Part shown: positions 1-64,000 of the stretch, one piece after another | How positions within the stretch are numbered: position 1 is the first letter of the stretch | Layout: every line of letters begins with the position of its first letter | Virus record (IMG/VR): IMGVR_UViG_3300042878_000903 | Span: 45,969-109,968 of that record | Strand: one strand, 5' to 3' | DNA: 64,000 bases | Source of the DNA: a virus | Translations under genes and position numbers: made by a program | Notes under the pieces: generated by a model | Told to the model about the DNA's origin: nothing | The model's input: the letters and a program-made list of their open reading frames with translations, nothing else | Databases searched by the model: none

Positions 1-606
1 AGATTCTTGCTCTGCATAGGTAACGTGACGAACTGCAGTCTTTTCTAGGTCATATAATTCTAAACTAGAAAAATCAAATGGAGCTTCATCCTTACCTAAT
101 GGAATAATCGTGTAGCTTGTGTCTGTCTTTGAACCGTTACGCTTAATTCTCCACATCAAGTTTGTGATGCTTCCCATTTCGCCAGCATATTCAATTAAGG
201 TAGGTGTGATTGTCTTGCCACTTGTTCCTTGTGAAAGAATTGCTACATAAGGCTCTTCTTTGCCATCGTCTACCAAGACGTTAATGTACAAACGAGTTCT
301 GGCTTTCCAGCCAGCTTTTGGATCCTTGCGATGTTGTTCATTTGCCCAGTCACGTCCTTCTGTCTCCATTGTATCTAGAGCCTTGCGACGGTAATCTTTT
401 GGATTTGTGTGCTCTAATGCAATAAACCCACAACCAAGCTTGTCATCATATGTTGGTGAATCAGGATCTAGTTCTTGCAAGAAACGAACTTTTACGCTTT
501 CTCCATCCTCAATCTTTAACCAACGGCCTTTATTTTCATCCCCACCACTGTAGGTAGGCTTATCTAGTGCTTTGTTTAAGTCTTTTAGACCTTTTACGAT
601 ACTCAT
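1..606 (-). CDS. gp32-like single-stranded DNA-binding protein (3' end truncated by window edge)
   Basis: Open frame from ATG at 606 to the edge: MSIVKGLKDLNKALDKP...RWLKIEDGESVKVRFLQELD...WRIKRNGSKTDTSYTIIP; follows primase. Confidence 0.7.
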   Translation of the reverse strand, partial: MSIVKGLKDLNKALDKPTYSGGDENKGRWLKIEDGESVKVRFLQELDPDSPTYDDKLGCGFIALEHTNPKDYRRKALDTMETEGRDWANEQHRKDPKAGWKARTRLYINVLVDDGKEEPYVAILSQGTSGKTITPTLIEYAGEMGSITNLMWRIKRNGSKTDTSYTIIPLGKDEAPFDFSSLELYDLEKTAVRHVTYAEQES

Positions 607-660
607 TGTATCTCCTTTTTATATAGTTGACGGTATAAATCCATCTGTTGTTTTAGTATA

Positions 661-1656
661 TCATATCCATGAGCGATATTCAATATCTGATACGGATTTT
701 TTTATGCATGTTTTTATTTCTTCTTCGGTTAAATCTCCAGCATCCTTAGCCTTATTTGGGTATATTTCACGATATCCAAAAGAAGCCCAAGAAATATCTT
801 TGTTGCGTAGCTTACTAGAAATAGATTTACCTAACTCTCTGCCAGCTTCATCAGCATCAGTCATAATAATTATCTTATTAAAATGTCTGTTTAATAAAGA
901 CTGCTGTTCATTAGATAAAAATCCTCCCAGTGTAGCAACAACATTTGGAAAGCCCGCTTGGTGAATTCTTATTGCATCAAAATTAGATTCGCAAACTATT
1001 ACTTGGTCACCAATTTTCTTAGCCCTGTGAATATTAAATAGAGTTTTGCTCTTAGGCAAGTTTGTGCTATTTTTAAAAGACTTGCCCTCAATAGACCTTC
1101 CGACTATTCCAATTGGAATTCCATCTGGGCTATGAACTGGAGTAACAACCATATTCATTGATGGCGAATAGCCAAGACCAAAGTGTTTCATAGACTCTAC
1201 GCTAATACCTCTAGACTCTAAATAGGTTCTGGCATTACCGTTACCAGCAAGATCGGAATGAAGTCTATCTAATGTTTCTTGTGAAAATTTATCAAAAGAT
1301 GGTTTTTCTGAAAGCATTTCTTCCATTAGGCTATCAAAATTATTTAACGATTCAGTTTCTTTAGCCGCAATTAATCTTAACGCTTGAAAGTCATTCTTAT
1401 CCATAGTACGTTTAATTAAATCAATTAAAGTTCCAGTTTCCCCACATGCAGGATTAAAGCATATAAATGCCCCAGATGTTTGGCTTACGCTAAAACTAGA
1501 CGTATGCCTATTAGAATGAAATGGACAGTAGCATAGGAAATCATTGCCTGTTGCGCCAACAATATTAAGTCCTATTTCAGCTAAGACTGATTTAATATGG
1601 CTTGGGGCGTAGTCCTTGGTATCAATTTGTTTTGAGTTATACCCTCGAATTGCCAT
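661..1656 (-). CDS. dnaG: DNA primase (CHC2 zinc finger + TOPRIM)
   Basis: CPFH...C..C zinc finger, ESNFDA and DAD TOPRIM motifs; start moved to MAIRGY at 1656. Confidence 0.9.
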   Translation of the reverse strand: MAIRGYNSKQIDTKDYAPSHIKSVLAEIGLNIVGATGNDFLCYCPFHSNRHTSSFSVSQTSGAFICFNPACGETGTLIDLIKRTMDKNDFQALRLIAAKETESLNNFDSLMEEMLSEKPSFDKFSQETLDRLHSDLAGNGNARTYLESRGISVESMKHFGLGYSPSMNMVVTPVHSPDGIPIGIVGRSIEGKSFKNSTNLPKSKTLFNIHRAKKIGDQVIVCESNFDAIRIHQAGFPNVVATLGGFLSNEQQSLLNRHFNKIIIMTDADEAGRELGKSISSKLRNKDISWASFGYREIYPNKAKDAGDLTEEEIKTCIKKSVSDIEYRSWI

Positions 1657-1883
1657 GCTTTCTTCCTTCCCACATATATCCCGTGAAGAGTCATTAAGAA
1701 TCTCCATGTTGCTCCAGTAAACTCTATTGAAAAAGCTGGATCAATATCTAATACTCTTACGTATCCTTTACCACGCATATCTTGTATTAATAAGTTTTCG
1801 TACTGAGGTCTTAAGCTTATAATCTGACTATCGTCATTAAACTCTACCTCAATTTGAAACCTTTTAATTCTTTTGTGCGTCAT
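1581..1883 (-). CDS. hypothetical protein
   Basis: ORF between helicase and primase; start at MTHKRIKRF. Confidence 0.6.
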   Translation of the reverse strand: MTHKRIKRFQIEVEFNDDSQIISLRPQYENLLIQDMRGKGYVRVLDIDPAFSIEFTGATWRFLMTLHGIYVGRKKAWQFEGITQNKLIPRTTPQAILNQS

Positions 1884-3111
1884 TTGCAAACGGATTTTCG
1901 TAAATCTCTTTGACAATACCCCTGTTAATATCCCAATCTAGGAATACACCGAAGTCGTGTCCGTGTCTATTTTTTCTAGAAACAATTTCGATCATGTCTG
2001 TGCCCTTGTACTTATGAATAGCCATAGCCATGTCTGCATCGTATTCAATTGCTTTTGACCAAGCAACTTGACTCATCATAGGAGGGTTATCTTGGTCTGT
2101 AATATCGTCTGCTGTAGCAGCAGTAATATCAATAATAGGAATATTATTCCTTACTGCTAAATTTTTAAATTCACGAGAAATATTCATATTGCGCTCTGTA
2201 GGAGCCTTTGAATTATTATTATCAGTAAACAACTGATGATAATCAAGAATAACAATGTCTGGCTTGTGTTGATCTATCTTAGCCTGAATAGCATTTGGAG
2301 TTACATTACCAGAGCCTTCATTTGATACTAAAATAAACTTATTCTTGTCTACAAATTTTTTCCCCGACCAGGTTCTAAAATCGTCAATATTAATATCACC
2401 CTTTGCAAAATCGCTAGCCTTAAATAAACCTGAGCCAAGCATTGTATAAATTCTGTCACGCATATTTTCTGGTGTCATTTCAAGAGAAACAATCATAGGC
2501 TTAAATCCCTGCTCCCATGCCTTGCAGGCAAGGTAGGATGTAAACCATGTCTTTCCTTTCCCTGGCCAGCCAATAGCCACTATAAGGTGTCCTGGAGCCA
2601 TTCCAGTGGGGTATGCAAGGTCAATTGACTGGAACCCAGTCTTAATGCCTGGAGAACCTCCCATCTCGGCTGTACGGGCCTTTAGAGCCTCTAAATGCTT
2701 AATTGCTTTATCTGCATCAGTTATATCTAGGTCACGGACATTATTCGTATATTTATTTAAGCTAGAAAGCTGGGACTGAAGTTCGGCAATAACCCTAGAA
2801 GCGACATCTTCTTTAAGCATTGATCCGCCACGAATTAAAATACTTTTTAGTCTGCTAGATAAGAATTCATTCTTTAGGTTATCTAGGTAATATGCAGTCT
2901 CTGCAGTTGCATTTAGGTCTGGCTCAAAGTCTTTAAACTTTTCTTGTAGGATTCCAATTTCTGGTATAGCCTTAAACTTATTATAATAAGACTTTAGACC
3001 ATCCCAAACATCTCCGTGAGAGGTAAATAGCTCATCAACATTTTCTGCCATAACAGTGCTTATATCTTTATTCTTGCATATAGCAGAAATTAGTGTTGCT
3101 TCTGTATTCAT
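1864..3111 (-). CDS. dnaB: DnaB-like replicative helicase
   Basis: Walker A GWPGKGKT, SLEM, ILDYHQL, IEYDAD, KNRHG motifs. Confidence 0.93.
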   Translation of the reverse strand: MNTEATLISAICKNKDISTVMAENVDELFTSHGDVWDGLKSYYNKFKAIPEIGILQEKFKDFEPDLNATAETAYYLDNLKNEFLSSRLKSILIRGGSMLKEDVASRVIAELQSQLSSLNKYTNNVRDLDITDADKAIKHLEALKARTAEMGGSPGIKTGFQSIDLAYPTGMAPGHLIVAIGWPGKGKTWFTSYLACKAWEQGFKPMIVSLEMTPENMRDRIYTMLGSGLFKASDFAKGDINIDDFRTWSGKKFVDKNKFILVSNEGSGNVTPNAIQAKIDQHKPDIVILDYHQLFTDNNNSKAPTERNMNISREFKNLAVRNNIPIIDITAATADDITDQDNPPMMSQVAWSKAIEYDADMAMAIHKYKGTDMIEIVSRKNRHGHDFGVFLDWDINRGIVKEIYENPFANDAQKN

Positions 3112-3428
3112 AGCCCGCCCTCTTCCACCATCTTTTTAGTAGACTCTCGCAGTAGTCGGCGTGTCTCAATATCCTTTTGTAACTCTATTCTAGCATTTTC
3201 CATTTTATCAAAGTTATAATAAAAGAATTGTAGTGGGTGCCCTGTTTTTTCTAGGCTAAAATAATAATTCAACAAGTCATTTGCCTTATGAAATCCTACG
3301 CTATCAATTACATCCTGCATGGCCCATTTTTCTCTAAATTTATTTAATACAGGAAGCCTGCCATATCTTTCTTTATAAAGATTTTGGTAATTTGTCATAA
3401 GGATATATGGCTCTCTGTTATTTGCCAC
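3108..3428 (-). CDS. hypothetical protein (possible helicase partner)
   Basis: Overlaps the helicase start; function inferred from position only. Confidence 0.55.
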   Translation of the reverse strand: MANNREPYILMTNYQNLYKERYGRLPVLNKFREKWAMQDVIDSVGFHKANDLLNYYFSLEKTGHPLQFFYYNFDKMENARIELQKDIETRRLLRESTKKMVEEGGL

Positions 3429-3621
3429 TTTTCAGCTCTTTCTCTATTTCACCAATTTTTTCAATTAGCTTTTTTTCTACAAATTGGTAAACTCTTTCCG
3501 TAGCAATATCAACTGTTTCTCCAGAACGGGCATCATCTTCTATGCCAACATTTATCCTGATGCTTTCATAATTACCAAGATTTCTGGTAAAAGAAAGATC
3601 AACCTTTACTCTTGTTGTCAT
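3418..3621 (-). CDS. conserved-type small phage protein (TRNLGNYES motif)
   Basis: 67-aa ORF with T.NLGNYES.R motif common in phage replication modules. Confidence 0.65.
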   Translation of the reverse strand: MTTRVKVDLSFTRNLGNYESIRINVGIEDDARSGETVDIATERVYQFVEKKLIEKIGEIEKELKSGK

Positions 3622-3731
3622 TTATGCTCCGCCTTCTTATGTCTAGTTAATGTATCGCTGGCAAATATTCCCCAGCGAACTTCTATATCCCGTTTACAAA
3701 TATCACAGGTAGCTAACCTACTTTTTTCCAT
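3618..3731 (-). CDS. C2H2-type zinc-finger microprotein
   Basis: Not in ORF track; MEKSRLATCDICKRDIEVRWGIFASDTLTRHKKAEHK; ATGA overlap with next gene. Confidence 0.6.
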   Translation of the reverse strand: MEKSRLATCDICKRDIEVRWGIFASDTLTRHKKAEHK

Positions 3732-3849
3732 CTTCTACCTTCTTTATTATAACGGGGCCGTTCTTAGAATTCCACTCCTCAACTTCTTTTTCTCTTTTAC
3801 GTTTTTTAGAAGCACCAGTCTCAAGTGTATATATTGCGTTGTAACTCAT
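3718..3849 (-). CDS. basic microprotein
   Basis: Not in ORF track; MSYNAIYTLETGASKKRKREKEVEEWNSKNGPVIIKKVEDGKK; fills operon gap. Confidence 0.5.
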   Translation of the reverse strand: MSYNAIYTLETGASKKRKREKEVEEWNSKNGPVIIKKVEDGKK

Positions 3850-3851
3850 TA

Positions 3852-3989
3852 TTACGCCTTCCATACTGCAGTAAACTCAAACTTACTAATACATTTAACG
3901 CAAATGGCAAAAATATCTGGCTGCATAATAACTGGATACACCTTAGCTTTTGCACCTAAATTCCTACCGCATTCTTCACAAGAATTCAT
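3852..3989 (-). CDS. zinc-ribbon microprotein
   Basis: Not in ORF track; MNSCEECGRNL...AICVKCISK; TAATG coupling to upstream gene. Confidence 0.55.
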   Translation of the reverse strand: MNSCEECGRNLGAKAKVYPVIMQPDIFAICVKCISKFEFTAVWKA

Positions 3990-4471
3990 TACTCCGCCTT
4001 CCATACTGGTACAAAGCCATCAACGGTCTTAGTATACAATATAAAGCTGTGTTTGAGAAGGGCCAATAATTCTGCCTTAGACGGAACATTTTTAGAATGC
4101 CCTGCCTCTAATATATATTGATGTAAATCTAATATATCTTTATCGCTAAACATATACTTATACCAAACATCTTCTGAAGCACTACCTATAGGATAAATTT
4201 TTTGTGGAGATTTAATTTTTCCTTCTAGAATATATTCTTGTATCGTAACCCTATGTTTATTTAACATTGAGGCAACCTGAACAATACTATACGCACTGCC
4301 CATATTTTTATCTACTTCTGAATATGGGTAAAGCATTCTTTTCTTATCTAAATACGACCAAGCAATTAGTTGATCTTTAGCTCTAGATAAGCTAAGAGTC
4401 TTGTGTATTTTTTCGTTTAAGAAGAAATACCGTACTTCTTTGAGTGATTTTCTTCTAGTGTCTCTAGCCAT
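3989..4471 (-). CDS. HTH DNA-binding protein (MerR/excisionase-like)
   Basis: YSIVQVASMLNKHRVTIQEYILEGKI helix-turn-helix pattern. Confidence 0.65.
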   Translation of the reverse strand: MARDTRRKSLKEVRYFFLNEKIHKTLSLSRAKDQLIAWSYLDKKRMLYPYSEVDKNMGSAYSIVQVASMLNKHRVTIQEYILEGKIKSPQKIYPIGSASEDVWYKYMFSDKDILDLHQYILEAGHSKNVPSKAELLALLKHSFILYTKTVDGFVPVWKAE

Positions 4472-4605
4472 TTGCCCATCTTATTTGTACTTTTATTCAT
4501 CATCCAGCGCTTGCCGCACATGATGCAAAACAATTCCATATGCATTTTTTGAGAAAATACTCTGTCTACAAATACTCTCCCACCGCATTTATTGCATTTA
4601 ATCAT
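4417..4605 (-). CDS. zinc-ribbon protein
   Basis: CNKCGG...CIMCGKRW; start at MIKC, ATGA overlap with the phosphoesterase stop. Confidence 0.65.
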   Translation of the reverse strand: MIKCNKCGGRVFVDRVFSQKMHMELFCIMCGKRWMMNKSTNKMGKWLETLEENHSKKYGISS

Positions 4606-5417
4606 ACCTGAAATAACTTTCCATCTACTACACAAGTATAATCTGGAGATACGTGTATCATATTAACGTGTGGATACTTTCCATTTTCAATATGAGCTAT
4701 TGCAAATCCTTTTTGCCAGTCATGATGCTGTGTATATTTCATACCTGGACCCTTTTCATCACACATGTGGCCAATCTCATACCCACGTAAAGTTTCTCCT
4801 TTGCCTTTATTTCTAAGCTCGTAAGTAACCATGTGTGAAGCAATCCTATGAGAATGACCTCTAATTAAAGACACCTGCATATCTTCCATATCTTTTCTAA
4901 CAGATCCAGTTGCTGCAATAGACATTCCATGATGAACATGTATATCTCCAAAACGGCGCTCTGGCAATTCGTTATAATAAATATAATCGTAGCCCAATGA
5001 ATCTAAACTCCATAGAGCTTCTGGTGTTACATGCTTTGCATATTCAGGTATTTTTTTATCTAGATAATCAAAAATTCTAATATCATGGTTTCCTAGTGCT
5101 GAGAACAGCTGGGAGTCTGGAAGCATTTTTCTTGTTCTTTCATAAAATTCTCTAGCGCCGCTTGCTTCAATCTTCATATCTTTTAGCATTAGCTCTAAAT
5201 CATTTGTCACGTCATCATTCTTATATGCCTTTAAAAATTCTGTCGGTTTGCCATCTGTATATTTACTATAACAGGCTTGATCGTCTGTGTCACCAAGGTA
5301 ATCGACAACGTCTGGCTTAAACCATTTCATAACTTTAAACCAAAGCTCGATCATCTTGTCGTCCTGATATGGAAATTGCTGATCTGAGGACAGCATCCAT
5401 TTTAAGTCGTTAGTCAT
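4602..5417 (-). CDS. calcineurin-like metallophosphoesterase
   Basis: SDQQ, LGDTDD, GNHD, HHG, GHSHR motifs. Confidence 0.85.
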   Translation of the reverse strand: MTNDLKWMLSSDQQFPYQDDKMIELWFKVMKWFKPDVVDYLGDTDDQACYSKYTDGKPTEFLKAYKNDDVTNDLELMLKDMKIEASGAREFYERTRKMLPDSQLFSALGNHDIRIFDYLDKKIPEYAKHVTPEALWSLDSLGYDYIYYNELPERRFGDIHVHHGMSIAATGSVRKDMEDMQVSLIRGHSHRIASHMVTYELRNKGKGETLRGYEIGHMCDEKGPGMKYTQHHDWQKGFAIAHIENGKYPHVNMIHVSPDYTCVVDGKLFQV

Positions 5418-5472
5418 TGTTTACCTTAATGTCAGTAGGCCATGAATATTCATGGCCTATAGTCTAAATCAA

Positions 5473-5500
5473 ATTGTAGCATAGTGCTACATATTGTCAA
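5473..5500 (-). promoter_or_regulatory. sigma70-type promoter for the replication operon
   Basis: TTGACA-16-TACAAT with extended TG, followed by a 24-bp perfect palindrome at 5436-5459. Confidence 0.6.
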
Positions 5501-5503
5501 TAC

Positions 5504-5929
5504 CTAAGTCGTGCTACAAGCAATCCAATTTACGTAAAGACTTCCGCTAGCACTGGCGCCTACATTCTGCATTTGTATTGAAAACCCTGTAGTGGATGCA
5601 GCAGTCACTATTGGCTGAAACTTATTAACTAATATTGCACTAGCTGAAGGTTGCCAAATCGTACACACGATATTTGGCTGAGCATCAAAATCCCTTTTAA
5701 ATTTTACTGCGGTAACTGTCTTTCCGTCTTTATTGGCAGTAATTTTCAGTCTGCCAGACTCAATTTGTGTTTGAACACTCGACCCAGGAGGTGGTGTTGA
5801 GCTGCCACTATCGTTAATAGAATTTGATAAACTATTTATTATATTTATATTAGACACAATGTTGGACAATAACTCTGATGTTATTGGATCCCCTGGATTT
5901 ACAGGCATTGGTTGCAATTGTTCAGCCAT
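5504..5929 (-). CDS. minor tail protein, H-type lectin/gp53-like C-terminus
   Basis: IESG...VKFKRDFDAQPNIVCT...TGFSI...VNWIA pattern. Confidence 0.6.
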   Translation of the reverse strand: MAEQLQPMPVNPGDPITSELLSNIVSNINIINSLSNSINDSGSSTPPPGSSVQTQIESGRLKITANKDGKTVTAVKFKRDFDAQPNIVCTIWQPSASAILVNKFQPIVTAASTTGFSIQMQNVGASASGSLYVNWIACSTT

Positions 5930-5931
5930 TT

Positions 5932-6093
5932 TTACTCCTTTGGTTTTTCCTTTGGTGCCTCTAGTTCTTGAATTTTTAATGACAACTGAGTAATCTCGGC
6001 ACGAAGAACAGCAATACTTGTCTCATATTGTGAGACAATTTCTCCAATACGTTGCTGTAATGCTGTTACAATTAATTCTAATCTATTATCCAT
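5932..6093 (-). CDS. small coiled-coil protein
   Basis: Not in ORF track; MDNRLELIVTALQQRIGEIVSQYETSIAVLRAEITQL... Confidence 0.65.
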   Translation of the reverse strand: MDNRLELIVTALQQRIGEIVSQYETSIAVLRAEITQLSLKIQELEAPKEKPKE

Positions 6094-8621
6094 TATATAC
6101 CCTTCAGTGTATTTACTTCTTGTTGTAATGATTCTACCATATTTGACAATTCTTGTATAGCTTTGGTTAGCGGTGAAATAAATTCTTCATAAACCAAAGC
6201 CTGGCTAGACTCTGGATCATCCTTGTCGGCTAGCGTCCAAAAAGCTGCTGAGTCATATATACCTGATTGGTCTAAAGCTTCTTTTACTTCTTGAGCTACA
6301 AACCCGTAATGATTTCTTAATCCTGGGTCATTCAAATTTGGCTCAGTTATTGGCTTATCAGAATTTTCATGTAATATTTGGTTACCGTCTTCATCTATAA
6401 CTGGCTTAACGGATCTTGAATTCAGTTTGTATTTTCTTGGATTCAATTTTTTAATAAAATCTAGGCCTAGATCTGAAACCTGTATGTTATTTTTATTTCT
6501 ATTATCTGAGCTTACGTTTGGACTATTTATTAAAAATACGTTTCTCCATCTAAGGTTAAAAGGGGAGCTTACAAATCCGAGTGAAGCGTCGTCAGTATAA
6601 TACGGATACCAATTTGAAAGAGTTCCAGCTGATCCCGCAGACATCATGTTTATAGCATTTACTGCTAAAGCCTCAATCGAGGTACCAGTTCGTATAGACT
6701 TTGTTTTAAAATAATAAGAATTAGTCAATGATCCAACTGTAATGGTTGGGGTTGTAATAGCTACACTTGCACCAATTGTTCCAGCAGTAATTTTATCTGC
6801 GTTGATATTAAATGCTGAAATAAAAGTTGAAACAACTGCATCTGAAGATATTGTTCCAGCTGTTATTTTACCTCCGCTAATTGTAGTTGTTGTAGTAGAA
6901 CTGTTAATGCTATTAACAATTGCATCCCTGTTAAAACTACTAGATGGTAAAGCGGCATCTGCCGTTGCTTTTGCAGCCTGAGCAGCAATTTTTGCGGTAT
7001 TGGCATCTGATGCAGCAGTTGTTGCGGTGGTAGAAACAGTAGTTAACTGTGTAGATGTTGCGTACCCAGAAATACTTGAGCCCGCTCCAAAAACTGCACC
7101 TGTCGCATAAAGAGTTCCATCAGATTTAATTTTAAACTTTGCGTTTGCATCTGGTGTATTGTTGCCAGCCCACATAAGAAATGTGTCGCTACCAGAAACT
7201 TCTGTTCCTAAATAAATACTATTTTGTGCACTTGCCCCAACTTGTATTTTGCCATTACCAGTGCTATCTAATATAATATTGTTTTTAGAAAAAGTATTAT
7301 CTCCCAATGCCCAACCAGCAATACTTCCACCATTTGCGGTTATAGTTCCTGTTGCAGCAGATATAGTTACAGACTTTGTGCCATTAGCAACTTTAAGTCC
7401 TGTTGAGTTTAATGCAAATCCATTGCCTGTTAAGTTTCCAGTTGTAGCATCAATTGTTCCGCTATATATAGATGCTCCAGTTGTAGACATAAATATATTA
7501 CCGCTAAACTGCCCACCTCTAGCTGTTATGTTACCATCTACAGCAAATGTAGAGCCGTCCCACAAAAGGTAGTTTGAGGTTGACCCTCCAACTTTAAGTC
7601 TGGCACTGTTTGCTGCATTAATATACCAATAGTTGCTGGCATCAAAATATAAACCTTTATTTGTTGCAACTGATCCCACCCCTACTCCAAATTCAAAATC
7701 TCCGCCCTTAATAAAATTTGTTACTGATGGAGTTCCAGTAACCGTAACATCTGGTCCAGATGTATACAAAGAAGATGTATTATTATATTCATCATATGTA
7801 GCAACTGCTATTTTATAGGTTGAGCCAATTACTAATCCAGCAAGTTTATATGTTGTTCCAGTTCCTGGAGAATCGACATAAGAATAAGTGGCTCCGCTAT
7901 CATTACTAAATCTAATTCTATATCCTCTTATGCCACCTCCCGTTACTGCTGGCCAAGATATGTTTGCGTAAGCATTGAATCCCAAGTATCCAGATGTATC
8001 AATTCCACTTTCAGTAGTCACGGAAGTTACGTTTGCTGGTCCAGTTGTATCTACAACAATTGGGTCTATTGCTTTGAATGGGCCAAAAGAAACACTTTTC
8101 TTTCTATAATCTTGATCTCGTGTGTCAACTCTTATCCACCTGTTTGCCGTATTTGAAACAAGTATGGTTGCAGAATTTCCGTTCCCATTCCAAACTAAAT
8201 ATTCTTCTCCTGCAAATGCTCCAGTTAAACTTTCGTATATTTGTATATCAATAAGCCATTTGTTTGCAACCAAAGCTTTATCTATTAAAGTCCAGTTTAC
8301 TCCATAAGAAAGAAGTGAAGGTGTTACAACAAGGTTGGTAACTGGCTGAGTTAAATCAGGAGTTTGTAGCGTAAATACAAAGTTTGGGGACCTAGTTCCA
8401 GGAATAAGGTTTGAAGCATTATTTGGATCAGAGTATAAATACGAAAATGAGAATTGATATTTACCATTCATTACAACATTTAATCCTGATTTTTTAACAG
8501 TAAAGGAATCTGCGCTTTTTGTATTGGCCGCTGTAGCCGCTTCTGCATTTGTTTTGCTTAAGTCTGCTGGTATATATCTTCCACTTACTGGATCATATCT
8601 GCCTGGGGAATATTTATCCAT
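6093..8621 (-). CDS. tail fibre/spike with FN3 domain and C-terminal intramolecular chaperone (peptidase S74)
   Basis: FN3-like W...GYRI...TY...AVATYD; SSDNRNKNNI...HYGFVAQEV...YEEFISPLTKAIQEL. Confidence 0.8.
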   Translation of the reverse strand: MDKYSPGRYDPVSGRYIPADLSKTNAEAATAANTKSADSFTVKKSGLNVVMNGKYQFSFSYLYSDPNNASNLIPGTRSPNFVFTLQTPDLTQPVTNLVVTPSLLSYGVNWTLIDKALVANKWLIDIQIYESLTGAFAGEEYLVWNGNGNSATILVSNTANRWIRVDTRDQDYRKKSVSFGPFKAIDPIVVDTTGPANVTSVTTESGIDTSGYLGFNAYANISWPAVTGGGIRGYRIRFSNDSGATYSYVDSPGTGTTYKLAGLVIGSTYKIAVATYDEYNNTSSLYTSGPDVTVTGTPSVTNFIKGGDFEFGVGVGSVATNKGLYFDASNYWYINAANSARLKVGGSTSNYLLWDGSTFAVDGNITARGGQFSGNIFMSTTGASIYSGTIDATTGNLTGNGFALNSTGLKVANGTKSVTISAATGTITANGGSIAGWALGDNTFSKNNIILDSTGNGKIQVGASAQNSIYLGTEVSGSDTFLMWAGNNTPDANAKFKIKSDGTLYATGAVFGAGSSISGYATSTQLTTVSTTATTAASDANTAKIAAQAAKATADAALPSSSFNRDAIVNSINSSTTTTTISGGKITAGTISSDAVVSTFISAFNINADKITAGTIGASVAITTPTITVGSLTNSYYFKTKSIRTGTSIEALAVNAINMMSAGSAGTLSNWYPYYTDDASLGFVSSPFNLRWRNVFLINSPNVSSDNRNKNNIQVSDLGLDFIKKLNPRKYKLNSRSVKPVIDEDGNQILHENSDKPITEPNLNDPGLRNHYGFVAQEVKEALDQSGIYDSAAFWTLADKDDPESSQALVYEEFISPLTKAIQELSNMVESLQQEVNTLKGI

Positions 8622-9508
8622 TATAAAAATCCTAAGTCTATCTTATATTCAATGTCCATTTCTATTCCAAGTGTTTTAACTAATGGGGTAGACAAGACTG
8701 ATCTACTAATTAAACCATATTGGCTATTATATCTGTCTTCATCATTTAATCTTAGCCCGTCTAATAAAACATTTGTAGCCCCTGAAACCTTAGCCTTAGC
8801 CCCTATTTCTATTATAGTAATTTGAGAAAAGTCTGTTGCTCCAGCGGATGAAAATGTAGAGTTAAATAGGCTAGATAACTTAAGTGATAAAATTTTATGT
8901 CCTATAGACGTTGTTGCTGCAAATCTTATTTCTTTATAATTGGTTGGTGAGCTATAAAATCTAACATAAATATAATCTAGGTTTAAATCTGTTTGATAAA
9001 AAGCAAGGGAAATTGAATCATCCACTCCGTATCCAGCAAGATCAAAAACGGTGTCTAGGCTGTATGATTTTGATTGATTGCTTGCTGCGGTAATAGAAAA
9101 ATATGAAGAGCCTATTCTGGGAGTTGGAGTTGAAACTGATATTGGCTGTTCACCATTTGAATCTTTCCAGCTTGTTGTGTTTTCAAAAGAAGATATGTAT
9201 TTAGATGAATAGTCTGTATTTTGCAAAAACCCAGTAGGGAAAATTCCAATTTCTGATATTATTCCTTCAACATCTGTTGGTAGGGTGGTCTTATAAACTA
9301 CGGAATATGTTGTTACTCCATTTGTTGTATTTGTTTGTATGTCAGAACTTCCAAGGAAAACTCCTGATCGATAAAATTCAAATTGCATGTCTGAGTCATT
9401 TACAGTTGGGGCTTGAGACCCTATTCCTACTGCAATGTCTTTTTGATTAAAATTAAGTCCGCTTGCCAAATAAGATGTTATAAACCTTTTACCAAATTTT
9501 GTTATCAT
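8621..9508 (-). CDS. minor tail/baseplate protein
   Basis: ITKFGKRFI...AVGIG...ISEIGIF pattern; tail-module position. Confidence 0.6.
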   Translation of the reverse strand: MITKFGKRFITSYLASGLNFNQKDIAVGIGSQAPTVNDSDMQFEFYRSGVFLGSSDIQTNTTNGVTTYSVVYKTTLPTDVEGIISEIGIFPTGFLQNTDYSSKYISSFENTTSWKDSNGEQPISVSTPTPRIGSSYFSITAASNQSKSYSLDTVFDLAGYGVDDSISLAFYQTDLNLDYIYVRFYSSPTNYKEIRFAATTSIGHKILSLKLSSLFNSTFSSAGATDFSQITIIEIGAKAKVSGATNVLLDGLRLNDEDRYNSQYGLISRSVLSTPLVKTLGIEMDIEYKIDLGFL

Positions 9509-9915
9509 ATTATCATTACTCCCTTTACAATCTCTCCAACACTATTTTTAACTTCAAAAGTAACTCTAAGCAGCCTATTATTATTCCCATCGTAATATAT
9601 TTCTGGATCGGTTATTGTTTGGCCAGAAGAATATCTTTTTCCAGTTGTTCCAATTAAAACTATGTCCTCTAAATTTGGGGCATCCGAAGTATCTATTGGT
9701 TCATCTGGTGCGGTATCATCATCGTCATCTTCAACGTCTCCATTATCACCTGGAGATGAAGCAACATATGTTTTATCTACTTTATTAGTGTATATATTTA
9801 CAATATCATATTGATCGCTTTTTAATACGTCAATTAGGGGTGAGTCTTGGGGTAGCTGGACTTTAACTCCACCAGCAATTTGCGACTTTCCTATTCTTGG
9901 TTTTTTTGTAGCCAT
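9505..9915 (-). CDS. hypothetical tail-module protein
   Basis: ORF with its own leaderless-type promoter. Confidence 0.55.
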   Translation of the reverse strand: MATKKPRIGKSQIAGGVKVQLPQDSPLIDVLKSDQYDIVNIYTNKVDKTYVASSPGDNGDVEDDDDDTAPDEPIDTSDAPNLEDIVLIGTTGKRYSSGQTITDPEIYYDGNNNRLLRVTFEVKNSVGEIVKGVMII

Positions 9916-9935
9916 ATTAAGATTCTACCATTTCA

Positions 9936-12900
9936 TTAAACATAAATCGACCTACAAGTAAGTTTTGTAGACGGGGCTTGGCTATAACCCTGCTCAATAT
10001 CCAAAACAATATATTTACCAGCCGTTTGCCCAGTATCTTCAGTTGAATAAATCATATTATTTGGATATGATATTTCAACTACATCTCCCGTTTCAATAAT
10101 AGGGTTTGGGAAAACGTCTATTTGAATAACTGTTTGTTGCTTAGACCATTGAGTTCTCATCCATTTAGAAAGCTCTTTAGCTTCAGATTCTTTTTGTATC
10201 CACATAGATTCAAATGCTACTTGCTCATCATTTTTAGTTGCAGATAAATCTGGATCAAGATACTCGAACGGGTCTAGGGGAGCTACTGTTTCTCCTACTA
10301 CGATAAAGCTTTTTTGACCACCGTCTGCTAAATCAACAAATGCTCCTGTGTTATTTAAAATATAAGCATCAATTCCAAATGAGTTTGCATCGTACCCAAG
10401 TAGAGTTACGTTGGGGTTTAATATTATTTGAGGGTATTTAACAAAACCTGGTCTTGTTGCATACCTGGTTGATATTTTTTTAATTTCTCTGGCTACTGGC
10501 CCAAATTCTTTTATCCATGGACTCGATAAAGTAGAGGCAGATCCAATAGCAATAAAGTCGCCAAACACATTTTTTAGTTCCGTGGCAGAACCAACGTATG
10601 AGCCGTAATTGTCATAAGAATAAGATCCAGTAAAATCTTCTTTCTTTAATGAAGCTATATATGCATAGTCAAATGCTGATTCACCTTGTATGCCAATTAA
10701 TGCAATTTTGTTGCCCATTGTTGTGGCTGCAGAATCAGTTGCTGTTATTACGGCATTGTTAAATTTAATTTTAAATATTCTTTGACCTGTTGTTGCTTGA
10801 GAAACTCTTACGTCTACTCTATAAAATTCTCCTCCAGATACTCCAGTAATTGATGCCTCTTCTGTCTTTTGAGTATCAGAAACTGGTGTCTCTACTCCGT
10901 TAACTATTTTAAATAGTTGTACATCTCTATAATTCAATCCTTTGTTTGCTACGTTTTGAGAAGTTCCAATTTTTAAAATATAGCCGTTTAAATTATTGGC
11001 GTCAAGACCAATGCCTAGTCCAGCAGAAACAAACTGTTCCCCAGTAACTCTTCCATTGCTACCTTTAGCAAGCTTAAAGAATAAAGCTGTTCCAATTGAA
11101 AAATATTTTTGTGATGTAAAATTAACATCTGGATTAATTGAAGCGCAATAGTATTCTTTAGATGCCGTGGGTGCAACTATTGTAAGCAAGGATCTAGATA
11201 TTAAAGAACCTGATCCATCTGTTTGTCTTAATGAAAATACTGATTGATCTTCAACATTTGTTTTTGCAGACAAGTTTAGTTTAGATCCTGTCCATTGATT
11301 TTTTAATTCGTCAATATTTACTGAGTGGCTATCGCCTACACCGATGCCTTTACCAGTTGCATTAAATGCATTTCTTTCTTTAATTCTATATCTTAGGGTA
11401 GGCTTAAAAGAATTTATCTTGCTTTCCCCAAGAAATTTAGCAATGTCTGAGTCTGACGTTATCCATTTCTTTATAACTGTATTTGGTGCAGATAGAGGTT
11501 CATATTGAAATTCAATTGCATCATATTCAATTATTTCATTGTTTATTAAAAAATACCCAGCTTTATTATAAAAAGATGTATCTGCTAAGTCGCTGTAAAT
11601 ACTAATTGGAGACAAGGATACAACTCCTTTGTCGGCATTTGTTTCGGCTGGTGCCGTTGCCAATAAAGTAGTTTGTAACGCAGCTGCACCAATTGCGGCT
11701 GGCGGAGAAACATAAAGGTTGTCTGATGAGCCCTGATAGTTTGTGCTAATAATCGGAGTGTAAATTACTTTTACTGCCTTAACAGAAGGAACTGTTTCTT
11801 TGGTTAAAGATATTATGTTAGGAATATTAACCCCCTTAGATTCACTTCTAAACTTAAATCCAGATGTCCTTGTTGGATCAAACAAATAATCTCTAGGATA
11901 AAACTGCAGAATATCATTATTATCAAATGTTGCTATCATCTGTGTGTCTCTACATAGATCTTGAATGTGTTGCCATACAGTTTTTGTGTCTTCTGTAAAC
12001 CAGTACAAAGGGACTATGGTGGCGGAGTCAACTTTATTTGCATCCCCCTTGCCATAAGTATTAAAGTTGTACCCAGTAAATCCTACGCTATCTAAAAGCC
12101 TTCTTATGATTGCTTGTGATGGAGCATTTTGAATTACAATATCTGGAGCTAGTATTTCTTGTAGAAATTTTGCTCCGTCTAATCCCTGTATGTCGATGTC
12201 TCCAAATTCAGACAAAGTGAATGAGTCTATGTAAAATACACCCTGTGGAATAACATCATCTCCTATTTTATTAAATGGAGAAACTTTTACATTCTTATAT
12301 AGGTTAATGTTGTCTTTGTTAAATGGCATTGTTTTATCATACTCAATACCCCTTTTATCGTAGCCCTCAAGCGACATAGATAAGGCATTTGAAGTTACAG
12401 ATCCAACTGGAACAATACCAGATGAGTCATCGGATGAGGTTTTTGAAACTTGAAAAGAAACTATTCTATTTGACACATCTTGTATATATCTGGCTCCGAC
12501 CTCTATTATTCCAAGATACGAGTTGGCAACACTGATTGTATTAACAGTGACAATAATCTTTTTAATATTTACTGGGGCCGACGGAGTTGTAAATTTTGTC
12601 GTTGACCATGAGGATCCATTCCAATATAATTGAAACACTCCATTGTCTGGAACAACTCCATTTGTAGATATTGTTGTTTCTGTACCAGCGTGATCTTGTA
12701 TTTTAATAGACCATGTAGATGGCTTAGAGTAAGAAGTTTCAAATTTAACAAGTATGGTATTAGTAACAGCAGTTTTTGATATTGGATAATCTACAGTAAA
12801 ACTAAAATTACTTAATGTTGTGCCGCCAGATTTAGGTGAAACCCAAAACTTGTATTGATTTTTAGGACTAGAAAAATAAGTTCTTACTGGAAGATCTGAA

Positions 12901-13232
12901 GAAACGTTATATTTTGGTATGCTATTTGTAACATTTGGGTTTAATATAAAATAATTAATTCCTGCTGCCGAAGGTCTTCTTGGGTCTATTATGCTGGTTA
13001 ATGGAAATAATTTTTTAAATGGCTGATATGTTTTACCAGTAATTGGGTCTGTTTGAGTTGCAGTTTCAGCTGGTGTAGCCGTAACAGATGCATTTAAAAT
13101 TAAATCGTTCATATTATATTCTAGCCAGCATCCGCCTGACATTGAATATGAAGCAGATGTATTTAGTTTATCTAGAGTTGTTTGGCTTACTGATTGCATT
13201 ATACTTCTTCCAGCGAAATACTTACATCCCAA
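9936..13232 (-). CDS. large minor tail (hub/baseplate) protein
   Basis: 1098 aa after the distal tail gene; C-terminal NPIIETGDVV...YIVLDIEQ hub-like motif; true start may be 13199. Confidence 0.7.
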   Translation of the reverse strand: MGCKYFAGRSIMQSVSQTTLDKLNTSASYSMSGGCWLEYNMNDLILNASVTATPAETATQTDPITGKTYQPFKKLFPLTSIIDPRRPSAAGINYFILNPNVTNSIPKYNVSSDLPVRTYFSSPKNQYKFWVSPKSGGTTLSNFSFTVDYPISKTAVTNTILVKFETSYSKPSTWSIKIQDHAGTETTISTNGVVPDNGVFQLYWNGSSWSTTKFTTPSAPVNIKKIIVTVNTISVANSYLGIIEVGARYIQDVSNRIVSFQVSKTSSDDSSGIVPVGSVTSNALSMSLEGYDKRGIEYDKTMPFNKDNINLYKNVKVSPFNKIGDDVIPQGVFYIDSFTLSEFGDIDIQGLDGAKFLQEILAPDIVIQNAPSQAIIRRLLDSVGFTGYNFNTYGKGDANKVDSATIVPLYWFTEDTKTVWQHIQDLCRDTQMIATFDNNDILQFYPRDYLFDPTRTSGFKFRSESKGVNIPNIISLTKETVPSVKAVKVIYTPIISTNYQGSSDNLYVSPPAAIGAAALQTTLLATAPAETNADKGVVSLSPISIYSDLADTSFYNKAGYFLINNEIIEYDAIEFQYEPLSAPNTVIKKWITSDSDIAKFLGESKINSFKPTLRYRIKERNAFNATGKGIGVGDSHSVNIDELKNQWTGSKLNLSAKTNVEDQSVFSLRQTDGSGSLISRSLLTIVAPTASKEYYCASINPDVNFTSQKYFSIGTALFFKLAKGSNGRVTGEQFVSAGLGIGLDANNLNGYILKIGTSQNVANKGLNYRDVQLFKIVNGVETPVSDTQKTEEASITGVSGGEFYRVDVRVSQATTGQRIFKIKFNNAVITATDSAATTMGNKIALIGIQGESAFDYAYIASLKKEDFTGSYSYDNYGSYVGSATELKNVFGDFIAIGSASTLSSPWIKEFGPVAREIKKISTRYATRPGFVKYPQIILNPNVTLLGYDANSFGIDAYILNNTGAFVDLADGGQKSFIVVGETVAPLDPFEYLDPDLSATKNDEQVAFESMWIQKESEAKELSKWMRTQWSKQQTVIQIDVFPNPIIETGDVVEISYPNNMIYSTEDTGQTAGKYIVLDIEQGYSQAPSTKLTCRSIYV

Positions 13233-13648
13233 AATGCCTGTGCTGCATCCGCCGTTTTTTCCTTTACATTTCTTTTGATCATATTAAATGAGCATGAAGT
13301 AAAGCTTGCGGCAAAATCTTCGGTTCTGGCTGAGTTATAGGCTATTCTTACATTAAATGTTCCTTGGCCCTTAGCACTTAAATAAAATGCTTTTATATCT
13401 TCTGCTCCCCAGCCTGCATCTACGGTCATGGTGGAATATGACGGAACCATGCTCCAGGAGGTGGATATGTTCTTCTTATCGGCTATAAACAGCTTTCTAA
13501 GGCTTCCATTGGCCATCCTAGAGGTCTGCTCAAAGCGTTGTACATCTACGGATATTGGGGACCTATTATGTTCAGTTAATTTTTGCCATACGCTATTAGC
13601 ATCTTGTATAAACAATGCTGAGCCGACTGGTAATACTAAAGCTGCCAT
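13199..13648 (-). CDS. distal tail protein
   Basis: Directly after tape measure; RMANGSLR...W motif and C-terminal SISLEEV. Confidence 0.65.
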   Translation of the reverse strand: MAALVLPVGSALFIQDANSVWQKLTEHNRSPISVDVQRFEQTSRMANGSLRKLFIADKKNISTSWSMVPSYSTMTVDAGWGAEDIKAFYLSAKGQGTFNVRIAYNSARTEDFAASFTSCSFNMIKRNVKEKTADAAQAFWDVSISLEEV

Positions 13649-16600
13649 TATATATTCTTCCCTTGTCCAACCATTTTAACATTAACTTTAGCCTTTTGTC
13701 CAATAACAACTTCTGCTTTTTTAATAATCATATTTGATAATGCCTCAACATCCATTCCATCAGATGCGTATATGTTTTGATTTACAACATATGATGCTCC
13801 AATTGCTCCATCGCCTTTTACATTATATGACCTCTTGTCAAAGCTATATCTTGGAGATGCGGCAGCCAATGTATTCATAACATCGTTTGGCATAATATTG
13901 GCACGATTTTTTAAGTGAACAAACTCTGGTCCCTTTTCTCCAACAAGATACATTCCGCTAGCGCCACCCTGTACGCCAGCAGCAGCTTTACCCATGAAAA
14001 CAATATTTCCATTTGTTTTGCTCTTGCCATACCTTTGACCATTCCAAATAAAGGTCTCACCTATTTGTAGGTCTTGGTTATTTGCAATTGATCTTCTAGC
14101 CTGTGCATTTAAAACCTTTGTCTTAACTCCATTAAATTCTTTTTCTTCCATTGCATTTGAATAATTTCCTGAAACAGCAATATCTTTTCTTAATGCTGGC
14201 TTGCCATTTACACCCTTTACCGCATCTACAACATCTTTAAGAGATGCTCCGCCTTTAATGCTATTTGCAAGTGCTTCATTTACAGCAGATCCCGCTCCCG
14301 ATTTTGCCAATATGCTTAGTGCATTTGCTTGTGGAGAAACTGGAATTTTATTAGTTACTACTTTTCCACCTTCATAATTTGAATACTCGGTGTATCTTGG
14401 CATTTTTTCGCCAGTAGCAGCTTCTACTGCAGCTACTAATCCTGCTGCTGCTTCTTTATTTGTTTTAACATAATCTTCTACAGATTTACCAGCAGCTTGT
14501 GCATTACCATAAAGCGCAGTCATGGAGTTATTAACTTTGTCTATTGCTGCAATTGCTTCAGCTTGTTTTTTGCGGTACGAATCTAGACTTTCTCCAGCAA
14601 GTGCTGCGCTATCTGCAAGGTCCTGTTGTTTATTTCCAAGAGCTTCGATGGCGGCCTTAAGAGGTGCATTTGCTGCTTCAGTTGCCTTATCAATAGCTTT
14701 TGATTGCGACTCTGTTTGTTGTTGACTTGTTAATGATTCTAAATCAAGTCTAAGCTCTTGAGACTTTTGAGTATCTCCAGTTGCTTCAGCATTTTGCATT
14801 GCAAGTCTAGTCTTTTCAATTTGTCTGCCAAGATCCGCATCTGCTTGTGCGGCAGATAATGCTTTCTTTCTAGCTTCTGCCAGTTTATTATTTGCTTCAA
14901 TTTGCTTGTTAAGTGAAGACAACTTATCTCTATCAGATATTTGCTGTGAAACTGTTTGTCCCTTTAGTGCTTTTGTATAAGACTTAATCTTATCTTCTAG
15001 CTTAGCAAGTGCACTATATTGTTTCGATAGAAGCCCGTCTTTGCTTGAATTTGTTGCCACTACAGATGTATTTATAGCTGCAAATGAATCGGCAATTAAT
15101 TTTGTTTGTGCAGCATTTAATTGAGAAAGATCTCCAGTAAATCCTTGCGCCTGCAGCCTAATCTTTTCCCACACACTTACAACCGTATCAGATCCATTAA
15201 TCATTTTCTTAACCTCTGGATTTGTTTTGGCCATTTCATCAACTGTTCCCTGAGTAATTACTGCCCCAGCTTCTTTTGATTTATTTATTTGATCAAGCAT
15301 TATTTTTTCAGCTTCTGCATAACTGAGAGACTTTGTTTTTCCAGTTAAATCTTTTGCTACTAGTCTTTCTCTCTTTGCGATTAAATCATTAATTCCAGTC
15401 TCGGTAGCCATAAGAGCTGTGTTTAATGATGCTGCTTTTTCTTTATTTCCTTGGTCTTTTGTATCAGCCCCAAAACTTGTAACTGCAGAAACTGCAGCAG
15501 TTTGAGGATCTGTAATTGCTTTAAATGCTGCATTGCCAAGTGTTGCAGTAATTGATTGGTCTTTCTTATTTGAAAGCTGAAGCATTGTATATACTTTCTT
15601 GGTTGCTTCTTCTGCAGACATCCCAGCAGCAATTAACTGCTCTTTAATTCTTCGAACTGCATCTGGAACCTTATTAGATGGCTGTCTATCTAGTGCCTTA
15701 ATCTGTTCACCAAATGTTTCTTTTACTTCAATCTTTAATTTTTTGTATTCTGCAATAGTCATTTGGAATGGAGTTCCGCCATCCTTCATGCTTTCGTAAA
15801 TTAATTTATTTGCATCAGCTAAATCTTTTGCGTCTTGTATAGTATCTTTAATTTTTAAACCAAAGTCTGTGAATCTAAGTCCAGCTTTTTTAGCTGCTTC
15901 TGCGGTTAAACCAAATGTAGCTATATTAAGAGTTTGTCCTTCTTTATAATTTTTCCATGCTTTGTAACCAGCAATTACTGCTACTGTTACCGCTGCTAAT
16001 GGTGCAACTAGTCCTGCTGCTGCTGCTGCAGTTGCGCCAAATCCTGCAGAAGCTAATCCTGCTGTTGCTGCGCTGGCCGCTGCACGTTTTGTGATCATTC
16101 CACCAATTTTTGGAAGAAGCATTTGGCCACCCATCATTCCAGCCATGCTACCCATCATTGCGCCATTTTGACCACCAAGTTTTCCACCTATTGCTCCACC
16201 TGCTGCCATTCCGCCCATCATACCAACCATGTTTGCGCCAGCACCTTGACCAAACTCTGGATTTAATCCTTTTGTCTTTAAGTATTGTATTGGGTGCATA
16301 ATTGCTGCTGTTGAGTATGCGGCATTAGTTTTAAATGAACTAGCCATTCTTGCAGCACGATCTTCTTTTCCACCTGGGAATGCTCCTGGTACTCCAGCAA
16401 CTAATATTTCAGAACCACCACGTTTGTAAGACGAACCAATGGATTTAGCTGCTGATGTTATAGAGTTTGCATATAATTTTGATCCGTCTACAAGTGATCT
16501 TATTGAATAAGATACCTGATCATTAATCATTCTTGTGCTTGTTATTAATTTATTTGAGCCTGCTTTAAGAGAAGAAGCTATTGATGAGAAAGCAGAGTCT

Positions 16601-19600
16601 ATAGATGAGCCTGCTCCTGATAAGGGAAGTTTTAATCCTGGTGCATAAGGGAAAGATCTTTGGCCCCCGTAAGATTTAGCTGCTTCAGCACGTGCTGCTT
16701 TTTCTGCAAGTTGTTCTGCACGTTTTGCTGGATTTCCACTAAGCCCATATGAGTCTTTATCATTCCTAATAACTCCGCCAATTTCATATCCTGGAATAAT
16801 TTTTCCACTTTGAAGTGGTCTAAATATTTCTGGTCCTTTTTCTCCAACAACATAATTTTGTCCTGGAGATACTGGCCCACCCATTTCTCTATTTCCTCTA
16901 ATATCAAATATTTTCTTTTTAAGCTCTTCTGTCATTGGGGTATTTTGTTTTGAATCCCAAGTTAAATATTTATTTTTTAATATGTCTTTATCTATTGGAG
17001 AAAGCTGTCTTATAATATTTCTGTCAGCAATTAAATCATTAGCAGCCTGTCTAATAATTGAATCTAGTACGTCTGGCTCAAGACCATGCTTTAAAGCACC
17101 AGTCTTTGGATCTTTAACATATCCGTACGGCTTTTCTTTTGCCATAGCCGCTGCAAACTTGTCATAGAATAATTTTTGTGTATTTTTTCTTAAGCCAGAA
17201 TTTGCAAATAATGTTTCTGCCATTCCTATTGAAAGTGAGTTAACTCCCCATGGCGCTGACTCATACATACTAGGCTTAGGAGCTCCAGTTGGTCCAAATC
17301 CTGCACCAATTCTTCTCATAGCTAAGCCCTTTAAAACATTGCCAATTATTCCTCCGTTATTAAACTTAGGCATCATGTGTGCCAGTGCGGTAGGTTCTCC
17401 ATTAATTTTTTCTATTCCATAATTACGATATGATCCCATGTACCGTGTACCATTGGCATCATTTGCTTCCATAAGTTTTGCTAAATCTGTTTTACCATAT
17501 GGGTTTAAAGCAGTCTCTGCTTGAATTCCCCTAGCAACTGGGTCAGTTGAATGTGCTCTTCTTTGTCCTGGTACATTTAAGCTTTCTAAATATTCTTTTC
17601 TTAAACGAAGTTCTTTGGCTATTGAAAGGTATTCTTTGTGTTGAAGCCTTGACCATTCTGCTTCTCCAATTTTTCCAGTACCAGATAAACCAGAAACTAT
17701 GTTTGTTCTAGCACGATCAGTTAATAGTGCTATTTTATCTGGAGGTACTTTGTTTACCTGTAAGAATCTGGTAAGTGAAGGTAAAGCCTGTTGAGATGAG
17801 CCATGCATTAAATCGCTTACAATGTCAGCTTTTTTAGCAGCACCATGAGAAAGAGCTGTATTAACACTTGCTCTTAATCTTCCGCCCCAATTTCCTACGA
17901 AATAATATTGCCTACTTAATTCTTTGGATGACGATCTAAGCGCAGTTCCAAAAACACTGTCTTGGTATGCTCTAGCTTCTGCACCAGACAAAGACATATC
18001 TCTGCCTCGAAGCATTTCTCTTGAAAGCTTTGGATTACGCTTAAATAATTGTGCTAAAATTTTGCCCATTACTGCTGGGTTTATTGCTCCATAATTAGAG
18101 GTTGAAAGACTAATCTTTCCGCCACCCATATTTCCTGGAAGTGGTCTTCCGTTATTTGCTGCATCTACTGCTGCAAATAGTTCTGGATTGTCTTGAATTC
18201 CTGGACCAAATACTGTTTCTTGCGGTGTAAGAAGAGCAGTAATATTACCACTAGATTTTTTATGTGTTGAAGGAGCGGCTGCAACAAGTGCTGCATTTTT
18301 TGGATCTAAAGATGCTTCTTGATTTAATACATATCCGCCCAATGGAACGCTACCCATTCTATCATCATACGAAATAGATGCAGGTCCGCTTACCCGAGTT
18401 TTATTTTGACCAAAGTCTTCAATTTTTCCGCCAGCATTAAATCTAGGTTTTGTTGTTTGAATACTATATCCTGCTCCAGAAGTTCTAACACCAAGACCAC
18501 GGGCAATAGAATCTACAAGCTTAGAAGTGTCTGACTTATGGAAAAGCTCTTTCATATTTGACTTGCCAGCTGCGCTTACTACTGGCTGAGATGTGAGCGG
18601 TACCATCCCTAAGTTTATGCTTCTTGCTTGAGCCGTAGCTACACCCTGTGCTGTTTGAGCTAGCATAACTTCTACTTGTCGATTTAATGCAAATATCTTG
18701 GCTCTAGCTGCCTCTACTGTAATTTTACCAGCCTGTAATTGTTTAACAATTAATGCTGTTTCGTCTGCTGCCAAAGAAGTTATCTTTGTCATTTGTGGAA
18801 GTAATGCTTGATATGAATCTGATAGTGATGCTGTTACTGTTCCAGTAGCAGCAATTTCAGTTTTAAGTAATGCTATTTCCGCCTTGGACTGCATTGCTAA
18901 TGCTGCAGTCATAGAATGCCACTTAGCTGCTTCTGCTGCAACTATTCCATTTGAAACTCCATTAACTGAAGTAACTCCAGGAATCCTTGGAAGGTCATCA
19001 CTCATGTATGTCTGTGGTGAATTTGAAAGTCTTAGGTTTACTGGCTTAGGCCCAGGAACAGTAGAGAATATTGTTTCGCCTGCCCTTTGTTCTGCAGTCT
19101 TTGATCCAGTTGGAATAACATGGGACATGTCTCTTGAATAAGATTTACCGACAAGTGGATTGTCTTTGTCTACAATTCTTCCTCCGCCTCGCATAACTGG
19201 ATTACCAGCTATTGTAGACATGCTGTTGCTAGTTGCAACGGTAGATGACATTGCGCTCTGTTTTAATTTTTCAAATGATGCTGCTAATGTTAAAACTGCA
19301 TCAGAAAATGTAGCTGCTGCCTTTGTGTCACTGTAGAATGATTGCTCTACATTTTTTGCAGCAGATGATGCTGCCATTAATTCTGGAGTTAATAACTTAA
19401 ATCCTGTCCCGCCCTTGCCAATGTTTTTAAGAGCAAGTATTCCTTTAATAATGTATCCAAAGAAGTTGGCAAGTACACCAGTTAACATAATAATAGGACC
19501 AGCAACTGCTGTAAGGCTTCCAATAAATCCTAATACTGCTTTAATTGGGCCAGGAAGGTTTCCAATAAACTTTACAATGCCGTCAATTGCATTTAATACA

Positions 19601-21147
19601 AATGTTCCAACTTTTAGGAACTGCTCTCCAATTACTGCTAAATCTGCCTTTACTGACTCTAATGCTCTTCTGTATTTACCAGATGCAGACTCAGTCATTG
19701 TTTTTAATTCTCGCTCAGATATGCTAGCAAGATCTTTTGTGCTGGCCTTCATCAAATCTAGTACCTGTAGTGTCTGGCTTCCTTCTTTTCCAAGGTTCTC
19801 AAATAGTGCGTTTATTCTTGCAAATTGAAACTTACCAAATAGTTGTTCAATTGCTCTTGCTCTTTGTAATGGCTCAAGAGAATCTAATGAATCTTTCAGT
19901 GCCATAACTGTTCCAGTTAGATTGCCAGCATTCTTTTCAACTATTCCGCCTAGATCAATGCCAAATCCCATGAACTGCTCTTTGGCAACCTTTGTTGGAT
20001 TAATTATAGATGCTAATGCAGACTTTAATGCGTTTGCTCCTTCTGAAGCATTAATACCACCTTCACGCATTGCAGTTAAATAAAGTGCAAGATCTTGTAT
20101 GTCTCCGCCCAATGCTTTTACAACTGGACCAGCTTTAGGAATTGCTTCTACTAAATCTGCAAGGCTTGTTGAAGTTTGGTTTTCTACTGAGTTTAAAAAG
20201 TCAATTGATTCTGCAAGCTCTTGTGAGTTTTGGCTAAATGCTGTTTGAATTGCAAGAGTAGCTTTCATTGCTTCTTGTCTATCAACTTCACCAAGTACTG
20301 CAAGTCTGGTTGTTTGTCTAGTAGATTCTAGAAGGTCTGCTCCTTCTTTTCCAGTTGCGGCAATGTCCGCAGCTAAACCAATCGTTTCTGTAAAGTTTGC
20401 GCCTAGGGTGGAAGCTAGCTCTCTAGACAATGAAGAAACATCTTTTCTTACCTTTAATAAATCAGCAGCTGATGTTGCTGTTAATCCGCCATAAACCTTT
20501 GTAAGTCTTACAAGACCTTCGTCTGCTTCTTTAAATGCTTTTGCAGCAGCCATTCCAAACGCTGCTAGCGGTACAGTAAGTCCTACTGTAAGCTGTCTAC
20601 CCGCCCATTGTGTATTTTTACCCCAGTTAATAAGTTGGTTTGATCCATCCATCATTACCTTATTCATGATAGATAGTTCTTGTCTTAATAATGCAGACTT
20701 ATTCTTGGTTACGTCTAGTCCAGATTGAACCATTACGTTATATTGCATTAACCCTTGAGCATTTTTGCCTAGTGGTTGTATGATTGAGTTTTCAAGCATT
20801 ACTTGCTGTTTAGCTAAGTCTCTAACTAATGAGCTAGTTTTTTGTGTATGTCCTTGCCAGGTTCTAAAATATTGTCCTAGCTTCATTCTTCCGCTATCTA
20901 GGTTCTGTCCGAACTTAGATACGTCTGAGGTTAGTGTTACGAAGTGTCTGGCAAACTGGCCAGTGGAGCGCATGGTTTCGTCAAACTGACGATTCATTAC
21001 TCCAACTTGGCTAGTTAAATTTTTATTTAAACCAATTGTTGTAGCTTGAAGTTTTAGAAGTTGGGAGGTCACCGCTTGTAACTGCGCTGTTAGGCTACTA
21101 AAATTAGCCGTCGCAGTTATGTTGGTAACTATATTTTGATCTGCCAA
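13648..21147 (-). CDS. tape measure protein
   Basis: 2499 aa, Ala/Gly-rich, TP901-like core (LTVGLTVPL..., AGNALK-like EGANALKS), TM segments, VGEKGPE motifs; TTG start. Confidence 0.93.
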   Translation of the reverse strand: MADQNIVTNITATANFSSLTAQLQAVTSQLLKLQATTIGLNKNLTSQVGVMNRQFDETMRSTGQFARHFVTLTSDVSKFGQNLDSGRMKLGQYFRTWQGHTQKTSSLVRDLAKQQVMLENSIIQPLGKNAQGLMQYNVMVQSGLDVTKNKSALLRQELSIMNKVMMDGSNQLINWGKNTQWAGRQLTVGLTVPLAAFGMAAAKAFKEADEGLVRLTKVYGGLTATSAADLLKVRKDVSSLSRELASTLGANFTETIGLAADIAATGKEGADLLESTRQTTRLAVLGEVDRQEAMKATLAIQTAFSQNSQELAESIDFLNSVENQTSTSLADLVEAIPKAGPVVKALGGDIQDLALYLTAMREGGINASEGANALKSALASIINPTKVAKEQFMGFGIDLGGIVEKNAGNLTGTVMALKDSLDSLEPLQRARAIEQLFGKFQFARINALFENLGKEGSQTLQVLDLMKASTKDLASISERELKTMTESASGKYRRALESVKADLAVIGEQFLKVGTFVLNAIDGIVKFIGNLPGPIKAVLGFIGSLTAVAGPIIMLTGVLANFFGYIIKGILALKNIGKGGTGFKLLTPELMAASSAAKNVEQSFYSDTKAAATFSDAVLTLAASFEKLKQSAMSSTVATSNSMSTIAGNPVMRGGGRIVDKDNPLVGKSYSRDMSHVIPTGSKTAEQRAGETIFSTVPGPKPVNLRLSNSPQTYMSDDLPRIPGVTSVNGVSNGIVAAEAAKWHSMTAALAMQSKAEIALLKTEIAATGTVTASLSDSYQALLPQMTKITSLAADETALIVKQLQAGKITVEAARAKIFALNRQVEVMLAQTAQGVATAQARSINLGMVPLTSQPVVSAAGKSNMKELFHKSDTSKLVDSIARGLGVRTSGAGYSIQTTKPRFNAGGKIEDFGQNKTRVSGPASISYDDRMGSVPLGGYVLNQEASLDPKNAALVAAAPSTHKKSSGNITALLTPQETVFGPGIQDNPELFAAVDAANNGRPLPGNMGGGKISLSTSNYGAINPAVMGKILAQLFKRNPKLSREMLRGRDMSLSGAEARAYQDSVFGTALRSSSKELSRQYYFVGNWGGRLRASVNTALSHGAAKKADIVSDLMHGSSQQALPSLTRFLQVNKVPPDKIALLTDRARTNIVSGLSGTGKIGEAEWSRLQHKEYLSIAKELRLRKEYLESLNVPGQRRAHSTDPVARGIQAETALNPYGKTDLAKLMEANDANGTRYMGSYRNYGIEKINGEPTALAHMMPKFNNGGIIGNVLKGLAMRRIGAGFGPTGAPKPSMYESAPWGVNSLSIGMAETLFANSGLRKNTQKLFYDKFAAAMAKEKPYGYVKDPKTGALKHGLEPDVLDSIIRQAANDLIADRNIIRQLSPIDKDILKNKYLTWDSKQNTPMTEELKKKIFDIRGNREMGGPVSPGQNYVVGEKGPEIFRPLQSGKIIPGYEIGGVIRNDKDSYGLSGNPAKRAEQLAEKAARAEAAKSYGGQRSFPYAPGLKLPLSGAGSSIDSAFSSIASSLKAGSNKLITSTRMINDQVSYSIRSLVDGSKLYANSITSAAKSIGSSYKRGGSEILVAGVPGAFPGGKEDRAARMASSFKTNAAYSTAAIMHPIQYLKTKGLNPEFGQGAGANMVGMMGGMAAGGAIGGKLGGQNGAMMGSMAGMMGGQMLLPKIGGMITKRAAASAATAGLASAGFGATAAAAAGLVAPLAAVTVAVIAGYKAWKNYKEGQTLNIATFGLTAEAAKKAGLRFTDFGLKIKDTIQDAKDLADANKLIYESMKDGGTPFQMTIAEYKKLKIEVKETFGEQIKALDRQPSNKVPDAVRRIKEQLIAAGMSAEEATKKVYTMLQLSNKKDQSITATLGNAAFKAITDPQTAAVSAVTSFGADTKDQGNKEKAASLNTALMATETGINDLIAKRERLVAKDLTGKTKSLSYAEAEKIMLDQINKSKEAGAVITQGTVDEMAKTNPEVKKMINGSDTVVSVWEKIRLQAQGFTGDLSQLNAAQTKLIADSFAAINTSVVATNSSKDGLLSKQYSALAKLEDKIKSYTKALKGQTVSQQISDRDKLSSLNKQIEANNKLAEARKKALSAAQADADLGRQIEKTRLAMQNAEATGDTQKSQELRLDLESLTSQQQTESQSKAIDKATEAANAPLKAAIEALGNKQQDLADSAALAGESLDSYRKKQAEAIAAIDKVNNSMTALYGNAQAAGKSVEDYVKTNKEAAAGLVAAVEAATGEKMPRYTEYSNYEGGKVVTNKIPVSPQANALSILAKSGAGSAVNEALANSIKGGASLKDVVDAVKGVNGKPALRKDIAVSGNYSNAMEEKEFNGVKTKVLNAQARRSIANNQDLQIGETFIWNGQRYGKSKTNGNIVFMGKAAAGVQGGASGMYLVGEKGPEFVHLKNRANIMPNDVMNTLAAASPRYSFDKRSYNVKGDGAIGASYVVNQNIYASDGMDVEALSNMIIKKAEVVIGQKAKVNVKMVGQGKNI

Positions 21148-21151
21148 CTAC

Positions 21152-21520
21152 CTACTCCTTTTTGTATCCGAGTCCCGCTCCGATACCAAACCCTGCTTCT
21201 GAAGCAAACTGACCTTGTAGTGAAACAACATCGGATGCATCTGCAGTTATTCCAAGAGCCTTTCTTCTTACATCTTCAAAGCTCTTGCTTTCTTCTTGTT
21301 CTTCGGCGCCATCAAGTTCTACGCCTTGTATTGCGGCCAAAAACTTTCTTTTTTCTGATTCAGACTTTTGCATAGATTTAAAAGTTTGAATCAATTCTGG
21401 CATTGAAAGGTTGTCTTCCAATTCCTCGTAATTCTTATAGTTTCCTATTAGAAATACTTCTCCTTCTAATGCAGCTAGATCTAGTTCTGACCAGCTAGAA
21501 CCGCTGCTGCTAGCAAATTT
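21152..21520 (-). CDS. tail assembly chaperone, -1 frameshift extension (gpT-like)
   Basis: -1 frame open from the slippery site A AAT TTG (21520-21514) through WSELDLAALEGEVF... to 21152. Confidence 0.75.
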   Translation of the reverse strand, partial: KFASSSGSSWSELDLAALEGEVFLIGNYKNYEELEDNLSMPELIQTFKSMQKSESEKRKFLAAIQGVELDGAEEQEESKSFEDVRRKALGITADASDVVSLQGQFASEAGFGIGAGLGYKKE

Positions 21521-21813
21521 GGATCGTCCATCTTAATGCCACCGCAAACTTCAAGGATGCGATTAATTGTTGGAACATCAAGAGTATCCTCAAATGCGTC
21601 TCTATTTTTTACCAAATCTGGAAGCTGCTTCTCTAGTGCTACTGCACAAGCATCGATTAGGATGGTTAGCGTCTCATCTTCTGTAGTTACTTCTGCTGTC
21701 TTTGCAATAGCTGCCATAAACTTTCTAAGCTCTTTAATTGTTAAAGGCTTTAACTTTACGGTTGCGCCATTTTGTAGTTGAATCTCTTCTACATCATATA
21801 CTGTTGTTGCCAA
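21481..21813 (-). CDS. tail assembly chaperone (gpG-like)
   Basis: Between tail tube and tape measure; contains in-frame XXXYYYZ heptamer. Confidence 0.8.
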   Translation of the reverse strand: MATTVYDVEEIQLQNGATVKLKPLTIKELRKFMAAIAKTAEVTTEDETLTILIDACAVALEKQLPDLVKNRDAFEDTLDVPTINRILEVCGGIKMDDPNLLAAAVLAGQN

Positions 21814-21876
21814 TTTAAATCCTCCTAGGATCTCGTCTTAATTATTGTATCATATCAGAATTACCAATACAATGAT

Positions 21877-21906
21877 AAAACCCCCCTAATTTCTTAGGGG
21901 GGTTTT
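21877..21906 (-). terminator. intrinsic terminator after major tail gene
   Basis: AAAACCCCCCTAA-TTTC-TTAGGGGGGTTTT hairpin. Confidence 0.8.
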
Positions 21907-21928
21907 ACTAATTAATAAGAATTAATTA

Positions 21929-22663
21929 TTATGCGTGGGTTGAAATGATACGGTCAATAATTAGTCCGTATTCCTGACCTACCTTGATGCCGTCTGGAAG
22001 CAAACGGAATGTTACTGGGAATGTTGATGCTGCGTTACGAGCCAAAGAGAACTGTGACTGTTGTACAGAAAGAACACGACGTGCATAATATACACGCTCA
22101 GCAATCAAACCTAGTGTACCGTCAGATGCTGCTGTACCACCTTGTGGTGCTGCACCGACTGCAACTAATTGACGCTCATTTGGAGCTGCTCCTAGAGCAC
22201 CTGCCTCAAGACCAAGTGTGCTCTTTGCAGCAGCAGCTGTTCCTGAATTTGATAAAGTTGATGTTCCTTGACCAAATACGGCTAGAATGTTCTCAAGAGT
22301 ACCTTCTGCCATTTCTGTTGCGATCATAACTTCCATTGACTCCTTGAAAAGCTTTGCTGTATCAAGAAGCTGATCTACTGTTACTGAACCGTATGATGGG
22401 TTGTAAGTAATTTGAAGACCGTTGTTTGTGTAACCTACGTTACGGAATTTGTTTGTTGCATCTGCATTTAGAGTTTCTGTATAAGACTTTCCTGCTGTCT
22501 TAACTGCTGGGGTTCCAGTTGAAGTTTCGTTTTCGAAAGCTACACCTGCTGCTGAACCTGGCTCCATGTTTTCTACATATCCTGATGTTGTGATGTCTTT
22601 AGTAGACAAAAAGAGCGGTGAAGCTCCAACAAGAATATTTTTAGCATTGTTATACTTTGCCAT
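21929..22663 (-). CDS. major tail tube protein
   Basis: NILVGA...VGYTNNGLQITY...VDQL...FPVTFRLLP; strong RBS; terminator downstream. Confidence 0.85.
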   Translation of the reverse strand: MAKYNNAKNILVGASPLFLSTKDITTSGYVENMEPGSAAGVAFENETSTGTPAVKTAGKSYTETLNADATNKFRNVGYTNNGLQITYNPSYGSVTVDQLLDTAKLFKESMEVMIATEMAEGTLENILAVFGQGTSTLSNSGTAAAAKSTLGLEAGALGAAPNERQLVAVGAAPQGGTAASDGTLGLIAERVYYARRVLSVQQSQFSLARNAASTFPVTFRLLPDGIKVGQEYGLIIDRIISTHA

Positions 22664-22786
22664 GCTGTACTACCTCCTGTTAAATAAATATATATATATA
22701 TTGACTTACTGTAAATCTTTAAATCAAGCTGGCTAGGCTCATTTCCTCTTGGTATAATTTTATCTTACAATCAACTAAAAGGCAAA

Positions 22787-23293
22787 CTAATCAAATCTAC
22801 CGTTTGGACCTACTGTTCTGGAGTATTTGACTTCTAGTATTACGTCGGCGGCTAGAAAGCCTGCAAGCTCCTCAGATGGCTCTGTAGGAGACATGTCTAC
22901 AATTAAGGTATTGTGAAATATTATTTTGTCTGTAGATCTTGACCTGTTTAGGTCTCTGGCAGAATCGTCCATTCTCCTGAATACGTCCATCATCATATTT
23001 CTAATGGCATTTATTTCGGCGTGGTCTACTGAGTAGATTGTAAATGATATCTTTTCGCAACATATCATCCAGTTCTCTTCGTATGTGCTACCTATCTTGT
23101 CATAAACAATATGGGTCTTACCGCTTAAAAATTGGCTCATTTCTGGAGCTTGCTGAACTGGAATAATTGGAATTATTGATTCGCCTAAATTGTCGCTATA
23201 ATATGAGTTAGGATCTACTAGGCTATTGAGTATAAGTTCTTGCCATAAGTGTTTTCTAATTTCATACATTGCATCTATATTATAATTTACCAT
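22787..23293 (-). CDS. tail terminator/completion protein
   Basis: Position immediately upstream of tail tube. Confidence 0.6.
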   Translation of the reverse strand: MVNYNIDAMYEIRKHLWQELILNSLVDPNSYYSDNLGESIIPIIPVQQAPEMSQFLSGKTHIVYDKIGSTYEENWMICCEKISFTIYSVDHAEINAIRNMMMDVFRRMDDSARDLNRSRSTDKIIFHNTLIVDMSPTEPSEELAGFLAADVILEVKYSRTVGPNGRFD

Positions 23294-24087
23294 TATGCTG
23301 CTCCTCCAAATTGTTCAGTTAATGCTGAGTCCGCCTGTAGTCTAATTGTACCTGGACTAAAAGAATAACGCACCTTGGATATAGAAGAAGGAACCCTCAT
23401 TGCTTTTTCAAATTTGGATCCGAATATATTTTGAAATCCAGACGCTTTTATAGAATGAGATACCATAGGTCCACTAAAATATCTGCTATATGCAAGATTG
23501 AATTGATTAGTAGATGCTCTACCGCCTGGGCTTCTTACTGTAACTGACTTACCCTTTGGCATAAATACAACTTCTCCATCAATTTCAAATACCAGCCTTT
23601 CAGCTGATTTTGGTCTGATTGTAATTGGCATACCTTTTTCCATTACCGCAGCTTTATTTGCAAAAACGTATCTGCTCTTCTGTTTTCTATTTTTTGTAGG
23701 CACGGAAGATTTAGATAATTTTAAATCATAATTAATTTTAAATGAAAGTCCAACTGAATCCATTCTATTTAGTTTAAATAATCTACCAGCAGTTTGCCCA
23801 GTTTTATTCCATTCATATACATGGTGTAATGATTTTGGCTTTGTACGAGCTTGTGAGTCTATGAATAAACCAAAGTCCTGATCTATCTGGTTAAATATTG
23901 TAGTTTTAAAAAGTCTTTGAAAGGACTTATTTGCCGTAAGCTTTGCTGCTACATTTGCCTGGTAATATAAAAATGCAGATATCTGTGCTACGTTACTATC
24001 TTTAACAACTCCAGCAGCAGATGAACCGACCATTAATCTTTCTAGGCCAGACGCCGCTTGTAGTAGTGCTACTCCGTTAGTCTCCAA
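23293..24087 (-). CDS. neck/tail completion protein
   Basis: Position; LHHVYEW motif. Confidence 0.55.
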   Translation of the reverse strand: METNGVALLQAASGLERLMVGSSAAGVVKDSNVAQISAFLYYQANVAAKLTANKSFQRLFKTTIFNQIDQDFGLFIDSQARTKPKSLHHVYEWNKTGQTAGRLFKLNRMDSVGLSFKINYDLKLSKSSVPTKNRKQKSRYVFANKAAVMEKGMPITIRPKSAERLVFEIDGEVVFMPKGKSVTVRSPGGRASTNQFNLAYSRYFSGPMVSHSIKASGFQNIFGSKFEKAMRVPSSISKVRYSFSPGTIRLQADSALTEQFGGAA

Positions 24088-24505
24088 TTATCTGGTTCTC
24101 CGACCTTTTGGCAATTGAGTTATATGCCATAAGTGTTCCAAACGGATCTGTAATTGGTGTTGAGCTTACTATCTCAAAAACTGTGGGTGTATCATTTGGG
24201 TAATTCAATTCATACCATATTACATTATTAGATGAATCTTTAATGTTAGTTATCTTTTGTCTATATGTAATTGGTGTTTGTGTTCTAATTTCTATAGTTT
24301 GAGTGTTTTCATATTTAATTGATATAGACCTATTGTCTCCGCTTCTTGCAGAAGATGAGTTAGATATAATTCCTTTTGCAAAACAAGGGAGTGTCTTTTC
24401 ATATATCCAAGACTTTTTAATGGCACCAGTATTTGGGTCCTGATAATCTTCTTGCATATATATATCTACTTTCATATTGAAAATAGAATCGACCAGATTG
24501 TTCAT
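24077..24505 (-). CDS. head closure/stopper protein
   Basis: Position and size in head-tail module. Confidence 0.55.
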   Translation of the reverse strand: MNNLVDSIFNMKVDIYMQEDYQDPNTGAIKKSWIYEKTLPCFAKGIISNSSSARSGDNRSISIKYENTQTIEIRTQTPITYRQKITNIKDSSNNVIWYELNYPNDTPTVFEIVSSTPITDPFGTLMAYNSIAKRSENQIIGD

Positions 24506-24506
24506 G

Positions 24507-25487
24507 TTAAATAACTACCATCTTATTTGTAACGTATGGCAGCAATAGCTGGTCTGCATAGTTATTTCCTGTGCCGCTAAATGCTGATGTGTCGTATTGG
24601 AACTGCCAGTCAAATGTTTGTATGCTCTTTATGTATTTATTGCGCCACTCTTTGTCTTTAGAAAAAAAGTCTCTCATTAATTCTATACATGCAAGCTCTA
24701 CTTCGTCTGGAACATTATCCCAGCCATATCTACCAGCAACTCTGTATGTTCCGCCATTTACAAATATACCTCTTCCGCTATCATTAATGCTTGGAGGAAT
24801 CATGCCATTTGCGTAATACACTACATTGTCTAAAGCGTTTGATCTATCCACTCTTAACCCAAATCCACTTTCAGATATGGAAACTGGCATGTTTAAATTA
24901 TTAATACTGTTAATGGTGTCAACCAAAAGCATGTCATTTAAATAAAGCTCGTGTAACTGGTTAATTTTTTGAGGCAATGGCAGGACGTCTGCTCCAGTTG
25001 AATAAACAATATTTACATCATCATATAAATGGAACTGCTGTCCAGTATAATTTTCAATTAATTTTCTAGCATATCGCTCTGCAGCAACTAGGTCAGCAAA
25101 TGTTTTATAATTTGGGTCAGACTGATCAAATCCAAACCCTAATGCATCTGCTGCCTGAGTTAAATCTGCGTATGGAGTTACAACAAAAATCTTATGCTCT
25201 TTTGTTACTAACTGTCCGTCAACCTGATATTCCCATACTAGCTTTAATGATCTAGGTCTGTTTGTAAGAGTCAGTGGCGGGTATACGCTGTATACTCCAA
25301 AGTCTGTGTCTACTTCTTCTGCTGTTTGTGTGTGTAGAATAGTGACTGGATTAATAGATGGAGCAACTGCTGGGTCTTCAGTTATGTCATAAAACTTAAC
25401 TGTTGGAAGTGAATCTGCTCTAGATATGCCGCCTTTCCAAAAGACTCTTTGCTTTACTGGAGCATTTGTTCCTACTATAATTTCCAT
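24507..25487 (-). CDS. head-tail adaptor
   Basis: A..LIENYTGQ.F, GRYGW..VPDEVELAC, ADQLLLPY motifs. Confidence 0.75.
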   Translation of the reverse strand: MEIIVGTNAPVKQRVFWKGGISRADSLPTVKFYDITEDPAVAPSINPVTILHTQTAEEVDTDFGVYSVYPPLTLTNRPRSLKLVWEYQVDGQLVTKEHKIFVVTPYADLTQAADALGFGFDQSDPNYKTFADLVAAERYARKLIENYTGQQFHLYDDVNIVYSTGADVLPLPQKINQLHELYLNDMLLVDTINSINNLNMPVSISESGFGLRVDRSNALDNVVYYANGMIPPSINDSGRGIFVNGGTYRVAGRYGWDNVPDEVELACIELMRDFFSKDKEWRNKYIKSIQTFDWQFQYDTSAFSGTGNNYADQLLLPYVTNKMVVI

Positions 25488-25502
25488 TTTGTGTTGTTAA
25501 GA

Positions 25503-25898
25503 TTAGCCGTAATAATCCTGTACTTCTTTTGGTGTGGCTAAACGAAACCCCTCCTCTATATCAAAAATTTCTTGAGCAGAATCTTTGTGCATTGCTACAA
25601 ATGGGTGTTCTTGTGTAAAAGTGTGGCCCAAAATATCATACCTAAAGTTTGCTCTTGTCATTCTAACTAGTACAGTATCTTCTGTACGCTCTGCCTTTGG
25701 ATCAAATACTGGAAGGACTTCAATTTCCTCTTTTGCATCTTCTATATCTTTTAGTGTCTTGGCATACAGTTCGTATGTAACACCCTCTTCTGATAATGCT
25801 GCGATTATGTCTTGCTTATTCTTAAGTCCTTCTGTTTCAACTGCAAAATCTTCTGCAATTGCTTTTAGTTCTCCGACCTTTAATGTGTCAAAAGACAT
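25503..25898 (-). CDS. Rho-N/HeH-like domain protein
   Basis: LKVGELKAIAEDFAV...KNKQDIIAAL. Confidence 0.6.
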   Translation of the reverse strand: MSFDTLKVGELKAIAEDFAVETEGLKNKQDIIAALSEEGVTYELYAKTLKDIEDAKEEIEVLPVFDPKAERTEDTVLVRMTRANFRYDILGHTFTQEHPFVAMHKDSAQEIFDIEEGFRLATPKEVQDYYG

Positions 25899-25950
25899 TT
25901 ATTACTCCTTTTTCTAGGTAAATCCATTATAGCATTGTATAATTAAAATG

Positions 25951-25976
25951 AAAAGCCCCCAAAATTAATTGGGGGC
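25951..25976 (-). terminator. terminator after major capsid gene
   Basis: GCCCCC...GGGGGC stem with U-run on the minus strand. Confidence 0.7.
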
Positions 25977-25997
25977 CTCTCTGAGATTAATTCCTAA

Positions 25998-27050
25998 TTA
26001 GGAAGCAACCTTAACGTTCTTTACAACTACCCAAGCGTCTGCCTGCTCGATTTGAACGCCAACACGAGTATACATTGTGTACTCGATTGAGTCCTTACGT
26101 GGCCAGAAGAAGCGGTAAACTGTTACGTCACGCTTTACACCAATTACCACGTTGTTAGGGAATGTCAAGTGGACATCTCCGTGTGATCCTGATGGACTTG
26201 CGTATGTACCAGTTTGTGTCTCTGGAAGAAGTGGAACTTCAACGATTGGAATACCAAATGCGTATGGAGCTACATATCCTGCAGGACCTCCTAGAACAGG
26301 AACATCACCACGGATAATGCCAGAGGCAATATCTTGTGGAGTAACGTTCTGAACGTTCTGTGAGTTAGAGTATAAGTAATCTTGGATCAAGTTTGATCCT
26401 GCAAGGAAGCGAAGGTCTGTACGACGTTGCTTGTACTTACGTGGAAGAGCCTTAAGTGCTGAGTTGAATACTGCACGGGAGATATTAGCTCCTGCTGCAT
26501 CTACTACACGACCAGAGGTCTTAGCTTTCTTTACAACACCATTAAATGACTTGTAAAGAGCATCGGTTGTTAGAGATTCGTCACCGTTAAGAATAACATC
26601 TTCGATGTCATTTCCTGCTTGTGTCGCCATCAAACGTGCAATGTGATCTTCTAGATCTGCACCCTCGATGTTATCTTCTAGTGATTCTGTTGAAAGCTCC
26701 CAGTCCATGCGTAGCTTCTTTGTTGTTAAAGAGATCTTTGAGAAAGTTACAGCTGAGTTAACACCTGTATTGTCTCCTTCGGATGCAAGCTTAACAAGCT
26801 TCTCTCCTACTGACATACGATCAATTTCTGTTGTGTCTGACTTCATTCGAACTGTACGTGCGACTTTTCCAATTACGGTTGAATCGAACATATAGTCTAG
26901 GAAGCGAGCTGATTGTTCTGGATTAAGAAGACCACCGTTGCCAGCCTCAGCTGCTACGTGTGTTCCACTTGTTGCTCCAGTTGATGATGCGAATCCAGCT
27001 GTAGCTGTTGTGCCTGCTGCGATTGCTTTTTCTAATGTTTCATTACTCAT
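25998..27050 (-). CDS. major capsid protein (HK97 fold)
   Basis: GGLLNPEQSARFLD, ELSTESLEDNIEG, GNDIEDVILNGD; follows protease. Confidence 0.92.
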   Translation of the reverse strand: MSNETLEKAIAAGTTATAGFASSTGATSGTHVAAEAGNGGLLNPEQSARFLDYMFDSTVIGKVARTVRMKSDTTEIDRMSVGEKLVKLASEGDNTGVNSAVTFSKISLTTKKLRMDWELSTESLEDNIEGADLEDHIARLMATQAGNDIEDVILNGDESLTTDALYKSFNGVVKKAKTSGRVVDAAGANISRAVFNSALKALPRKYKQRRTDLRFLAGSNLIQDYLYSNSQNVQNVTPQDIASGIIRGDVPVLGGPAGYVAPYAFGIPIVEVPLLPETQTGTYASPSGSHGDVHLTFPNNVVIGVKRDVTVYRFFWPRKDSIEYTMYTRVGVQIEQADAWVVVKNVKVAS

Positions 27051-27066
27051 TTTTATTTCACCTACC

Positions 27067-28410
27067 CTAGTTAAATATTTCGTTTACGGAACCGAGGAAA
27101 GAACCGTTCCATTTTGATTTGTTTACTGCTGGTACAACAGACCCGCCAAGGTCTGAGGACTTTTTAATTGCTGTATCGCCTTCTACGGCATCTACACGCT
27201 TTTGAACACCATCAATGGTGCCCTTTATTTCTGTGACAGCGGCACTAAGTGCACTGTGCTTTTCTGCTAACTCTGTAATTTGAGCATTTACGCCCTTGCT
27301 AAAAGTCTCTACAGTTTCTTTGATTTCTGAAACCTGTGCTGCATTTGCCTCTGTAGCCTTGCTAAGAGTATCTGCAAAGAATCCCTTTAGGTCTACTAAC
27401 ATTTTTGCAAAATCAGGTTCTTCAACTGCAGCTTCTGCTTGAGGAGCATCAACTGACTTAAAGACATCTACAGAAGCAGAGCCTGCATCTTCCACTGAGT
27501 TATCAGCGTTTGGTGCATCTTCGACTGCAGGTGCATCAGATGCCACTACGGTCTCTTCAACGATTGCTGTTTCTGCAGTTACTACTGTTGAATCTTCAGC
27601 TGTTACGTTTAGTTTTTCCACTTCATTACCTCCTTGTACGTTAACCTGTTTTGCTATTGTTTGTATTCCAGGTAACGGAACTCTTGACTTCTTAAATGAA
27701 GCAAGAATCTTATCTATCTCTTTTGATTTGTTTATGTCTGAGCTTTCGACCCATCCAATTAGCGTAGCTTCTTTTCCAGTAACTGGAGAAGAATACGTTT
27801 TGTCTGTCGAGATAAAAACAGAATCGCTTTCTTCGCAATAAAAAATATTTTCTGTAACTACATCTGCTGCCATACCTTTAAATACAAGTTGGCCGTTCAT
27901 TTTTTCTATTGAAATAATATTGCACATTTCGTTTGCTGGAGAATCAACAATTGATAATTCAATTAAATCGTAATCTTTAATAAATCTTACAGTTTCTCCT
28001 GTTGCTTTATTCATTTCATTATCTGACTCTTTAATTTTTCCGCCAATTGAAAAACCTGAAAGTGTTCCGTCAAGAACTTTCTCCCATGTATCTTGTGCAC
28101 CTTTAGAGATATATGATGTTACATAAACTCCATTATAAAATTCTTTTGATTTTTGATCGTAATATGTTTCTGGTTTAAAAGAAACTACTTTGCCTACAGC
28201 TAGTGGCTGATGCATCTCTCTAAGATTGCCTCTAAAACTTTCAAATGCTTTCAGGCTTGCTTCTGCTGTTACAACATCACCTGTTTGATCTACATTGTCT
28301 AATGTAGCAAATCCAGAAACAGTTCTATTCTCCCTATTCACTTTTGTGAACGGGACAGCTAAATGAATGTTTTGGCCGTCGGTGGACCACTGGGCTTTTT
28401 CAATGTTCAT
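27067..28410 (-). CDS. prohead protease with C-terminal scaffold region
   Basis: DQTGD, REMHQ, GFSIGG, ELSIVDSPAN; acidic and coiled-coil tail. Confidence 0.9.
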   Translation of the reverse strand: MNIEKAQWSTDGQNIHLAVPFTKVNRENRTVSGFATLDNVDQTGDVVTAEASLKAFESFRGNLREMHQPLAVGKVVSFKPETYYDQKSKEFYNGVYVTSYISKGAQDTWEKVLDGTLSGFSIGGKIKESDNEMNKATGETVRFIKDYDLIELSIVDSPANEMCNIISIEKMNGQLVFKGMAADVVTENIFYCEESDSVFISTDKTYSSPVTGKEATLIGWVESSDINKSKEIDKILASFKKSRVPLPGIQTIAKQVNVQGGNEVEKLNVTAEDSTVVTAETAIVEETVVASDAPAVEDAPNADNSVEDAGSASVDVFKSVDAPQAEAAVEEPDFAKMLVDLKGFFADTLSKATEANAAQVSEIKETVETFSKGVNAQITELAEKHSALSAAVTEIKGTIDGVQKRVDAVEGDTAIKKSSDLGGSVVPAVNKSKWNGSFLGSVNEIFN

Positions 28411-28463
28411 ATGCTTAATTTTAATGGTTTATCTACTATAAAGCAAATAGCAGTTGATTAGGG

Positions 28464-30047
28464 TTAGTCAACCCTTTTTCCGTCACCCTTTGCATTTCTG
28501 CCTTCTCCGACTTTATCGGAAGATGCGGCAGATCTTTCTGAATCCCTAGCCCTAGTTTTGCCAGCAGTTGCTTTTTGATCAGCTGCTTGCTGTGGCTTTA
28601 ATTCAACCATTTCATCTCCACCGTCAACAGGAATCATTCCTTTTCTAATTCTAACTTCATTAGGCGTAATTACCTGCATTCTTAAATATCTTTCGTCTAT
28701 TTGAGACTGAGTATCTTCGTCAGTTAAGGTCAACTCTTCAAATTTAATTTTTAATGCATCTGTTTTTTCTTCAATTATTGAATTAATTCTTTTTTCAAGT
28801 CTCATTTGAGCTGGACGGCAAACCTGCTCTTTAAATGTTTTATCTGCATCCCTGGCATTTGCCAAAGACACGCCTTCTGGAACACCAATTTTATTAATTG
28901 GAACTCTGTGTGCCAATAGAATTTCATCTCTATTTGATTGTCTATAAATATTAAATGAGGACTCTTGGGCACCAGCTTCAACTGGCTCCATTTTAAATTC
29001 AACTTTATTGTCTTGAGTGTCGGCTGGCAGAGGGATATATAGTGATCTATGGTTTTTACCCTTTAGTCCAACCTGGAAAAATTCAAGCAATTTTCTTTCT
29101 GACTCTGGAGAAAGCTTTGCTCCCTTTACGGTAATAATATATCTTGGGACAGCTTTGTTTTCAAAATAGTCTAAGTTATATCTTCCAGCAAATTCATTTC
29201 CAGCAAGCGACATCTGGGCTGCCACAATATCTGGGATTCCGTAATAGTTATTCATTGGAGTGTATTTCTTTAAATGAATAATTTCGTTTGGCCTATCTTC
29301 TGAATCACCAATTGGATTAATGGTTTCTGTGTCTCCAAAATTTCTAAAGAATACAGCCTTTCCATAAAGCAATTGCATAAATCCATCTCTAAGTCTTCTT
29401 ACACGCATGGTTTTTGATGGTATATGTCCAATATACCCAATGTCTCCACCTGTGGTTCTACCAATTTCAAGGTACCCGTTGCCAGTTGCCTCTAAGTCTG
29501 TATAAGCCTTTATTAATGTTTCGGTAAACGTATCTTCTTGATTTGTTGCATCTAGCCAGTCTTGAAGATCTTGCTTTAATTTATTTAATTTTCTACGAGC
29601 TCTATCTAGTTGCTTATCATCTGTTATTGCATCAATTGCATCATTTGTTTTTCTTGTTTCCATAAAAGAATATCCGAGACCAACAATGTTTGCTACCTTA
29701 GCATTAATGGCTGCGTAGTTGTATGTTGAAACTTCATATATTTGAGAAAGGTATTCTAAATTATATACTGGCTGTACAAGGTCAAACATTGCATATCCAG
29801 TAACTGCTGATTGTAATAGATTTTGCTGTGTCGCTGCACCATCTTTACCAGTAAATGATTTTGAAAAATCTCTATTTACTTTTCTTTTAAAATTTGTTCC
29901 AAGGCCTCTTACTTTTTTAAGGTCATCAATACCAATTGCAAATGGGTCTACGTGTTCTTTTTCTTTCTTAAATGAGAATAAGTCTGAGCTATTTTTAACA
30001 GATACTTCGTATGCATCTTCTGGTCCGTCTTCTAAAAATTGTGTCAT
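28464..30047 (-). CDS. portal protein
   Basis: DLEATGNGYLE, EIIHLK...YYGIP, YFENKAVP, ITPNEVR. Confidence 0.93.
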   Translation of the reverse strand: MTQFLEDGPEDAYEVSVKNSSDLFSFKKEKEHVDPFAIGIDDLKKVRGLGTNFKRKVNRDFSKSFTGKDGAATQQNLLQSAVTGYAMFDLVQPVYNLEYLSQIYEVSTYNYAAINAKVANIVGLGYSFMETRKTNDAIDAITDDKQLDRARRKLNKLKQDLQDWLDATNQEDTFTETLIKAYTDLEATGNGYLEIGRTTGGDIGYIGHIPSKTMRVRRLRDGFMQLLYGKAVFFRNFGDTETINPIGDSEDRPNEIIHLKKYTPMNNYYGIPDIVAAQMSLAGNEFAGRYNLDYFENKAVPRYIITVKGAKLSPESERKLLEFFQVGLKGKNHRSLYIPLPADTQDNKVEFKMEPVEAGAQESSFNIYRQSNRDEILLAHRVPINKIGVPEGVSLANARDADKTFKEQVCRPAQMRLEKRINSIIEEKTDALKIKFEELTLTDEDTQSQIDERYLRMQVITPNEVRIRKGMIPVDGGDEMVELKPQQAADQKATAGKTRARDSERSAASSDKVGEGRNAKGDGKRVD

Positions 30048-30382
30048 TTTACAGCTCCCCCTCTTAACATTGAATCTTTATACTCTCCAATATCTAATGG
30101 ATCTGGAGTAAGACCCCATTTAAGCCTTTCGTTTTGATGCTCAAACTCTTCGTCATCAATTTTTCTTCTACCTGAAAGAAACTTAGGTTGACCTTCGTTA
30201 ATTCCATAATGTCTAACAGAATCTGCGAGTGCGGCGATTTTAGATCTGTTACCTTTAGTTGATGTTATAGAAAGGAAATTGCCATCATCGTCGCCGATCC
30301 ATCGGCCATCTGGCATTTCCCATACGTATATGCCTAGACGTGTCTCTTCAATAACTTGACTTTTTTGATTTAAGATTTCCAT
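30044..30382 (-). CDS. hypothetical protein
   Basis: ORF coupled to portal start. Confidence 0.6.
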   Translation of the reverse strand: MEILNQKSQVIEETRLGIYVWEMPDGRWIGDDDGNFLSITSTKGNRSKIAALADSVRHYGINEGQPKFLSGRRKIDDEEFEHQNERLKWGLTPDPLDIGEYKDSMLRGGAVK

Positions 30383-30463
30383 ATGTTAACCAGTTTACCA
30401 TTATTCTCAACAAAAGTCCATCTTCTGTACCAGTCTATGACAATATTTTAAAAATATTGCAGG

Positions 30464-32269
30464 CTAGACGTCAAAAGATCTTGTGAAGTAGGCTGTGTTG
30501 TCTAGGCCAGTAGCACTTTCTGAGAAAGTTATACCTGGGTCTTGTACGGTAAATGAATTTTCTGAGCAATACAGCTTATAATTCTTTAGAGCCTCTGGGG
30601 CCGTAAATGGGGTTTCATAAAATGCTAAATTGCTATAGGTATTAGATCCACCATATTCCGACCCGCTCTGGTTCTGATTTAATTTAATATTTGTAGCGCC
30701 TGCGTTTAGTACTATTAAAATGTGATGAGATACTCCGCTTAATAAAAATTGGGATACGTTGGTGGATGTAGTTCTATTTACTCCATTTACATATATTGCA
30801 CTAATTCCATTTTTTGTTATTACTCCGCTATTTGTCCAGCTTAGAGAAGCTGAGGCTGATGAGAATAAAATATTTTTTCCTTCTCTTGGAGTAAAAAACA
30901 TCTCTATTGTTCTTGGATGTATTGGGAGGTCTACTGAAAAGCCGTAACCAGATTGCATAGTCAATCCATTATATTTATTTTGCATTCTTACTGGGTAGTT
31001 ATAATAACCCAATGAATAGTCGTAGTCTGAATATATTTTGCCTCCACCATTATCAGAATAAAAATCTTTATTTGAATATAAGTCAATTTCTAATTTATCA
31101 AAGAAAGGGAGGTCAAAAGATGAATCTAGGGTAGTCATTGTTACACGAATGTCTAGTATTGGACCAGATAGGTCTTCATTTTTATTATAATATGGAAGAG
31201 CAGAATTGTTTTTACATACTACCCATGGCTGCCCTGGAACTTTAGCTTCTACTAAAATATTTTGTACATCTTGGCCATAAGATATTCTAGAAGAAACAAT
31301 GTTTTCTGGGTTTGGCACATAAAGTCTTTCTTCAAATACAAAGGTTTTTGTTTCTACTAATTCTGTTTGGGCAAATTCTATTCTTTTATAAGTTGGATTA
31401 TAATATGCATCTCCCGAAACTATAGAATCTAAAGATTTAGATCCAGGATATCTATATGAGACTGCTGGTTTTAAAAATACAGAATTTAATGAAAATAATA
31501 TACCGTTTTTAGAATAAACAATTTGTGAATATTTAGTCTCTTTATACCCAGCTAAATAATGTGCTAAAATTTTTGTGTCTTCTATTTCATAATTATATAC
31601 TGCTGCTGAATCTACTAAAAATCTTTTACCAGTATTTGCTGGACCAATTTTAGGAGTCATAACTGCATTTGTAAATTTAAAGCCTGCCGTAATAAATTTT
31701 TCAGAAGCCAGAGATCCGTTTATGTACAAAGATATTTTATCTTTAGAAAATATTCCCACTATATGCATTACTTTGGTCTTGGCCACTTTAGACCATACCT
31801 TTTCTTGATTTGTGCACTTAAATATTACATTTTCATTTTTATAAAATAGGCCTATATTATTTGTTGCATCTCCAATGATTAAGTATTCTGATAGGTCAGA
31901 AGGATCTGGACTAAACCATATTTCAAATGCGAATGGATTGTCTGGGCTTTTAGAATTAGCAATCCCTAAAGCTTTTAAAGATAGATCAACGTTTTCATTA
32001 ATTTCAGTTCCTCTAATACCAGATCCTACTATTGGAATAACTTCCATATCCGAAGCATCTATCGCATAGCCTTCCATAGAATTTCCAGAATAGTCTACAA
32101 TTGGAAGTCCGCTAACTGCTGCATATGAAATTCCATTATCTTTTAAATCCTGATAGGTAGAATATAATGAAGTTAAGTTACTATATAGACCAGTCTCTCC
32201 AGAACGAACCTCATCTAACAAAAAAAATGCAAGTGGGTTATCTTTTAAGACAGTATATTTATATGACAT
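30464..32269 (-). CDS. virion protein with LamG/concanavalin A-like domain
   Basis: SY...VLKDNPLAFFLLDE, FAFEIWF, HIVGIF...LYING, I..HY. Confidence 0.7.
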   Translation of the reverse strand: MSYKYTVLKDNPLAFFLLDEVRSGETGLYSNLTSLYSTYQDLKDNGISYAAVSGLPIVDYSGNSMEGYAIDASDMEVIPIVGSGIRGTEINENVDLSLKALGIANSKSPDNPFAFEIWFSPDPSDLSEYLIIGDATNNIGLFYKNENVIFKCTNQEKVWSKVAKTKVMHIVGIFSKDKISLYINGSLASEKFITAGFKFTNAVMTPKIGPANTGKRFLVDSAAVYNYEIEDTKILAHYLAGYKETKYSQIVYSKNGILFSLNSVFLKPAVSYRYPGSKSLDSIVSGDAYYNPTYKRIEFAQTELVETKTFVFEERLYVPNPENIVSSRISYGQDVQNILVEAKVPGQPWVVCKNNSALPYYNKNEDLSGPILDIRVTMTTLDSSFDLPFFDKLEIDLYSNKDFYSDNGGGKIYSDYDYSLGYYNYPVRMQNKYNGLTMQSGYGFSVDLPIHPRTIEMFFTPREGKNILFSSASASLSWTNSGVITKNGISAIYVNGVNRTTSTNVSQFLLSGVSHHILIVLNAGATNIKLNQNQSGSEYGGSNTYSNLAFYETPFTAPEALKNYKLYCSENSFTVQDPGITFSESATGLDNTAYFTRSFDV

Positions 32270-32272
32270 GTC

Positions 32273-33385
32273 TTACTTCTCTTCTAGGGCTTTGACTCTC
32301 GCTGTAAGCTCTTGTACTGCTTTAATTAATGGTGATATAAATTGATCGTACCTAAGTCCTTGCATAGAATCTTCTTGTGACATATCCATTTTTACCCAAC
32401 CAGCAAAATCCCCGACACCAGATTCATCTAAGGCTTGTTTTACTTCTTGGGCAATAAGTCCATAATGTGTTCTTGATCCAGGAATAGAAACTATGTCTCC
32501 TTCGACAACTTCTTTGCCGCCTTCAACGAACTTATATTTTACGGGATTTAAATTATTTATAAAGTCAAGACCAAGCGGGGATGTAGCAATATCAGTTTTT
32601 AATCTTTCATCTGAAGTATTAATGGTTCCAGTATTAGAGTATATTGTTTTCCAAAATCTATTTGATGAAACTCCATTTGGTACATCTGTTGGCTGACCTA
32701 TTGAATAAAGATTGTTTGCAAAAGGATACCAGTTAGAATTTACTCCGTATCCAGAAGATGTTGGTATGTTTAAACTTATTGTTGTTGGAATTGGGTCAAT
32801 TGTTGCGCTCTCTCCAGGAATACCTTGAGGTCCAGTTGCGCCAGTTGCGCCAGTTGCGCCTCTTGGTATTGTAAATGAAAAAATAGCATTTGCTGTTGTT
32901 CCAGTATTTGTTACCGAAGCATTTGTTCCAGCATTGCCAGTTGTGGTTGTTCCAACAGCTATTGTTGCTGGGCCTTGTGGACCTACTGGTCCTTGTATGC
33001 CTTGTGGACCTTGAGGGAGAACTAAATTTAATGTTTGTGAAGGGCTGGTTCCAGTTATTGTTGCACTAGCAGAACCTCCCTCAACAACCGTTCCAATATT
33101 TAAAACATTGGATGGGCCAGGGCCACCAATAATTCCATCAACACCTCTTGGTAATGTTAAATTTAATATAGCATTAGATGCAGTTCCTACATTAACAACT
33201 GATGCTGGTGTAGCCGCACTAACAGTAGTTACTGTACCCACCGCTAACGTGCCTGAAGGGCCCTGTGGGCCTGGATTAGCGGCTATAAAGGTTGCAATGT
33301 CGGCACCAAGGTTTCCAAGGTCTCTAGGGACGTCTGGGGTGTCTGTATAGTCTGGAAATCTCCAGCCATTTACTCCTGTACTCAT
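32273..33385 (-). CDS. collagen-repeat tail fibre with peptidase S74 chaperone
   Basis: GPQGPQGIQGP and GATGATGATGPQG Gly-X-Y runs; TSDERLKTDI...GLIAQEV...RYDQFISPLIKAVQEL. Confidence 0.85.
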   Translation of the reverse strand: MSTGVNGWRFPDYTDTPDVPRDLGNLGADIATFIAANPGPQGPSGTLAVGTVTTVSAATPASVVNVGTASNAILNLTLPRGVDGIIGGPGPSNVLNIGTVVEGGSASATITGTSPSQTLNLVLPQGPQGIQGPVGPQGPATIAVGTTTTGNAGTNASVTNTGTTANAIFSFTIPRGATGATGATGPQGIPGESATIDPIPTTISLNIPTSSGYGVNSNWYPFANNLYSIGQPTDVPNGVSSNRFWKTIYSNTGTINTSDERLKTDIATSPLGLDFINNLNPVKYKFVEGGKEVVEGDIVSIPGSRTHYGLIAQEVKQALDESGVGDFAGWVKMDMSQEDSMQGLRYDQFISPLIKAVQELTARVKALEEK

Positions 33386-33405
33386 TTTTTTATTATACCA
33401 CCTAT

Positions 33406-34056
33406 CTATTTAATATATATGTGTGCTGGGCTCATGTATCTAATGCCAGACACAATAGGCTTTACTTCGTGAATATATGGCTCTTGTGATGGGAACATTA
33501 TTAGGCTTCCAGCTTTTGGTTTTATAGTAACATTGTGATTTGGGAAACTAATTTCTCCACCCTCATAATCATCATTAACATATGCCACTAAAGAAAATGC
33601 TAAATCCTTGTTGCCATCCTGTCCATCAAAATGTGGGCCCATTGATTGTCCTTCATTCCAGGCTTTTATTGGTATGCGATCAAGACTTAAATTATATTTA
33701 TTTCTATCTAATTTTCTAGCGTCTAAATATCTATCAGTACACATTTGAAAGGCCATCAAAAAACTATTGGCAATATAAAGAGTTTTTTTATCTACTATAT
33801 CTGATCCAGTAGTTGTTTTTAACGCAGATCTATTTATTGTTTTTGTTTTACCATATACCAGACTAGAATCATTGCTTGCCGTCCAATTTTCCCATTTGGA
33901 TATCCTGGAATACGACTCTGGCTCTTCGTCTATTTTGTCTATAAAATCTTTTAAATGTTCTGGAAAGCTTAATGCATTTTCCCAGTACCAGATATCTGTT
34001 CCCAAAATTTTAAGATCAAACATTATAAACTGCTTAAACTCTACATTATTTTGCAT
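33406..34056 (-). CDS. prolyl-4-hydroxylase-type 2OG-Fe(II) oxygenase
   Basis: HFD...YVNDDYEGGEI.F...HEV...R. Confidence 0.88.
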   Translation of the reverse strand: MQNNVEFKQFIMFDLKILGTDIWYWENALSFPEHLKDFIDKIDEEPESYSRISKWENWTASNDSSLVYGKTKTINRSALKTTTGSDIVDKKTLYIANSFLMAFQMCTDRYLDARKLDRNKYNLSLDRIPIKAWNEGQSMGPHFDGQDGNKDLAFSLVAYVNDDYEGGEISFPNHNVTIKPKAGSLIMFPSQEPYIHEVKPIVSGIRYMSPAHIYIK

Positions 34057-34057
34057 G

Positions 34058-34810
34058 TTAGCCCTCTACTTCTGATGCTGGATACACTTCTCCACGGGGG
34101 GTTATTCTTAATCCTTTATTTCTATAGTCTTCCCACTCAATAGCCTCATCTGCTTGCATTGCTCTAACCTCAGCAAGCTCTGCCGCCCAAGCATCTCTAA
34201 CTTCTTGCGGGTAATCACTTTCTTCTCTATCGTCCCAGAATGATCCTAGAGTATATCTAATAGATTTTTTAACTGTGGTAACTTCGTGCATGTTATGGAA
34301 TCCTCCAGCAAATGTTACTAGAGTTCCAGTTTTTGGAACAATTGTTAATCCATGCTTAAAGTTTAAAATACCATCTTCAAAGTCATCGTTTAAATAAAGA
34401 AAGGTTGCATATCTACTTCTAGTAAATGCTCCTGAAACTCCATCATTAGAAGTATTGTCTGAGTGCATATTTGCAAAAGCTCCTGGTGCCCATCTTTGAG
34501 AGTGCCAGCTTATCTGCGACATTTGTGCTGAATCTTTTCCAGCCATATCTGCAGTAGCATCTATAACTCTTTGTCTAAGATCTACAAAAAAATCTCCTGG
34601 TAAGCCACAGGCAATTGTGTCTGGGTCATTTAGCTCTGGAGTGCCTGATGAGTATGACTCATAAAATGAAATTGGCATCCACTTTAATTGTTCTTTTTCC
34701 ATCTTAATAGCTAGAACATCAATAATTGATTTACATTCATCTGGGGTTAAAAAATTGTCATATTGCACAATATCTGGCTTGTGTCTAGTTATAACCATAT
34801 CTCTTTCCAT
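34058..34810 (-). CDS. prolyl-4-hydroxylase-type 2OG-Fe(II) oxygenase
   Basis: YDNFLTPDEC, HSD, YLNDDFEDG, HEV...RY. Confidence 0.88.
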   Translation of the reverse strand: MERDMVITRHKPDIVQYDNFLTPDECKSIIDVLAIKMEKEQLKWMPISFYESYSSGTPELNDPDTIACGLPGDFFVDLRQRVIDATADMAGKDSAQMSQISWHSQRWAPGAFANMHSDNTSNDGVSGAFTRSRYATFLYLNDDFEDGILNFKHGLTIVPKTGTLVTFAGGFHNMHEVTTVKKSIRYTLGSFWDDREESDYPQEVRDAWAAELAEVRAMQADEAIEWEDYRNKGLRITPRGEVYPASEVEG

Positions 34811-34812
34811 AA

Positions 34813-35712
34813 TTACATCATTCCTTTTTCTGCTTTAGCATCAGATGGGACACCAAATTCTTTAGCATCAAATGGGACACCAAATTGTTTTTCATCATAT
34901 GGGACACCAAATTGTTTTTCAACATGTTCCTCATATGTAACTGGAACTCCGTCATTAAAATAAACCATGTTTCTTTTATCATCGTATTCAATTCTTTGTT
35001 GCTCCATTTTTGCCCACTTGTAAGCACCAAATTTTCTTTGGTTTGCAAGCCATTCTTCTGTGCCATTATGAGGAGTCATTATAAAGTTTCTAACAAAAAA
35101 TTTCTCATTGCTGTTAATTGTTTTTACCCCATGATAGTATGGCTCTGTTGATGGAAATACTAAAATATCTCCAGCCTTTGGCTTATGATTAATAAATTGC
35201 CCATCAATATAAAACTCTATATCTCCGCCATCGTAATCATCATTAATATACATTGTGCAGGTAATTGAAAATTTCTCCCCAGGCATATCTTTTTGTGATG
35301 TTATGTGATCTGTATGATATTGCATTGTAAGCTTACTTTTAAGATTATCAACTCCTGCATGATATTTAGAATAAGATGATCCGCTAAAACGCCAGCCTTC
35401 TGGCAATTTTATATTGTGTCTTTCTATGTAGTCCGCTATAACCTTACTATATGCCGATTCAACTTCTTCAACGAATGCCTTTTCTTTAATAAACATTTCT
35501 GTAGATTGAATTTCTGCAGAAACTTCTCTCATATCTTTTTTCTGAGTATACGTTCCAAAATGGGCCCAAGGATCCCAGGTCTTTAAAAAATACTTTCCTT
35601 CTGAAGTTTTTTCTGAAGAATTCATGACTTCATATAGTTGTGCTGGATCTTTTAAAACATTTCTATAAACATCAACTTTTGGGTACAGTTCTATATAGTC
35701 TAATTGGCTCAT
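34813..35712 (-). CDS. prolyl-4-hydroxylase-type 2OG-Fe(II) oxygenase with C-terminal 9-aa repeats
   Basis: HTD, YINDDYDGGDI.F, HGV...K; start at MSQLDY (ATGA overlap). Confidence 0.88.
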   Translation of the reverse strand: MSQLDYIELYPKVDVYRNVLKDPAQLYEVMNSSEKTSEGKYFLKTWDPWAHFGTYTQKKDMREVSAEIQSTEMFIKEKAFVEEVESAYSKVIADYIERHNIKLPEGWRFSGSSYSKYHAGVDNLKSKLTMQYHTDHITSQKDMPGEKFSITCTMYINDDYDGGDIEFYIDGQFINHKPKAGDILVFPSTEPYYHGVKTINSNEKFFVRNFIMTPHNGTEEWLANQRKFGAYKWAKMEQQRIEYDDKRNMVYFNDGVPVTYEEHVEKQFGVPYDEKQFGVPFDAKEFGVPSDAKAEKGMM

Positions 35713-36386
35713 GGTTGTTTTTCTCCCGTATGTTTTTGTATCGTCCAAAAGAATGGAGATGTAAATCTATTTCCAGAGATTACTGGACGTACTCCATGTG
35801 TATAATTCATATCACCTGGAAAAAAATATGCTGCTCCTGCAACTGGCTGAAATTCAATTCCGTGCTGTGGGAAATATAATTCTCCGCCTTCATAGTCATC
35901 GTTAAAATAAAATAAGCCAGCCAAATCATACCAAGGAAAATCATTTGCTCTTCCTTTTTCTGGGCCAGAATGAAATTCTTTATCTGCATGCGGCTCTTGT
36001 CTGGCACCAACAGGCCATCTAACAATTGCTGGACCAGTTTCTTTTGCATCAACATTAAAAAATGCATCTACTTCTATTTTAAGTCTTGCTATCATGCTAT
36101 AAATTAATTCTAATATCGATGGGTCTGACGCCATTAAAGAATTGTAGGTGCAAACTCTATTTTCCCAAACTGTGTGGTCATATAAAACTAGGCCATCGGC
36201 ATCTCTATGGGTTTCTGTTATGTCCCAAATTTTATTATTAAGGGAAAAGTCCATCAATCTTTTACGCTCTTCTATTGTAAGGAAATCTTTTATTTCTACT
36301 ATGTTATTTATGGAATTACCAAAAAATCCAGACGGAGTAATAGATTTTGGCTTTTGATCTTCTGTCCATTGGTTTGCTAGCTTCAT
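35709..36386 (-). CDS. prolyl-4-hydroxylase-type 2OG-Fe(II) oxygenase
   Basis: HAD, YFNDDYEGGELYF, HGV...R. Confidence 0.88.
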   Translation of the reverse strand: MKLANQWTEDQKPKSITPSGFFGNSINNIVEIKDFLTIEERKRLMDFSLNNKIWDITETHRDADGLVLYDHTVWENRVCTYNSLMASDPSILELIYSMIARLKIEVDAFFNVDAKETGPAIVRWPVGARQEPHADKEFHSGPEKGRANDFPWYDLAGLFYFNDDYEGGELYFPQHGIEFQPVAGAAYFFPGDMNYTHGVRPVISGNRFTSPFFWTIQKHTGEKQP

Positions 36387-37111
36387 TTATCTATTATATC
36401 ATTTCCCTTGTTTAATTCATGATTGACTTTAAGCCTAATAGCTTTTACTTGATGACCGCCTAGGACATTTTTAAGGTGATCTACAGCATCTCTATAAAAA
36501 TTAGACCAAATTGCTTTTCTGTTTAAATCGTAAATAACATTAGAATACTCGTTAGAGTCAAATTTAGGGTCTGGCAAAGACTCTACTTTATCAAAATTTA
36601 TTTCTGAGTTTTGTAAAGCCTCTAAATCTATTGGTAGTATAGCAATTATTGGTGTTCCTGCTTTTATGGTAATAACTTCGTTTGGTTTAGTTATCATCCA
36701 GGCACATGGCAATTCTCCTCTAAAAAATGATGTACTCATTAAGGTTGTAAAAGGAACGGCACCGTCAATGAATAAATTTGGAACTGGCATAGATAGAAGA
36801 CTTAAATTTTCTTCAGTAGAAAACATTAGGCCCGTATTAAAACTTACTGTTCCATTAGCTCTACCAGAATAAGCATACTTTTCACCAGACAAAATTTTAA
36901 CGTGATCTGGAGTGCTGTCTGTTACGCCATCCCATATAAAAGATATATCTTCTGGAAAAGATATTCCCCAGCCAAGCTGGTTAGTGAGTCCTACTGGAAA
37001 ACATTTATATGCATGAGATTCCCAAGTATTATCCATCCAATCTCTTTTAATTGAAAGAGGAAAAACTTCTCCGTAACCATTTCTTATTGTATAGGCTTTA
37101 ATTTTATGCAT
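36383..37111 (-). CDS. DUF6065-like protein
   Basis: RDWMD...HAYKCFPV..TNQLGW.I..P...WDG motif. Confidence 0.65.
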   Translation of the reverse strand: MHKIKAYTIRNGYGEVFPLSIKRDWMDNTWESHAYKCFPVGLTNQLGWGISFPEDISFIWDGVTDSTPDHVKILSGEKYAYSGRANGTVSFNTGLMFSTEENLSLLSMPVPNLFIDGAVPFTTLMSTSFFRGELPCAWMITKPNEVITIKAGTPIIAILPIDLEALQNSEINFDKVESLPDPKFDSNEYSNVIYDLNRKAIWSNFYRDAVDHLKNVLGGHQVKAIRLKVNHELNKGNDIIDK

Positions 37112-37817
37112 ACGAGTTTTTGCCAGTTTTTTCATCTTCTACTAACCATCTGGCTCGTGCTTCAAAAAATTCTTGTCTGTGAGCATGATCATTATAATCA
37201 AGCATTGTTACAATAGAAAACTTCATGCCATCTTCTACTGGCATTGCTCTATGCGAAAATAGATAGGTAGATGGGAAAATATATAAATCGCCAGCTCTTG
37301 GCTTAATGTTTAGACCTAATTTAGGAAAAAATAAATTGCCTCCTGCATAATCGTCATTTACATAAGCAACTAATGATACTGTGGCACTATATGAAAATCC
37401 GTGGTCGGCATGCTCTTGGAAGTGTTGTCCTTTGCCGTATCTAATACAGTTCATAACTTCCCAATAATTCATCTTTACACTATATTTAGTACAATAATCT
37501 TGAACTGCTACATCCTGTGCTTTTTTTAAATCAGACCATAAATCTGCAACTAGTTTCTGGGTTTCATTGACTGGATTAATTATCTCTCCAATTTTAATAT
37601 CTTCACAGTCTCTATATGATGGTCTTTTTTCACTATACCCAACAAAACCAAATGTCCAACTGTATCTGGAATCTGCCTCTTTATCAGCAGAATTTCCTAT
37701 TGCGTTTAATCTATTAATAACGTCTAAATCTTTTTTAATTACATCTCTGTATACCCACACGCCTGGGAAAAGCTCTTCCTTTGAAGAAAATCCATATTGG
37801 TCATTTATAGTAGTCAT
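37104..37817 (-). CDS. prolyl-4-hydroxylase-type 2OG-Fe(II) oxygenase
   Basis: HADH, YVNDDYAGG.L.F, SHRA.PV..G.K. Confidence 0.88.
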   Translation of the reverse strand: MTTINDQYGFSSKEELFPGVWVYRDVIKKDLDVINRLNAIGNSADKEADSRYSWTFGFVGYSEKRPSYRDCEDIKIGEIINPVNETQKLVADLWSDLKKAQDVAVQDYCTKYSVKMNYWEVMNCIRYGKGQHFQEHADHGFSYSATVSLVAYVNDDYAGGNLFFPKLGLNIKPRAGDLYIFPSTYLFSHRAMPVEDGMKFSIVTMLDYNDHAHRQEFFEARARWLVEDEKTGKNSYA

Positions 37818-37856
37818 GCCTTTATTGTATCATTTTGAATTTACAAATACAATAGC

Positions 37857-37891
37857 AAAAAGAGGGGGGCATTGTGTGCCACCCCTCTTTT
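37857..37891 (-). terminator. terminator after FN3-PPFF-Hint gene
   Basis: AAAAAGAGGGG...CCCCTCTTTT hairpin. Confidence 0.65.
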
Positions 37892-37899
37892 ATAGATAT

Positions 37900-39105
37900 T
37901 TAAGCTATTACTAGGAAGGAATTAACGATAAACCATGGATTTGGAGATGTTCTAACATCGTACACGGTAGATTCTGTTTCACTCTTTTCAACTGAGGTTA
38001 CTGGAGTTCCTTGGACTAGTCCATTTGAATCTACTCCTATGATTATTTCTCCTATCTCAATTTCTCCTGCATTCTTATAGGTAATACCATTTGAGGTTTT
38101 TACAAATAACGGCTGGGTTTCTGAGTAGTCTTTACCTCTGTAATTAAATCCAATTAGCTTTCCAGTTTTTTCTGTTATTGAAATAACTTCTGAATTTGTA
38201 AGCTTAACTGTTGATTCTAAATGTCCAGATGTTTTATTTGCGGTTATAGATTCAAGATTAATATTAGAGTTATCAACTGTTATTACTTGATCTCCAATTT
38301 TAATATCTTTAGCTTTTACCCATCCAGTATTGGTGAAAATAACTGATTCTGGTGATAAACACTTACCCTTAAATCCTGGTGGGGAAAAGAACCCTGGTGG
38401 GGCAAAGAACCCTGGTGGGGCAAAGAACCCTGGTGGGGCAAAGAACCCTGGTGGGGCAAAGAACCCTGGTGGAAAGAACGGTGGAAAGAACGGTGGAAAG
38501 AACGGTGCTTGAGTTGTAATTTCCGCTGTATTTGCTGAAGCTGCTGACCGACCATTAGCATTATCTGCATAAACATTATAATACTGAGATGTATTAGCAG
38601 TATCATTGATGGTTATACTTAGGGATGCTGTATTTCCATTTGTTCCATCATTACCTGCAACATAGTAGTTAGTTATTGCGGATCCACCATTTGCTGGCTC
38701 TGTCCAAGTAATTGTGTTTTGGTTAACTCCTGCAGTTGCGATTGGGCTTTGTGGAGCTTGAGGTACGGTTGTTGCAGTAATGCTATTTGAGGCAGCAGAT
38801 GCTGCACCAGTTCCTACTGCATTTGTTCCCGTTACCGTAAATGTATATGCTGTATTTGATTGTAAACCAGTTACAGATATTGGAGAAGATGCTCCTGAAG
38901 CAGTATACGATCCTGGAGAGGATGTTACTGTAAAGGATGTAGCAGCAGGTGAATTTGCTGGCAAAGAGAACGTTACGTCGGCCCGTCCATTGTTATATGC
39001 ACGACCAGATGGTACGTTTGTTGCTGTTACTGACTCTGGTGCCCGTGGCTCCAAAAAGTCATTTGATGCCTGTGCCTTTTTACCGAATTTCTTACCTACT
39101 GCCAT
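37900..39105 (-). CDS. FN3-domain protein with Pro/Phe repeats and C-terminal Hint domain
   Basis: Two FN3-like domains; (PFFP)3-(PGFFAP)n; C249 LSPESVIFTNTGWVKAKDIKIGDQV...VYDV...WFIVN. Confidence 0.8.
   Translation of the reverse strand: MAVGKKFGKKAQASNDFLEPRAPESVTATNVPSGRAYNNGRADVTFSLPANSPAATSFTVTSSPGSYTASGASSPISVTGLQSNTAYTFTVTGTNAVGTGAASAASNSITATTVPQAPQSPIATAGVNQNTITWTEPANGGSAITNYYVAGNDGTNGNTASLSITINDTANTSQYYNVYADNANGRSAASANTAEITTQAPFFPPFFPPFFPPGFFAPPGFFAPPGFFAPPGFFAPPGFFSPPGFKGKCLSPESVIFTNTGWVKAKDIKIGDQVITVDNSNINLESITANKTSGHLESTVKLTNSEVISITEKTGKLIGFNYRGKDYSETQPLFVKTSNGITYKNAGEIEIGEIIIGVDSNGLVQGTPVTSVEKSETESTVYDVRTSPNPWFIVNSFLVIA
38374..38507 (-). repeat. 12-nt and 18-nt coding tandem repeats (PFFP, PGFFAP)
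   Basis: cggtggaaagaa x3 and ccctggtggggcaaagaa-type x5 on the + strand. Confidence 0.95.
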
Positions 39106-39138
39106 TTTGAATCTCCTTTTTAACTATTTAAATTTGTA

Positions 39139-40974
39139 TTACGCCATCAAGTCGCCGTAGACAACCCATGTATTTGCTGCTCTCTTAAAGAGAGTACAAG
39201 ATGACCAGGTTGTACGAAGCTTTAGGCCAGGTGTTGCGTTAACTGTAACTGTTCCTGATACTGGGGCAATTGTTACTTGTCCAGCTCCAGTTTGAAGAAT
39301 ATCAATAGATGTTCCGATTGGGAAGTCTAGAGTTGCGTCTTCTGGTATTGTTAAGGTTAGAGGTGATCCTGATCCCATTTCGATTAGATCATCTCTTTCA
39401 GTTAGTGATGAAAGTGTATATGATGCTGTTTTTGCAACGATTGGTGTTAAAGAATCTACCTTTAATCCAAGGCTGGTTGTTACTGATGCTGCAAAGTTTG
39501 CGTCATCTCCAAGTGCTTGAGCAAGTTCATCAAGTGTATTCATTGCTGCTGGTGCACCAGATATAAGTGCGCTTACCTGTGATGTTGCGTCTGCAATTGC
39601 TTCAGATTTTGCTGTTGCGATTGCTGAAGACTGTGCTGTTGATACTGGCTTATTAGCATCAGAAGTATTGTCAACATTTCCAAGTCCAAGTGTTGCTGGT
39701 GTTACTGCTGCAACCTCTGACTTAAGTGCTAGAAGTGCTGTATCTGCAATTCCATGAACATTTGTAGTGTCTGCTTCATGGGCTGAAAGAGCGGTAGCTG
39801 CTGCTGTAATTTGTGTTTGAACTGATGATGTAACTCCATCTAGGTATCCAATTTCTGTTGAAGAAACTGTACCAATTGATGTTGTACTTGGAAGAGTTAC
39901 TGTACCAGTAAATGTTGGTGAGGCCAAATCTGATTTAGCTGCAAGAGATGCACCTAGTCCAGAAATTTTGTCTTGGTGAATTGCTGCAGTAGCACTTACA
40001 TGATCATTTGTAATTTGAAGATCTGCAATTTTTTCTGCAGTTATTGCATCAACTGCAATTTTATCTGCAGTTACTGCACCATTTAGAATTTTTACTGTAG
40101 ATATTGCATCGGTTGCTAAATCTGCTGTTTCTACAGAGCCTGCAGGAAGTGTTACTGATCCTGTTACTGTTAAGTTAGTTAAGCCGATATCTGTTGCTGT
40201 AAGGTTTCTAAGCTCAAGATCATCTAGGCCTCCTTGGCTAAAATTAATTGTAGTGGTTGGTGCATCGGTTACTCCTGTAAAGAGTTTCCATTTATTAGCA
40301 GATGCATCTCTTGCAAATCCTGTGTGATTAGCAACTCCATCATTGTGTTTAGCTACAAATCCTAGATCTAAAGCATTTCCTGCGTTGGTTGATGCTAATG
40401 CAATTAGTGGATCTTCTGTTGTAAAGTTAGCTGTATCTAATGTTACAGTTGTTCCATTAACAAAAAGATTTCCAGCTAATGTTAAATTTTCTCCTGATAT
40501 GCTTCCACTTGTTGAAATATCTGTTGCTAGTCCTGTTAGCTTTAATTGTGCCTCTGGAACCTTAATGTTTCCATCAAGTGAAGCAACACCATTTGCTGAT
40601 CCACGATCTGAATTCTCTAAGTATGTGCTTGCTGTTGAATTTGTAAGTCCAGTTACTGCTGCATCAACATAGGCTACTGTTGCTACTACTGCTGAATCTA
40701 CAGAAATTGTAATTGTATTTGCGCCATCATTATAAGTCTTTGTTAAACCTGCACCCATTGTAAGTGCTGTATTGATTGCGTCTTGTGAAATTTCTCCAAT
40801 TTCAGGTGCATCTGCTGCTACGTAAGAAAGGGAATTCCATGCGGTGGATCCATCTCCAACTTTAATTTTTCTAGTGTTTGTTTCAACGCCTAGCTCTCCT
40901 GCTGCAAGTATTGGATTTACTCCAGACCAGTCTGTTGCTGATCCTCTTCGAACTTGAATTCTTACTGTTGACAT
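39139..40974 (-). CDS. tail fibre with Mtd-N-like N-terminus
   Basis: RIQVRRG...W...NPILAAGELGVET...KVGDG; GLGNVDNTSD; C-terminal W.VYGDL. Confidence 0.8.
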   Translation of the reverse strand: MSTVRIQVRRGSATDWSGVNPILAAGELGVETNTRKIKVGDGSTAWNSLSYVAADAPEIGEISQDAINTALTMGAGLTKTYNDGANTITISVDSAVVATVAYVDAAVTGLTNSTASTYLENSDRGSANGVASLDGNIKVPEAQLKLTGLATDISTSGSISGENLTLAGNLFVNGTTVTLDTANFTTEDPLIALASTNAGNALDLGFVAKHNDGVANHTGFARDASANKWKLFTGVTDAPTTTINFSQGGLDDLELRNLTATDIGLTNLTVTGSVTLPAGSVETADLATDAISTVKILNGAVTADKIAVDAITAEKIADLQITNDHVSATAAIHQDKISGLGASLAAKSDLASPTFTGTVTLPSTTSIGTVSSTEIGYLDGVTSSVQTQITAAATALSAHEADTTNVHGIADTALLALKSEVAAVTPATLGLGNVDNTSDANKPVSTAQSSAIATAKSEAIADATSQVSALISGAPAAMNTLDELAQALGDDANFAASVTTSLGLKVDSLTPIVAKTASYTLSSLTERDDLIEMGSGSPLTLTIPEDATLDFPIGTSIDILQTGAGQVTIAPVSGTVTVNATPGLKLRTTWSSCTLFKRAANTWVVYGDLMA

Positions 40975-41022
40975 TTTTTCTCCCTTTGTTACTTTATATT
41001 AGATTATTATACCATTATTTAT

Positions 41023-41556
41023 TTATACTAAAGTGCCTGAATCAAAAGTTAATTCGTACACTAAAGTGTCTGGGTATCCACCATTTGCATATTTATTTGC
41101 CGATGTTGAAACCCCGTTGCCTTGAACTGTATATACTGGTTGACCATTGTAATCAATTGCAAGACCTATATCCATGAAGCTTATATCTGGGGTTGCTTCC
41201 CAGTCTACGTTTCCAGAATCAAAAACCATTCCATAAGTTGGAGTTGATGGGCTTCCGCCATCAGCAAATTTAGTTGCTGTTGTAGATACCCCATTAGCTT
41301 GAATTGTATAGATTGGCTCACCATTGTAATCAATTGCAAGACCTACGTCCATTAAATTGATCATTGTGTTTTCGTCTGGAACTTCTGAATTTAAAGCTAT
41401 TGGCATCCATTGGCCATTTAGCTGAATTTGTAATTTGTTTGTTACGGTATCAAATCTTAAGGGAGTAGACCCTAATACAACATTAGACTCAAACGTAGCA
41501 GTGCCTGCGACATTTAGTCCATTCTTAACTCTAAAATTCTTATTTACTGTTGCCAT
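41023..41556 (-). CDS. virion structural protein with internal duplication
   Basis: MD(V/I)GLAIDYNG.P.YT.Q.NGVST.A.K.A.GG.P...FDSG occurs twice. Confidence 0.65.
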   Translation of the reverse strand: MATVNKNFRVKNGLNVAGTATFESNVVLGSTPLRFDTVTNKLQIQLNGQWMPIALNSEVPDENTMINLMDVGLAIDYNGEPIYTIQANGVSTTATKFADGGSPSTPTYGMVFDSGNVDWEATPDISFMDIGLAIDYNGQPVYTVQGNGVSTSANKYANGGYPDTLVYELTFDSGTLV

Positions 41557-41625
41557 TTAAGTTCACATATCCCCTAAGTGTTTTTTGTGGGGAGATTTCA
41601 GGCTCTCCCCAGGCCGTTTATTTAA

Positions 41626-42780
41626 TTATTTAAGAAGTGTTCCAGATACTTTAACTGTTGAGTTATCTACTGGAGTTACTCTTATTCGTACATTTGAACC
41701 TGATACGTCTGCTGTGATAGTTCCTCTTGATCCATTAGTTCCGACAATTGCATATTCTGTAACTGCTACATTGTCTGACGAGTCTAGTGTTATTAGAACC
41801 TCTGATACTTCATTGTGTGTTGCGTTGTCAATTTTAACAAGAACTTTGGCTGAGCGGTAGTCTGCCTTTGCCCACTCATAAGCTGTTCCAGCAACTGATG
41901 CTGTTCCAGATGATGAAGCTGCAAATTGCTTAGCTTGATCATTTACGTTTAATGCTGTAAATGCTGTTGTTCCGTTTTGCTGTGCTGTATTAGCGGCTGC
42001 TGCTGTTGCTTCTGCTGCTGCTTGCGCTGCGTTGGCCTTAGTTGTTGCGTCTGCTGCTGCAGTTGATACTGAAGCTGCGTCGCCTGATACTCTAAGTGCT
42101 GCTTCTGCTGCTATGTCTGTAGCAACTTGGGCTGAGGTAGCTTTTGTTGCAAGAGCTGTTGTAATAGTTGTTGTGTAATTAGCATCATCATTAATTGCTG
42201 CTGCTAATTCATTTAATGTATTAAGAAGGTCTGGTGCGCCATCTACTAATGTGCTTACTGCGCCAGAAATTGCTGTGTTACGATTTGAAACCTCTGTTGA
42301 TATTGCAGATGAAAGAGCGGCTGCTGCTGTTGCTTCTGCTGCTGCTTGCGCTGCGTTAGCCTTTGTAGTTGCGTCTGCTGCTGCTGTAGCTACTGAAGCT
42401 GCGTCTCCTGATACTCTAAGTGCTGCTTCTGCTGCTACCTTAGTAGTTGCATCTGTTGCTGCAGCTGTAATTGCTGCAGATTGCGCTGCGTTAGCCTTTG
42501 TAGTTGCATCTGATGATGCTGCAGAAATTGCTGCAGACTGAGCAGATGAAGCTGATCCATAAGCGTCAAATACGTTAGCCTTTACTGTAAGATTGCCTGC
42601 ACCATCGACTGCAAATGTTCCTGCGTCTACGGATTTTACAAGAGTAGCACCGCCAACAAGGTTGAGGATGTAAGCATTTCCGCCTGTTTCTGTAAGTATA
42701 TTTTGACCATTGATTGTACCTGTAGCACCCTCAACTATAAGGCCTGATTTAATTCTAAAGTTTTTTACTACTGTTGCCAT
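41626..42780 (-). CDS. Ala-rich coiled-coil fibre protein
   Basis: DATTKANAAQ repeats, GAPDLLNTLNELAAAI; C-terminal YRSAK...E.L...D domain. Confidence 0.75.
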   Translation of the reverse strand: MATVVKNFRIKSGLIVEGATGTINGQNILTETGGNAYILNLVGGATLVKSVDAGTFAVDGAGNLTVKANVFDAYGSASSAQSAAISAASSDATTKANAAQSAAITAAATDATTKVAAEAALRVSGDAASVATAAADATTKANAAQAAAEATAAAALSSAISTEVSNRNTAISGAVSTLVDGAPDLLNTLNELAAAINDDANYTTTITTALATKATSAQVATDIAAEAALRVSGDAASVSTAAADATTKANAAQAAAEATAAAANTAQQNGTTAFTALNVNDQAKQFAASSSGTASVAGTAYEWAKADYRSAKVLVKIDNATHNEVSEVLITLDSSDNVAVTEYAIVGTNGSRGTITADVSGSNVRIRVTPVDNSTVKVSGTLLK

Positions 42781-42810
42781 TTTATATGACTCCTCTTATT
42801 GCTTTTTTTG

Positions 42811-43368
42811 TTATGCTTTAAGCGTTGTTCTGATATATCTTACTGAGATAGAACCAGAAACAGGGGTGACTCTTAAACTAATTATACCTGAGTTTTCTTC
42901 AAAGGTATAAGAAAATAAACTAGTGTTTGTGTTTGAGATAATGTTTGATTCTGAAACCATTATGTCTGTTCCGTTATGAGAAACAAGAATTTCTGATGTA
43001 TAAACATCGGAATTTTTTGTCACCTGAATGTTATATTTAGCTGTTCTCCATACGCTCTTTGAAAAAGAGTCTACGTTTGTAGCGTTTTCAATACCATAGA
43101 CTGCAAGGTCATTGTTGCCTTCTAATCCAAGAAGCTCTATAACGTTGTCTGTGCTATTGTCTAAATTGATTAACGTAGTTTCAATAGTAGATACTTTGTA
43201 CGTCAGTGATGCAGGATCTGTTGAACCGTTTACACCAACTTTTGTTTCTAATGCTTCAATGGCATCATTTGCATTTATATGTTGCTGCGAATGAGATGGT
43301 GATGATAGCTCGTCGGAAGAATTAGGATTAACTAATTGATCTAAGCTAGATGGATAATTGGTGGCCAA
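42811..43368 (-). CDS. virion structural protein
   Basis: TNYPSSLD...H...NDAIEALETKVG N-terminus; C-terminal domain similar to 41626-42780. Confidence 0.65.
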   Translation of the reverse strand: MATNYPSSLDQLVNPNSSDELSSPSHSQQHINANDAIEALETKVGVNGSTDPASLTYKVSTIETTLINLDNSTDNVIELLGLEGNNDLAVYGIENATNVDSFSKSVWRTAKYNIQVTKNSDVYTSEILVSHNGTDIMVSESNIISNTNTSLFSYTFEENSGIISLRVTPVSGSISVRYIRTTLKA

Positions 43369-43441
43369 TTGACTACCCCCTATGTGTAATTATGTTGCTT
43401 AGATAATTATACCTTATTATTTTTTACAAAGAAGGTTTATT

Positions 43442-43681
43442 TTACCATTTTGACAATGGGCAGGTTGCTGCTTCCATTGCTGTCTTCATTTTCATTAGAC
43501 AGCCACATTGTTTACATTGTGTAGTTAATGATATGAACTCAGGACATCCCCTGCAAATATTTAGTCTTTGTTCTTTTTTTTCATCAGTAGTCCATACGGT
43601 ATTTGGATTTAGCATATCCCATGGCTTGACGGTATTTGGATCAACTAGGTTTGCTTTTATTGTTTTCCACCTTGAAGTCAT
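43442..43681 (-). CDS. Cys-rich small protein (DUF6171-like)
   Basis: RLNICRGC...QCKQCGCLM..KT......CPLSKW. Confidence 0.65.
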   Translation of the reverse strand: MTSRWKTIKANLVDPNTVKPWDMLNPNTVWTTDEKKEQRLNICRGCPEFISLTTQCKQCGCLMKMKTAMEAATCPLSKW

Positions 43682-43683
43682 AA

Positions 43684-43914
43684 TTAATCCTTGTTAAATG
43701 ATGTGCCGTTCCATTTCCATCCAGATGCTGGGGTTGGAAGTTGTGATATTTCTATAGGCAAATCTGTAAAATTTATTATTTTAGGGTTACTTGATAGTCC
43801 TGATCTTAATATTTCTGTTTGAAAGTCTCCTGTTGGTATAGCAAACCATCCAGCAAACTCATTATCAACAAGAACAAAAAATACTTCTCCGTCAATATCT
43901 CTTTTTATAGACAC
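43684..43914 (-). CDS. small protein, possible tail-fibre assembly-type
   Basis: LSSNPKII...GWKWNGTSF C-terminus. Confidence 0.55.
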   Translation of the reverse strand: MSIKRDIDGEVFFVLVDNEFAGWFAIPTGDFQTEILRSGLSSNPKIINFTDLPIEISQLPTPASGWKWNGTSFNKD

Positions 43915-43949
43915 GGTAAATCTCCTTTTTTAAAATTATAGCATAAAAA

Positions 43950-46142
43950 TTATGCTATGGCTATAGTAGAATTAACAATAAACCAAGGTTCTGGGGAAGT
44001 TCTAATATCATAAACCTTTGAATCAAAATCATCTACTTCAATTGATTCTACTACAATATTTGAGACTGACCCGCTTGAATCTACATTTATAATTACATCC
44101 CCAATATTAATATCTCCAGCATTTCTATATTCTATTCCTTCTGAATTTTTAATAAATATAGGCTGATTAATAGAATAGTTTTTACCAATTTTATTAAATC
44201 CAATTAATGTTGAAGTTTTTTCTGTTATAGAAACAACCTTTACATTTGAAAATTCAATAACGGATGGTAATTCCTGTGATGTCTTATTTTGAGATACAGA
44301 ATTAAGGTTTATGTTTGAACGGCTAATCGATATAAGGTCATCTCCAACAAAAATATCTTTTGCTTTTACTAAACCATTTTTAGTAAAGACAAGTCCGTCT
44401 GGTGATATACAGGCTTTACCTCCCTTAAATGATGGTGGGAAGAACGGTGGAACGTTTGGTTCAAAAATTGGTGGGAAGAACGGTGGTATGCCACCATCGA
44501 CTCCAAAACTTGGTGGGAAGAACGGTGGGAAGAACGGTGGGAAGAACGGTGGTGCAAAAACTGGTGCTGGGTCAGTTGATTGACATGCTGGATAACTTGT
44601 CCCAAACGAACACTGACGAGAGTAGCCGCTACCAGATGCGGACGTGTCGGAACCAGGTTTTGTGTAGCTGCAATTACCTACGCCAGCTCCAGGACTAGAG
44701 GTTGTACAATGCCATTCGCTTTGTATGCCTATTGGTGCGGGATCTGTTGATTGGCATGCTGGATATGTTCCAGTGTTGTTGTATATACACTGACGAGAGT
44801 AGCCGCTACCAGATCCTGAATTATCAAAACCAGGGGCTGTGTAACTACAGTTACCTACGCCAGCACCTGGAGAAGAGGTTGTGCAATACCATTGAGAAGC
44901 TGGTGCTGGGTTAGTTGATTGACATGCTGGATAAGTTGTTCCAAATGTGCACTGACGAGAGTAGCCGCTACCAGATGCGGAGTTATCAAAACCAGGGTCA
45001 GTATAACTACAGTTGCCTACGCCACCGCCGTTGGTAGAGGTTGTGCATTTCCATGTGTTTGGTGCTGGAGGATATGTTATGGTTACGGCTGGAGAAGAAA
45101 GCCAGGCGGTCTCTGTAAATCTTGGAGATGTTCCTATAATTAATACTACAAAAGATCCAAATGTATCTGGAGAAGCACCAGGTCGATCTATGTCTAAGAA
45201 ATTAGTGCTAGGACTTGAAGATGCAGAGCTTGCATATACTGAACCATCATTGTACACTGTCCAACTAGTTACAGTTATGTTTGTAGCAGACCAAACCAAT
45301 TTTCCTCCGTAACTGTAAGAAAGCATTCCTGCTGCAACTGAAGGTTTGTTTGGCTTTAAATCGGTAACCGATGCATTTTTGCCGTATCCGCTTAATGACG
45401 TTCCAGAAACATTGGATGTATTCAATGGATTAATTAATATTCCTAAAGTTCCTGAAGCGGATCCTGTGTCAATTGTAAATTTACATGTAGTACCTGATGT
45501 AGAATATACACCTTTTGCAGAATCTGTATTATTTACCATACTAGTAACTTCTGTAAATGCTACTTCTGGTCCTTGGTATTGTATATAATAATCATTAGCG
45601 CCTTTTACTTTTTCCCATGTAAACTCTACTACGCCATTTGACACAACATTAACAGTTATATCTCCTAAATTAGCGGGAGCAATTACTGGACTTGATAAGG
45701 TATATATATCTCCTGAATTTTTACCATCTGCATTAGTAGCCGAAACTTTACACCTAACCGCATAGCCAACATATTTTAATGTTTGTTGAGAATCCCATTC
45801 GTCTTCAGATAATGCCAAAGAGCTTGTTGTTTTATCAAGTATGTTAGACCAATTAGATGTAGGATATGGAGCTTTTTGCCATTGATATTCAAATGTTGTT
45901 GGTGAATTTTCCCAAGTACCATTTGTTGTTAAAACTGTTTGTTCTGCAGCATAAAGAAATGATGAACCTTGCAAAGAAAGAGTTGGCAAAACTGTATTGA
46001 CTGGAACTATTCCTAGTAGATTTTTCCACTCAGACCCATTCCAAACATAAGCCGCCTTAGAATCGTTCCAAGATGTTCCATCATGGATTTGAATCTTTTT
46101 TAAAGGATTCCAACTGGAACCATCAAAAATGTTTAGCGGCAT
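43950..46142 (-). CDS. adhesin-like protein: Ig/FN3-like N-terminus, three Cys-rich repeats, PPFF repeats, C-terminal Hint domain
   Basis: PVNTVLP...GTW...FEYQW Ig-like; 3 x four-Cys repeat; (PPFF)n; C578 ISPDGLVFTKNGLVKAKDIFVGD...VYDI...WFIVN. Confidence 0.8.
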   Translation of the reverse strand: MPLNIFDGSSWNPLKKIQIHDGTSWNDSKAAYVWNGSEWKNLLGIVPVNTVLPTLSLQGSSFLYAAEQTVLTTNGTWENSPTTFEYQWQKAPYPTSNWSNILDKTTSSLALSEDEWDSQQTLKYVGYAVRCKVSATNADGKNSGDIYTLSSPVIAPANLGDITVNVVSNGVVEFTWEKVKGANDYYIQYQGPEVAFTEVTSMVNNTDSAKGVYSTSGTTCKFTIDTGSASGTLGILINPLNTSNVSGTSLSGYGKNASVTDLKPNKPSVAAGMLSYSYGGKLVWSATNITVTSWTVYNDGSVYASSASSSPSTNFLDIDRPGASPDTFGSFVVLIIGTSPRFTETAWLSSPAVTITYPPAPNTWKCTTSTNGGGVGNCSYTDPGFDNSASGSGYSRQCTFGTTYPACQSTNPAPASQWYCTTSSPGAGVGNCSYTAPGFDNSGSGSGYSRQCIYNNTGTYPACQSTDPAPIGIQSEWHCTTSSPGAGVGNCSYTKPGSDTSASGSGYSRQCSFGTSYPACQSTDPAPVFAPPFFPPFFPPFFPPSFGVDGGIPPFFPPIFEPNVPPFFPPSFKGGKACISPDGLVFTKNGLVKAKDIFVGDDLISISRSNINLNSVSQNKTSQELPSVIEFSNVKVVSITEKTSTLIGFNKIGKNYSINQPIFIKNSEGIEYRNAGDINIGDVIINVDSSGSVSNIVVESIEVDDFDSKVYDIRTSPEPWFIVNSTIAIA

Positions 46143-46152
46143 TTCAGGCTCC

Positions 46153-47646
46153 TTAGTATTGTATGTAAATATCTCCAGCAGAATTACCGCTTGCAGGTGG
46201 TGTTAAGCTTGTGCTATATGTAATTTTATTTATGTTAGCAGAAGAGCTTCCGTTAGTATATGTTCCGTTAATATTATTAGATGCAGCAGTGGTGGCAGCT
46301 GTAATAGATGATGTGATGGCTGATGGAATTGCAGACTCTAGTATTTTACCGTTTGAATCTAGCCCAGCATATCCATTATTTTCATTTCTTTCAGATTCTG
46401 GCTGGTACCCGCCTAATGAGTTATCAATACTATTTTTGGCTGTATCAGTATATGCTTTTGCTTCGGTTAAAGCGGCTGTAAGATTGGCAGAAGTTGCATA
46501 TCCAGGAATTACTGGAGTTCCAGTAAATGTCGGCGAAGCAATTGGAGCATAAGTTGTTGCTGCCAAGTCAGAAGACAATTTTGTTCCAACCAAAGTTGTT
46601 AATGTTGATGCACCAGTTTGATCTGATGCAATATAATCTGCAATTTCTTTAAGTGTATCAAATGAAGCTGGTGCCGCATTTACAACATTTGCTATTGCTG
46701 CAGAAATATCTGATGTTCTTGCTATGGAAGATGGAATCAGTGATAGTGGTATTAAAGCAGAAGCATCTAGTCCAGCTACGCCATTTAACATATTCCTATC
46801 TGACACTGGAATATATGCGCTAGAAATTTCTGTTCTTAAATCATCTACAGCTGAAAGAGCAGCATTTAAAGAAGCAGTACGTGCAGCATTTGTTGCTGTA
46901 ACAGCTCTTGCATTTGTAAAGTATAAATTAGTTCCTTCTGGTAATTGAGTTGTTGATGTAATTGGAGAAGGTACTGTAAAATTAGCTAATGAAGAGTCAA
47001 CATAACTTCTGGTAGTAGTAATTAATGGGTCTACTATTGCTGATACTCTATTTGTTGTAAAATATAGGTTTGTTCCTTCTTCTATGTCTGAAGTAGTAAT
47101 AAGATTAATTGCCGTGTTTATTTTTGTATCTGCAATTTGTCCCGCTAAAGTTACTGCGTTTGTAGATTTTGTTGTTGCATCTGCCGCTGCGGTAGTAATT
47201 GCTTCTTGGAATTTTGATGTTGTGTGTAAATTAGCTGAACTTAAAGCTTGTGCTGCAGATCCGTAAACATCAAAATATCCGTCTCCTGCAGTCCTTGCTC
47301 TTGCATTAGTAAAAAATAAATTTGTTCCTTCTAAAAGACTTGATGTTGTAAATGGACCAGAATTATTTATAGCATTTTGAATTGCCGTAGCGGCTTCTGT
47401 GTCTAAAGAAATTTGATCTGGTAATTGTGATAAAGGTATTTTGCCGTCAGAATTTAATGTAGCAATTCCATTTGCTTGTCCTGGTTTAAATGCATAGTTT
47501 GTAAGAAGATTCCATCTTTGGGTTCCGTTACCTATTTTAAATTTAAGAGTATCAGTTTCTATTCCTATTTCACCGTTTAAAAGAAGTGGATTGTTCGCTG
47601 TCCAATTTGCTGCGGTGTCTCTTCTTAATTGAATTTTAAATGCCAT
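46153..47646 (-). CDS. tail fibre with Mtd-N-like N-terminus
   Basis: KIQLRRDTAANW...NPLLLNGEIGIETDT; EGTNLYFT repeats; GVAGLD repeats. Confidence 0.8.
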   Translation of the reverse strand: MAFKIQLRRDTAANWTANNPLLLNGEIGIETDTLKFKIGNGTQRWNLLTNYAFKPGQANGIATLNSDGKIPLSQLPDQISLDTEAATAIQNAINNSGPFTTSSLLEGTNLFFTNARARTAGDGYFDVYGSAAQALSSANLHTTSKFQEAITTAAADATTKSTNAVTLAGQIADTKINTAINLITTSDIEEGTNLYFTTNRVSAIVDPLITTTRSYVDSSLANFTVPSPITSTTQLPEGTNLYFTNARAVTATNAARTASLNAALSAVDDLRTEISSAYIPVSDRNMLNGVAGLDASALIPLSLIPSSIARTSDISAAIANVVNAAPASFDTLKEIADYIASDQTGASTLTTLVGTKLSSDLAATTYAPIASPTFTGTPVIPGYATSANLTAALTEAKAYTDTAKNSIDNSLGGYQPESERNENNGYAGLDSNGKILESAIPSAITSSITAATTAASNNINGTYTNGSSSANINKITYSTSLTPPASGNSAGDIYIQY

Positions 47647-48101
47647 TATGAATTACCTCCATCTAGTGATGGTGCGGCAAAGTCTTCTGACCCACCGCCA
47701 CCTAAAGTTTCTTCTTCTGTTACTGCTGTTCCATCAAATAATCCTGCGTCAAATAATGTTTCATCAACAAATGAAGGCTCATTTAAATTACTCATTGGGT
47801 TTCCTCCATCGTATCCTATAATTTGTGGTAAAACTGTTGCTGGTGTATCGGGATTAGATAATGATTTAAAATCAACTTGATTTTGAATATCAATCGTATG
47901 CACATCTCCATCAAACGTGTGTGTATGCATATAAAATGGAGTTGGATCTGTACTTGGTGGTGTTAATTCTATCCATGTAGTTCCATTGTGAACACGTAAA
48001 TTTTTAGTTACGGTATTAATGTATATTTCGCCGACTTGTCCAAATACTGGGTCTGCTGACAGGGCCAGAAGTTTAAGTGGTACCAGCATCTGTCTTGACA
48101 T
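47646..48101 (-). CDS. virion structural protein
   Basis: GEIYINT...RVHNGTTW; DGG motifs. Confidence 0.6.
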   Translation of the reverse strand: MSRQMLVPLKLLALSADPVFGQVGEIYINTVTKNLRVHNGTTWIELTPPSTDPTPFYMHTHTFDGDVHTIDIQNQVDFKSLSNPDTPATVLPQIIGYDGGNPMSNLNEPSFVDETLFDAGLFDGTAVTEEETLGGGGSEDFAAPSLDGGNS

Positions 48102-48103
48102 TA

Positions 48104-49075
48104 TTAACCTACTACAACTACTCTATATTCTCCAGCAGTTGGTGCGGAAGCAAAGTTAACAACTACAGCATTTGCATTTGATCTTTGAACATCTGCTTCT
48201 ACCTGAGCAAACGGTGTGGCCGCTTCAAATATTTGAACGGTTACGTCTGTTGTTCCAAGATTGTGTGTTATTGTATAAGACGTTGCTGATGCGCCAAGTG
48301 TTTCTGAATATTTTCTAGCAATTGCATGATAATTTGTGCCGTTATTTGTTAATGTCCATGTATCAGATATTTCATTCCATAGAATTTCTGTATCTATTGA
48401 AGTTCCACGTTCTACAACAATTCCTGCATCTGTTGTAGGTGTTCCAGTAAATCCGCTATTAAGTTTTACTTTATTATCTTCAATGTTAATCTGTGTAGTG
48501 TTTACAGAGTTAACAGTTCCAATAACATTTAAGTTTCCGCCAACTTGTAAGTTACCAGTAATTTCGACATTGTCTGGTAAACCAATTGTTACTGCAGCAT
48601 TATGTCCACTATTTGGAGAAACTGTAACTTCATTTGCTGTTCCAACAATAGTTGCTACATAGTCACCTGTTGTTTGCGTATCTAATGGTATAACTAGATT
48701 TGTATCGCTTGCTGATGTTAAACGACCCTGTTGATCTACCGTAAATGTTGGTACTTTTGTAATTGATCCATATGTTCCAGCTGTTACTGCAGTATCATCT
48801 AAATCTATTGTTGTTATATTTGTTGTGTCGTTAAATGATTTTGTTAAGCCAACTCCGCCTTCTACGTAAGACCCTATTGCATCGGTAATTACTTCTAGCG
48901 AACCAGAAGCTGGGATCCAAGAAGATCCATTATAGAAGTATAATGTGTTGTCTGCTGTATTAAAATAAATTTGACCTGATACTGGGTTGCTTGGTGCTGC
49001 GCCTAAGTTTTGAATTCTAGCATTGAGCAACTCATTTTTGTTGAGATCAATACTAACTAAAAATTTTCTTGCCAT
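48104..49075 (-). CDS. fibre/structural protein
   Basis: P..GQIYFNT, VTAGTYG...TVDQQGRLT, ITHNLGT. Confidence 0.7.
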   Translation of the reverse strand: MARKFLVSIDLNKNELLNARIQNLGAAPSNPVSGQIYFNTADNTLYFYNGSSWIPASGSLEVITDAIGSYVEGGVGLTKSFNDTTNITTIDLDDTAVTAGTYGSITKVPTFTVDQQGRLTSASDTNLVIPLDTQTTGDYVATIVGTANEVTVSPNSGHNAAVTIGLPDNVEITGNLQVGGNLNVIGTVNSVNTTQINIEDNKVKLNSGFTGTPTTDAGIVVERGTSIDTEILWNEISDTWTLTNNGTNYHAIARKYSETLGASATSYTITHNLGTTDVTVQIFEAATPFAQVEADVQRSNANAVVVNFASAPTAGEYRVVVVG

Positions 49076-49091
49076 TTTTTTTATCTCCTTT

Positions 49092-49529
49092 TTAGGACAG
49101 GTATGCTGTCCCCGAAAATGGCTGGGCCATTGTCAATGTTAGTCTACTAGTACTATTATAGTCTATACCTGTTTCCAGTATATCACCTGAGCTTGATTTA
49201 ACAGATACGTTTGGGTGGAAAAGCAAATTGTGGTTTATTACTACTGAATACACCCCATTTACTGGCCCAGTTAATTGGGCTAGCTCCCAAGAATACATGA
49301 AAGATACCTGTTTATCTAAAACAAAGCTTTTTTCTACATTCCAGGTATTTGATGTAGGGGATTTTGGTCCCCAAAATCTTGTTGTTAAGGTATCAAAATA
49401 AAAATCTCCAGGTACGCCTAAAGAATTGGCTGGATTACCTTCTCCACTAATTATTGTTCTTCCAGGAGAGCCTGAAGCTCTTACTACTACTAAGGGGTTA
49501 TTTTCGGTAACAATTAGGCGGGTTGCCAT
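49092..49529 (-). CDS. virion structural protein
   Basis: G.G.P...LG..GDFY.D...WGPK; INHNL..HPNV; FSGTAYLS. Confidence 0.65.
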   Translation of the reverse strand: MATRLIVTENNPLVVVRASGSPGRTIISGEGNPANSLGVPGDFYFDTLTTRFWGPKSPTSNTWNVEKSFVLDKQVSFMYSWELAQLTGPVNGVYSVVINHNLLFHPNVSVKSSSGDILETGIDYNSTSRLTLTMAQPFSGTAYLS

Positions 49530-49873
49530 TATAGTGTTACCGCCCTATTTAATGTTAAATATCCTTCTAATAATCTTGTTACATTTACACTAGGGTCAAC
49601 TAAAACTAAATCATAAGCAGATTTTGGATAAAAAAGTTTTTTTGTTCTATCTGCTGAAATAGAAACTGAAAGTTTTCCAAGTGAGGGTGTTATTGTTATT
49701 CCATCTATTTCTGAAAGACTAAAGGCTAATTTTTTTCCACCTTGGGTATCTCTTACTTGCATTTTTGCTGTGTGGTGATTTAATTGTATGGGCTGATTAT
49801 CTTCGTCAAGATATTGCAACTCAAAAGTAAACGTTGCGTTTTCGTCTACCTGAAAATTTTTTTGAGCTGCCAT
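49529..49873 (-). CDS. BppU-N-like fibre attachment protein
   Basis: PI.L....AKMQVR, YDLVL...TRLLEG. Confidence 0.65.
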   Translation of the reverse strand: MAAQKNFQVDENATFTFELQYLDEDNQPIQLNHHTAKMQVRDTQGGKKLAFSLSEIDGITITPSLGKLSVSISADRTKKLFYPKSAYDLVLVDPSVNVTRLLEGYLTLNRAVTL

Positions 49874-49941
49874 TTTTTACCCCTAAAAAGAAAATACCCT
49901 TACACTATTTTAGCATAAGGGCATTCCCAATTGACTAATAA

Positions 49942-50184
49942 TTATTTAGCCACAAATCCGAATTCTTTGTTGCTTGGGCTTAGGGCCTTTAAAATTACTG
50001 GGGCAACTGCTGCTGCTCCAGCTGCAATTAAATCCTTTGGATTTGTATTGCCAGTCATATATAGAGCGGTGGCTGCTGCCAAAAATGCTCTTCCGTATGT
50101 TCCAAGTGCTGCTAGTATTTGCTCTTGCATAGTCACTTTCCCATCTTTATTTAAATCAGCTTTATCAAAGTTTTTGATAGCCAT
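49942..50184 (-). CDS. r1t-like holin with N-terminal EF-hand loop
   Basis: Two hydrophobic helices (TYGRAFLAAA..., AAGAAAVAPVILKAL.P); DLNKDGKVTMQE; RBS GAGGAG. Confidence 0.6.
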   Translation of the reverse strand: MAIKNFDKADLNKDGKVTMQEQILAALGTYGRAFLAAATALYMTGNTNPKDLIAAGAAAVAPVILKALSPSNKEFGFVAK

Positions 50185-50254
50185 TTTTTATCATCTCCTC
50201 GTGGGCGGTGTGCCCATGAATTTTGGGTATTATCCCAATCCTATAAGTTTACCA

Positions 50255-52189
50255 CTAAGCTGAAATATCTACAAGTTCGCAATTACCGTCTGAACTGCAG
50301 GCTAGAGTGGCATTTGTTGAAGTTCCGTCTTCTGTTTCATAAAATGACAGATCTTCCCAGCGAATATTGCTAGGCATTTTTGCTACTAAAACATCATATT
50401 CTTCTTTTAAAATTTCTTGATATGGAGCTTGCTTATATGTATGTTCTGAGTGAGGCAGAAATGAGATGCCAGAAACTTCATCAAAGTTTTTATAAACCCA
50501 TGCCCCCACTTCCATCCATTCATCTTCTTTTACAGAAACTGTAATTGAAGGTTTATGTTCGCACCAAGCACGTTGGTATACAAGCCAAATATTTAAATGA
50601 TCAATTGCAGTTAAATCGTTTCTAACAATTGCACCCTCTGGTGCCTTTACTGGAAATGAAAATACATAAGTTTCGTTTGGCTTCATTACATCATCTTCAA
50701 CTGGAATTCCAACTTCTTTTAAAAATGTTGAAATTGGATCTCCCTTTGAACCACGAACTGTACGAACATAATATGGTGAATGCCAAGGATGCATCCCTGA
50801 AGATACCCCAACTAATTGAGACACTGTTCCAGAAGGTTTTACACATGTAATTGCTGCAGACTCAGGAATTCCAATTTTTCCAGACTCTTCTCTATTTACT
50901 TCTCTTGCCTTTTCACGTAGTGTGGTCAAGAATGCTTCTAGTGCAACTAGGTCTTCTTTACCAGACATAAACTTGTGACCAAATTGTCCAGTCAAAGAAA
51001 CTCCAAGAAGTCTTTCTTCTTCTGTATTGTCTTTCCAAATTTTTCTAAGATATTTAAAATCTGTAAGGGTCGATTGCCATGTCCCAAGAATAGTTGCTAG
51101 TTCTACCTTACGCTCAATATCTTTTTTAGTGTCGTTTTCACGCAATACAACTTCTGAAAGATTACAAAATTGATATGGACGCAAAATAATTTCAGAACAT
51201 GGGTTAGTTCCATAATGAATGTCTGGATCTCTTCGACCAAATTTTGCAGCTTGCGCTTGCGCTGCAGCTACGTTATATATACCACGCTCTCCAGACTTGG
51301 AATCGTATAATGATTTCCATTCTGCAATAAACTGTTCCATTTCTGGTTTACGAGAGTATGCTACGGAATTGTTTGACAAGGCACGTTGTGAATTTTGCTC
51401 CCACCAATTTCCAGATTTTGCCTGTGCCATTTCTATATCGTTAATGTTTGAAAGTGAAATCATTGCGGAGCGTCTAACGCCACCTACAACCACAACTTCT
51501 CCAATTTTACACATAATGTCGTGACACTCAATTGGCTTAAGGTTTCTACCAGTTGCGTTTTTAAATTTTGCAATAGTGAAATCAAAAAGATTTACTAAAG
51601 GTTGCGGTCCAGATGATCTTCCACCCATTGTCTTAAGTCTTGCTCCTGCTGGCCTAACTTTAGAAATATCTATGGCTGGAATTTGTCCAGACCAAAGTAA
51701 TGCAAGTAATTCACGATATGCCTTTGCCCATCCTTGTTTTGAATCTTCTACAGTTATTACAGTAGTAGATTTTTCCAAAGATTCTGGAACGGCAGGAAGC
51801 TTATTAATGTATTTATACTCAACGGAAAAGCCAACTCCAGTACCACACATTAAAACATACATTGTTTCATCAAAAGATCTTGGAGAATCTACTGGCAAAA
51901 AGGCGCAATTGTATCCTGCTACATTATCTCTTTCTAGTGCGGCGCCAGATGTCATTACTGCTCTCATTGATGGCATTACATTTCTTTCAAACACGAACTC
52001 TTTTAATTCCGCAACTAGCTTTTCATTTGGAATATAATTATAATTTTGCTTTAAATGATTTGTCATAAAAGAAAAATATCTATCTACTGTTTCTCCCCAT
52101 GTCTCTCTACGTGATTCTGCCTCTACCCATTTAGCATATCTAGAAAGTGCAATAAAATTTTCATAAGGATTATTAATAGTATTTTTCAT
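50255..52189 (-). CDS. nrdJ: class II (adenosylcobalamin-dependent) ribonucleotide reductase
   Basis: MPSMR, YNC, GTGVGF, GGVRRSA, TNPCSEI, CNLSEV, TCVKPSGT, C-terminal Cys pair; no beta subunit nearby. Confidence 0.92.
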   Translation of the reverse strand: MKNTINNPYENFIALSRYAKWVEAESRRETWGETVDRYFSFMTNHLKQNYNYIPNEKLVAELKEFVFERNVMPSMRAVMTSGAALERDNVAGYNCAFLPVDSPRSFDETMYVLMCGTGVGFSVEYKYINKLPAVPESLEKSTTVITVEDSKQGWAKAYRELLALLWSGQIPAIDISKVRPAGARLKTMGGRSSGPQPLVNLFDFTIAKFKNATGRNLKPIECHDIMCKIGEVVVVGGVRRSAMISLSNINDIEMAQAKSGNWWEQNSQRALSNNSVAYSRKPEMEQFIAEWKSLYDSKSGERGIYNVAAAQAQAAKFGRRDPDIHYGTNPCSEIILRPYQFCNLSEVVLRENDTKKDIERKVELATILGTWQSTLTDFKYLRKIWKDNTEEERLLGVSLTGQFGHKFMSGKEDLVALEAFLTTLREKAREVNREESGKIGIPESAAITCVKPSGTVSQLVGVSSGMHPWHSPYYVRTVRGSKGDPISTFLKEVGIPVEDDVMKPNETYVFSFPVKAPEGAIVRNDLTAIDHLNIWLVYQRAWCEHKPSITVSVKEDEWMEVGAWVYKNFDEVSGISFLPHSEHTYKQAPYQEILKEEYDVLVAKMPSNIRWEDLSFYETEDGTSTNATLACSSDGNCELVDISA

Positions 52190-52478
52190 TTGTCGCCTTT
52201 TTCTTCCGATTTACGGATTAATTATTTTGAGTGAGGTATAAGTGTATCAAACTTTTTTCTAAAAGAAAAGAAAAAATATTTTTATTGTTGTTTTTTAGTT
52301 AACTGTAATATATAATACTGTATATATAATATATTTTGATTTGTTTGATTTGCTGACCCCCCGACCCCCCTATGGAAGTATACTAAATATAGATTCTTTG
52401 TCAAGAAAAAATTATTTGACATATTCTTGCTTACAATGGTATGATTATACTTCGCTATCTCTAAAGGAGGAAATGCCA

Positions 52479-53027
52479 ATGGAGAATATAAAGAAAAGCT
52501 TAAGCGATATTGTTCATCAATATGCTGCGATTATATTAACAGTAATGTTTTTATTTTCCAACACAGTTAATGCAACAAGTGCACAAGCTTTAATAGTACA
52601 ACCAAAGACAGAAGTACAACTTAAGAAAGAAACCTTAGAGAAGTACAGCAATACTGTTTACAAGCCTTCACAAATGCTTTCAGACATTGAACTGAAAGAA
52701 CTACTGCAAGCAGTAGGCTTTGAAGGAAAAGCCCTTAAAACGGCTTGGGCCATTGCTAAGCGGGAGTCTAACGGACGACCACTAGCATATAATGGTAACA
52801 GGAATACTGGAGACAGTTCTTACGGAATTTTTCAGATCAATATGTTGGGTAAACTCGGCGTAGATCGTAAAGAAAAATTTGAATTAAAGTCAAACGAGTC
52901 ATTGTTTGACCCAACTAAAAATGCAGAGATAGCGTATTACATGACCGATGGCGGAATTGATTGGTCAGCTTGGAAGGGTTTAACCCCAAGAGCACAGGAA
53001 TTTTATTTAAAGTTCCCAAACAGTTAG
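52479..53027 (+). CDS. exported lytic transglycosylase/lysozyme-like protein
   Basis: N-terminal hydrophobic signal; AIAKRES, YGIFQIN, LFDP..NA..A, DWSAW; RBS GGAGG and TTGACA-18-TATGAT upstream. Confidence 0.8.
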   Translation: MENIKKSLSDIVHQYAAIILTVMFLFSNTVNATSAQALIVQPKTEVQLKKETLEKYSNTVYKPSQMLSDIELKELLQAVGFEGKALKTAWAIAKRESNGRPLAYNGNRNTGDSSYGIFQINMLGKLGVDRKEKFELKSNESLFDPTKNAEIAYYMTDGGIDWSAWKGLTPRAQEFYLKFPNS

Positions 53028-53039
53028 AAAGGAAGTGTA

Positions 53040-53255
53040 ATGAGGATACAGTACGTGTCTACTTACATTAAACTTTCTGAAGAGGGCCTTGTTCCTAAGC
53101 TTTTATGCCCACAGGATCAGGGCTCTCTTTTATGTAATGGAGACGGAGAGTCTCTTATATATCTATATTGCCTTGAATGTGATTATAAAAATACTATGGG
53201 CATATCCAAGTATGAAAATATAGTAGAATTAGTAGATGAACAAAAAAGAATTTAA
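53040..53255 (+). CDS. zinc-ribbon protein
   Basis: CPQD...LYCLECDY. Confidence 0.6.
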   Translation: MRIQYVSTYIKLSEEGLVPKLLCPQDQGSLLCNGDGESLIYLYCLECDYKNTMGISKYENIVELVDEQKRI

Positions 53256-53346
53256 TTTTGAGTATGACACAGTTTCCGAAACGGATGCTATGGGTAGAGA
53301 AATTTGGTGGTTAGATGCAGGAAGACCAGAAGACGGAAACAAATAA
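53236..53346 (+). CDS. microprotein
   Basis: Not in ORF track; MNKKEFNFEYDTVSETDAMGREIWWLDAGRPEDGNK. Confidence 0.5.
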   Translation: MNKKEFNFEYDTVSETDAMGREIWWLDAGRPEDGNK

Positions 53347-53539
53347 TTTAGAAGATAACCTGCCTATGGTTAACTATATAATGCTACACAGAATTTATGA
53401 TTTACTAAGTCTTATTTCAAATAAAATAGTTGGATCGGAAGATACGCAAAAAATGGTATCTTATCACGAAGCAGGGTACTTACTTGGGCCAGTTCCATCA
53501 TTTTCACCAGCAGAAGATATAGATGATATCAAGAACTAA
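53315..53539 (+). CDS. hypothetical protein
   Basis: ORF in operon. Confidence 0.6.
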   Translation: MQEDQKTETNNLEDNLPMVNYIMLHRIYDLLSLISNKIVGSEDTQKMVSYHEAGYLLGPVPSFSPAEDIDDIKN

Positions 53540-54152
53540 TGTCTGGGCCAATGACGAAGACTTTAAAAAATGTTTTAAAGAATTTATGGCTATAGGAAAT
53601 TTTGATAATTCTATAGAAGACCCAATTAATGAAAGGCTTTATGTTTTACAACAATTTGCAAAAAGACAGCAGAGGCTAAATTCTAACTTTGTCGAAATAG
53701 GTGTTTATGCTGGAATGTCTATGTATTTTATGGCAGATTATTGCAAAAAAATATTTGTAGGAATAGATTCATTTGAGGGTGTTTCGGAGCCAACCCCAGG
53801 AATAGATACTAATTATTTTGTTAAGGGTTCTCTATCCTGTGATATTTCAAATGCAAAAAATTATTTAAATAAGTTTAACAATGTTGACTTACTTAAAGGT
53901 TGGGTTCCCGATGTTTTTAGTTTACTCCCAGAACTAGAATACTCTTTGGTACACATTGACGTTGACCTTTACGCCCCTACAAAACAATCTATAGAATATT
54001 TTTGGGACAGATTGCTGCCCGACGGGGTTCTAATTTGTGACGATTTTGGCTCAAGCAAAACCGTTGGGGCAAAAAAAGCAATGGTAGATTTTTTTGGAAG
54101 AGAAAACATAATTGAATTTAGTACGCAGCAGGCTTTTGTAATTAAGCGTTGA
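53523..54152 (+). CDS. TylF/MycF-family O-methyltransferase
   Basis: FVEIGVYAGMS, DSFEG, KGW, VHIDVDLY, DDFG. Confidence 0.85.
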   Translation: MISRTNVWANDEDFKKCFKEFMAIGNFDNSIEDPINERLYVLQQFAKRQQRLNSNFVEIGVYAGMSMYFMADYCKKIFVGIDSFEGVSEPTPGIDTNYFVKGSLSCDISNAKNYLNKFNNVDLLKGWVPDVFSLLPELEYSLVHIDVDLYAPTKQSIEYFWDRLLPDGVLICDDFGSSKTVGAKKAMVDFFGRENIIEFSTQQAFVIKR

Positions 54153-54183
54153 CTTAATTCTGATAATATATTATAATTAATAT

Positions 54184-54262
54184 TCAGGTTGAGATTGTAA
54201 AATTTCCCTGATTGCATGAAGATGCACAAACCCCTTACGGATCCGCCTCTGTAGGGGGTTTG
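54184..54262 (+). ncRNA. candidate three-hairpin small RNA
   Basis: Follows TTGACT-17-TATAAT (54149-54177); stems TCAGG/CCTGA with GAGATT-GTAA-AATTTC, TGCAT-GAAG-ATGCA, AAACCCCTTACGG-loop-CTGTAGGGGGTTT. Confidence 0.5.
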
Positions 54263-54283
54263 CATGATATAATATATATTACT

Positions 54284-54427
54284 ATGGTGCACCATTTTGC
54301 TAACTTTATGAGAAGTCCACAATTCACTCATCCTCAAGTATGTAAGGATGACTGTAAGCTTAAACACGGTAATAAAAATCATCAATCAAAATTTGAAAAA
54401 TTTTTAAAAAGAATAGTGGGTAAATAA
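54284..54427 (+). CDS. microprotein
   Basis: Start moved to MVHHFANF, downstream of the hairpins and a TGATATAAT element. Confidence 0.5.
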   Translation: MVHHFANFMRSPQFTHPQVCKDDCKLKHGNKNHQSKFEKFLKRIVGK

Positions 54428-55275
54428 TGTTTTACGACAGAGAAGACTGTATAAAAGCTTCATTTTTCCCAGATGATTACGGCACACAAAGCGGAGTGTT
54501 TATATTTAAAGGATTTTATACAGACGAAGAGTGCAAGACTGTAGAAGACGAGTTAAAAGATTACGATCTGAAACAAAAATATAGAGATACTTTAATCAGC
54601 TGGTATTCTAATAAAATTAGCCCCCCACTTGCTTCCATACATCCACTTTGGGAAAAGGCAAGCGAGCTTTTGTATCCAGAGTATGTTATGCATCCTCAAG
54701 GCAACGTATTAATTATTACCCCAGAAATGAACGAGGGAATGTTTACACACTCTGATTCTCCTGGGAAAGGAGAATGTCACAGACTTTCCCAAGTAGACGT
54801 TTGGAAAACTTGTTGTGAATTAGATTTTGGCTTAGTTGCATATTTTGGAGATTTTGAAGGCGGAGAAATATTTTACGTAAACATAGACAAAGACGGAAAC
54901 AGATCTGAAGGAGTTCCCGCAGCAAATAATTTAAAAATAAAGCCAGAAAGAGGAGATCTAATAATTCACGGGGCATTTTCGCCACACGCTCACGGAGTTA
55001 ATCCAGTCACATCTGGTAGAAGATATGCTTTCTCAAACTTTGTGTTAAAGGCAGAAGATAATCCTGGATCTTTTTATAACTACAAGACTCCAGAGTACTA
55101 TGAGCAAATTAAAGATAAAGATAATCTTACGCTAGAAGAATTTACTGCCATATGGATGAAACCACTAAAAGAAAATCCTCAGTTTAGCAGAGATAGAATT
55201 CAAAAGTATCAGGCTTCTGGTCTAGAGGGTATAGAGCTATCTGATGCATATATGGGTGAATTTAAAGAACATTAA
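54427..55275 (+). CDS. 2OG-Fe(II) oxygenase
   Basis: HSD, FEGGEIFY, HGV.PV.SGRRY. Confidence 0.85.
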   Translation: MFYDREDCIKASFFPDDYGTQSGVFIFKGFYTDEECKTVEDELKDYDLKQKYRDTLISWYSNKISPPLASIHPLWEKASELLYPEYVMHPQGNVLIITPEMNEGMFTHSDSPGKGECHRLSQVDVWKTCCELDFGLVAYFGDFEGGEIFYVNIDKDGNRSEGVPAANNLKIKPERGDLIIHGAFSPHAHGVNPVTSGRRYAFSNFVLKAEDNPGSFYNYKTPEYYEQIKDKDNLTLEEFTAIWMKPLKENPQFSRDRIQKYQASGLEGIELSDAYMGEFKEH

Positions 55276-55340
55276 ATACCATATAGTGCGAAAAAAAGTG
55301 CGTCGGCGAGAAGAACACATTTTAGTCAACTGTAATATAT

Positions 55341-55356
55341 TGTTTCATGTGAAACA
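55341..55356. promoter_or_regulatory. parS-like palindrome
   Basis: TGTTTCATGTGAAACA, one mismatch to TGTTTCACGTGAAACA, intergenic. Confidence 0.65.
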
Positions 55357-55572
55357 TATTATCTAAACTACAGCAACTTCCTAGAATACCCCATATAAAG
55401 CCTCTACAGGCTCTCTAAGCCTTTACTAGGCTATTTGCCTATGTCAGGACGGGGAGGGCCAAAATAACCCTTTACGTGAATATTCTACAATTTCCCAGAA
55501 GCAAGTAGGACGAGATATAGACTCATAAGCGACAAGGATAATCTAATTAGGAATATATATACCTTAGATCTA

Positions 55573-55710
55573 TTATAAGTCATCTTCGTCATCTATATCA
55601 AAGATATCTTTTATCCCGCCCATTTTTCTAATTTGATCAGCTATGAATATGCTTGCAGAAAAGAATATCAATGTAGGTATCATCCACCTTTTAAAATATT
55701 TTCTAATCAT
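55573..55710 (-). CDS. membrane microprotein
   Basis: Not in ORF track; MIRKYFKRWMIPTLIFFSASIFIADQ...DIDDEDDL; TATAAT 6 nt upstream. Confidence 0.5.
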   Translation of the reverse strand: MIRKYFKRWMIPTLIFFSASIFIADQIRKMGGIKDIFDIDDEDDL

Positions 55711-55736
55711 AGATTAATTATACTATACATAATATT

Positions 55737-56432
55737 CTAGTCAACTGCAATAATACTAAGTCTATCTGAAAACAATTTCCAAATCTTTTCCATATGCTCA
55801 GGCTTTAATCCATCTACTGGATGTGGAGCATCTGTATGTGTCATAGATGGAGTTAACTCAGGAACTCCTAATGAATCTAATATATCTTGTTGAGTAATAA
55901 TTATCTCAAATCCAGCTTCACTTGAATACTTGTGTAATGCAGCCAAGAACTCTCTATTCTGATCTATCCTCTGCTCATGTGTGTAATATGGACTAATACC
56001 TTCATGCTTTAAAAGCATCTCAGTAAACTGAGGCAATGGCTCTATTACAACTACTTTAGAATTAGGGAAATTGTCCTTTATGTTCTGAATGAACGATTTT
56101 ACCGTATTGTCCGCATTTTTATATTTAGGTAAAAATGTTCTAGTATCAACATATCCCATCCATAAGGCCAATATGCCATCATCTTTAATGATTGAGAATG
56201 GCTGTGGCATATGATTAACAGTTCTAGCAATTTCTACTCCAGAAGACATTTCATCTTCTTCCCGCATTTGCTCAACACTAAATCCATGCATTTTTTTAGC
56301 AGCTTTAGGCCAAGGAATAAATGTCACATCGTGCTTTTCTGGATAGTAATGCTCTATTGCCCTAGATAGATGACAATCACTAATCATATAAACATTTTTC
56401 ATATTATATAAATTCCCGTCCTGCCGCAGCAT
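55737..56432 (-). CDS. SGNH/GDSL-like fold protein
   Basis: VYMISDCH (GDS-like), W.GYVD.R, C-terminal HPVD; assignment tentative. Confidence 0.45.
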   Translation of the reverse strand: MLRQDGNLYNMKNVYMISDCHLSRAIEHYYPEKHDVTFIPWPKAAKKMHGFSVEQMREEDEMSSGVEIARTVNHMPQPFSIIKDDGILALWMGYVDTRTFLPKYKNADNTVKSFIQNIKDNFPNSKVVVIEPLPQFTEMLLKHEGISPYYTHEQRIDQNREFLAALHKYSSEAGFEIIITQQDILDSLGVPELTPSMTHTDAPHPVDGLKPEHMEKIWKLFSDRLSIIAVD

Positions 56433-56955
56433 ATTGTCTTGTAAGAAAATCCTTTAATATATCATTACTCATAAAAATAATAGAAAATTTGGCTTGTAAA
56501 TTTTCAACAGAATGGTCTTTGCCTTTTTTAAACCATACAACATCTCCAGCGTTTAATATAATTTTTGTTTCAAACTGTATTGAATCTGTTGGATTATCAT
56601 AAAAAGTCCATTCTGATTTTCCCATGCATTGCCAATGTATTACATCGGATTCATCTGAATGTTTAGTTGTTCCCTCCCCATCAATCCGTCCCTCTATAAT
56701 TAAAGGTGTAGTTTTTACGCCATAGGTATTTGAGCATTCATTTATAAAATTACTTACATTTTCGTTTTCAAGAAAATATTCAGGCAACTTTTTCATTGAA
56801 GCCAGAGATTTACCATCATCACTATTATTTACATCGGGCCTCCAGCTAAATGCTTTATCAAATAAAGATGCATCTGGTGGAGTAGCATAATTTCTAAATA
56901 CTACGTAGTTATTTGTGTCAAGGATTGTACGTGCTTCTTTAGAATTTATTTTCAT
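56404..56955 (-). CDS. JmjC/cupin-type oxygenase
   Basis: HSD..DVIHWQCMGKSEW...LNAGDVVW..KG..H.V. Confidence 0.7.
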   Translation of the reverse strand: MKINSKEARTILDTNNYVVFRNYATPPDASLFDKAFSWRPDVNNSDDGKSLASMKKLPEYFLENENVSNFINECSNTYGVKTTPLIIEGRIDGEGTTKHSDESDVIHWQCMGKSEWTFYDNPTDSIQFETKIILNAGDVVWFKKGKDHSVENLQAKFSIIFMSNDILKDFLTRQYAAAGREFI

Positions 56956-57226
56956 TTATTAATTATACCAGTATATATTTTAGTTGACTGCTATTTAAGA
57001 TTTATCAAAATGTTAATAAATTTTTAATTTGTATGATACACGTATTTCAGATGTCCGTTTTGTCTATATAGTCCGCACATATATAAATGACCTTGAGCGT
57101 GAGTGTGGTGTAACTCACAAAAATAGTTTGTGAATACTAGCGAGTAACCCCCCTAAATGTCAGACCCCCCTGCTAGGATTATAGTATAAAGAAAGTAAGA
57201 AAGTCTTACTAAGAAAGGTAGTTAAA

Positions 57227-57409
57227 ATGACTACACTAATCCGAGAGATTACTCTCTCTAATGTCCGAGCCGATGAGGCTAATCTAATTGTCTGCGCTTT
57301 CTGCTCAGACTACGCAAGCGAAATGTTTTGCGGTAAATGTAAAGAATACAAGGGCTTAATGACCCTTGGTGAGTGGTTATCTTACACTCAGGAAAGTTGG
57401 GTGATGTAA
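57227..57409 (+). CDS. early zinc-binding microprotein
   Basis: CAFC...FCGKCKEYKGLM; RBS and promoter upstream. Confidence 0.7.
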   Translation: MTTLIREITLSNVRADEANLIVCAFCSDYASEMFCGKCKEYKGLMTLGEWLSYTQESWVM

Positions 57410-57558
57410 TGTTATCCGAAAAAACTTTTAATAAAATTGTTTGGGAATACCAAAATGGTGGCGTGGTTTCTAATCACCCCGAATTAACTACCTATGAGCG
57501 TAAGGTATTGCTACGCTACTTAATCTCTCTCCCTACTGTGACTAAGGTCACAGAATAG
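57409..57558 (+). CDS. early microprotein
   Basis: TAATG coupling; MLSEKTFNKIVWEYQNGG. Confidence 0.6.
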   Translation: MLSEKTFNKIVWEYQNGGVVSNHPELTTYERKVLLRYLISLPTVTKVTE

Positions 57559-57639
57559 GCGACAGCGTGTCGCTTGATAATGTCGGTTGCTAATGATAGT
57601 CTTACCTTAATAAACAAACTAACGAAAGAAGGACAGAAA

Positions 57640-57732
57640 ATGGATAAACTAAACGAGGCACTAGAGGCCTTACAACAAGCAAACAAAGTGTTTGCTGAAA
57701 TGTTCGACATAGACGAGAGCGAGGCTAACTAA
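57640..57732 (+). CDS. early acidic microprotein
   Basis: MDKLNEALEALQQANKVFAEMFDIDESEAN; RBS GAAGGA. Confidence 0.6.
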   Translation: MDKLNEALEALQQANKVFAEMFDIDESEAN

Positions 57733-57845
57733 TGTTATTTTTTGATTGGGTAGAGGATTATCCTCACATTGTTTTGCCTATCGTGTTAGGCACGATAACT
57801 ATAATTGCTATTGTCGGTGCTATTGTTAATGGAGGTAATAACTAA
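57732..57845 (+). CDS. early membrane microprotein
   Basis: Single TM helix; TAATG coupling. Confidence 0.55.
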   Translation: MLFFDWVEDYPHIVLPIVLGTITIIAIVGAIVNGGNN

Positions 57846-58006
57846 TGAAACTAACCTACTCAATTTGGCAAGGCTCTTTACAGAAGGGCACACTAACCGC
57901 TAAGAGCATTAAAGAAATTATCGCTCTAGTTAATGAATTAAACGAGGCAAACCCTCCGTTAAAATTCGAATACCTAATACACAAGATAGAGCAGGTGAAT
58001 AACTAA
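57845..58006 (+). CDS. early microprotein
   Basis: MKLTYSIWQGS...; RBS GGAGG; TAATG coupling. Confidence 0.6.
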   Translation: MKLTYSIWQGSLQKGTLTAKSIKEIIALVNELNEANPPLKFEYLIHKIEQVNN

Positions 58007-58179
58007 TGATGACTAAATGGGATACTATCCAAGCGGATATAGCAGACGCTTATGTCTATCTAGATGAAGAAGAGGCGTTAGATAAGATTAACGCTGAGGC
58101 GATTAGCGATAGCGATATCGTTAGCCTTGATGAAATAATCGAGAAAGAATTAACATTAGATTGGGAGGCATACGAATAA
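58006..58179 (+). CDS. early acidic microprotein
   Basis: MMTKWDTIQADIADAYVYLDEEE... Confidence 0.6.
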   Translation: MMTKWDTIQADIADAYVYLDEEEALDKINAEAISDSDIVSLDEIIEKELTLDWEAYE

Positions 58180-58331
58180 TGAACTTAGAATTGTTATTAG
58201 ATAGCGAATACTTTTCTCTATACATTAACGGGCTATGGCCTAATGGTGTCGGTATAGATATCCCGACATGGCTACTAGTTGGCTCTATTGGTTTTATTTA
58301 TTCTATCGCATTACTTAGGAGAGATAAATAA
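58179..58331 (+). CDS. early membrane microprotein
   Basis: MNLELLLD...IPTWLLVGSIGFIYSIALLRRDK. Confidence 0.55.
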   Translation: MNLELLLDSEYFSLYINGLWPNGVGIDIPTWLLVGSIGFIYSIALLRRDK

Positions 58332-58430
58332 ATGGCTAACCCTAGCGGATTTTATACCTGCCCTAATTGTGGCAGGTTAAATGCGGGCGCATATACTAAA
58401 TGCGTATGTGAGCAAACTCACAAAGAATAG
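58332..58430 (+). CDS. early zinc-ribbon microprotein
   Basis: MANPSGFYTCPNCGRLNAGAYTKCVC. Confidence 0.55.
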   Translation: MANPSGFYTCPNCGRLNAGAYTKCVCEQTHKE

Positions 58431-58696
58431 ACGGCGTGTCGGCTTGACAAAATCGAGCCGATCCCCCACATAGCTACGGGGTCGGGCGTGTCGTTAAGGG
58501 GGTGATATAAATCACCCTGGATTTTGTGGATAACTTTCGGGCGTGTCGTGGCGTGTCGGGCGTGTCGTCCACAGCCCTAATGTGATTAAGAACACATGAC
58601 TTGAGCGTCTCAAAATGTGGAATTACTGGCTAGTAAGTAGAGAATTGTCGGTGGCTTCCGCTATAATTGCGGTATAACGAAAGGAAGTGGCTAACA

Positions 58697-58894
58697 ATGG
58701 CTAACTTATACACAATAGAAAACCTTTTACAAGGTAAGCAATATCGCTCTAATTCTCTTAATGGAGAAATTATTAGCGGTGAAAAAACCGACCATTGGTT
58801 TGGTAATGATAAAGAAGCGTATCGTGTTTTAATTCGCACACCGCATTCTTATAAAGACCACTATCGCATAATTGCGGTTAAGGTAGGTGAATAA
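58697..58894 (+). CDS. early small protein
   Basis: Start at MANLYTIE after GAAAGGAAG RBS. Confidence 0.65.
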   Translation: MANLYTIENLLQGKQYRSNSLNGEIISGEKTDHWFGNDKEAYRVLIRTPHSYKDHYRIIAVKVGE

Positions 58895-59017
58895 ATGGGA
58901 TATGTAGAAATCTTTAGAATAAATGATGAGGGTGCTGGCTGGGTAGATTTATCCGAAGCAACACCCGCAGAAATGTTAGATTTAGAAATCGGATTATTTC
59001 AGGAAGGTGCGCTCTAG
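58895..59017 (+). CDS. early acidic microprotein
   Basis: MGYVEIFRINDEGAGWVDLSEATPAEMLDLEIGLFQEGAL. Confidence 0.6.
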   Translation: MGYVEIFRINDEGAGWVDLSEATPAEMLDLEIGLFQEGAL

Positions 59018-59093
59018 GGCGTGTCTTTCCCGAAATTGTCGGTGGCTTAGGCTATAATTTAACCAATAACAAACTACGAAAGGAAAACTATAA

Positions 59094-59225
59094 ATGGGAA
59101 ATCTAGCAGAAATAATCGGGGTCGCTTGTGATGAGTGTGGCGGTGCTGGCTTCGTATTCTTTGGTGATGAAAAGAATTATGATGTTGAAAGTTGCGATTG
59201 CGTTAAAGAAACATGGGGTTTCTAA
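59094..59225 (+). CDS. early zinc-binding microprotein
   Basis: CDECGGAG...CDC; GAAAGGA RBS. Confidence 0.65.
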   Translation: MGNLAEIIGVACDECGGAGFVFFGDEKNYDVESCDCVKETWGF

Positions 59226-59425
59226 TGTATAGACTAGATACTTACTATGACGGACAATTAGAATACACACACAAATTCGCTGACGCTTTACAAGCGTTTG
59301 AGGCTTTCGCAAAATGTTATGATGTCGGATTTGCTAACGAATTCGCAACATATAATTTATCTTTGCCAACGGGCAAAATGTATACTAAAAACTTTAATCG
59401 GATTGGATTGGTGTCGCAGAAATGA
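59225..59425 (+). CDS. early small protein
   Basis: TAATG coupling; MYRLDTYYDG. Confidence 0.6.
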   Translation: MYRLDTYYDGQLEYTHKFADALQAFEAFAKCYDVGFANEFATYNLSLPTGKMYTKNFNRIGLVSQK

Positions 59426-59613
59426 TGACCCGTAAAGATTATATTGCTACTGCTGAAATTCTAAATTATGCTAGTAATAAAATTCACCCTGCTGTTTTTT
59501 CTAAAGTCGTAAATGATTTCGCAGAAATGTTTGCGAAAGATAATGAGCGATTTGATGTAACAAGATTTCACAAAGCGAGTGGGTATCGTGTTCCTAACTT
59601 CTCTTCAAAATAA
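59422..59613 (+). CDS. early small protein (MTRKDY...DN.RFD..RF type)
   Basis: Motif common in phage early regions. Confidence 0.65.
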   Translation: MMTRKDYIATAEILNYASNKIHPAVFSKVVNDFAEMFAKDNERFDVTRFHKASGYRVPNFSSK

Positions 59614-59719
59614 AGTAAAACGAATTCAGGAATTGCGCCGTAGTAATGCGGCGCAACCTGTTCGCAATAAAAAAAAATACACACGCAAAATAAAACATAA
59701 AAAATCTGATCTAATATAA
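59588..59719 (+). CDS. basic microprotein, ArfA-like C-terminus
   Basis: Not in ORF track; GTG start; IQELRRSNAAQPVRNKKKYTRKIKHKK. Confidence 0.5.
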   Translation: MFLTSLQNKVKRIQELRRSNAAQPVRNKKKYTRKIKHKKSDLI

Positions 59720-59889
59720 TATCGGGCGTGTCGCAGCTTGCAACGCAGTCGGGCGTGTCGCCCGCATAGGTGCGGGGTCGGGCGTGTCGTTAAGAGTGTG
59801 ATTAAAAACACCCTGAAAACTGGGGTGTTTTGTAATAAATGTCAGTCAGACCTGATATACTATCAATTCAACCAACGAAAGGTCAACTT

Positions 59890-60033
59890 ATGAATATATG
59901 CGAAGACTTCCCATGCTGCGGGCACGAAATGAATGATTGCGATGGATCTCTTTATGGATCCGATGAAGCTATTAAGCAAGATATGTGGCGCATGATGTCA
60001 CGCATGGCCGATGCAGAAATGGGGGATTTATAA
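59890..60033 (+). CDS. early microprotein with CEDFPCCGH motif
   Basis: Start after GAAAGG RBS. Confidence 0.6.
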   Translation: MNICEDFPCCGHEMNDCDGSLYGSDEAIKQDMWRMMSRMADAEMGDL

Positions 60034-60062
60034 TGTCAGACCTAACCGATATAATTGCCCCT

Positions 60063-60785
60063 ATGGTAAAATTAAAAAGATCTAATGATAGAAAGGTGGC
60101 TAACCTTGTCACAAAAAATGGAAAGCAAGCCGCAATTGCGAACACGTTCGGATTACCCGCAGGAAAAGATTTTTCATGTCCTGGTGCTACGTCTATCTGT
60201 GAGACTGTTTGCTACGCTGGGAAACTTGAAAAACTATACAAAGCAGTAAAGGCTAACTTATTACACAATTGGGAATTGTTACGCAATGCGGACAATGACA
60301 CAATGGTGGCCCTATTGGATGATATGATCATAGATTTTATTGCTGATTGTGATAAAAAAAATGCGCCTAAGTTATTCCGTATCCACTGGGACGGAGATTT
60401 TTTTAACGATACCTATACATATGCGTGGAAGACTGTTATTGAAAAGCATTCAGATATTCAATTTTGGGTGTATACACGTGTCAAGGACGCAGCGCTTATT
60501 CTAAAAGATATATCTAATCTATCACTGTACTATTCAACGGATGATGAGAATAAAGAAATTGCATTCGATTTGAAAACTAATTCTAAAATTCGGCTTGCCT
60601 ATCTAGGAAAAACATTTTCTGCTACCGAAGATACAATGAAAGAATTAACGGGTAAGCCTGGCGCTAAGTGCCCTGAAAATATGAAAAGTATTCCGCTTAT
60701 CTCAAGCGCAGGCAGTGCGTGTGTATCATGTGGCCTGTGTGTTTATGGTAAAGCAGATATAAGATTTTCTGCGAGTAAAAAATAA
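60063..60785 (+). CDS. Gp88-like protein (radical-SAM-like Cys pattern)
   Basis: FGLPAG...SCPGAT..C...CYA, FRIHWDGDF, FWVYTR, C-terminal CP...C..C..C; probable leaderless start 7 nt after TATAAT. Confidence 0.75.
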   Translation: MVKLKRSNDRKVANLVTKNGKQAAIANTFGLPAGKDFSCPGATSICETVCYAGKLEKLYKAVKANLLHNWELLRNADNDTMVALLDDMIIDFIADCDKKNAPKLFRIHWDGDFFNDTYTYAWKTVIEKHSDIQFWVYTRVKDAALILKDISNLSLYYSTDDENKEIAFDLKTNSKIRLAYLGKTFSATEDTMKELTGKPGAKCPENMKSIPLISSAGSACVSCGLCVYGKADIRFSASKK

Positions 60786-60880
60786 TGTATGAGGTGATTG
60801 GTGTTATTGGCGGATCAATGATGATTCTTATATCTATTCTGCCAATTTTATTAGCCGCATATGTAATAACCAAGCTGTAA
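60785..60880 (+). CDS. membrane microprotein
   Basis: MYEVIGVIGGSMMILISILPILLAAYVITKL. Confidence 0.45.
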   Translation: MYEVIGVIGGSMMILISILPILLAAYVITKL

Positions 60881-61068
60881 CGGCGTGTCGGCTTGACAAA
60901 TTAGCAAGCTCCCGCACATATCTGCGGGGTTATCCACAGGGTTATGAGGGTTATCCACAACCCCTGGAATTGTGAGTATTATCACAAAAGCTGAGACACG
61001 CCCATAATGGATTAGGTGATGTCGGTGGCTAATGGTAAAATACTCTTATCCAACAACGAAAGGCTAAA

Positions 61069-61275
61069 ATGAAAACAGTAGAACACTCTCTTAGATTTAT
61101 TACAGAGTTAGATGAGACCAACCCAACCGCACAACGATTACTAGAATTAGATAAAGATATGCAGGCACAATTATTGGAAGGCATGCTACACACTTTACTC
61201 GTTCCCGATATTATGCCACTTATAGATAATCTAAACGCAGGCAACTCTTATGCAACACTAAAGGTTGTGAAATAA
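61069..61275 (+). CDS. early small protein
   Basis: RBS GAAAGG; promoter at 61020. Confidence 0.65.
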   Translation: MKTVEHSLRFITELDETNPTAQRLLELDKDMQAQLLEGMLHTLLVPDIMPLIDNLNAGNSYATLKVVK

Positions 61276-61550
61276 TGTTAGCAACTGCTATCGGGATACT
61301 TGACGCAACCAAAGATAGTATTTTTGACGATGAAATTATGGGATTAGCAGGCGAACTCCATGAACGCAGAAATGAACTATCAGATGAAACTTTTGCTAAG
61401 TATTTATTTATGTATTCCACAGCCCTATCTAGCAAAGTAGCCGACCTAGTAACTAAGGTCTGCCTAAGCAAAGAGGAAATGTCGGTGCTATGCGCTACAA
61501 TAGACGAAATGGACAACCTATCAGAAACTATACTAGAAGAGGATAAATAA
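61275..61550 (+). CDS. early small protein
   Basis: TAATG coupling. Confidence 0.65.
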   Translation: MLATAIGILDATKDSIFDDEIMGLAGELHERRNELSDETFAKYLFMYSTALSSKVADLVTKVCLSKEEMSVLCATIDEMDNLSETILEEDK

Positions 61551-61820
61551 ATGGGAAGCATAACTGCATTAGGAATACAAGATAGTGTGTTAGATTTAGA
61601 AACACAATTAGCCTATCACTTACAAGGTAATCATTACCCGCCCGTTCCAATATCTATGGTGCAACCTTGCATAGATGCTATTGACGCATACTATGATGAG
61701 GATTTTGATCGACAGATAAAGATGCCTGAAGGCGTATCTTATAAAGGATTAGATACAGCCCCCGCTCACGCTATCATAGACCAACACCACTTAGAGTTTT
61801 GGCTACCTGAAAGTGATTAG
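61551..61820 (+). CDS. early small protein (HLQGNHYPPVP...HHL type)
   Basis: His-rich motif; RBS GAGGA. Confidence 0.7.
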   Translation: MGSITALGIQDSVLDLETQLAYHLQGNHYPPVPISMVQPCIDAIDAYYDEDFDRQIKMPEGVSYKGLDTAPAHAIIDQHHLEFWLPESD

Positions 61821-61913
61821 CATCACACACTAATATTCTCAAATACTGAGATAAGGCTAGACTAATGTCAGACCCCAATGCTACAATACAACCTAACAAA
61901 GAAAAGAGGCAAA

Positions 61914-62093
61914 ATGACAATAGAAGGAAAACTCTATCAGGTTGGCGATTTATTCACCACCCTAAAGTCAAAAAGAACAGGTGTTATCAAAGAGATACAC
62001 CCACAGGCATCTGGCTCGGTGCGTGTGCTACTAGAAATGCCAACGAAAGAAACTCGTTGGACTTCAGTATCCGCTAAAACGCTACTGGGCTAG
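61914..62093 (+). CDS. early small SH3-like protein
   Basis: YQVGDL......TGVIKEI...VRV.L...RW; start at MTIEG. Confidence 0.6.
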   Translation: MTIEGKLYQVGDLFTTLKSKRTGVIKEIHPQASGSVRVLLEMPTKETRWTSVSAKTLLG

Positions 62094-62171
62094 TAATTTA
62101 GGGCAGGAGGGTCGTCAGACCCTCCTGCTATAATACTCATAACAACAACCAACCAACGAAAGGAAACACAA

Positions 62172-62594
62172 ATGGCAAGAGGCAAAGCAATACAGGTAAA
62201 AATCGCTACTACTAAGGTTATCAAAGCCTTAGAAACAAGATTAGCCAAATTAGAGGCTGACTATAAAAAGCAAGATGAAAACGAAGCAAAGTTCCAAAAA
62301 TCTATTGAGAAATGGAAAAAGGAACTTTTCTCTTATGCTATCGCCAACATCTCAAAGGCAGAAAACCTACGCACCAATTATCGTGAGTGGACAAAAAATC
62401 TCAATGTAGATTTTGACCTAACAGTAAAAGATGGTGAGTTCCCTGCTGAGCCTCAAAGAGATTTTGAGCAACTACATGCTCATACTTATCGTGAAATGAA
62501 AGAGGAAATGGAAAATGCTATCCGTATTCTCAAAATGACCGATGAGGACACAGTAAGCACAAGCACTTACAACGCTATTGCTCGTTATCTCTAA
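62172..62594 (+). CDS. hypothetical coiled-coil protein
   Basis: GAAAGGA RBS; 140 aa. Confidence 0.7.
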   Translation: MARGKAIQVKIATTKVIKALETRLAKLEADYKKQDENEAKFQKSIEKWKKELFSYAIANISKAENLRTNYREWTKNLNVDFDLTVKDGEFPAEPQRDFEQLHAHTYREMKEEMENAIRILKMTDEDTVSTSTYNAIARYL

Positions 62595-62684
62595 TTAGAT
62601 AATCATAAGGGTGGGTGCGTGGGCGATAGACAACACCCACCCCTTATGGTATAATTTTTATCCCTACTAACAAAGGTAATACAA

Positions 62685-62918
62685 ATGCTAAACAGATTTA
62701 AGATAGAAATGTATGATGAAGTAAAGGCAAATGATTTAACGATTTATTCAGACGAAGGATACGATAACGAAAGTCTAAAAGAACTCGTGTTCTCAAATCT
62801 AAAACGATTTGATGGAAATGTTAAAGCTTTTGTATTTGATCAACAAAACAAAAAGAAAACTTCTGCAGCATTCTTTCCTATGGAAACAGTTAATTACGTA
62901 AAGTCTCTCTGTAAATAA
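62685..62918 (+). CDS. hypothetical protein
   Basis: TAGACA-17-TATAAT promoter (62627-62655) and RBS. Confidence 0.6.
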   Translation: MLNRFKIEMYDEVKANDLTIYSDEGYDNESLKELVFSNLKRFDGNVKAFVFDQQNKKKTSAAFFPMETVNYVKSLCK

Positions 62919-63129
62919 TCTTAGGGCGGGCTTATCTATTTCCCCGCCCTATTTCCCTTAATTTGCCCGCAGAGCTGCGGGGTTATCCACAGTTTTAAGT
63001 GAGGCTGTGGATATCCCTGGAATTCTGTGAGATTACTCACACCGCACAATTCGGACATATTATAACTAATCCTAGACAATGTCAGTGCCACCTGTTATAA
63101 TAAATCTAACAACAAACGAAAGGTAAAAA

Positions 63130-64000
63130 ATGGCTCATAATCTCGAAATCGAAAATGGCGAAGTTGCTTTCGCTCTTCGTGGCGCTCCTGCTTGGCACAA
63201 CCTTGCAAACCGCATCTTCACAAAAGATGAAGAAGTTACAACCGCTACAATGCTTGAAGAGGCAAAGTTAGCAAATTGGAATGTTCGCTTATCTCCAATT
63301 ACTGAATATATCCCAGAATCATTTAAAGATGTATCTGATGCTTCTTTAGTGTTACGCACAAATCCATTCAATGGTGGAACTGATGTTCTCGCAACTGTTG
63401 GCAAGCGTTACAAGCCTGTGCAAAATGAAGAGTTATTTCAATTTGCAGATGCAATTCACGATGCTAACGCCGATTGCCGTTGGGAATCTGCTGGCTCACT
63501 AAAAAAGGGTAAAGTAGTATTTGGAACTGTAGATATTCCACGCACAATGGTATTAGACCCACAAGGCGCTAATGACCAAACAAAACTATACTTAATTGTA
63601 TGGACTTCACACGATGGTTCTGTTGCCGTTCAAGCAGCCGTTACTCCTGTTCGTGTTGTATGCCAAAACACTCTTAATCTTGCGATGAAGAATGCTAAGC
63701 AATCATTCAAGATTCGTCACACACAATCTGTTGAAGGTCGCATTCAGGTTGCTCGTGAAACTCTTGGGCTTGCTCTAGGTTACTTTGATGAATTTGAAAT
63801 TGAGGCTAAGGCTTTATTTGCTCAGGCAATTACTGATGCTGAATTTTCTAAATTGATTCAAACAATTTATCCTAAGCCAGACAAAGATGCAGCAAAAGTT
63901 GCGCTAACTAAATGGGAGAATAAGGTTGTTCTGCTTGATGACCTTTATCATAACTCACCAACTAACGCTACAATCAAGGGAACAAAGTGGGGTGCGTTTA
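63130..64000 (+). CDS. DUF932 (LGT_TIGR03299-type) phage protein, truncated by window edge
   Basis: MAHNLE...PAWHNL, VG.RY.PVQN..LF, ESAGSL..G..V, SHDGS, TPVRVVCQNTL, KIRHT, GTKWGA. Confidence 0.85.
   Translation, partial: MAHNLEIENGEVAFALRGAPAWHNLANRIFTKDEEVTTATMLEEAKLANWNVRLSPITEYIPESFKDVSDASLVLRTNPFNGGTDVLATVGKRYKPVQNEELFQFADAIHDANADCRWESAGSLKKGKVVFGTVDIPRTMVLDPQGANDQTKLYLIVWTSHDGSVAVQAAVTPVRVVCQNTLNLAMKNAKQSFKIRHTQSVEGRIQVARETLGLALGYFDEFEIEAKALFAQAITDAEFSKLIQTIYPKPDKDAAKVALTKWENKVVLLDDLYHNSPTNATIKGTKWGAF

Follow-up and report, generated by a model that had tools for sequence, protein, structure and literature searches.

Repetitive proteins rich in Pro and aromatic residues are familiar from plants, where extensins are made with P4Hs, and from mussel foot proteins; in both, hydroxylations alter stiffness and adhesion. 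The P4H of PBCV-1 performs sequence-specific hydroxylation of Pro-containing repeat peptides, but no hydroxyproline was detected in PBCV-1 virions and the enzyme's role is not known (PMC7019647). Cyanophages carry multiple divergent PF13640-type genes per genome, whose function was not investigated (PMC9602691), and DNA repair or 2OG balance was proposed earlier for the cyanophage 2OG oxygenases (PMC3037559). Bacterial intein-like (BIL) domains, for their part, cleave rather than splice (PMC7765530). Our literature search found no published description of a module like the one reported here, in which a cluster of P4H-like oxygenases follows a gene for a Pro/Phe-repeat protein.

The window (the whole stretch of DNA analysed, 64,000 nucleotides) belongs to a record of a ~110-kb, actinophage-like siphovirus, and the source phage is probably an uncultured one that infects Actinobacteria in a lake. 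The module is retained in ~200 related contigs, all of its carriers fall within one phage group (probably ~110-kb siphoviruses of freshwater Actinobacteria), and among them it sits in the fibre-gene region, a conserved position. Between positions 32273 and 39105 every gene is on the minus strand, at the coordinates that a first-pass annotation of the same DNA had given. The features of the module and its surroundings are as follows:

46153..47646, minus strand: second Mtd_N fibre protein, 497 aa, immediately 5′ of the second tract-Hint gene (PF18454, E 4e-13)
43950..46142, minus strand: second tract-Hint protein, 730 aa, outside the range of the first-pass annotation (translation, alignment)
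39139..40974, minus strand: Mtd_N fibre protein, 611 aa, immediately 5′ of the tract gene (PF18454, E 1e-14)
38506..39105, minus strand: N-terminal part of the tract protein, aa 1-200, a basic peptide with an NDFLEP motif and two FN3 domains (Pfam, AF2)
38362..38505, minus strand: Pro/Phe tract PFFPPFFPPFFP(PGFFAP)5..PGFKGK, aa 201-248, candidate substrate (translation)
37903..38361, minus strand: C-terminal Hint (BIL-like) domain (profile and structure)
37866..37885, minus strand: terminator-like hairpin between the tract gene and oxygenase A, function putative (consensus scan only)
37104..37817, minus strand: oxygenase A, 237 aa, P4H-like (PF13640, E 7e-13)
36383..37135, minus strand: DUF6065 protein, 250 aa, dUTPase-like fold, after oxygenase A (PF19541)
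35709..36386, minus strand: oxygenase B, 225 aa (PF13640, E 2e-7)
34813..35748, minus strand: oxygenase C, 311 aa, start codon TTG (PF13640, E 8e-9)
34058..34810, minus strand: oxygenase D, 250 aa (PF13640, E 3e-7)
33406..34056, minus strand: oxygenase E, 216 aa (PF13640, E 2e-11)
32273..33385, minus strand: S74 fibre protein, 370 aa, with short Gly-X-Y runs (PF13884, E 8.5e-14)
30464..32269, minus strand: LamG-domain protein, 601 aa (PF13385, E 2.7e-12)

The five oxygenases all match PF13640 (2OG-FeII_Oxy_3) in Pfam, with E values from 7e-13 to 3e-7 and 31.9-49.7 bits against a curated cut-off of 27. Their catalytic motifs are intact: in an alignment of the five, H136, D138 and H189 are invariant, and a basic residue (K/R) follows the distal His by 9-10 residues in every one. 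Pairwise identity among them is only 21-29%, and oxygenase C carries a tail of its own, a C-terminal (K/E)QFGVPxD repeat present three times. The genes of the oxygenases and of DUF6065 overlap or lie 1-2 nt apart (4 nt are shared by the DUF6065 stop and the start of oxygenase B), and the earlier picture of a tight block of five divergent P4H-type enzymes with HxD..H..K/R is borne out by profile and alignment. The best solved relative of oxygenase A is the B. anthracis P4H (3itq, E 5e-6) and that of oxygenase E is the PBCV-1 P4H (5c5t, E 8.5e-5); these matches to solved prolyl 4-hydroxylases weakly suggest a relationship at the level of the family. In NCBIfam, the oxygenases reach only PRK05467, a generic family of Fe2+-dependent dioxygenases, and that far below threshold.

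The remaining gene of the block was correctly recognized as DUF6065-like, matching PF19541 with E 5e-29 (101.9 bits against a Pfam cut-off of 26.6). Its AF2 model (pLDDT 86.7) resembles dUTPases: VIA gave Z 10.5 and 13 matches with Z of at least 8, nearly all dUTPases and one a herpesvirus tegument protein, every PDB match listed by Foldseek was a dUTPase, and the viral structure library agrees. A profile search against the PDB gave no sequence match below E 0.25, the best dUTPase being that of WSSV (E 0.8). Read by eye, the family consensus retains a motif-IV-like strand (KAGTPIATII), and neither the catalytic Asp motif nor the Gly-rich C-terminal motif V was seen in it. Homologues fill more than 3,126 clusters, nearly all unnamed and two bearing an antitoxin label taken from a source, and a literature search for "DUF6065" found no paper.

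The gene upstream of the block (37900-39105, minus strand) encodes a 401-aa protein made of two FN3 domains, a Pro/Phe tract and a C-terminal Hint domain, an architecture that the first-pass annotation had read correctly, as Pfam, the translation and the Hint profile and structure attest. The fn3 match has E 1.7e-8, AF2 pLDDT exceeds 94 across aa 20-200, and the modelled FN3 pair resembles titin FN3 tandems (Z 15.7); in the N-terminal peptide F17, L18 and P20 are invariant among 31 orthologues. The tract consists of (PFFP)3 and then (PGFFAP)5, and its translation, PFFPPFFPPFFP(PGFFAP)5, is followed by FKGK-Cys. The underlying DNA is made of tandem arrays (18-nt x5.4 and 12-nt x3.3, with 98-100% matches). 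Since AF2 pLDDT is 38-55 over the tract, it has no confident fold; among orthologues Pro-rich tracts range from 27 to 163 aa. The putative terminator beyond the gene has a 6-bp stem, four of whose pairs are GC, and a T-rich tail after it. In the 730-aa protein, PFFP repeats are accompanied by three Cys-rich modules and by a Hint domain that shares 56% identity with the first one, and the gene carries 162/177 nt tandem arrays; in relatives a lone oxygenase lies 3′ of this second gene, and it is absent here.

Hint and intein matches in the 401-aa protein were below threshold in Pfam. The Hint profile nonetheless found the bacterial intein-like domain 2lwy in the PDB (E 1.7e-9), and the AF2 model of residues 246-401 matched the NpuDnaB intein (Z 16.9), a BIL domain (16.7) and Hedgehog HhC (16.5), superposing on mini-inteins, BIL and HhC with an rmsd of ~2 A over ~130 residues; from profile and predicted structure together, the identification is firm. 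Among 31 orthologues at least 90% retain Cys249, the predicted Cys1 nucleophile, and three have Ser. In the window's copy the block-B His is replaced by Gln (SETQ), and the protein terminates at ..LVIA-stop with no C-extein and no terminal His-Asn. A splicing intein was considered and rejected, as block-B TxxH, the terminal His-Asn and a C-extein nucleophile are all missing; judged by these residues, the domain would be at most an N-cleaving Hint. Relatives are rare (67 representative clusters among the 1.8 billion proteins searched), and in nearly all of them the domain is C-terminal, with aromatic/Pro repeats before it. Hint is an optional cap, found in 46 of 106 orthologues, and the earlier idea that Hint autoprocessing exposes the peptide is therefore not central. 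Mean oxygenase number is 5.7 per locus with Hint and 6.3 without it, which indicates that the cluster is associated with the tract and not with the Hint domain.

What ties the cluster to the tract is comparison across related phages. Loci were gathered in four independent ways (by Hint, by the N-terminal domain, by the DUF6065 profile and by the bare PFFP DNA pattern), and whichever route was used, almost all related contigs had the tract gene ahead of the cluster. The order A-DUF6065-B-C-D-E is collinear at 123 loci; these loci, each with at least five oxygenases, contain type A in 123/123, B in 123/123, C in 78/123, D in 118/123 and E in 105/123. Collinear order in spite of 21-29% identity fits a multi-step pathway better than random accretion. 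For 93 Pro-rich orthologues the DNA extends at least 6 kb downstream; in 87 of these, DUF6065 and no fewer than three oxygenases lie within 6 kb, and two of the remaining six have the cluster ~5.5 kb downstream. The cluster accompanies none of 11 orthologues with a Pro-poor tract of the FTPFG type, and an FTPFG-type genome that is 94% complete retains only dispersed oxygenases. The FTPFG orthologues are followed by two or three paralogues of another family, probably PF13759-like (the nearest named ESM clusters are PF13759, 2OG-FeII_Oxy_5, score 0.96). The richer a tract is in Pro, moreover, the more oxygenases there tend to be: without correction for phylogeny, rho between oxygenase number and Pro fraction is 0.70 for a set of 71 orthologues and 0.57 when the Pro-rich ones are taken alone. 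The annotation had proposed to look whether PPFF genes and 2OG/DUF6065 clusters occur together and in synteny; they do, 87/93 as against 0/11. On a tree of the N-terminal domain, however, the switch of repeat type is one event (treekit gives only one independent pair) within one phage group, so the linkage of tract and cluster is inferred and should be read as suggestive.

It was also suggested earlier that the cluster lies between two proline-rich substrates, the second being a downstream collagen fibre. The tract does precede the cluster, and the 370-aa fibre that follows it does have Gly-X-Y runs together with a Peptidase_S74 intramolecular-chaperone domain (residues 258-323) and matches to PHROG tail-fibre and tail-spike families. 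If this fibre were the main substrate, in the fashion of animal collagen, the enzymes would be acting on the classical P4H substrate, and a Gly-X-Y fibre, of as many as 111 triplets among the relatives, does come after the cluster in many of them as well as in this phage. We consider this hardly likely at all. Collagen P4H hydroxylates the Y position, and over 1,303 triplets in 33 fibres adjoining clusters Pro occupies 30% of X and 3% of Y positions, which makes these fibres poor canonical P4H substrates; the window's fibre has at most 5-6 triplets per run; and the fibre is not constant, a ~680-aa non-collagen ORF taking its place at several loci with a full cluster. Around the module, related loci have an orthologue of the 611-aa fibre ahead of the tract gene, and the LamG protein, between fibre and portal gene, is syntenic in close relatives. 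A very unlikely reading, though one that the dUTPase-like fold of DUF6065 keeps alive, is that the cluster modifies nucleotides or DNA, with DUF6065 as a dUTPase-family enzyme and the oxygenases oxidising a base or nucleotide. Beyond the model, it can draw on a second DUF6065-oxygenase pair in the genome that adjoins RecA-like and DnaE replication genes. Against this, sequence search brings up no dUTPase better than E 0.8, the consensus read by eye shows neither the catalytic Asp motif nor the Gly-rich one, the oxygenases are P4H-like and not of the TET/JBP or AlkB types, and the cluster lies among fibre genes, co-varying with a protein repeat.

A more substantial rival, which we still regard as unlikely, holds that the oxygenases are accessory genes of a type expanded in aquatic phages, with targets that belong to the host or are other phage components (translation factors, for example, or small molecules, or the 2OG/succinate balance); their adjacency to the tract gene would then reflect a variable fibre region that collects genes, followed by inheritance. 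Of the ten PF13640 matches in the genome, five lie away from the cluster, in the company of stress and metabolic genes, and cyanophages have up to 24 such genes, their role not known (PMC9602691, PMC3037559). Cluster size ranges from two to at least nine among relatives, and the correlated switch is phylogenetically n=1. In sister phages an RNR gene and lone oxygenases share the region, between the fibre genes and the portal, so the neighbourhood of the tract gene is not purely structural, which also counts against a role on the tail. Accessory expansion does not readily account for a paralogue order held at so many loci, for a cluster missing exactly where the tract is Pro-poor while dispersed oxygenases remain, for the different putative oxygenase family that then follows the FTPFG orthologue, or for the tracking of oxygenase number with tract Pro fraction.

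Since the cluster is kept only where the polymer is Pro-rich, the polymer is the likeliest target, and we give an even chance to the reading in which the oxygenases hydroxylate the Pro/aromatic tail of this fibre-region protein. In the first gene product, a short conserved peptide at the N terminus is succeeded by two FN3 domains and then by an unstructured tail of Pro and Phe/Tyr. Here the tail is capped by a BIL-type Hint, which could at most release itself by cleavage at Cys249 and so make ..PGFKGK the new end of the tail. The six tightly packed genes that come next, presumably co-expressed with it late, would supply five anciently diverged P4H-like oxygenases and DUF6065, which may have some part in the process. 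Acting post-translationally on the Pro-rich tail, each oxygenase would hydroxylate prolines, perhaps other residues too, in its own sequence context, turning a hydrophobic polymer into a hydroxyproline-rich tail on a fibre-associated, possibly virion-borne protein and altering its stiffness, solubility or stickiness. A fuller version is possible but rather doubtful: a dedicated multi-enzyme hydroxylation pathway of 5-10 P4H-like oxygenases with a dUTPase-fold partner, devoted to its own disordered Pro/Phe/Tyr polymer, would make an extensin- or mussel-foot-like tail for host adhesion or virion mechanics, with Hint as a removable or ligating cap and with FTPFG sisters using another oxygenase family. 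If true, this would give the large 2OG-oxygenase families of aquatic phages their first assigned function and would be the first case of a hydroxylated phage structural protein. A RiPP cluster, which would start from a short precursor (leader plus core) and release a small product, was rejected: the putative substrate is 401 aa long and includes two FN3 domains modelled with confidence, and neither Pfam nor NCBIfam revealed a RiPP recognition or leader-peptidase family. The RiPP-like label thus holds as an analogy only, and the first-pass interpretation as a whole is partly supported, its synteny standing and its two-substrate, Hint-exposure and RiPP parts weakened.

Set beside the known systems, extensins and mussel foot proteins belong to eukaryotic secretory pathways and offer an analogy of mechanism, with no homology of substrate. 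The Hint domain shares its fold and N-terminal Cys nucleophile with BIL and Hedgehog domains and, as BILs do, ends a variable protein; members of the sister clade end in ..VHNK, as A-type BILs do. Unlike those domains, the window's Hint has Gln for the block-B His and lacks a terminal His-Asn and a C-extein, has no sterol-recognition region, and always follows an aromatic/Pro repeat. The S74 chaperone, present in the 370-aa neighbour, likewise caps the C terminus of a phage fibre protein and cleaves itself, but the Hint fold and chemistry are unrelated to it, and Hint would cleave via a thioester at Cys1. PBCV-1 A085R (5c5t) is likewise a virus-encoded small P4H-like 2OG oxygenase, but it is a single enzyme of a giant algal virus with no adjacent dedicated substrate gene, DUF6065 or Hint, whereas here a bacteriophage has five collinear paralogues beside a Pro/Phe polymer. 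Dispersed oxygenase copies are common to the aquatic (cyano)phage sets and to the present genome; what differs here is a fixed, ordered subset that sits in the fibre region and is linked with DUF6065 and with a protein as candidate substrate.

The window covers 64 kb at the 3′ end of an IMG/VR virus record, which is 109,968 bp long and complete by CheckV's rating. Nearly all genes of the fibre-to-portal region lie on the minus strand. The first-pass annotation had described a tract-Hint FN3 protein, five oxygenases with a DUF6065 gene, and a Gly-X-Y fibre. That arrangement was confirmed on the minus strand, where the genes follow one another in this order of transcription:

46153-47646, minus strand: Mtd_N fibre gene, first in transcription order
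43950-46142, minus strand: 730-aa protein combining three Cys-rich modules with PFFP repeats and a Hint domain, second in transcription order
between the 730-aa gene and the second Mtd_N fibre: several small or fibre-like ORFs
39139-40974, minus strand: second Mtd_N fibre, directly before the 401-aa gene
37900-39105, minus strand: 401-aa protein (FN3 domains, tract, Hint domain)
33406-37817, minus strand: oxygenase A, DUF6065 and oxygenases B, C, D and E, in that order
32273-33385, minus strand: 370-aa fibre that carries an S74 chaperone domain and short runs of Gly-X-Y
after the 370-aa fibre gene: LamG protein, then portal, protease-scaffold and capsid genes

We read the phage as a siphovirus of low-GC Actinobacteria: its portal is 56-59% identical to those of ~130-kb Streptomyces siphoviruses, it encodes a WhiB-like protein and a 2,499-aa tape-measure ORF, and its GC content is 33-42%. 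The setting is probably freshwater, a judgement that draws in part on the titles of MAGs carrying the module. Searching 50,697 cultured phage records at the DNA level matched only a 54-nt fibre-chaperone stretch. A DUF6065 profile search of GTDB genomes returned seven contigs with the phage module (L141-L147; GC 32-40%) and no others. These were binned in MAGs of unrelated phyla (Bacteroidota, Verrucomicrobiota, Acidimicrobiia, Alphaproteobacteria) and are probably mis-binned phage DNA, not bacterial homes of the module.

In an AF2 model of the 401-aa protein built on 31 orthologues, the two FN3 domains (pLDDT >94) and the C-terminal domain (pLDDT ~90) are confident, and the tract between them (residues 201-248) is unstructured (pLDDT 38-55). 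Ahead of the FN3 domains, residues 1-20 and their counterparts in orthologues form a strongly conserved peptide, M..K..G..S...NDFLEP (F17, L18 and P20 are invariant across the 31 orthologues), which could be an assembly signal, a targeting signal or a protease site. The modelled C-terminal domain resembles mini-inteins, a bacterial intein-like (BIL) domain and a Hedgehog autoprocessing domain (Z 16.5-16.9), and its profile matches the BIL 2lwy (E 1.7e-9). Cys1 is conserved. In the window's Hint clade, Gln takes the place of the block-B His and ..LVIA-stop closes the protein; a sister clade has retained the His together with a terminal ..VHNK, like that of A-type BILs (PMC7765530). Judged by these residues, the Hint domain of the 401-aa protein cannot splice; cleavage or chain transfer at FKGK|C is the most it could do.

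A search with this Hint domain by itself found only 67 relatives among 1.8 billion representative proteins; in nearly all full-length ones it is C-terminal, with a basic patch and aromatic/Pro repeats immediately before it. For the HNK-clade Hint protein P0027, no relative was found in IMG/VR. The end of the protein varies: among 106 distinct complete orthologues, 46 carry Hint, 24 a short Cys-rich tail and 36 neither, and cluster size is independent of the type of cap. About 12 Hint-less repeat ORFs end ..F-K-stop, the same residues that precede Cys1 in the 401-aa protein, which fits the Hint domain being a removable cap. The tail of many Hint-less orthologues is 15-25 aa long with 6-8 Cys (e.g., ..CSCGYCWRCSVCCPGRSCAC). 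In the 730-aa protein, three tandem modules of ~55-59 aa with four Cys each (window 44561-45054; period 162/177 nt, 74% matches) stand just before the PFFP repeats. Apparently one and the same tract can be closed by either a Cys-rich cap or a Hint cap. Downstream of the 730-aa gene, a small Cys-rich DUF6171 protein (window 43442-43681; 79 aa, Pfam E 1e-6) and a 76-aa ORF occupy the place that a lone oxygenase takes after the 730-type Hint gene in several relatives.

The five enzymes had been described as divergent P4H-type oxygenases with an HxD..H..R/K signature, and this description held: all five pass the Pfam cut-off for PF13640, and all keep the HxD...H triad plus a Lys or Arg 9-10 residues past the distal His, at only 21-29% pairwise identity. 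The best solved relatives are peptidyl-prolyl 4-hydroxylases, from B. anthracis for oxygenase A (3itq/5hv0, E 5e-6) and from chlorovirus PBCV-1 for oxygenase E (5c5t, E 8.5e-5). Because both matches are weak, and because NCBIfam gave only far sub-threshold matches to a generic Fe2+-dependent dioxygenase family (PRK05467), "P4H-like" is a fair label at the level of family, not of substrate specificity. Genes within the cluster overlap or lie 1-2 nt apart, and a consensus scan places a terminator-like hairpin between the 401-aa gene and oxygenase A. The C-terminus of oxygenase C (window 34813-34905) carries (K/E)QFGVPxD(A/E)K three times; the orthologous enzymes of relatives, at 284-296 aa, are shorter. 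Outside the window, G000:C1:3800-19000 of the full record holds an apparent oxidative-stress/redox gene run, read by eye from N-terminal sequences (catalase-peroxidase-like, 687 aa; glutathione-peroxidase-like; thioredoxin-like), with three more PF13640 oxygenases interspersed.

DUF6065 is modelled well (pLDDT 86.7) and resembles trimeric dUTPases (Z 10.5); dUTPases account for all the Foldseek PDB matches listed and for many matches among viral models. By sequence nothing was significant, the best dUTPase being the WSSV enzyme (E 0.8), and, read by eye, the family consensus seems to lack the catalytic dUTPase motifs, with one strand motif-IV-like. Invariant residues include R31, W33, Y43, C45, R92, N120, S134, S136, Y214 and H228. 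The protein could be a trimeric oxygenase partner or adaptor, could itself be another tailoring enzyme, or could bind nucleotides. Its homologues form more than 3,126 clusters at 90% identity, nearly all viral, on contigs of up to 117 kb and almost none with a functional name; tblastn against the 50,697 cultured phage records gave no match, so the family points to an abundant, uncultured phage group. Fusions sought among longer proteins were not found (weak evidence), nor did a literature search find a paper mentioning DUF6065.

Related loci were gathered through the Hint domain, distant orthologues, a DUF6065 profile in GTDB genomes, and a bare DNA pattern, PFFPPFFPPFFP, in IMG/VR (at least 119 loci); all were scored with HMMs made from the window's own proteins. 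The orthologues follow a uniform plan: the NDFLEP N-terminus leads into two FN3 domains and then a Pro/aromatic tract, which spans 27-163 residues in Pro-rich orthologues; oxygenases and one DUF6065 come next. Clusters hold 2-9 oxygenases within 8.5 kb, mostly 5-7, and the order A-DUF6065-B-C-D-E holds in the 123 loci with at least five (A in 123, B in 123, D in 118, E in 105, C in 78). The co-occurrence proposed by the first-pass annotation was borne out: of 93 Pro-rich orthologues, 87 are accompanied within 6 kb by DUF6065 and three or more oxygenases, and in two of the other six the cluster lies ~5.5 kb off. Oxygenase number follows tract Pro fraction (rho 0.70 overall, 0.57 among Pro-rich tracts), a correlation inflated by common descent. 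A further PFFP match falls in a 455-kb virus record (L202). Three other fragments contain PFFP ORFs but no oxygenase; at 13-31% completeness they are uninformative.

The contrast comes from 11 orthologues with FTPFG(A)FG repeats, in which the tract Pro fraction is 0.14-0.17 versus 0.30-0.48 in the Pro-rich type: none (0/11) has the cluster beside it. One such genome, 94% complete, lacks the fibre-region cluster; its five PF13640 genes are dispersed, with a single weak DUF6065 also outside that region. After the orthologue, these phages carry 2-3 paralogues of an unnamed 209-236-aa family:

L131:11330-13325: tandem paralogues, after the orthologue
L133:11282-13265: tandem paralogues, after the orthologue
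L135:11298-12589: tandem paralogues, after the orthologue

They share the motifs W.N, WHDH, FHGYY, GHPH and RITIAYD by eye. Pfam gave no match, nor did hhalign of their alignment against the five oxygenases; against the PDB, it gave WD40 and formin matches only, which we judged spurious. The nearest named ESM-Atlas clusters are PF13759 (2OG-FeII_Oxy_5; score 0.96), and these features together with the motifs offer a lead that the paralogues may be PF13759-type. Repeat type and putative enzyme family change together, as a substrate-enzyme relation predicts. Among the fibre genes of the sister phages there is also a GT25-family glycosyltransferase (L131:3748-5185; Pfam E 1e-12) and a second possible one, for which fibre proteins could be glycosylation targets.

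The case for the collagen-like fibre, proposed earlier as a second substrate, was weakened. Collagen P4H acts on Pro in the Y position, and across 1,303 Gly-X-Y triplets Pro fills 30% of X positions and 3% of Y. In the window's 370-aa fibre no run exceeds 5-6 consecutive triplets, against as many as 111 triplets in relatives, and in some loci a full cluster has a non-collagen ORF after it in place of the fibre. For these reasons the fibre is unlikely to be the main substrate.

The favoured reading, to which we give an even chance, is that the Pro/aromatic tail of the fibre-region FN3 protein is the target of the oxygenase battery, which would hydroxylate it, and that Hint is an optional cap able to remove itself. 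Oxygenases A-E would produce a hydroxylated tail on the FN3 protein, and the Hint domain, where present, would remove itself from the tail end. The hydroxylase-cluster interpretation of the first-pass annotation is supported in part. The main alternative, rather unlikely, is that the co-location is inherited and these are accessory oxygenases acting on other targets. The N-terminal-domain tree requires only one change to FTPFG repeats, not the several independent switches that polyphyly would give, and treekit counts one independent pair on it. Since one change suffices, we make no claim of statistical co-evolution, and shared ancestry inflates the correlations. Nor is the region purely structural: at its edge, the window has a class II (B12-type) ribonucleotide reductase gene (50255-52189, read by eye), and in sister phages such a gene (L131:13450-15480; Pfam RNR_Alpha, E 9e-32) and a lone oxygenase lie between orthologue and portal, making it a mix of structural and metabolic genes. 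Five further PF13640 genes lie outside the cluster in the window phage genome. Beyond the window, at G000:C1:39075-41016, one small ORF separates a second DUF6065-like gene (231 aa) from a PF13640 oxygenase (314 aa) in a stretch adjoining RecA-like and DnaE genes, so the pairing is not limited to the fibre region. That the cluster modifies nucleotides has a low probability; the dUTPase-like fold predicted for DUF6065, which may bind nucleotides, speaks for it.

If the tail is hydroxylated, a structural protein of a bacteriophage would be shown to undergo enzymatic tailoring; DUF6065, a family of more than 3,000 sequence clusters, would gain a function, and the known Hint domains a variant that has a block-B Gln and stands at the very protein end. 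The oxygenases could possibly be used for bacterial production of hydroxyproline-containing polymers. The number of 2OG-Fe(II) oxygenase genes in aquatic phages ranges from a few to two dozen, and to our knowledge the roles proposed for them have never been tested; here a candidate substrate gene adjoins the enzyme genes, which offers a concrete and cheap way to do so. Literature searches found no description of Pro/Phe repeat-Hint proteins (PFFP/FFPP, phage Hint fibres), of phage fibre hydroxylation or of a phage prolyl hydroxylase module like this one. Earlier proposals for phage 2OG oxygenases were DNA repair and 2OG balance (PMC3037559), and PF13640-type expansions are documented in cyanophages, with functions "not specifically investigated" (PMC9602691). 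The closest precedent is PBCV-1 P4H, a viral P4H whose hydroxylation substrates are peptides of Pro-rich repeats; no biological role is known for it, and hydroxyproline was not detected in virions (PMC7019647). The system described here differs from it in being a conserved multi-enzyme module, and in belonging to bacteriophages.

What the first reader, a model, noticed from the sequence alone, without database searches (positions are those of the whole stretch)
37900..44411. Two paralogous non-canonical Hint domains capping PPFF-repeat proteins
Seen: both proteins end FKG(G)K(A)-C-[~150 aa Hint] (37900-38361 and 43950-44411). Cys1 and the block-F VYD are kept, but block-B TxxH reads SETQ/SINQ and the terminal His-Asn is replaced by LVIA/IAIA followed by a stop, so there is no C-extein. 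Established: Hedgehog/BIL-type Hints form an N-terminal thioester that is hydrolysed or transferred to a nucleophile. Inference: these cannot splice, but may activate the PPFF C-terminus for ligation to a small molecule, lipid or other protein, or for cyclisation. The shared His-to-Gln change suggests a distinct subfamily that is slow or needs a trigger.
Basis: partly seen in the sequence, partly recalled or inferred. Interest (0 to 1): 0.75.

Follow-up and report, generated by a model that had tools for sequence, protein, structure and literature searches.

The report
Self-cleaving Hint caps on phage fibre proteins
Two tail-fibre-associated proteins of an uncultured 110-kb phage each end in a genuine but unusual Hedgehog/intein-type (Hint) domain that cannot splice and most likely cuts itself off the proline-phenylalanine-rich tail it caps; it belongs to an undescribed, phage-only Hint subfamily.

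Summary
Both minus-strand genes (37900-39105, 401 aa; 43950-46142, 730 aa) end in a 153-aa domain that starts at Cys and stops at ...LVIA/...IAIA. The two domains are 56% identical; the N-terminal parts are unrelated.

The fold is Hint: AlphaFold2 pLDDT 95.8, with TM 0.65-0.82 to inteins, BIL domains and Hedgehog. A family profile hits the C. thermocellum BIL domain at E 4.5e-10.

In 112 unique relatives, all from metagenomic or viral contigs:
- Cys1 is present in 86 of 86 sequences that reach it.
- Block B reads S/T-x-x-Q (Q 91, H 17, E 4).
- The end is I-A/I-S-stop in most, but His-Asn plus 1-17 non-nucleophilic residues (usually one Lys) in 25.

Splicing is therefore excluded. N-terminal thioester chemistry is plausible but untested.

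New context: the Hint is one of several alternative C-terminal caps. Orthologous FN3 + PFF-repeat proteins end instead in short Cys-rich tails or in nothing. All sit after an Mtd_N tail-fibre gene, next to 5-7 prolyl-hydroxylase-like oxygenases and a DUF6065 gene.

Best reading: a self-removing cap. Ligation remains possible. First readers noted the same type on another genome, not followed up. New variant of a known kind.

The parts
37900..39105 (-). Gene for the 401-aa FN3/PFF/Hint protein (P0001)
   Evidence: ORF and translation. Pfam fn3 E 1.7e-8. The full-length AF2 model shows two beta-sandwich domains (res ~20-198, pLDDT >90), a PFF tract with pLDDT <50 (212-242), and a Hint with pLDDT ~90.
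37900..38361 (-). Hint domain 1 (Cys249 to Ala401, plus stop)
   Evidence: pLDDT 95.8; Foldseek probability 1.0 to inteins, BIL and Hedgehog.
38362..38508 (-). PFF tract and FKGK linker of P0001 (res 200-248): (PPFF)3 then (APPGFF)5
   Evidence: Translation. DNA tandem arrays of 18 bp x5.4 (98% matches) and 12 bp x3.3 (100%). Tract length is 49-95 aa in orthologues.
43950..46142 (-). Gene for the 730-aa Cys-repeat/PFF/Hint protein (P0002)
   Evidence: Its orthologues are 725-1142 aa in L005, L014 and L015.
43950..44411 (-). Hint domain 2 (Cys578 to Ala730, plus stop)
44412..44552 (-). PFF tract and FKGGKA linker of P0002 (res 531-577)
   Evidence: (12 bp x3.4, 100% matches).
44561..45054 (-). 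Three ~54-59-aa four-cysteine repeats directly before the PFF tract of P0002
   Evidence: TRF period 162/177, 2.8-2.9 copies; translation. No Pfam family.
39139..40974 (-). Tail-fibre gene (611 aa, Mtd_N N-terminus) 33 bp upstream of P0001
   Evidence: Pfam Mtd_N E 1e-14; many PHROG tail-fibre families. The pairing is conserved in related loci.
46153..47646 (-). Tail-fibre gene (497 aa, Mtd_N N-terminus) 10 bp upstream of P0002
33406..37817 (-). Block of five PF13640 2OG-Fe(II) (prolyl-hydroxylase-type) oxygenase genes plus DUF6065 (36383-37135), directly downstream of P0001
   Evidence: Conserved next to PFF proteins whatever their cap type.
32273..33385 (-). 370-aa fibre with a C-terminal Peptidase_S74 self-cleaving intramolecular chaperone (context: a second kind of self-removing C-terminal cap in the same module)
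   Evidence: Pfam PF13884 E 8.5e-14.

Best explanation
Each domain is an autoprocessing Hint domain of the Hedgehog/BIL type that performs only the first intein step. Cys1 attacks the preceding peptide bond (Lys248-Cys249 in P0001, Ala577-Cys578 in P0002) in an N-to-S acyl shift. The resulting thioester is then resolved, most likely by water. The 153-aa Hint is thereby released, and the mature tail-fibre-associated protein ends just after its PFF tract (...PPGFKGK-COOH). On this reading the Hint is a self-removing C-terminal cap. It would protect, solubilise or nucleate assembly of the very hydrophobic proline/phenylalanine tail during synthesis and virion assembly, much as the Peptidase_S74 chaperone does on the neighbouring fibre. 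Shown: the fold, the family, the residue conservation, the lack of a C-extein, the genomic context and the alternative caps. Inferred: that the thioester forms, that water resolves it, and the biological purpose.
For: 1. The Hint fold is modelled at high confidence (pLDDT 95.8, pTM 0.89). Top structural matches are inteins, BIL2, C. thermocellum BIL and Hedgehog 1at0/6tyy (TM 0.65-0.82). The family profile hits 2lwy at E 4.5e-10.
2. The nucleophile is conserved. Cys1 is present in 86 of 86 unique relatives that reach that position, at about 25-35% overall identity. One relative (L093) appears to have Ser there, judged from the printed sequence. Cys1 is the only Cys in P0001.
3. Block B keeps S/T (108/112), Q/H/E (112/112) and Pro (100/112).
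4. A bulky -1 residue can replace the block-B His for the N-S shift (PMC6333167). The -1 residue is Lys in 41 of 86 and bulky in 65 of 86.
5. The domain lies at the C-terminal end in every full-length family relative, followed by at most 17 non-nucleophilic residues, and is preceded by PFF-type repeats in nearly all.
6. Thirty-one of 65 unique complete orthologues of the FN3-PFF protein have no Hint. They end right after the PFF tract or in a ~20-aa Cys-rich tail. The mature protein therefore does not need a Hint, and a hydrolysed Hint-type product would resemble the uncapped type.
7. The protein stops at the last Hint strand, so there is no sterol/adduct-recognition region and no acceptor domain.
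8. The same module uses an S74 self-cleaving cap on another fibre.
Against: [quoted passage not shown] From background knowledge, it is also essential in Hedgehog. Gln cannot act as an acid/base, so activity may be weak or absent. P0002 has a small Ala at -1, and 21 of 86 relatives have G/A/S/P there, so the steric-compensation argument does not cover all members. The block-F Asp is not conserved family-wide. No experiment, proteome or cultured phage is available: there is no match in 50,697 GenBank phage records. Nothing here separates hydrolysis from transfer. Divergence of the Hint relative to the N-terminal part gives no clear signal.
Confidence: 0.45

Rival explanations
1. Hint-driven ligation. 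The Cys1 thioester is not hydrolysed but attacked by an amine or hydroxyl. Candidates are a Lys of the upstream fibre or another virion protein, a Lys of the conserved F-K-x-K linker (giving a small C-terminal lactam), a lipid, or a host-envelope amine. The PFF tail would then become covalently attached or cyclised while the Hint leaves.
For: There is precedent: the Tetrahymena BIL2 domain, rank 8 among the structural matches, conjugates its N-extein to Lys side chains without ATP (PMC8616854, section 2.4). Type A BILs ligate flanks through a free amine (PMC4031507). Hedgehog transfers to cholesterol (background knowledge). A basic linker with [FY][KR] within 10 residues of Cys1 occurs in 65 of 86 relatives. 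In 25 of 112 relatives the domain ends His-Asn plus usually one conserved Lys, a minimal amine-bearing 'C-extein'. There is tight operon pairing with a fibre gene, with gaps of 33 and 10 bp.
Against: There is no adduct-recognition region or acceptor domain. No gene family is found specifically with Hint-capped loci apart from lineage-restricted neighbours. Orthologues without a Hint exist in equal numbers. The window's own proteins lack the His-Asn-Lys end.
Confidence: 0.25
2. Catalytically dead Hint retained as a folded knob at the distal end of the PFF stalk, serving as a structural or receptor-binding tip. It would be one of several interchangeable tips, alongside the Cys-rich tails.
For: The key block-B His is lost (Q in 91 of 112) and the terminal His-Asn is lost. 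C-terminal ends of fibre-like proteins are commonly exchangeable binding modules, and alternative caps exist. The Hint of the long paralogue is swapped between close relatives: N-terminal part 91% identical but Hint 74%.
Against: Invariance of Cys exactly at position 1 (86/86, apparently with one Ser variant) is hard to explain for a non-catalytic knob. So is conservation of S/T-x-x-[QHE]-P in sequences only about 25-35% identical, and the fact that P0001 has no other Cys to pair with.
Confidence: 0.2
3. Decaying remnant of an intein or BIL selfish element that landed at the end of the gene and has no role for the phage.
For: Relatives with intact His-Asn exist. Phage genomes often carry inteins (PMC3556154).
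Against: There is no homing endonuclease. The domain is never internal. It is always fused to the same kind of N-extein (PFF repeats) on unrelated scaffolds, is kept in two paralogues per genome, and is conserved across dozens of diverged viral contigs with intact frames.
Confidence: 0.05

Closest known systems
Hedgehog/Hog C-terminal autoprocessing domain (PDB 1at0, 6tyy)
   Same: The Hint fold (TM 0.69-0.75). The position at the C-terminal end of the protein, with no C-extein. Cys1 as the only possible nucleophile, so only the N-terminal reaction is possible.
   Different: There is no sterol/adduct-recognition region after the Hint. Block-B His is replaced by Gln. The setting is a phage virion module, and the N-extein is a Pro/Phe repeat rather than a signalling domain.
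Bacterial intein-like (BIL) domains, types A and B (C. thermocellum BIL, PDB 2lwy; Tetrahymena BIL2, 6y75)
   Same: The best sequence-profile match (2lwy, E 4.5e-10). No +1 nucleophile. Cleavage rather than splicing is expected. The distant family members ending His-Asn-Lys look like type A BILs with a one-residue C-flank.
   Different: The window proteins have no His-Asn and no C-flank at all. They keep the block-G strand, unlike type B as described in PMC4031507. Gln replaces the block-B His. No Pfam Hint-clan model reaches its threshold.
Class 1 mini-inteins (e.g. Npu/Ssp DnaB, Pho CDC21-1, Pho RadA)
   Same: Fold, Cys1, the block B/F/G layout, and bulky Lys at -1 as in Pho RadA (PMC6333167). 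The Tko CDC21-1 group shows that a Hint can work without the block-B His (PMC4031507, PMC6333167).
   Different: Not inserted in a host protein: no C-extein, no terminal Asn and no +1 nucleophile, so it cannot splice.
Peptidase_S74 intramolecular chaperone of phage fibres and tailspikes (PF13884)
   Same: Functional analogy only: a C-terminal domain of a phage fibre protein that removes itself after assembly. One is present in this same module at 32273-33385.
   Different: Unrelated fold and chemistry (Ser-Lys dyad protease versus Cys thioester). There is no sequence similarity.

Membership tests
Hint (Hedgehog/intein) superfamily | Hint beta-fold | tested here: met
   AF2 pLDDT 95.8. Foldseek PDB probability 1.0 with TM 0.65-0.82 to inteins, BIL and Hedgehog. 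BFVD top hits are named Hint-domain proteins of uncultured phages.
Hint (Hedgehog/intein) superfamily | Significant sequence similarity to known Hint domains | tested here: met
   The family profile hits PDB 2lwy at E 4.5e-10, and 2jmz, 4e2u and 4o1s at E 1e-8 to 6e-7. The single sequence is sub-threshold only: Intein_splicing 21.8 bits against a cutoff of 35.8, and Hint_2 18.1 against 28.4.
Hint (Hedgehog/intein) superfamily | Cys/Ser nucleophile at position 1 | tested here: met
   Cys in 86 of 86 unique relatives; apparently Ser in L093, judged from the printed sequence.
Hint (Hedgehog/intein) superfamily | Block B T-x-x-H | tested here: not met
   S-E-T-Q and S-I-N-Q in the window. In the family: S 101 / T 7, and Q 91 / H 17 / E 4. 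Q aligns with the His of 2lwy, 2jmz and 4e2u.
Hint (Hedgehog/intein) superfamily | Autoprocessing (thioester formation) activity | not testable with these tools
   Needs expression of wild type versus Cys1Ala.
Intein (class 1) | Inserted in a host protein, with a C-extein starting with Cys/Ser/Thr | tested here: not met
   A stop codon follows the last Hint residue. Relatives with extra residues have K/L/F/A/Y/I at +1, never C/S/T.
Intein (class 1) | C-terminal His-Asn (block G) | tested here: not met
   Ile-Ala in both window proteins. In the family: IA 33, IS 32, VS 6, HN 25.
Type A BIL | C-terminal His-Asn followed by a non-nucleophilic flank | tested here: not met
   Not met by the window proteins. 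Met by 25 of 112 relatives (…LVHNK*).
Type B BIL | No similarity to intein block G; cleavage at both flanks | tested here: inconclusive
   The block-G strand is retained (…WFIVNSFLVIA aligns with …WFIAGGYLVHN), but its catalytic residues are lost and there is no C-flank. No type B reference sequence was available to compare.
Hedgehog/Hog proteins | Hint followed by a sterol/adduct-recognition region | tested here: not met
   The protein ends at the last Hint strand (E154-157 of the 158-residue model).
Peptidase_S74 intramolecular chaperone | PF13884 domain | tested here: not met
   No hit in P0001 or P0002. The domain is present in the neighbouring fibre only.

The most novel reading that the evidence does not exclude
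The Gln-type Hint is a latent thioester generator that covalently couples the C-terminus of the PFF tail to an amine. The amine could be a Lys of a virion partner, so that the fibre accessory is welded on without ATP as in the Tetrahymena BIL2/ubiquitin-like system. It could also be the conserved linker Lys, or a host-envelope amine on contact, which would make a covalent phage adhesin. The His-to-Gln change would keep the precursor stable until the acceptor is in place. The relatives ending His-Asn-Lys would be the ancestral form, which transfers the tail onto its own terminal Lys.
Probability: 0.25. Interest if true: 0.85.

Novelty: new variant of a known kind. Interest (0 to 1): 0.6.

Why it matters
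Terminal Hint domains that only do N-terminal chemistry are well understood in animals (Hedgehog) and in a handful of BIL domains. Their roles in bacteria and phages are essentially unknown. Here a coherent, phage-only subfamily has three notable properties:
- It is tied to one kind of substrate, a Pro/Phe repeat tail on fibre-associated proteins.
- It naturally lacks the 'most conserved' block-B His yet keeps Cys1 invariant.
- It exists side by side with orthologues that carry other caps or none.

That gives a natural experiment on what Hint chemistry is for in virion assembly, and on how the N-S acyl shift is catalysed without His. If active, these small (153 aa), C-extein-free domains would be ready-made self-cleaving tags or thioester generators. 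The wider module (PFF proteins, 5-7 prolyl-hydroxylase-like enzymes, DUF6065) points to a post-translationally tailored fibre material not yet described in phages.

Tried and rejected
1. Single-sequence searches gave nothing above threshold. This covers Pfam, PHROGs and NCBIfam and phmmer against PDB. The profile was needed.
2. GenBank phage records have no DNA or protein match for either Hint type, for two more distant Hint types, or for the FN3 part, apart from one weak FN3 hit. No cultured model phage was found. Only the portal finds cultured relatives, at 56-59% identity to Streptomyces phages.
3. Cellular genomes have no close relative. 'Relatives' is not defined for a virus record. Absence from cellular genomes is therefore shown only for close relatives.
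Context came from viral contigs instead.
5. I looked for a gene family that occurs only with Hint-capped loci, as a candidate acceptor or partner. None was found beyond lineage-restricted neighbours. Two small families occur only in non-Hint loci, and their meaning is unknown.
6. Comparing divergence of the Hint with that of the N-terminal part, to separate 'enzyme' from 'binding tip', gave no clear signal.
7. Model coordinates could not be read in the script box, so distances between Cys1, Gln, the invariant Asn321 and the scissile bond were not measured.
8. The true-intein reading is rejected (no C-extein, no Asn, no +1 nucleophile). The chance-resemblance reading is also rejected (fold, profile, family).
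Full report
**What is there**

The window is bases 45969-109968 of a 109,968-bp IMG/VR virus record rated complete. All genes in the region lie on the minus strand. Two ORFs carry the finding:
- P0001 is 37900-39105 (401 aa).
- P0002 is 43950-46142 (730 aa).

Each domain starts at Cys and ends ...FLVIA-stop or ...TIAIA-stop. The last 167 residues are 56% identical (E 1e-56). The N-terminal parts are unrelated.

P0001 has this layout:
- a ~20-aa basic N-terminal peptide;
- two FN3-like beta-sandwiches (Pfam fn3; AF2 pLDDT >90);
- a 49-aa (PPFF)3(APPGFF)5-FKGK tract, modelled with pLDDT <50;
- the Hint domain.

P0002 has a different N-terminus, three ~55-aa four-Cys repeats, a 47-aa PFF tract ending FKGGKA, and the Hint. 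The PFF tracts are encoded by near-perfect 12- and 18-bp tandem arrays.

**Is it a Hint domain?**

Single-sequence searches are only suggestive. Intein_splicing scores E 1.7e-4 and Hint_2 E 3.7e-3, both below the Pfam cutoffs, and phmmer against PDB finds nothing.

An exhaustive phmmer search of 1.84 billion representatives found 77 hits. About 55 of these form one family in which the domain lies at the extreme C-terminus. A 29-sequence alignment (A1) gave three results:
- The profile hits the C. thermocellum bacterial intein-like domain 2lwy at E 4.5e-10, then several inteins.
- AlphaFold2 gives pLDDT 95.8 and pTM 0.89.
- Foldseek matches inteins, Tetrahymena BIL2, 2lwy and Hedgehog 1at0/6tyy at probability 1.0 and TM 0.65-0.82.

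BFVD and the ESM Atlas return Hint-annotated proteins of uncultured phages.

**Residue-level picture across the family**

I pooled the representatives with ORFs from 101 related viral contig loci. This gave 112 unique domains.

| Position | Result |
|---|---|
| Cys1 | C in 86 of 86 sequences that include it; one locus (L093) appears to have Ser there, from the sequence printed |
| Block B | S 101 / T 7, then x-x, then Q 91 / H 17 / E 4, then P 100 |
| Asn seven residues before block B (F-N) | Invariant, 112 of 112 |
| Block F | V-Y conserved; the Asp is only 72 of 112 |
| C-terminal end | I-A 33, I-S 32, V-S 6; His-Asn plus 1-17 further residues in 25, usually a single Lys (…LVHNK-stop), never C/S/T at +1 |
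| Residue -1 | Lys in 41 of 86; bulky in 65 of 86 |
| [FY][KR] within 10 residues upstream of Cys1 | 65 of 86 |

The Q column aligns with the block-B His of 2lwy, 2jmz and 4e2u. The window proteins thus belong to a distinct Gln-type Hint clade. Its deeper branches still look like type A BILs with a one-residue flank. The window's branch has lost His-Asn and ends at the last Hint strand.

**Context**

Each PFF-Hint gene follows a tail-fibre gene with an Mtd_N N-terminus, at gaps of 33 and 10 bp. Downstream of P0001 the order is:
- five PF13640 2OG-Fe(II) oxygenases and a DUF6065 gene;
- a fibre with a Peptidase_S74 self-cleaving chaperone;
- a LamG protein;
- portal, prohead protease and major capsid protein.

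The portal is 56-59% identical to portals of ~127-134-kb Streptomyces phages. This suggests an actinophage, but no GenBank phage carries the Hint or the PFF protein. The synteny of fibre, PFF protein and oxygenases is conserved in the related contigs.

**The key new fact**

Searching with a full-length relative found many orthologues of the N-terminal peptide + FN3 + PFF protein. Of 65 unique complete proteins, 34 end in the Hint and 31 do not. The 31 end in ~20-aa Cys-rich tails or a few residues after the PFF tract.

Both classes keep the same neighbours:

| Neighbour | Hint loci (of 46) | Non-Hint loci (of 41) |
|---|---|---|
| Oxygenase-like | 45 | 39 |
| DUF6065 | 42 | 39 |
| Mtd_N fibres | 41 | 40 |

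The Hint is therefore one of several alternative C-terminal caps of a PFF-tailed, fibre-associated protein. The oxygenase cluster goes with the PFF protein (or the fibres), not with the Hint.

**How it most likely works**

Splicing is excluded directly by the sequence. Several features argue for the first intein step, an N-S acyl shift giving a thioester:
- an invariant position-1 Cys in sequences about 25-35% identical;
- the fact that Cys1 is the only Cys in P0001;
- the conserved S/T-x-x-[Q/H/E]-P turn.

The missing His is a real objection. [quoted passage not shown] However, bulky -1 residues can compensate for its loss in the N-S shift (PMC6333167), and most family members have Lys or another bulky residue at -1.

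For the fate of the thioester I favour hydrolysis, that is, a self-removing cap:
- Hint-less orthologues show that the mature protein does not need the domain.
- There is no adduct-recognition or acceptor region.
- The same module already uses a self-removing S74 cap.

Ligation cannot be excluded. BIL2 shows that a Hint can conjugate its N-extein to Lys (PMC8616854). The basic linker and the His-Asn-Lys relatives hint at amine chemistry. A dead, retained knob is the third option.

My odds are:
- autoprocessing of any kind, about 0.7 (removal 0.45, ligation 0.25);
- dead knob, 0.2;
- selfish remnant, 0.05.

**Comparison and novelty**

The domain works like a Hedgehog/BIL autoprocessing domain. 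It fails defining features of each named family:
- inteins: no C-extein, no His-Asn, no +1 nucleophile;
- type A BILs: no His-Asn;
- Hog proteins: no recognition region.

It also misses the block-B His of the superfamily motif and every Pfam threshold. Full-text searches found inteins in phage enzymes but no description of terminal Hint caps on phage structural proteins or of PFF-repeat proteins. Some members are auto-named 'Hint domain containing protein' in UniProt. First-stage notes of this scan flagged the same domain type on another genome, not followed up. I rate it a new variant of a known kind.

**Limits**

No experiment, proteome or cultured relative was available. Model coordinates were not readable in scripts. 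Absence from cellular genomes was tested only for close relatives. The related contigs share ancestry, so the gene associations are not independent observations.

Noticed in passing
window 33406-37817 (-); loci L003-L103: Five PF13640 prolyl-hydroxylase-type 2OG-Fe(II) oxygenases plus a DUF6065 gene sit directly downstream of the PFF protein. Of 104 sequences scanned (103 loci plus the window), 94 carry at least one such oxygenase, mostly 5-7, whatever the C-terminal cap type. In relatives another oxygenase-like gene also appears to follow the long PFF-Hint gene. The PFF tract is an obvious candidate substrate for proline hydroxylation.
   Followed up: partly
e.g. L097:367-1344, L054:6992-7924, L082:4937-5878, L081:4739-5749: Orthologues of the FN3-PFF protein carry no Hint. 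They end in ~20-aa Cys-rich tails (6-9 Cys, e.g. C-x-C-G-Y-C-W-R-C...), sometimes after a (GV)n spacer, or stop a few residues after the PFF tract. No Pfam family matches the tails.
   Followed up: partly
family relatives P0034, P0035, P0039, P0041, P0049, P0051, P0056, P0060, P0068, P0069, P0073, P0085; L077:2791-4128: A deep branch of the same Hint family ends ...LVHNK-stop: canonical His-Asn plus a single conserved Lys as the whole 'C-extein'. This could be a BIL-A-type transfer of the N-extein onto a lone Lys, or just a relic.
   Followed up: no
L093:1754-3061: A family member that appears to have Ser instead of Cys at position 1 (S-I-A-S-S-T-G-I-L-T-P-D-G), judged by eye from the printed sequence; it also has a divergent C-terminal end.
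   Followed up: no
L019:6515-8389, L021:1875-3736: Two PFF-Hint genes in direct tandem (about 305 aa each).
   Followed up: no
window 38375-38507 and 44512-44552; P0009 vs P0011; orthologues in L009, L013, L016, L017: The PFF tracts are encoded by perfect or near-perfect 12/18-bp tandem arrays. Tract length varies between 49 and 95 aa among orthologues. Two otherwise near-identical proteins differ by a 28-aa in-tract insertion, so repeat number is evolutionarily labile.
   Followed up: partly
window 44561-45054 (-): Three tandem ~55-aa modules with four Cys each (W-x-C-T-T-S...G-V-G-N-C-S-Y-T...S-R-Q-C...Y-P-A-C-Q-S-T) lie before the PFF tract of P0002. There is no Pfam match. They are also present in relatives P0007 and P0008.
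   Followed up: no
window 32273-33385 (-): A 370-aa fibre with a Peptidase_S74 intramolecular-chaperone domain (res 258-323). The same structural module therefore uses two unrelated kinds of C-terminal self-processing domain.
   Followed up: partly
window 28464-30047 (-): The portal protein is 56-59% identical to portals of large Streptomyces siphophages (Muntaha, BillNye, StarPlatinum), although the window is only ~37% G+C. This suggests a phage of a low-GC actinobacterial host.
   Followed up: no
loci with non-Hint PFF proteins (L048-L103 subset): Two small gene families (~145 aa and ~151 aa) occur in 22 and 16 of 41 non-Hint loci and in 0 of 46 Hint loci. This may be a lineage effect or may be linked to the Cys-rich caps.
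   Followed up: no
L005:211-2388 vs window 43950-46142: The long paralogue is 91% identical in its N-terminal 527 aa but only 74% in the Hint. In L009, L012 and L014 the long paralogue carries a linker like that of the short one (FKGK-CLSPDSVIFT). Both point to exchange of the PFF-Hint module between paralogues or phages.
   Followed up: partly

Follow-up and report, generated by a model that had tools for sequence, protein, structure and literature searches.

Cassettes of predicted WhiA, CRP and DnaA sites precede PafBC-type promoters in an uncultured lake phage with a predicted actinobacterial host

PafBC-controlled promoters share the consensus tTGTCRgtg-8 nt-TannnT (PMC5656591). In M. tuberculosis, ChIP-seq and in vitro IDAP-seq define GACACGCC as the full 8-bp WhiA/WhiB2 consensus, and a WhiA peak is located at recA P1; genes for division and replication are under WhiA/WhiB2 control in mycobacteria (PMC13473873). 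GACAC is recognized by WhiA in either orientation, 5' of the -35 element, with WhiB bridging to sigma (PMC10243135). We compared these systems to the intergenic gaps of an uncultured lake phage, which has a 110-kb genome and actinobacteria as its predicted host group. We found no published description of its cassette system in the literature.

The window, i.e. the whole 64-kb stretch of DNA analyzed here, had been placed in an actinobacterial frame by an initial annotation. This frame is right: the phage encodes a WhiB, a divergent Wbl with no clear WhiB2 type, and its portal is 56-59% identical to those of Streptomyces phages. The phage is akin to the Streptomyces BE-cluster phages, and small actinobacteria of the acI type with 44-47% GC are its likely hosts, as judged from the presence of WhiB, from genome size and GC content, and from katG (68-73% nucleotide identity) and tRNA-Asn (90%). 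Such actinobacteria rank with the most abundant bacteria of fresh waters and are difficult to grow. The host-type genomes used for comparison measure 1.3-1.5 Mb, with 44-47% GC in their dnaA-region loci. Each encodes a Crp orthologous to Rv3676 with the same recognition helix RETVNKALADFA. DnaA is encoded as well, its DNA-reading part being conserved. Host-type WhiA has a C-terminal domain near-identical to 8DY7, and a pafBC-like WYL pair is present, together with 50 PafBC-type promoters, compared with 7 in the control. The host-type recA promoter reads GACACGCC-N9-TGTCAGTG-N8-TACCTT and carries an SOS box in addition, and host-type oriC contains TTATCCACAG/ATATCCACAG boxes. GGCGTGTCG is not enriched in the host-type genomes (3-11 copies compared with 5-22 in the control), and exact CRP palindromes occur there at chance level; these genomes thus provide no support for a host regulon built on the words. 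A domain search of the phage returned no DnaA_C, Crp HTH, WYL or WhiA HTH domain.

We next consider how often the words occur in the phage. GGCGTGTC/GACACGCC is found 13 times in the window, which equals the count for the whole 110-kb genome, against an expectation of 0.32; none of 100 shuffled controls reached 13 copies. Eleven of these are packed into 2.6 kb (58433-61002) and include a triple spaced by 10 and 9 bp, in agreement with the initial annotation, which had also listed four perfect DnaA boxes and four perfect and five near-perfect TGTGA-N6-TCACA boxes. All of these were recovered. The four exact TTATCCACA copies of the window (58525 on the minus strand, 60930, 60951 and 62983) lie in the flagged region, joined by a variant box, ATATCCACA, at 63006. 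One-mismatch copies of TTATCCACA show no window-wide enrichment, so that the exact boxes, together with the way they cluster, are the sole conspicuous feature. The four exact CRP-type palindromes of the window are again all in the flagged region, accompanied by three sites with one mismatch and two with two mismatches; for sites with no more than one mismatch, the count is seven against an expectation of 2.1. Ten TGTC[AG]G-N10-TAnnnT sites are found on the plus strand (57158-63080) and another at genome position 521, on the other side of the end of the record. The four clusters previously placed upstream of PafBC-type promoters are correctly positioned, and each precedes such a promoter-like site. 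The enrichment check that had been proposed gave densities in the early block that exceed those in the rest of the genome 12.5-fold for WhiA-type, 7.5-fold for DnaA-type and 4.7-fold for CRP-type sites, and 57-fold for the promoter motif.

The identities assigned to these words are likewise supported, and more strongly than in the initial annotation. The predicted WhiA/WhiB2 sites contain the GACAC core within the exact published 8-mer and precede the core promoter in either orientation, with further copies more distal. The DnaA-type 9-mer TTATCCACA is of the type used in host-type oriC. A matrix built from 314 CRP-type sites reads TGTGA...TCACA with an uninformative center, i.e. a predicted 16-bp dyad with constrained half-sites and a free spacer, as expected for CRP/GlxR. 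In 173 downstream-gene clusters these sites are helically phased upstream of the estimated transcription start, and the Crp of the likely hosts has a conserved recognition helix. The predicted promoters follow tTGTCRgtg-N8-TAnnnT, are strand-specific and lie 5' of genes, and the host-type genomes contain both PafBC and the same motif. The arrangement of all predicted sites is given in Table 1.

Table 1. Predicted sites in the cassettes of the flagged region (window coordinates; sites of cassettes A and C in order)
Cassette	Position	Strand	Predicted sites
First	57104-57179	+	CRP-type TGTGGTGTAACTCACA 57104-57119 (one mismatch); promoter TGTCAGAC-N8-TAGGAT 57158-57179
	57537-57602	+	exact CRP-type palindrome 57537-57552, at ORF end; WhiA-type variant AGCGTGTC 57564-57571; promoter 57581-57602
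A	58407-58667	+	exact CRP-type 58407-58422; GGCGTGTC 58433; hairpins ~58441-58482; GGCGTGTC 58485; palindrome GGTGAT-N4-ATCACC 58501-58516 (CRP-type, two mismatches); DnaA box 58525-58533 (-); GGCGTGTC 58540, 58550, 58559; CRP-type 58581-58596 (one mismatch); palindrome TTGAGCGTCTCAA 58601-58613; promoter 58646-58667
	59018-59058	+	GGCGTGTC 59018-59025 (~-47 from estimated start), immediately 5' of promoter TGTCGGTG-N8-TATAAT 59037-59058
B (type 2)	59725-59861	+	GGCGTGTC 59725, 59752, 59781; hairpin CCCGCA/TGCGGG 59761-59776; CRP-type 59797-59812 (two mismatches); promoter 59840-59861
C (type 1)	60882-61041	+	GGCGTGTC 60882-60889; hairpin 1 60890-60910; hairpin 2 60911-60928; two TTATCCACA boxes 21 bp apart (60930, 60951); CCCTGGAA 60962-60969; exact CRP-type 60971-60986; GACACGCC on non-template strand 60995-61002 (-53); promoter 61020-61041
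	61812-61887	+	CRP-type AGTGATTAGCATCACA 61812-61827 (one mismatch; starts at -82); promoter 61866-61887
D	62922-63101	+	hairpins 62922-62951, 62966-62981; inverted DnaA-type pair TTATCCACAG 62983-62991 and ATATCCACA 63006-63014 (-); CCCTGGAA 63015-63022; exact CRP-type 63026-63041; promoter TGTCAGTG-N8-TATAAT 63080-63101

Conservation in related phages, which the initial annotation had named as a check, is extensive. The same cassettes recur in more than 260 related viral contigs, with invariant half-sites and variable spacers. In 80 related loci (871 kb), whose sequences are related and hence represent non-independent samples, the promoter motif occurs 997 times on the plus strand and once on the minus strand, the corresponding counts for GGCGTGTC and TTATCCACA are 473/106 and 207/60, and 394 exact CRP-type palindromes are found. 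Across 43-53 distinct versions of cassette C, conservation of the boxes is at least 95%; variation is found in the spacers of the CRP site and the promoter and in the hairpin loops, and changes in hairpin 1 are compensatory. One cassette is preceded by several different upstream genes across the relatives. In the cultured relative BillNye, PafBC-type promoters are absent from the entire record, and a scan of 33 kb revealed neither a CRP-type nor a WhiA-type cluster. We analyzed the geometry after dereplication to 463 downstream-gene clusters, with transcription starts estimated from the -10 element, and absolute positions may therefore deviate by a few bases. CRP-type sites begin at -92 (24 clusters), -82 (41) and -72 (34), and additionally at -77 (19). 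Non-template-strand GACACGCC is found at -53/-54 in 44 of 68 clusters; for template-strand copies, the position is -46/-45 in 40 clusters.

Since the gaps contain exact WhiA, CRP, DnaA and PafBC words, the first genes of the phage are most likely coupled to the state of the host cell. Judged from sequence, the cassettes are probably cis-regulatory elements through which host regulators control early promoters. Each cassette may represent a composite region controlling a block of small genes that are presumably early. One or two stem-loops at its start would terminate the upstream transcript, followed by an ordered set of protein-binding words and then by a promoter of the host PafBC (recA P1) type. 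The words would be sites for host CRP/GlxR (TGTGA-N6-TCACA), for WhiA with a WhiB-type partner (GACACGCC) and for DnaA (TTATCCACAG). Host CRP bound ~65-85 bp upstream and WhiA near -50 could help or gate RNA polymerase, with DnaA further upstream as a third input. Transcription of early phage genes would in that case respond to host cAMP, to the cell-cycle/division and replication-initiator state, and to a single-stranded-DNA alarm. Protein binding, the sign of its effects and the earliness of the block are what we infer here. An extended version, in which a multi-input circuit copies recA P1 by combining PafBC, WhiA/WhiB (of phage or host origin), cAMP-CRP and DnaA on one DNA face, and in which multiplying phage DNA also drains WhiA and DnaA to arrest division and initiation, appears doubtful to us.

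The DnaA-box pairs could alternatively be sites at which host DnaA initiates phage replication, with the nearby promoters providing transcriptional activation. Pol III alpha, a DnaB-like helicase and a DnaG-type primase are among the phage proteins, but a recognizable replication initiator is not. Box pairs spaced by 21 bp occur both in the phage and in one host-type oriC, and BillNye has four exact TTATCCACA within 290 bp. We consider such an origin unlikely, as the boxes are distributed among four or more cassettes and invariably keep register with the CRP-type sites and the promoters, and an AT-rich unwinding element adjoins neither cassette C nor cassette D. A better candidate is located outside the flagged region at genome 2100-2560, where three further DnaA-type boxes lie beside a 400-bp AT-rich repeat region; this segment is untranslated and closes the early block. 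It could also fit a role in DNA entry, in which host proteins such as membrane-bound DnaA would retain or protect the DNA that enters first, a role suggested for the DnaA-box array in the T5 injection stop region; T5-like phages carry eight DnaA boxes in the untranslated portion of the terminal repeat that enters first (bioRxiv 10.1101/866236). The left-end genes of BillNye recur at its right end, which we read as a direct terminal repeat of ~2.3 kb. Our phage record, however, is linear without end repeats, related contigs are permuted, and the flagged region has few boxes per cassette, tied to promoters, making entry handles very improbable.

The arrays might instead serve chiefly to titrate host WhiA (and DnaA) off chromosomal targets, so that division and the initiation of replication stall as phage DNA copies build up, consistent with the genes that WhiA/WhiB2 control in mycobacteria (PMC13473873). 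One phage genome provides nine exact CGACACGCC in 2.5 kb, compared with 3-7 in an entire host-type genome of 1.3-1.5 Mb. Apart from the tandem triple at 58540-58566, many GGCGTGTC copies are promoter-distal (-128 to -220) and flank hairpins, and these copies are unaccounted for by activation. A sponge requires no orientation or phasing, however, and the sites are confined to the promoter cassettes of one block at fixed, phased offsets, where titration may be a mere side effect. Tandem 9-10 bp arrays are scarce in relatives (three distinct contexts), and the triple is therefore no conserved iteron or sponge feature; a non-exhaustive scan of phage proteins also found no Rep-type gene. Titration as the main function is thus improbable in our view. 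The words could also be operators for phage-encoded proteins, for example among the at least 20 small early ones without assigned function, in analogy to the stoperators of mycobacteriophage L5. Pfam provides no explanatory match for any early-block protein; GGCGTGTC is asymmetric, mostly in one orientation relative to transcription, and is unenriched in host-type genomes; and two further conserved words, CCCTGRAA and TTGAGCGTCTCAA, correspond to no regulator known to us. Yet three words equal published host consensus sequences exactly and the promoters a fourth, which makes chance unlikely, and a non-exhaustive scan of phage proteins revealed no DNA-binding domain. We thus give phage operators little credence. 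Of the three functions suggested by the initial annotation, only the logic board draws positive support, from fixed, phased distances to the promoters in hundreds of relatives; decoy and DNA-entry handles are less probable.

To our knowledge, gene regulation in acI-type actinobacteria is almost unstudied. The cassettes represent dense, conserved collections of predicted sites for four of their global regulators and supply testable motifs, ready-made promoter parts and a host-assignment signal for uncultured phages. If PafBC, WhiA, CRP and DnaA do combine at one promoter, this would be an unusual multi-input control by which a lytic phage would read the alarm, growth and cell-cycle state of its host ahead of early gene expression. 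It would further suggest that WhiA acting at PafBC-type promoters, recA among them, is a general actinobacterial design.

Our cassettes share with the PafBC (RecA-NDp, recA P1-type) promoters of mycobacteria and other actinobacteria the motif tTGTCRgtg-N8-TAnnnT in place of a -35 element, which the host-type genomes also contain, including at recA with an adjacent GACACGCC. The phage differs in having ~11 such promoters within 9 kb, in placing the WhiA word 17 bp rather than 9 bp (host-type recA) upstream of the -26 element, and in stacking CRP- and DnaA-type sites upstream. As in WhiA/WhiB promoters (S. venezuelae sepX and the M. tuberculosis WhiA/WhiB2 regulon), an asymmetric GACAC(GCC) precedes the core promoter in either orientation, and a Wbl protein may be available, since the phage encodes WhiB. 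Here, the core is of the PafBC type and not -35/-10, and many copies are far upstream or beside terminator hairpins. Class I CRP promoters (E. coli CAP, actinobacterial Crp/GlxR) have the same 16-bp dyad with conserved half-sites and helical-turn spacing, but the phage sites center at about -64.5, -74.5 and -84.5 from the estimated start, not at -61.5, -71.5 etc., and occur together with WhiA and PafBC elements. As in the T5 injection-stop array (bioRxiv 10.1101/866236), in which ~8 ordered boxes occupy an untranslated terminal repeat, host DnaA boxes are conserved in non-coding phage DNA close to presumed early genes, but our phage has only 1-3 promoter-tied boxes per cassette. The PeSL cassettes of T4-type phages (PMC2839356, PMC4122927) are again repeated terminator-plus-early-promoter units between small variable genes, and we find the same succession of stem-loop and presumed early promoter between such genes here; in contrast to PeSLs, the phage cassettes carry several predicted host-regulator sites.

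Recounting bore out all the site counts of the initial annotation, which had described about 6 kb of DNA tiled with DnaA, CRP-type and WhiA-type sites. The WhiA-type word GGCGTGTC is present in 13 copies genome-wide, where 0.32 are expected, and 11 of the 13 lie at window 58433-61002. Within the window, the exact DnaA boxes (TTATCCACA) and the exact TGTGA-N6-TCACA palindromes, four of each, are confined to the flagged region. TGTC[AG]G-N10-TAnnnT elements follow downstream of the site clusters, and 11 of them are found on the + strand of the early block, where site densities are 5 to 57 times higher than in the remaining genome. The flagged stretch consists of ~23 small + strand genes with no assigned function; Pfam searches with early-block proteins returned matches for GP88 and DUF932 only, and accounted for none of the small proteins. 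This block crosses the record end, reaching genome position ~2076. LexA boxes were searched for in the phage genome and known RNA families in the region, in both cases with none found (a single weak RNA match represents noise). A simple terminator scan misses the cassette hairpins because these have no T-runs, and their folding z-scores are modest.

The window forms the final 64 kb of a 109,968-bp IMG/VR record (36.7% GC), which CheckV rates as complete. The phage portal protein is 56-59% identical to portals of Streptomyces BE-cluster phages, family Stanwilliamsviridae; a near-identity search of the phage collection gave no match. Its gene set includes Pol III alpha, a DnaB-like helicase, a DnaG-type primase, RecA, a WhiB, and many redox and 2OG-oxygenase genes. 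A redox and metabolic gene block is located outside the window (in L208, phage genome outside it), as are two tRNA genes.

Positions of the features discussed (L208, phage genome outside the window; L312, phage BillNye)
Feature	Position	Strand
Cassette A	window 58407-58667	
Cassette B (type 2)	window 59725-59861	
Cassette C (type 1)	window 60882-61041	
Cassette D	window 62922-63101	
Hairpin-bracketing GGCGTGTC pairs	window 58433-58492 and 59752-59788	
Tandem GGCGTGTC array	window 58540-58566	
Palindrome TTGAGCGTCTCAA	window 58601-58613	
Further palindrome/CCCTGRAA words	window 60962 and 63015	
Sigma-70-type promoter with upstream hairpin	window 62604-62655	
Sigma-70-type pattern overlapping PafBC-type element	window 63073-63101	
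Untranslated region with DnaA-type boxes	L208:2080-2600	
Redox block: KatG-type peroxidase, glutathione peroxidase, thioredoxin, Cys/Met PLP enzyme, AdoMet decarboxylase, radical SAM enzyme, several 2OG-Fe(II) oxygenases	L208:3000-20000	
tRNA Arg(CCG)	L208:5174-5246	-
tRNA Asn(GTT)	L208:12221-12294	-
Four exact TTATCCACA boxes, BillNye	L312:11429-11724 (record 119428-119723)	

We compared the cassettes to those of related phages. Close GP88 relatives are encoded on >260 IMG/VR contigs, and a cassette-derived 19-mer has exact matches in >118 viral contigs. Over 80 related loci (871 kb), the promoter motif has 997 copies on the + strand and 1 on the - strand, compared to 473 and 106 for GGCGTGTC and 207 and 60 for TTATCCACA, respectively; the exact CRP-type palindrome, the same site on both strands, is found 394 times. 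The cassette after the GP88 gene exists in 53 distinct versions with two ordered designs. Type 1 comprises the stop codon, GGCGTGTC, hairpin 1, hairpin 2 (CCCGCA..TGCGGGG), two TTATCCACA boxes 21 bp apart, CCCTGGAAT, TGTGA-N6-TCACA, AAAGCTGC, GACACGCC, 17 nt, TGTCAGTG-N8-TAnAAT and a ribosome site. Type 2 contains a hairpin, TCGGGCGTGTCGTTAAG, a GTGAT..ATCAC dyad, CCCTGRAA, ~25 nt and the promoter. Across these versions the boxes are ≥95% conserved, and the dyad center, promoter spacer and hairpin loops vary, with compensatory changes in hairpin 1. A matrix from 314 distinct CRP-type sites likewise reads TGTGA...TCACA, its center and flanks being uninformative. Judging from sequence, such conservation marks these words as selected sites for protein binding.

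The sites also hold fixed positions relative to promoters. Contexts of promoters were pooled according to the gene downstream, which gave 463 clusters, and positions were counted from the estimated transcription start. For exact CRP-type sites the preferred start positions are -92 (24 clusters), -82 (41) and -72 (34), spaced by one helical turn, and also -77 (19). On the non-template strand, 44 of 68 clusters have GACACGCC at -53/-54; on the template strand, 40 clusters have it at -46/-45 and 21 at -87. A de novo count of 8-mers upstream of promoters ranks GGCGTGTC at the top. Pairs of GGCGTGTC in relatives are usually 43 or 49 bp apart and flank terminator-like hairpins, an arrangement that promoter activation leaves unexplained and that might reflect a roadblock or insulator role. 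Tandem GGCGTGTC arrays with 9-10-bp spacing are rare in relatives (3 distinct contexts), and an iteron reading of the triple repeat was rejected for this reason. Two promoters also match a sigma-70-type TAGACA-17-TATAAT pattern with an upstream TG; one, preceded by a strong hairpin, is without a PafBC-type element, and in the other the pattern overlaps such an element, and thus some promoters may be dual.

The words correspond to sites of known regulators. GACACGCC is the 8-bp Mycobacterium tuberculosis WhiA consensus from ChIP-seq and in vitro IDAP-seq, and likewise that of WhiB2 by ChIP-seq; an earlier data set gave CGACACGCCGn, in agreement with the extended phage word GGGCGTGTCG, and a WhiA peak is also present at recA P1 (PMC13473873). 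Upstream of the core promoter, WhiA recognizes GACAC irrespective of strand, with WhiB as a bridge to sigma (PMC10243135). The phage promoter element is identical to the consensus for PafBC, tTGTCRgtg-8 nt-TannnT (PMC5656591), and single-stranded DNA activates PafBC (PMC11804915). GGCGTGTCGG was ruled out as a cryptic PafBC element, as no TAnnnT is present at N8, and the dyad does not represent a Rex operator (TTGTGAA-N4-TTCACAA), given that its flanks are uninformative and its inner bases do not fit. Searches of the phage for a DnaA C-terminal domain, a Crp HTH, a WYL domain and a WhiA HTH found none.

For the host side we used complete 1.3-1.5 Mb genomes of the putative host type, selected by size and GC content from genomes sampled evenly across the class containing Streptomyces. 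Their dnaA-region loci have 44-47% GC, and acI bacteria typically have genomes of such size and composition. The phage katG shares 68-73% nucleotide identity with their katG, and its tRNA-Asn is 90% identical to that of three of them; a katG search for the host in the genome collection gave only distant matches (55-62% identity) in many phyla and did not point to a host. Since acI bacteria depend on catalase, the redox/katG block is of interest. Each host-type genome encodes an orthologue of the Crp protein Rv3676 in which the recognition helix is identical, a WhiA that nearly matches S. venezuelae WhiA across the C-terminal DNA-reading domain, and an adjacent pafBC-like WYL gene pair. Their oriC (dnaA-dnaN spacer) carries TTATCCACAG and ATATCCACAG boxes, in one case as a direct pair 21 bp apart, the same spacing as in cassette C. 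PafBC-type promoters number 50 in host-type genomes versus 7 in the control. In the host-type recA promoter, GACACGCC-N9-TGTCAGTG-N8-TACCTT precedes an SOS box; the phage cassette thus shares the layout of host recA P1. In several host PafBC-type promoters (genomes L300-L304), a DnaA-type word (TGTGGATA or TGTGGATG) lies 2-15 bp upstream of TGTCAGTG, so hosts, too, may use a design that pairs DnaA with PafBC. GGCGTGTCG shows no enrichment in host-type genomes and exact CRP palindromes are at chance level, both of which count against a broad host regulon.

The best-supported reading is that the cassettes are cis-regulatory, with host regulators acting through them to control the phage early promoters; it is supported by exact matches to consensus elements of the host, four in all, by site-like conservation, and by fixed, phased geometry, and all function here is inferred. 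That the sites are decoys is less well supported: promoter-distal copies and copy number (exact CGACACGCC occurs 9 times in one phage genome versus 3-7 times per whole host-type chromosome) speak for it, but it explains neither the phasing and orientation of the sites nor their confinement to promoter cassettes. Phage-encoded proteins could instead bind the words, above all CCCTGRAA and TTGAGCGTCTCAA, which fit no regulator familiar to us; this, too, is the less supported view. Both words are conserved in the cassettes and present in relatives, the palindrome core TTGAGCGT upstream of 61 of the 463 promoter clusters and the exact form CCCTGGAA of CCCTGRAA in 153 copies on the + strand and 1 on the - strand.

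The phage carries replication enzymes and lacks an initiator, which makes it plausible, if less supported, that the DnaA boxes mark a replication origin. In the cultured relative BillNye, four exact TTATCCACA boxes within 290 bp among small genes possibly mark the phage origin. However, within the flagged region the boxes are scattered and linked to promoters, and a better candidate is present at genome 2100-2560. There, at the junction of the + strand early block with - strand genes, three DnaA-type boxes (ATATCCACAG, CTTCCACAG and ATATCCACAA, - strand) lie within 40 bp in an untranslated region, followed by ~400 bp of AT-rich DNA with repeats (GTGGGCCAAAT..TTTACGA, ACTCCAC) and two CCCTGRAA words; the region is a candidate origin or DNA-entry signal. 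By analogy to the role proposed for the T5 DnaA-box array, the boxes could serve DNA entry, again with less support than cis-regulation. Although BillNye is a Streptomyces phage, its boxes have the E. coli-type sequence TTATCCACA and not the Streptomyces-type TTGTCCACA, and co-variation of DnaA boxes with host type, tested on BillNye, is thus unsupported. TGTCRG-N10-TAnnnT promoters are absent from the whole BillNye record.

Our literature search found no paper describing these cassettes. They resemble the PeSL cassettes of T4-type phages, as one cassette follows differing upstream genes in relatives, and appear to be variations on two known themes, phage promoters that depend on host factors and mobile promoter-terminator cassettes.

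Follow-up and report, generated by a model that had tools for sequence, protein, structure and literature searches.

What reads the short sequence box that precedes nearly every transcription unit in the gene-dense block of this uncultured phage genome, and from which promoters is that block transcribed? The window, the 64,000-nucleotide stretch of DNA analysed here, is the right end of an IMG/VR phage record (110 kb, uncultured; 36.7% GC). A preliminary description listed 11 copies of TGTCRG-N10-TANNNT, all with the same spacing, and proposed that the host activator PafBC uses them to drive early phage transcription. Ten exact matches are present in the window, all on the plus strand between 57158 and 63101 and all with N10; the copy listed at 62113 is CGTCAG-N10-TATAAT, with one mismatch in the box. 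Shuffled versions of the window gave a mean of 0.98 matches and a maximum of 4, and none of 100 shuffles reached 10. A twelfth site, also exact and on the plus strand, is located outside the window at base 521 of the record, and the remainder of the 110-kb record has just two matches, on the minus strand and without promoter context. A circular continuation of the record was considered and rejected, as the DUF932 frame at its end runs on into the record start without sense. The stretch is a block of small, individually promoted genes, presumably early, with the following features.

57158-57179, plus strand: box promoter 1, TGTCAG with -10 TAGGAT, leftmost in the block, upstream of a 60-aa gene (57227-57409)
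57581-57602, plus strand: box promoter 2, TGTCGG with -10 TAGTCT, upstream of a 30-aa gene (57640-57732)
58646-58667, plus strand: box promoter 3, TGTCGGTG with -10 TATAAT, upstream of a 65-aa gene (58697-58894)
59037-59058, plus strand: box promoter 4, TGTCGGTG with -10 TATAAT, upstream of a 43-aa gene (59094-59225)
59840-59861, plus strand: box promoter 5, TGTCAGTC with -10 TATACT, upstream of a 47-aa gene (59890-60033)
60034-60055, plus strand: box promoter 6, TGTCAGAC with -10 TATAAT, 7 nt before the GP88 ATG at 60063
60063-60785, plus strand: GP88-family gene (PF17338), also the query with which related phages were fetched
61020-61041, plus strand: box promoter 7, TGTCGGTG with -10 TAAAAT, upstream of a 68-aa gene (61069-61275)
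61480-61501, plus strand: box promoter 8, TGTCGGTG with -10 TACAAT, inside ORF 61275-61550 and upstream of the gene at 61551-61820
61866-61887, plus strand: box promoter 9, TGTCAGAC with -10 TACAAT, upstream of a 59-aa gene (61914-62093)
62113-62134, plus strand: box promoter 10, the variant CGTCAG with -10 TATAAT, upstream of a 140-aa gene (62172-62594)
62627-62655, plus strand: conventional box-less promoter, TAGACA-N17-TGG-TATAAT, upstream of a 77-aa gene (62685-62918), a contrast within the block
63080-63101, plus strand: box promoter 11, TGTCAGTG with -10 TATAAT and a -35-like TAGACA 17 nt upstream of the -10, ahead of the DUF932 gene
63130-63999, plus strand: DUF932 gene (PF06067), truncated by the end of the record

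Judged from the sequence, most units in the block start from a hybrid promoter that joins a near-consensus sigma-A -10 element to a TGTCRG box and has no conserved -35 element. The -10 is TAtAAT, usually with a G at -14 and frequently with TGn, and the box is positioned 10 nt upstream, at -28 to -23. All 12 sites share GTC (as TGTCRG in 11 and as CGTCAG in one) and the G at -14, and eight have TGn. Most copies are, as first described, without a -35 box; only the TAGACA at 63073 matches at five of six positions and three or four others match at four. Some box sites, including the DUF932 promoter, do retain a -35-like TAGACA. The estimate of nearly one copy per transcription unit is fair, the unit at 62685-62918 having its conventional promoter instead, and one copy, that at 61480, does lie within a coding sequence. 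The site at 60034 also adjoins the upstream gene at its stop codon, and it overlaps a longer form of GP88 with a coupled start at 60033. The box of promoter 10 falls in the loop that an inverted repeat (62098-62133) encloses. At nine sites, an ATG preceded by a Shine-Dalgarno sequence follows 26 to 47 nt downstream and, at two, the ATG is 7 nt past the -10, an arrangement of the leaderless type; for box promoter 6, the position of the ATG at 60063 fits a leaderless GP88 mRNA.

In the published PafBC consensus, tGTCgg(N10)tA(N3)T, GTC is invariant and the box spans -28 to -23 (PMC8635444). The phage motif equals it in sequence and geometry, which supports the initial assignment to the RecA-NDp class. 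Such promoters (RecA-NDp, recA P1-type) are read by 'sigma adaptation' in Mycobacterium and other Actinobacteria (PMC8635444, PMC11804915), and the box in the phage is likewise tGTCgg/TGTCRG, often TGTCRGTG, at -28 to -23, exactly 10 nt to TAnnnT, no -35 consensus and a fixed orientation. The phage promoters differ, however, in being viral and in having ORFans, GP88 and DUF932, not repair genes, under their control. Their -10 is a near-perfect TATAAT, often with TGn, position 5 of the box prefers A, CRP-like palindromes are present upstream, and a leader of 20-40 nt with a strong aACGAAAGG ribosome site follows most of them. Two of the phage sites are of the leaderless type, which many PafBC-type sites of the host-like genomes introduced below share. 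The literature searched contained no description of a phage that uses PafBC promoters or of phage promoters with a PafBC box.

The hybrid promoter is a property of a phage family. In 80 related loci, uncultured IMG/VR contigs that total 1.09 Mb and were fetched with the GP88 gene, the motif occurs 1075 times in the forward and 10 times in the reverse direction, with 11 and 8 occurrences for the controls. Only the N10 spacing is enriched, with 662 strict sites versus no more than 9 at each other spacing from 4 to 20. The logo of the 719 unique sites reads aAA-TGTCAG-T-S-S...C-T-G-c-TAtAAT; the -35 position holds 0.02-0.5 bits, with a weak TAGACA-like hexamer at a minority of sites, and flanks and spacers diverge, whereas the box, spacing and -10 are fixed. 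In a gene-anchored test that is independent of the motif, a box promoter precedes 65 of 65 DUF932 orthologues (box promoter 11) and all orthologues of the genes downstream of box promoters 10 (27/27) and 7 (30/30). Box promoter 8, kept in just 10 of 63 orthologues, is the least conserved site. The scan of actinophage genomes proposed at the outset found the enrichment in the 80 related contigs but none in eight cultured actinophages (NootNoot, BillNye and StarPlatinum; L5, D29, TM4, Bxz1 and Giles). Equivalent genes in the closest cultured relatives have ordinary -35/-10 promoters, so the box is a clade-specific innovation and its reader need not be PafBC. The early blocks of Stanwilliamsviridae (for example NootNoot genes 1-21) similarly consist of many small genes, each with its own promoter after a hairpin, and include GP88 and DUF932-type genes, but the NootNoot promoters are of the ordinary TTGCxx-N17-TAGACT form, and none of the three Stanwilliamsviridae genomes scanned has the box.

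By its gene content and sequence similarities, the phage with these promoters is a lytic-type actinophage of ~110 kb, abundant in metagenomes and related to Stanwilliamsviridae. The record encodes the actinophage marks WhiB, GP88 and DUF932; its portal is 56-59%, and its WhiB 45-50%, identical to those of Streptomyces Stanwilliamsviridae. A domain search found no tyrosine-integrase domain in the record, and no sigma factor or sigma r2 domain is present; family searches with the early-block ORFs gave 0 matches. The preliminary description looked to M. smegmatis as host, which the 36.7% GC content and the uncultured contigs that are the phage's relatives contradict. A mycobacteriophage identity was rejected, as the sole nucleotide matches are weak and to Streptomyces phages.

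A plausible, although unproven, host group consists of small Actinomycetia with genomes of 1.3-1.5 Mb and ~45% GC. Of 301 Actinomycetia genomes sampled (a tally that includes 8 unpublished ones), 299 encode WYL proteins, and PafBC-type WYL pairs are nearly universal in this sample. The 1.3-1.5 Mb genomes have tandem PafB and PafC, which match the M. smegmatis chains in 7P5X with E-values of 4e-39 and 9e-22; both DNA-reading arginines are retained. The candidate host group thus encodes pafBC. Its recA is preceded by TGTCAGTG-N8-TACCTT adjoining a SOS box, and box promoter 11 shares 19 of 22 bases with the recA promoter of one host-like genome (G284). In 14 of the small genomes, the strict box pattern has 99 matches versus 21 in the control; PafBC-type promoters in host-like genomes cluster in a defence-like island. 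At 12-18 sites per 7-12 kb, the phage has a far higher density than the 4-11 strict-pattern sites per 1.4-Mb host-like genome. Protein links between the phage and the small genomes are weak. The Cys/Met enzyme of the phage is 51-57% identical to homologues in the small genomes versus ≤48% in the other genomes searched, and its KatG is 63-64% identical to those in small actinobacterial genomes versus 61-62% in Bacteroidota. KatG was dropped for calling the host as uninformative, with identities of ≤62% across many phyla in a scan of genome contigs and 63-64% in the small genomes. The early block has no nucleotide match in the 14 small genomes.

We regard it as fairly probable that PafBC of the host docks on the box and helps the sigma-A polymerase to start early transcription, the phage probably having borrowed the PafBC switch for its small and probably early genes. 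Single-stranded DNA is the activating ligand of PafBC (PMC11804915), and the PafB/PafC heterodimer of the host would be loaded with single-stranded DNA that could arise as the linear genome is processed on entry, as replication intermediates or through damage to the host. Loaded PafBC would then bind the box with the PafB HTH and form a bridge to housekeeping sigma region 4, so that host polymerase would be recruited or stabilised at 12-18 phage promoters simultaneously; the rest of the phage genome would be transcribed from box-less extended -10 promoters. As the latter probably work alone in this host and the -10 elements of the box promoters are near consensus and often TGn-extended, the box may modulate transcription instead of enabling it, and PafBC may boost or time these promoters without being required. 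We infer PafBC binding, the 'early' timing and the identity of the host from these patterns, and the further proposals, that these are the first genes of the phage, that they depend on PafBC and that the phage's own incoming DNA is the trigger, are likewise inferences only. The coupling of phage expression to a host DNA-damage signal resembles that of LexA/SOS-controlled phage genes and prophage induction, but expression there follows the loss of a repressor whereas an activator is proposed here, and the phage has no tyrosine-integrase domain and, with as many as 2 mismatches permitted, no match to the actinobacterial SOS box TCGAAC-N4-GTTCGA anywhere in the record. WYL-domain single-stranded DNA sensors also couple infection or damage to transcription in BrxR and CapW, regulators of phage-defence islands (PMC9122601, PMC9122588), although these act mostly by repressing host defence genes and the genes regulated here would be those of the phage.

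The box could instead be an operator or modulator, bound by a repressor, another host factor or non-activating PafBC, that sets the timing or shut-off of a block of self-sufficient extended -10 promoters. We consider this unlikely, but several features are in its favour: the -10 elements are near consensus with their invariant G at -14 and TGn in 8 of 12 sites, the box falls at a few sites within the spacer of a -35-like/-10 pair, and other conserved words that resemble protein sites (GGCGTGTCG, a DnaA-box, CRP-like sites) are found near the promoters. Promoters of the box-less TGnTAYAAT type, 16 of which are on the minus strand of the phage, also serve the rest of the genome. Such an operator is, however, difficult to reconcile with a box that is asymmetric, fixed in orientation and at a single exact distance from the -10 in ~700 unique sites, a pattern typical of a factor in contact with polymerase rather than of a loosely placed operator, and with its identity to the one activator box with such geometry known in the host phylum.

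Still less likely, in our assessment, is that the phage itself encodes the reader of the box, which would stand in for the -35 contact in the manner of MotA/AsiA and would be either a small, unrecognisable ORFan or a protein that enters with the virion. The architecture is that of T4 middle promoters, where a MotA box at -30 likewise replaces the -35 near a sigma-70 -10 ('sigma appropriation') and a temporal class of phage promoters is read by the host housekeeping holoenzyme; the block is also rich in ORFans without a family match, its one conventional promoter could fire first, and the cultured relatives lack the box. T4, however, supplies both the activator and the co-activator, which remodel region 4 of sigma, whereas this phage yielded no candidate and its box is that of the host. 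Searches of the record for WYL, PafB/C-like, sigma and recognisable HTH proteins found none, and the WYL mimic raised as an alternative at the outset is unsupported, with 0 matches in the record to Pfam WYL or to host-like PafB and PafC in tblastn and phmmer searches. Moreover, the block starts at its left with a promoter already of the box type, which calls for a factor that the cell contains before it is infected. Base for base, the box matches the PafBC box of the host phylum, which the candidate hosts use at recA, and a phage factor of separate origin would have had no cause to imitate it. That the repeats are functionless, as chance matches or remnants of a recent duplication of one intergenic cassette, is vanishingly improbable: some neighbouring intergenic regions do have longer repeats in common, but the comparative data already contradict this explanation, given that no shuffle reached the observed count, that the 719 unique sites retain box, spacing and -10 amid divergent flanks and spacers, and that 100% of orthologous genes in diverged relatives keep the site ahead of them.

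Returning to PafBC as the reader, a more far-reaching scenario, which we consider doubtful, is that the phage family swapped the -35 of its early promoters for the host PafBC box. The phage's own DNA would then set off the single-stranded DNA alarm and thereby the takeover genes, and replicating copies, each with 12-18 boxes and thus more than the strict-pattern count of an entire host-like genome, would soak up PafBC and starve the host repair genes and the defence-like island. No virus was previously known to hijack a WYL-domain sensor of single-stranded DNA by sigma adaptation, and this family would be the first.

To our knowledge, PafBC 'sigma adaptation' has so far been described solely as a response of bacteria to DNA damage. 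Its use for the first genes of a large and environmentally abundant phage family, if borne out, would be a host-factor counterpart to the sigma appropriation of T4. The phage promoters would provide a compact and testable set of natural PafBC promoters with a near-consensus -10, and the box a sequence signature with which to link uncultured phages to actinobacterial hosts that have PafBC. A host alarm, which probably also activates defence-like genes, would have become the start signal of the phage, and loss or alteration of PafBC would be predicted as a route to phage resistance.

Ten exact matches to TGTCRG-N10-TANNNT are present in the window, all on the + strand between 57158 and 63101; approximately one was expected, and none of 100 shuffled sequences reached ten. 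The preliminary description had listed 11 copies, but the box at 62113 reads CGTCAG and so is inexact. A twelfth copy, again exact, is located at record base 521. Half of these 12 sites have TGTCRGTG, the full RecA-NDp core, G is invariant at -14 and TGn is present in eight. At nine sites, an ATG follows 26 to 47 nt downstream with an aACGAAAGG-type ribosome site, and at two the ATG is only 7 nt past the -10; the GP88 mRNA, if transcribed from its box promoter, would be leaderless and start at 60063. Site 61480, with an ATG 7 nt past its -10, is indeed positioned within a coding sequence (ORF 61275-61550), as had been noted, and is poorly conserved, being kept in 10 of 63 orthologues. One unit in the block has an ordinary TAGACA-N17-TATAAT promoter instead of a box, and a -35-like hexamer is retained at some box promoters.

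The window comprises bases 45969 to 109968 of a 109,968 bp record (36.7% GC) in which nearly all of the large genes are on the - strand. The major features are:

Window and record, - strand: genes for portal, protease, capsid, tail proteins, class II ribonucleotide reductase, DnaE, RecA, KatG and other auxiliary functions
~57,160 to the record end, + strand: small-gene block, putatively early only because related phages have comparable blocks of small genes
Record 5,000 to 17,000 (fetched stretch L013): host-like auxiliary gene run encoding catalase-peroxidase KatG, glutathione peroxidase, a Cys/Met PLP enzyme, a radical SAM/SPASM enzyme, several 2OG-Fe(II) oxygenases and a sulfotransferase

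The phage is an actinophage, as it encodes WhiB, GP88 and DUF932 proteins, and its portal and WhiB are 56 to 59% and 45 to 50% identical, respectively, to their counterparts in Streptomyces Stanwilliamsviridae. The DUF932 gene (63130-63999) is truncated by the record end, its continuation is not present at the record start (L001:1-230), and relatives have five or six further box promoters 4 to 8 kb past GP88. The record is therefore probably short by a few kilobases, despite a completeness estimate of 100%. A second type of promoter, TGnTAYAAT with AT-rich upstream DNA and no box, serves the structural, replication and auxiliary genes and was found 16 times on the - strand of the whole record (for example, at window positions 40929, 37829, 36398 and 33397). 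Several of these have an ATG 6 to 7 nt past the -10 and are of the leaderless type.

A search with GP88 identified at least 596 related IMG/VR stretches, and the best 80 loci (1.09 Mb) were analysed. They contain 1,075 motif copies on the gene strand versus 10 on the opposite strand, with 11 and 8 for a reversed control pattern. The logo from 719 unique sites is aAA-TGTCAG-T-(G/C)-(C/G)-n3-C-T-G-c-TAtAAT, with almost zero information at the -35 position. The invariance claimed for the spacing between box and -10 extends to these loci, with 662 strict sites at N10 and no more than 9 at any other spacing from 4 to 20. In a test independent of motif selection, a box promoter was sought within 120 nt upstream of orthologous genes and was present for 65 of 65 DUF932 genes, 27 of 27 orthologues of the 140-aa gene (62172-62594) and all 30 of the 68-aa gene (61069-61275). 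The enrichment that was to be looked for in actinophages holds in uncultured relatives but not in the cultured Streptomyces relatives (NootNoot, BillNye, StarPlatinum), which lack the motif and use TTGCxx-N17-TAGACT at the equivalent genes, nor in mycobacteriophages L5, D29, TM4, Bxz1 and Giles, from which it is also absent. In a strict-pattern scan of IMG/VR, contigs with multiple sites were mostly members of the same phage family. Two contigs, L266 (IMGVR_UViG_3300042888_001912) and L254 (IMGVR_UViG_3300046804_001094), have 11 and 8 box promoters, respectively, adjoining glycosyltransferase and collagen-like genes, and little or no similarity to the phage within the stretch fetched; more distant phages may share this promoter class.

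Additional sequence words surround the box promoters:

Window 57104, 57537, 58581, 59797, 60971, 61812, 63026: CRP-like palindromes TGTGA-N6-TCACA (up to two mismatches), upstream of box promoters
Window 58433-58568, 59725-59790, 60882: ten GGCGTGTCG words, partly tandem at 9 to 10 nt intervals
Window 58525, 60930, 60951, 62983: four perfect DnaA-box words TTATCCACA

The palindromes are centred at about -63.5 or -64.5, -74.5 (three cases) and -85.5, approximately one helical turn apart, with one, at -69.5, out of phase. The GGCGTGTCG and TTATCCACA words occur in intergenic cassettes, adjoining CCCGCA..TGCGGG hairpins, and both are retained with a strand bias across the 80 relatives (476 forward versus 111 reverse and 218 versus 71, respectively). 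Within the phage family, a conserved tTcGGACA word (window 63050-63057) precedes the -10 of the DUF932 promoter by ~40 nt. It resembles CCGGACA, which follows 3′ of terminator hairpins in the early-block intergenic regions of NootNoot (L010), and the two may represent a shared, older control element.

The proposed identity of the motif with the RecA-NDp/PafBC class is upheld by every sequence-level feature, as phage sites and PafBC promoters have in common the box, the N10 gap, the TAnnnT -10 and the absence of a -35 consensus. The M. smegmatis consensus is tGTCgg(N10)tA(N3)T, with the box at -23 to -28, no -35, and the G's of GTC contacted by PafB R46 and R50 (PMC8635444). PafBC is activated by single-stranded DNA on its WYL domains (PMC11804915) and, in one cited study, is tied to mycobacteriophage resistance. 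Phage promoters with a PafBC box are undescribed in the literature searched.

Of 301 genomes sampled from the class to which Streptomyces belongs, 299 encode WYL proteins; this tally includes eight unpublished genomes (G011, G019, G028, G034, G036, G040, G047, G267) used for no other claim. The host-like set consists of complete genomes of 1.3 to 1.5 Mb, with 44 to 51% GC in the fetched stretches, which, from their fit to the description, are putatively freshwater Nanopelagicales. Cultured Nanopelagicales reportedly require peroxide or haem help, hence the interest of the phage KatG. The phage Cys/Met PLP enzyme is 51 to 57% identical to the small-genome versions and at most 48% to others searched, and parts of katG have 68 to 73% nucleotide identity to the small genomes. 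The link that these similarities suggest is nevertheless weak, because the KatG protein, at 63 to 64% identity, is barely closer to the small genomes than to Bacteroidota, and these genomes contain nothing that matches the early block at nucleotide level.

The small genomes encode a tandem pair of WYL proteins (327 and 307 aa) that match M. smegmatis PafB and PafC of 7P5X (E-values 4e-39 and 9e-22) and keep the R..R motif. Their recA genes have TGTCAGTG-N8-TACCTT and a SOS box upstream, and in one genome (G284) the recA promoter shares 19 of 22 bases with that of the phage DUF932 gene. TGTCRGTS-N8-TANNNT has 99 matches in 14 small genomes versus 21 for the control; strict-pattern sites number 4 to 11 per genome, below the phage count in 7 kb. 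Many of these PafBC-type sites are leaderless, and they are clustered in a ~50-kb island:

G144:C1:439001-492000 (L176-L178): PafBC-type island
G185:C1:912001-963000 (L182-L184): PafBC-type island
G284:C1:430000-441000 (L198): PafBC-type island

Island genes encode a SNF2 helicase, a Rce1/CPBP protease, DUF4236-TPR and TPR proteins, a trypsin-like peptidase, a C5 DNA methylase and many unknowns. The island resembles a defence locus placed under the single-stranded DNA alarm.

The fixed orientation and single spacing of the box argue for a reader that contacts polymerase. A phage-encoded WYL mimic had been offered as an alternative, but no WYL domain or PafB/C homologue was found in the phage record, nor were a tyrosine integrase, sigma domain or SOS box. 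As a phage candidate is absent, the box is identical to that of the host phylum and the first promoter of the block is of the box type, we moderately favour the host PafBC as the reader. Strict dependence is argued against by -10s near consensus, box-less promoters elsewhere and -35-like hexamers at some sites; as 16 box-less TGnTAYAAT promoters serve the rest of the genome, extended -10 promoters probably function unaided in the host. Host PafBC would then be just as likely to boost or time transcription of the block as to be absolutely required for it.
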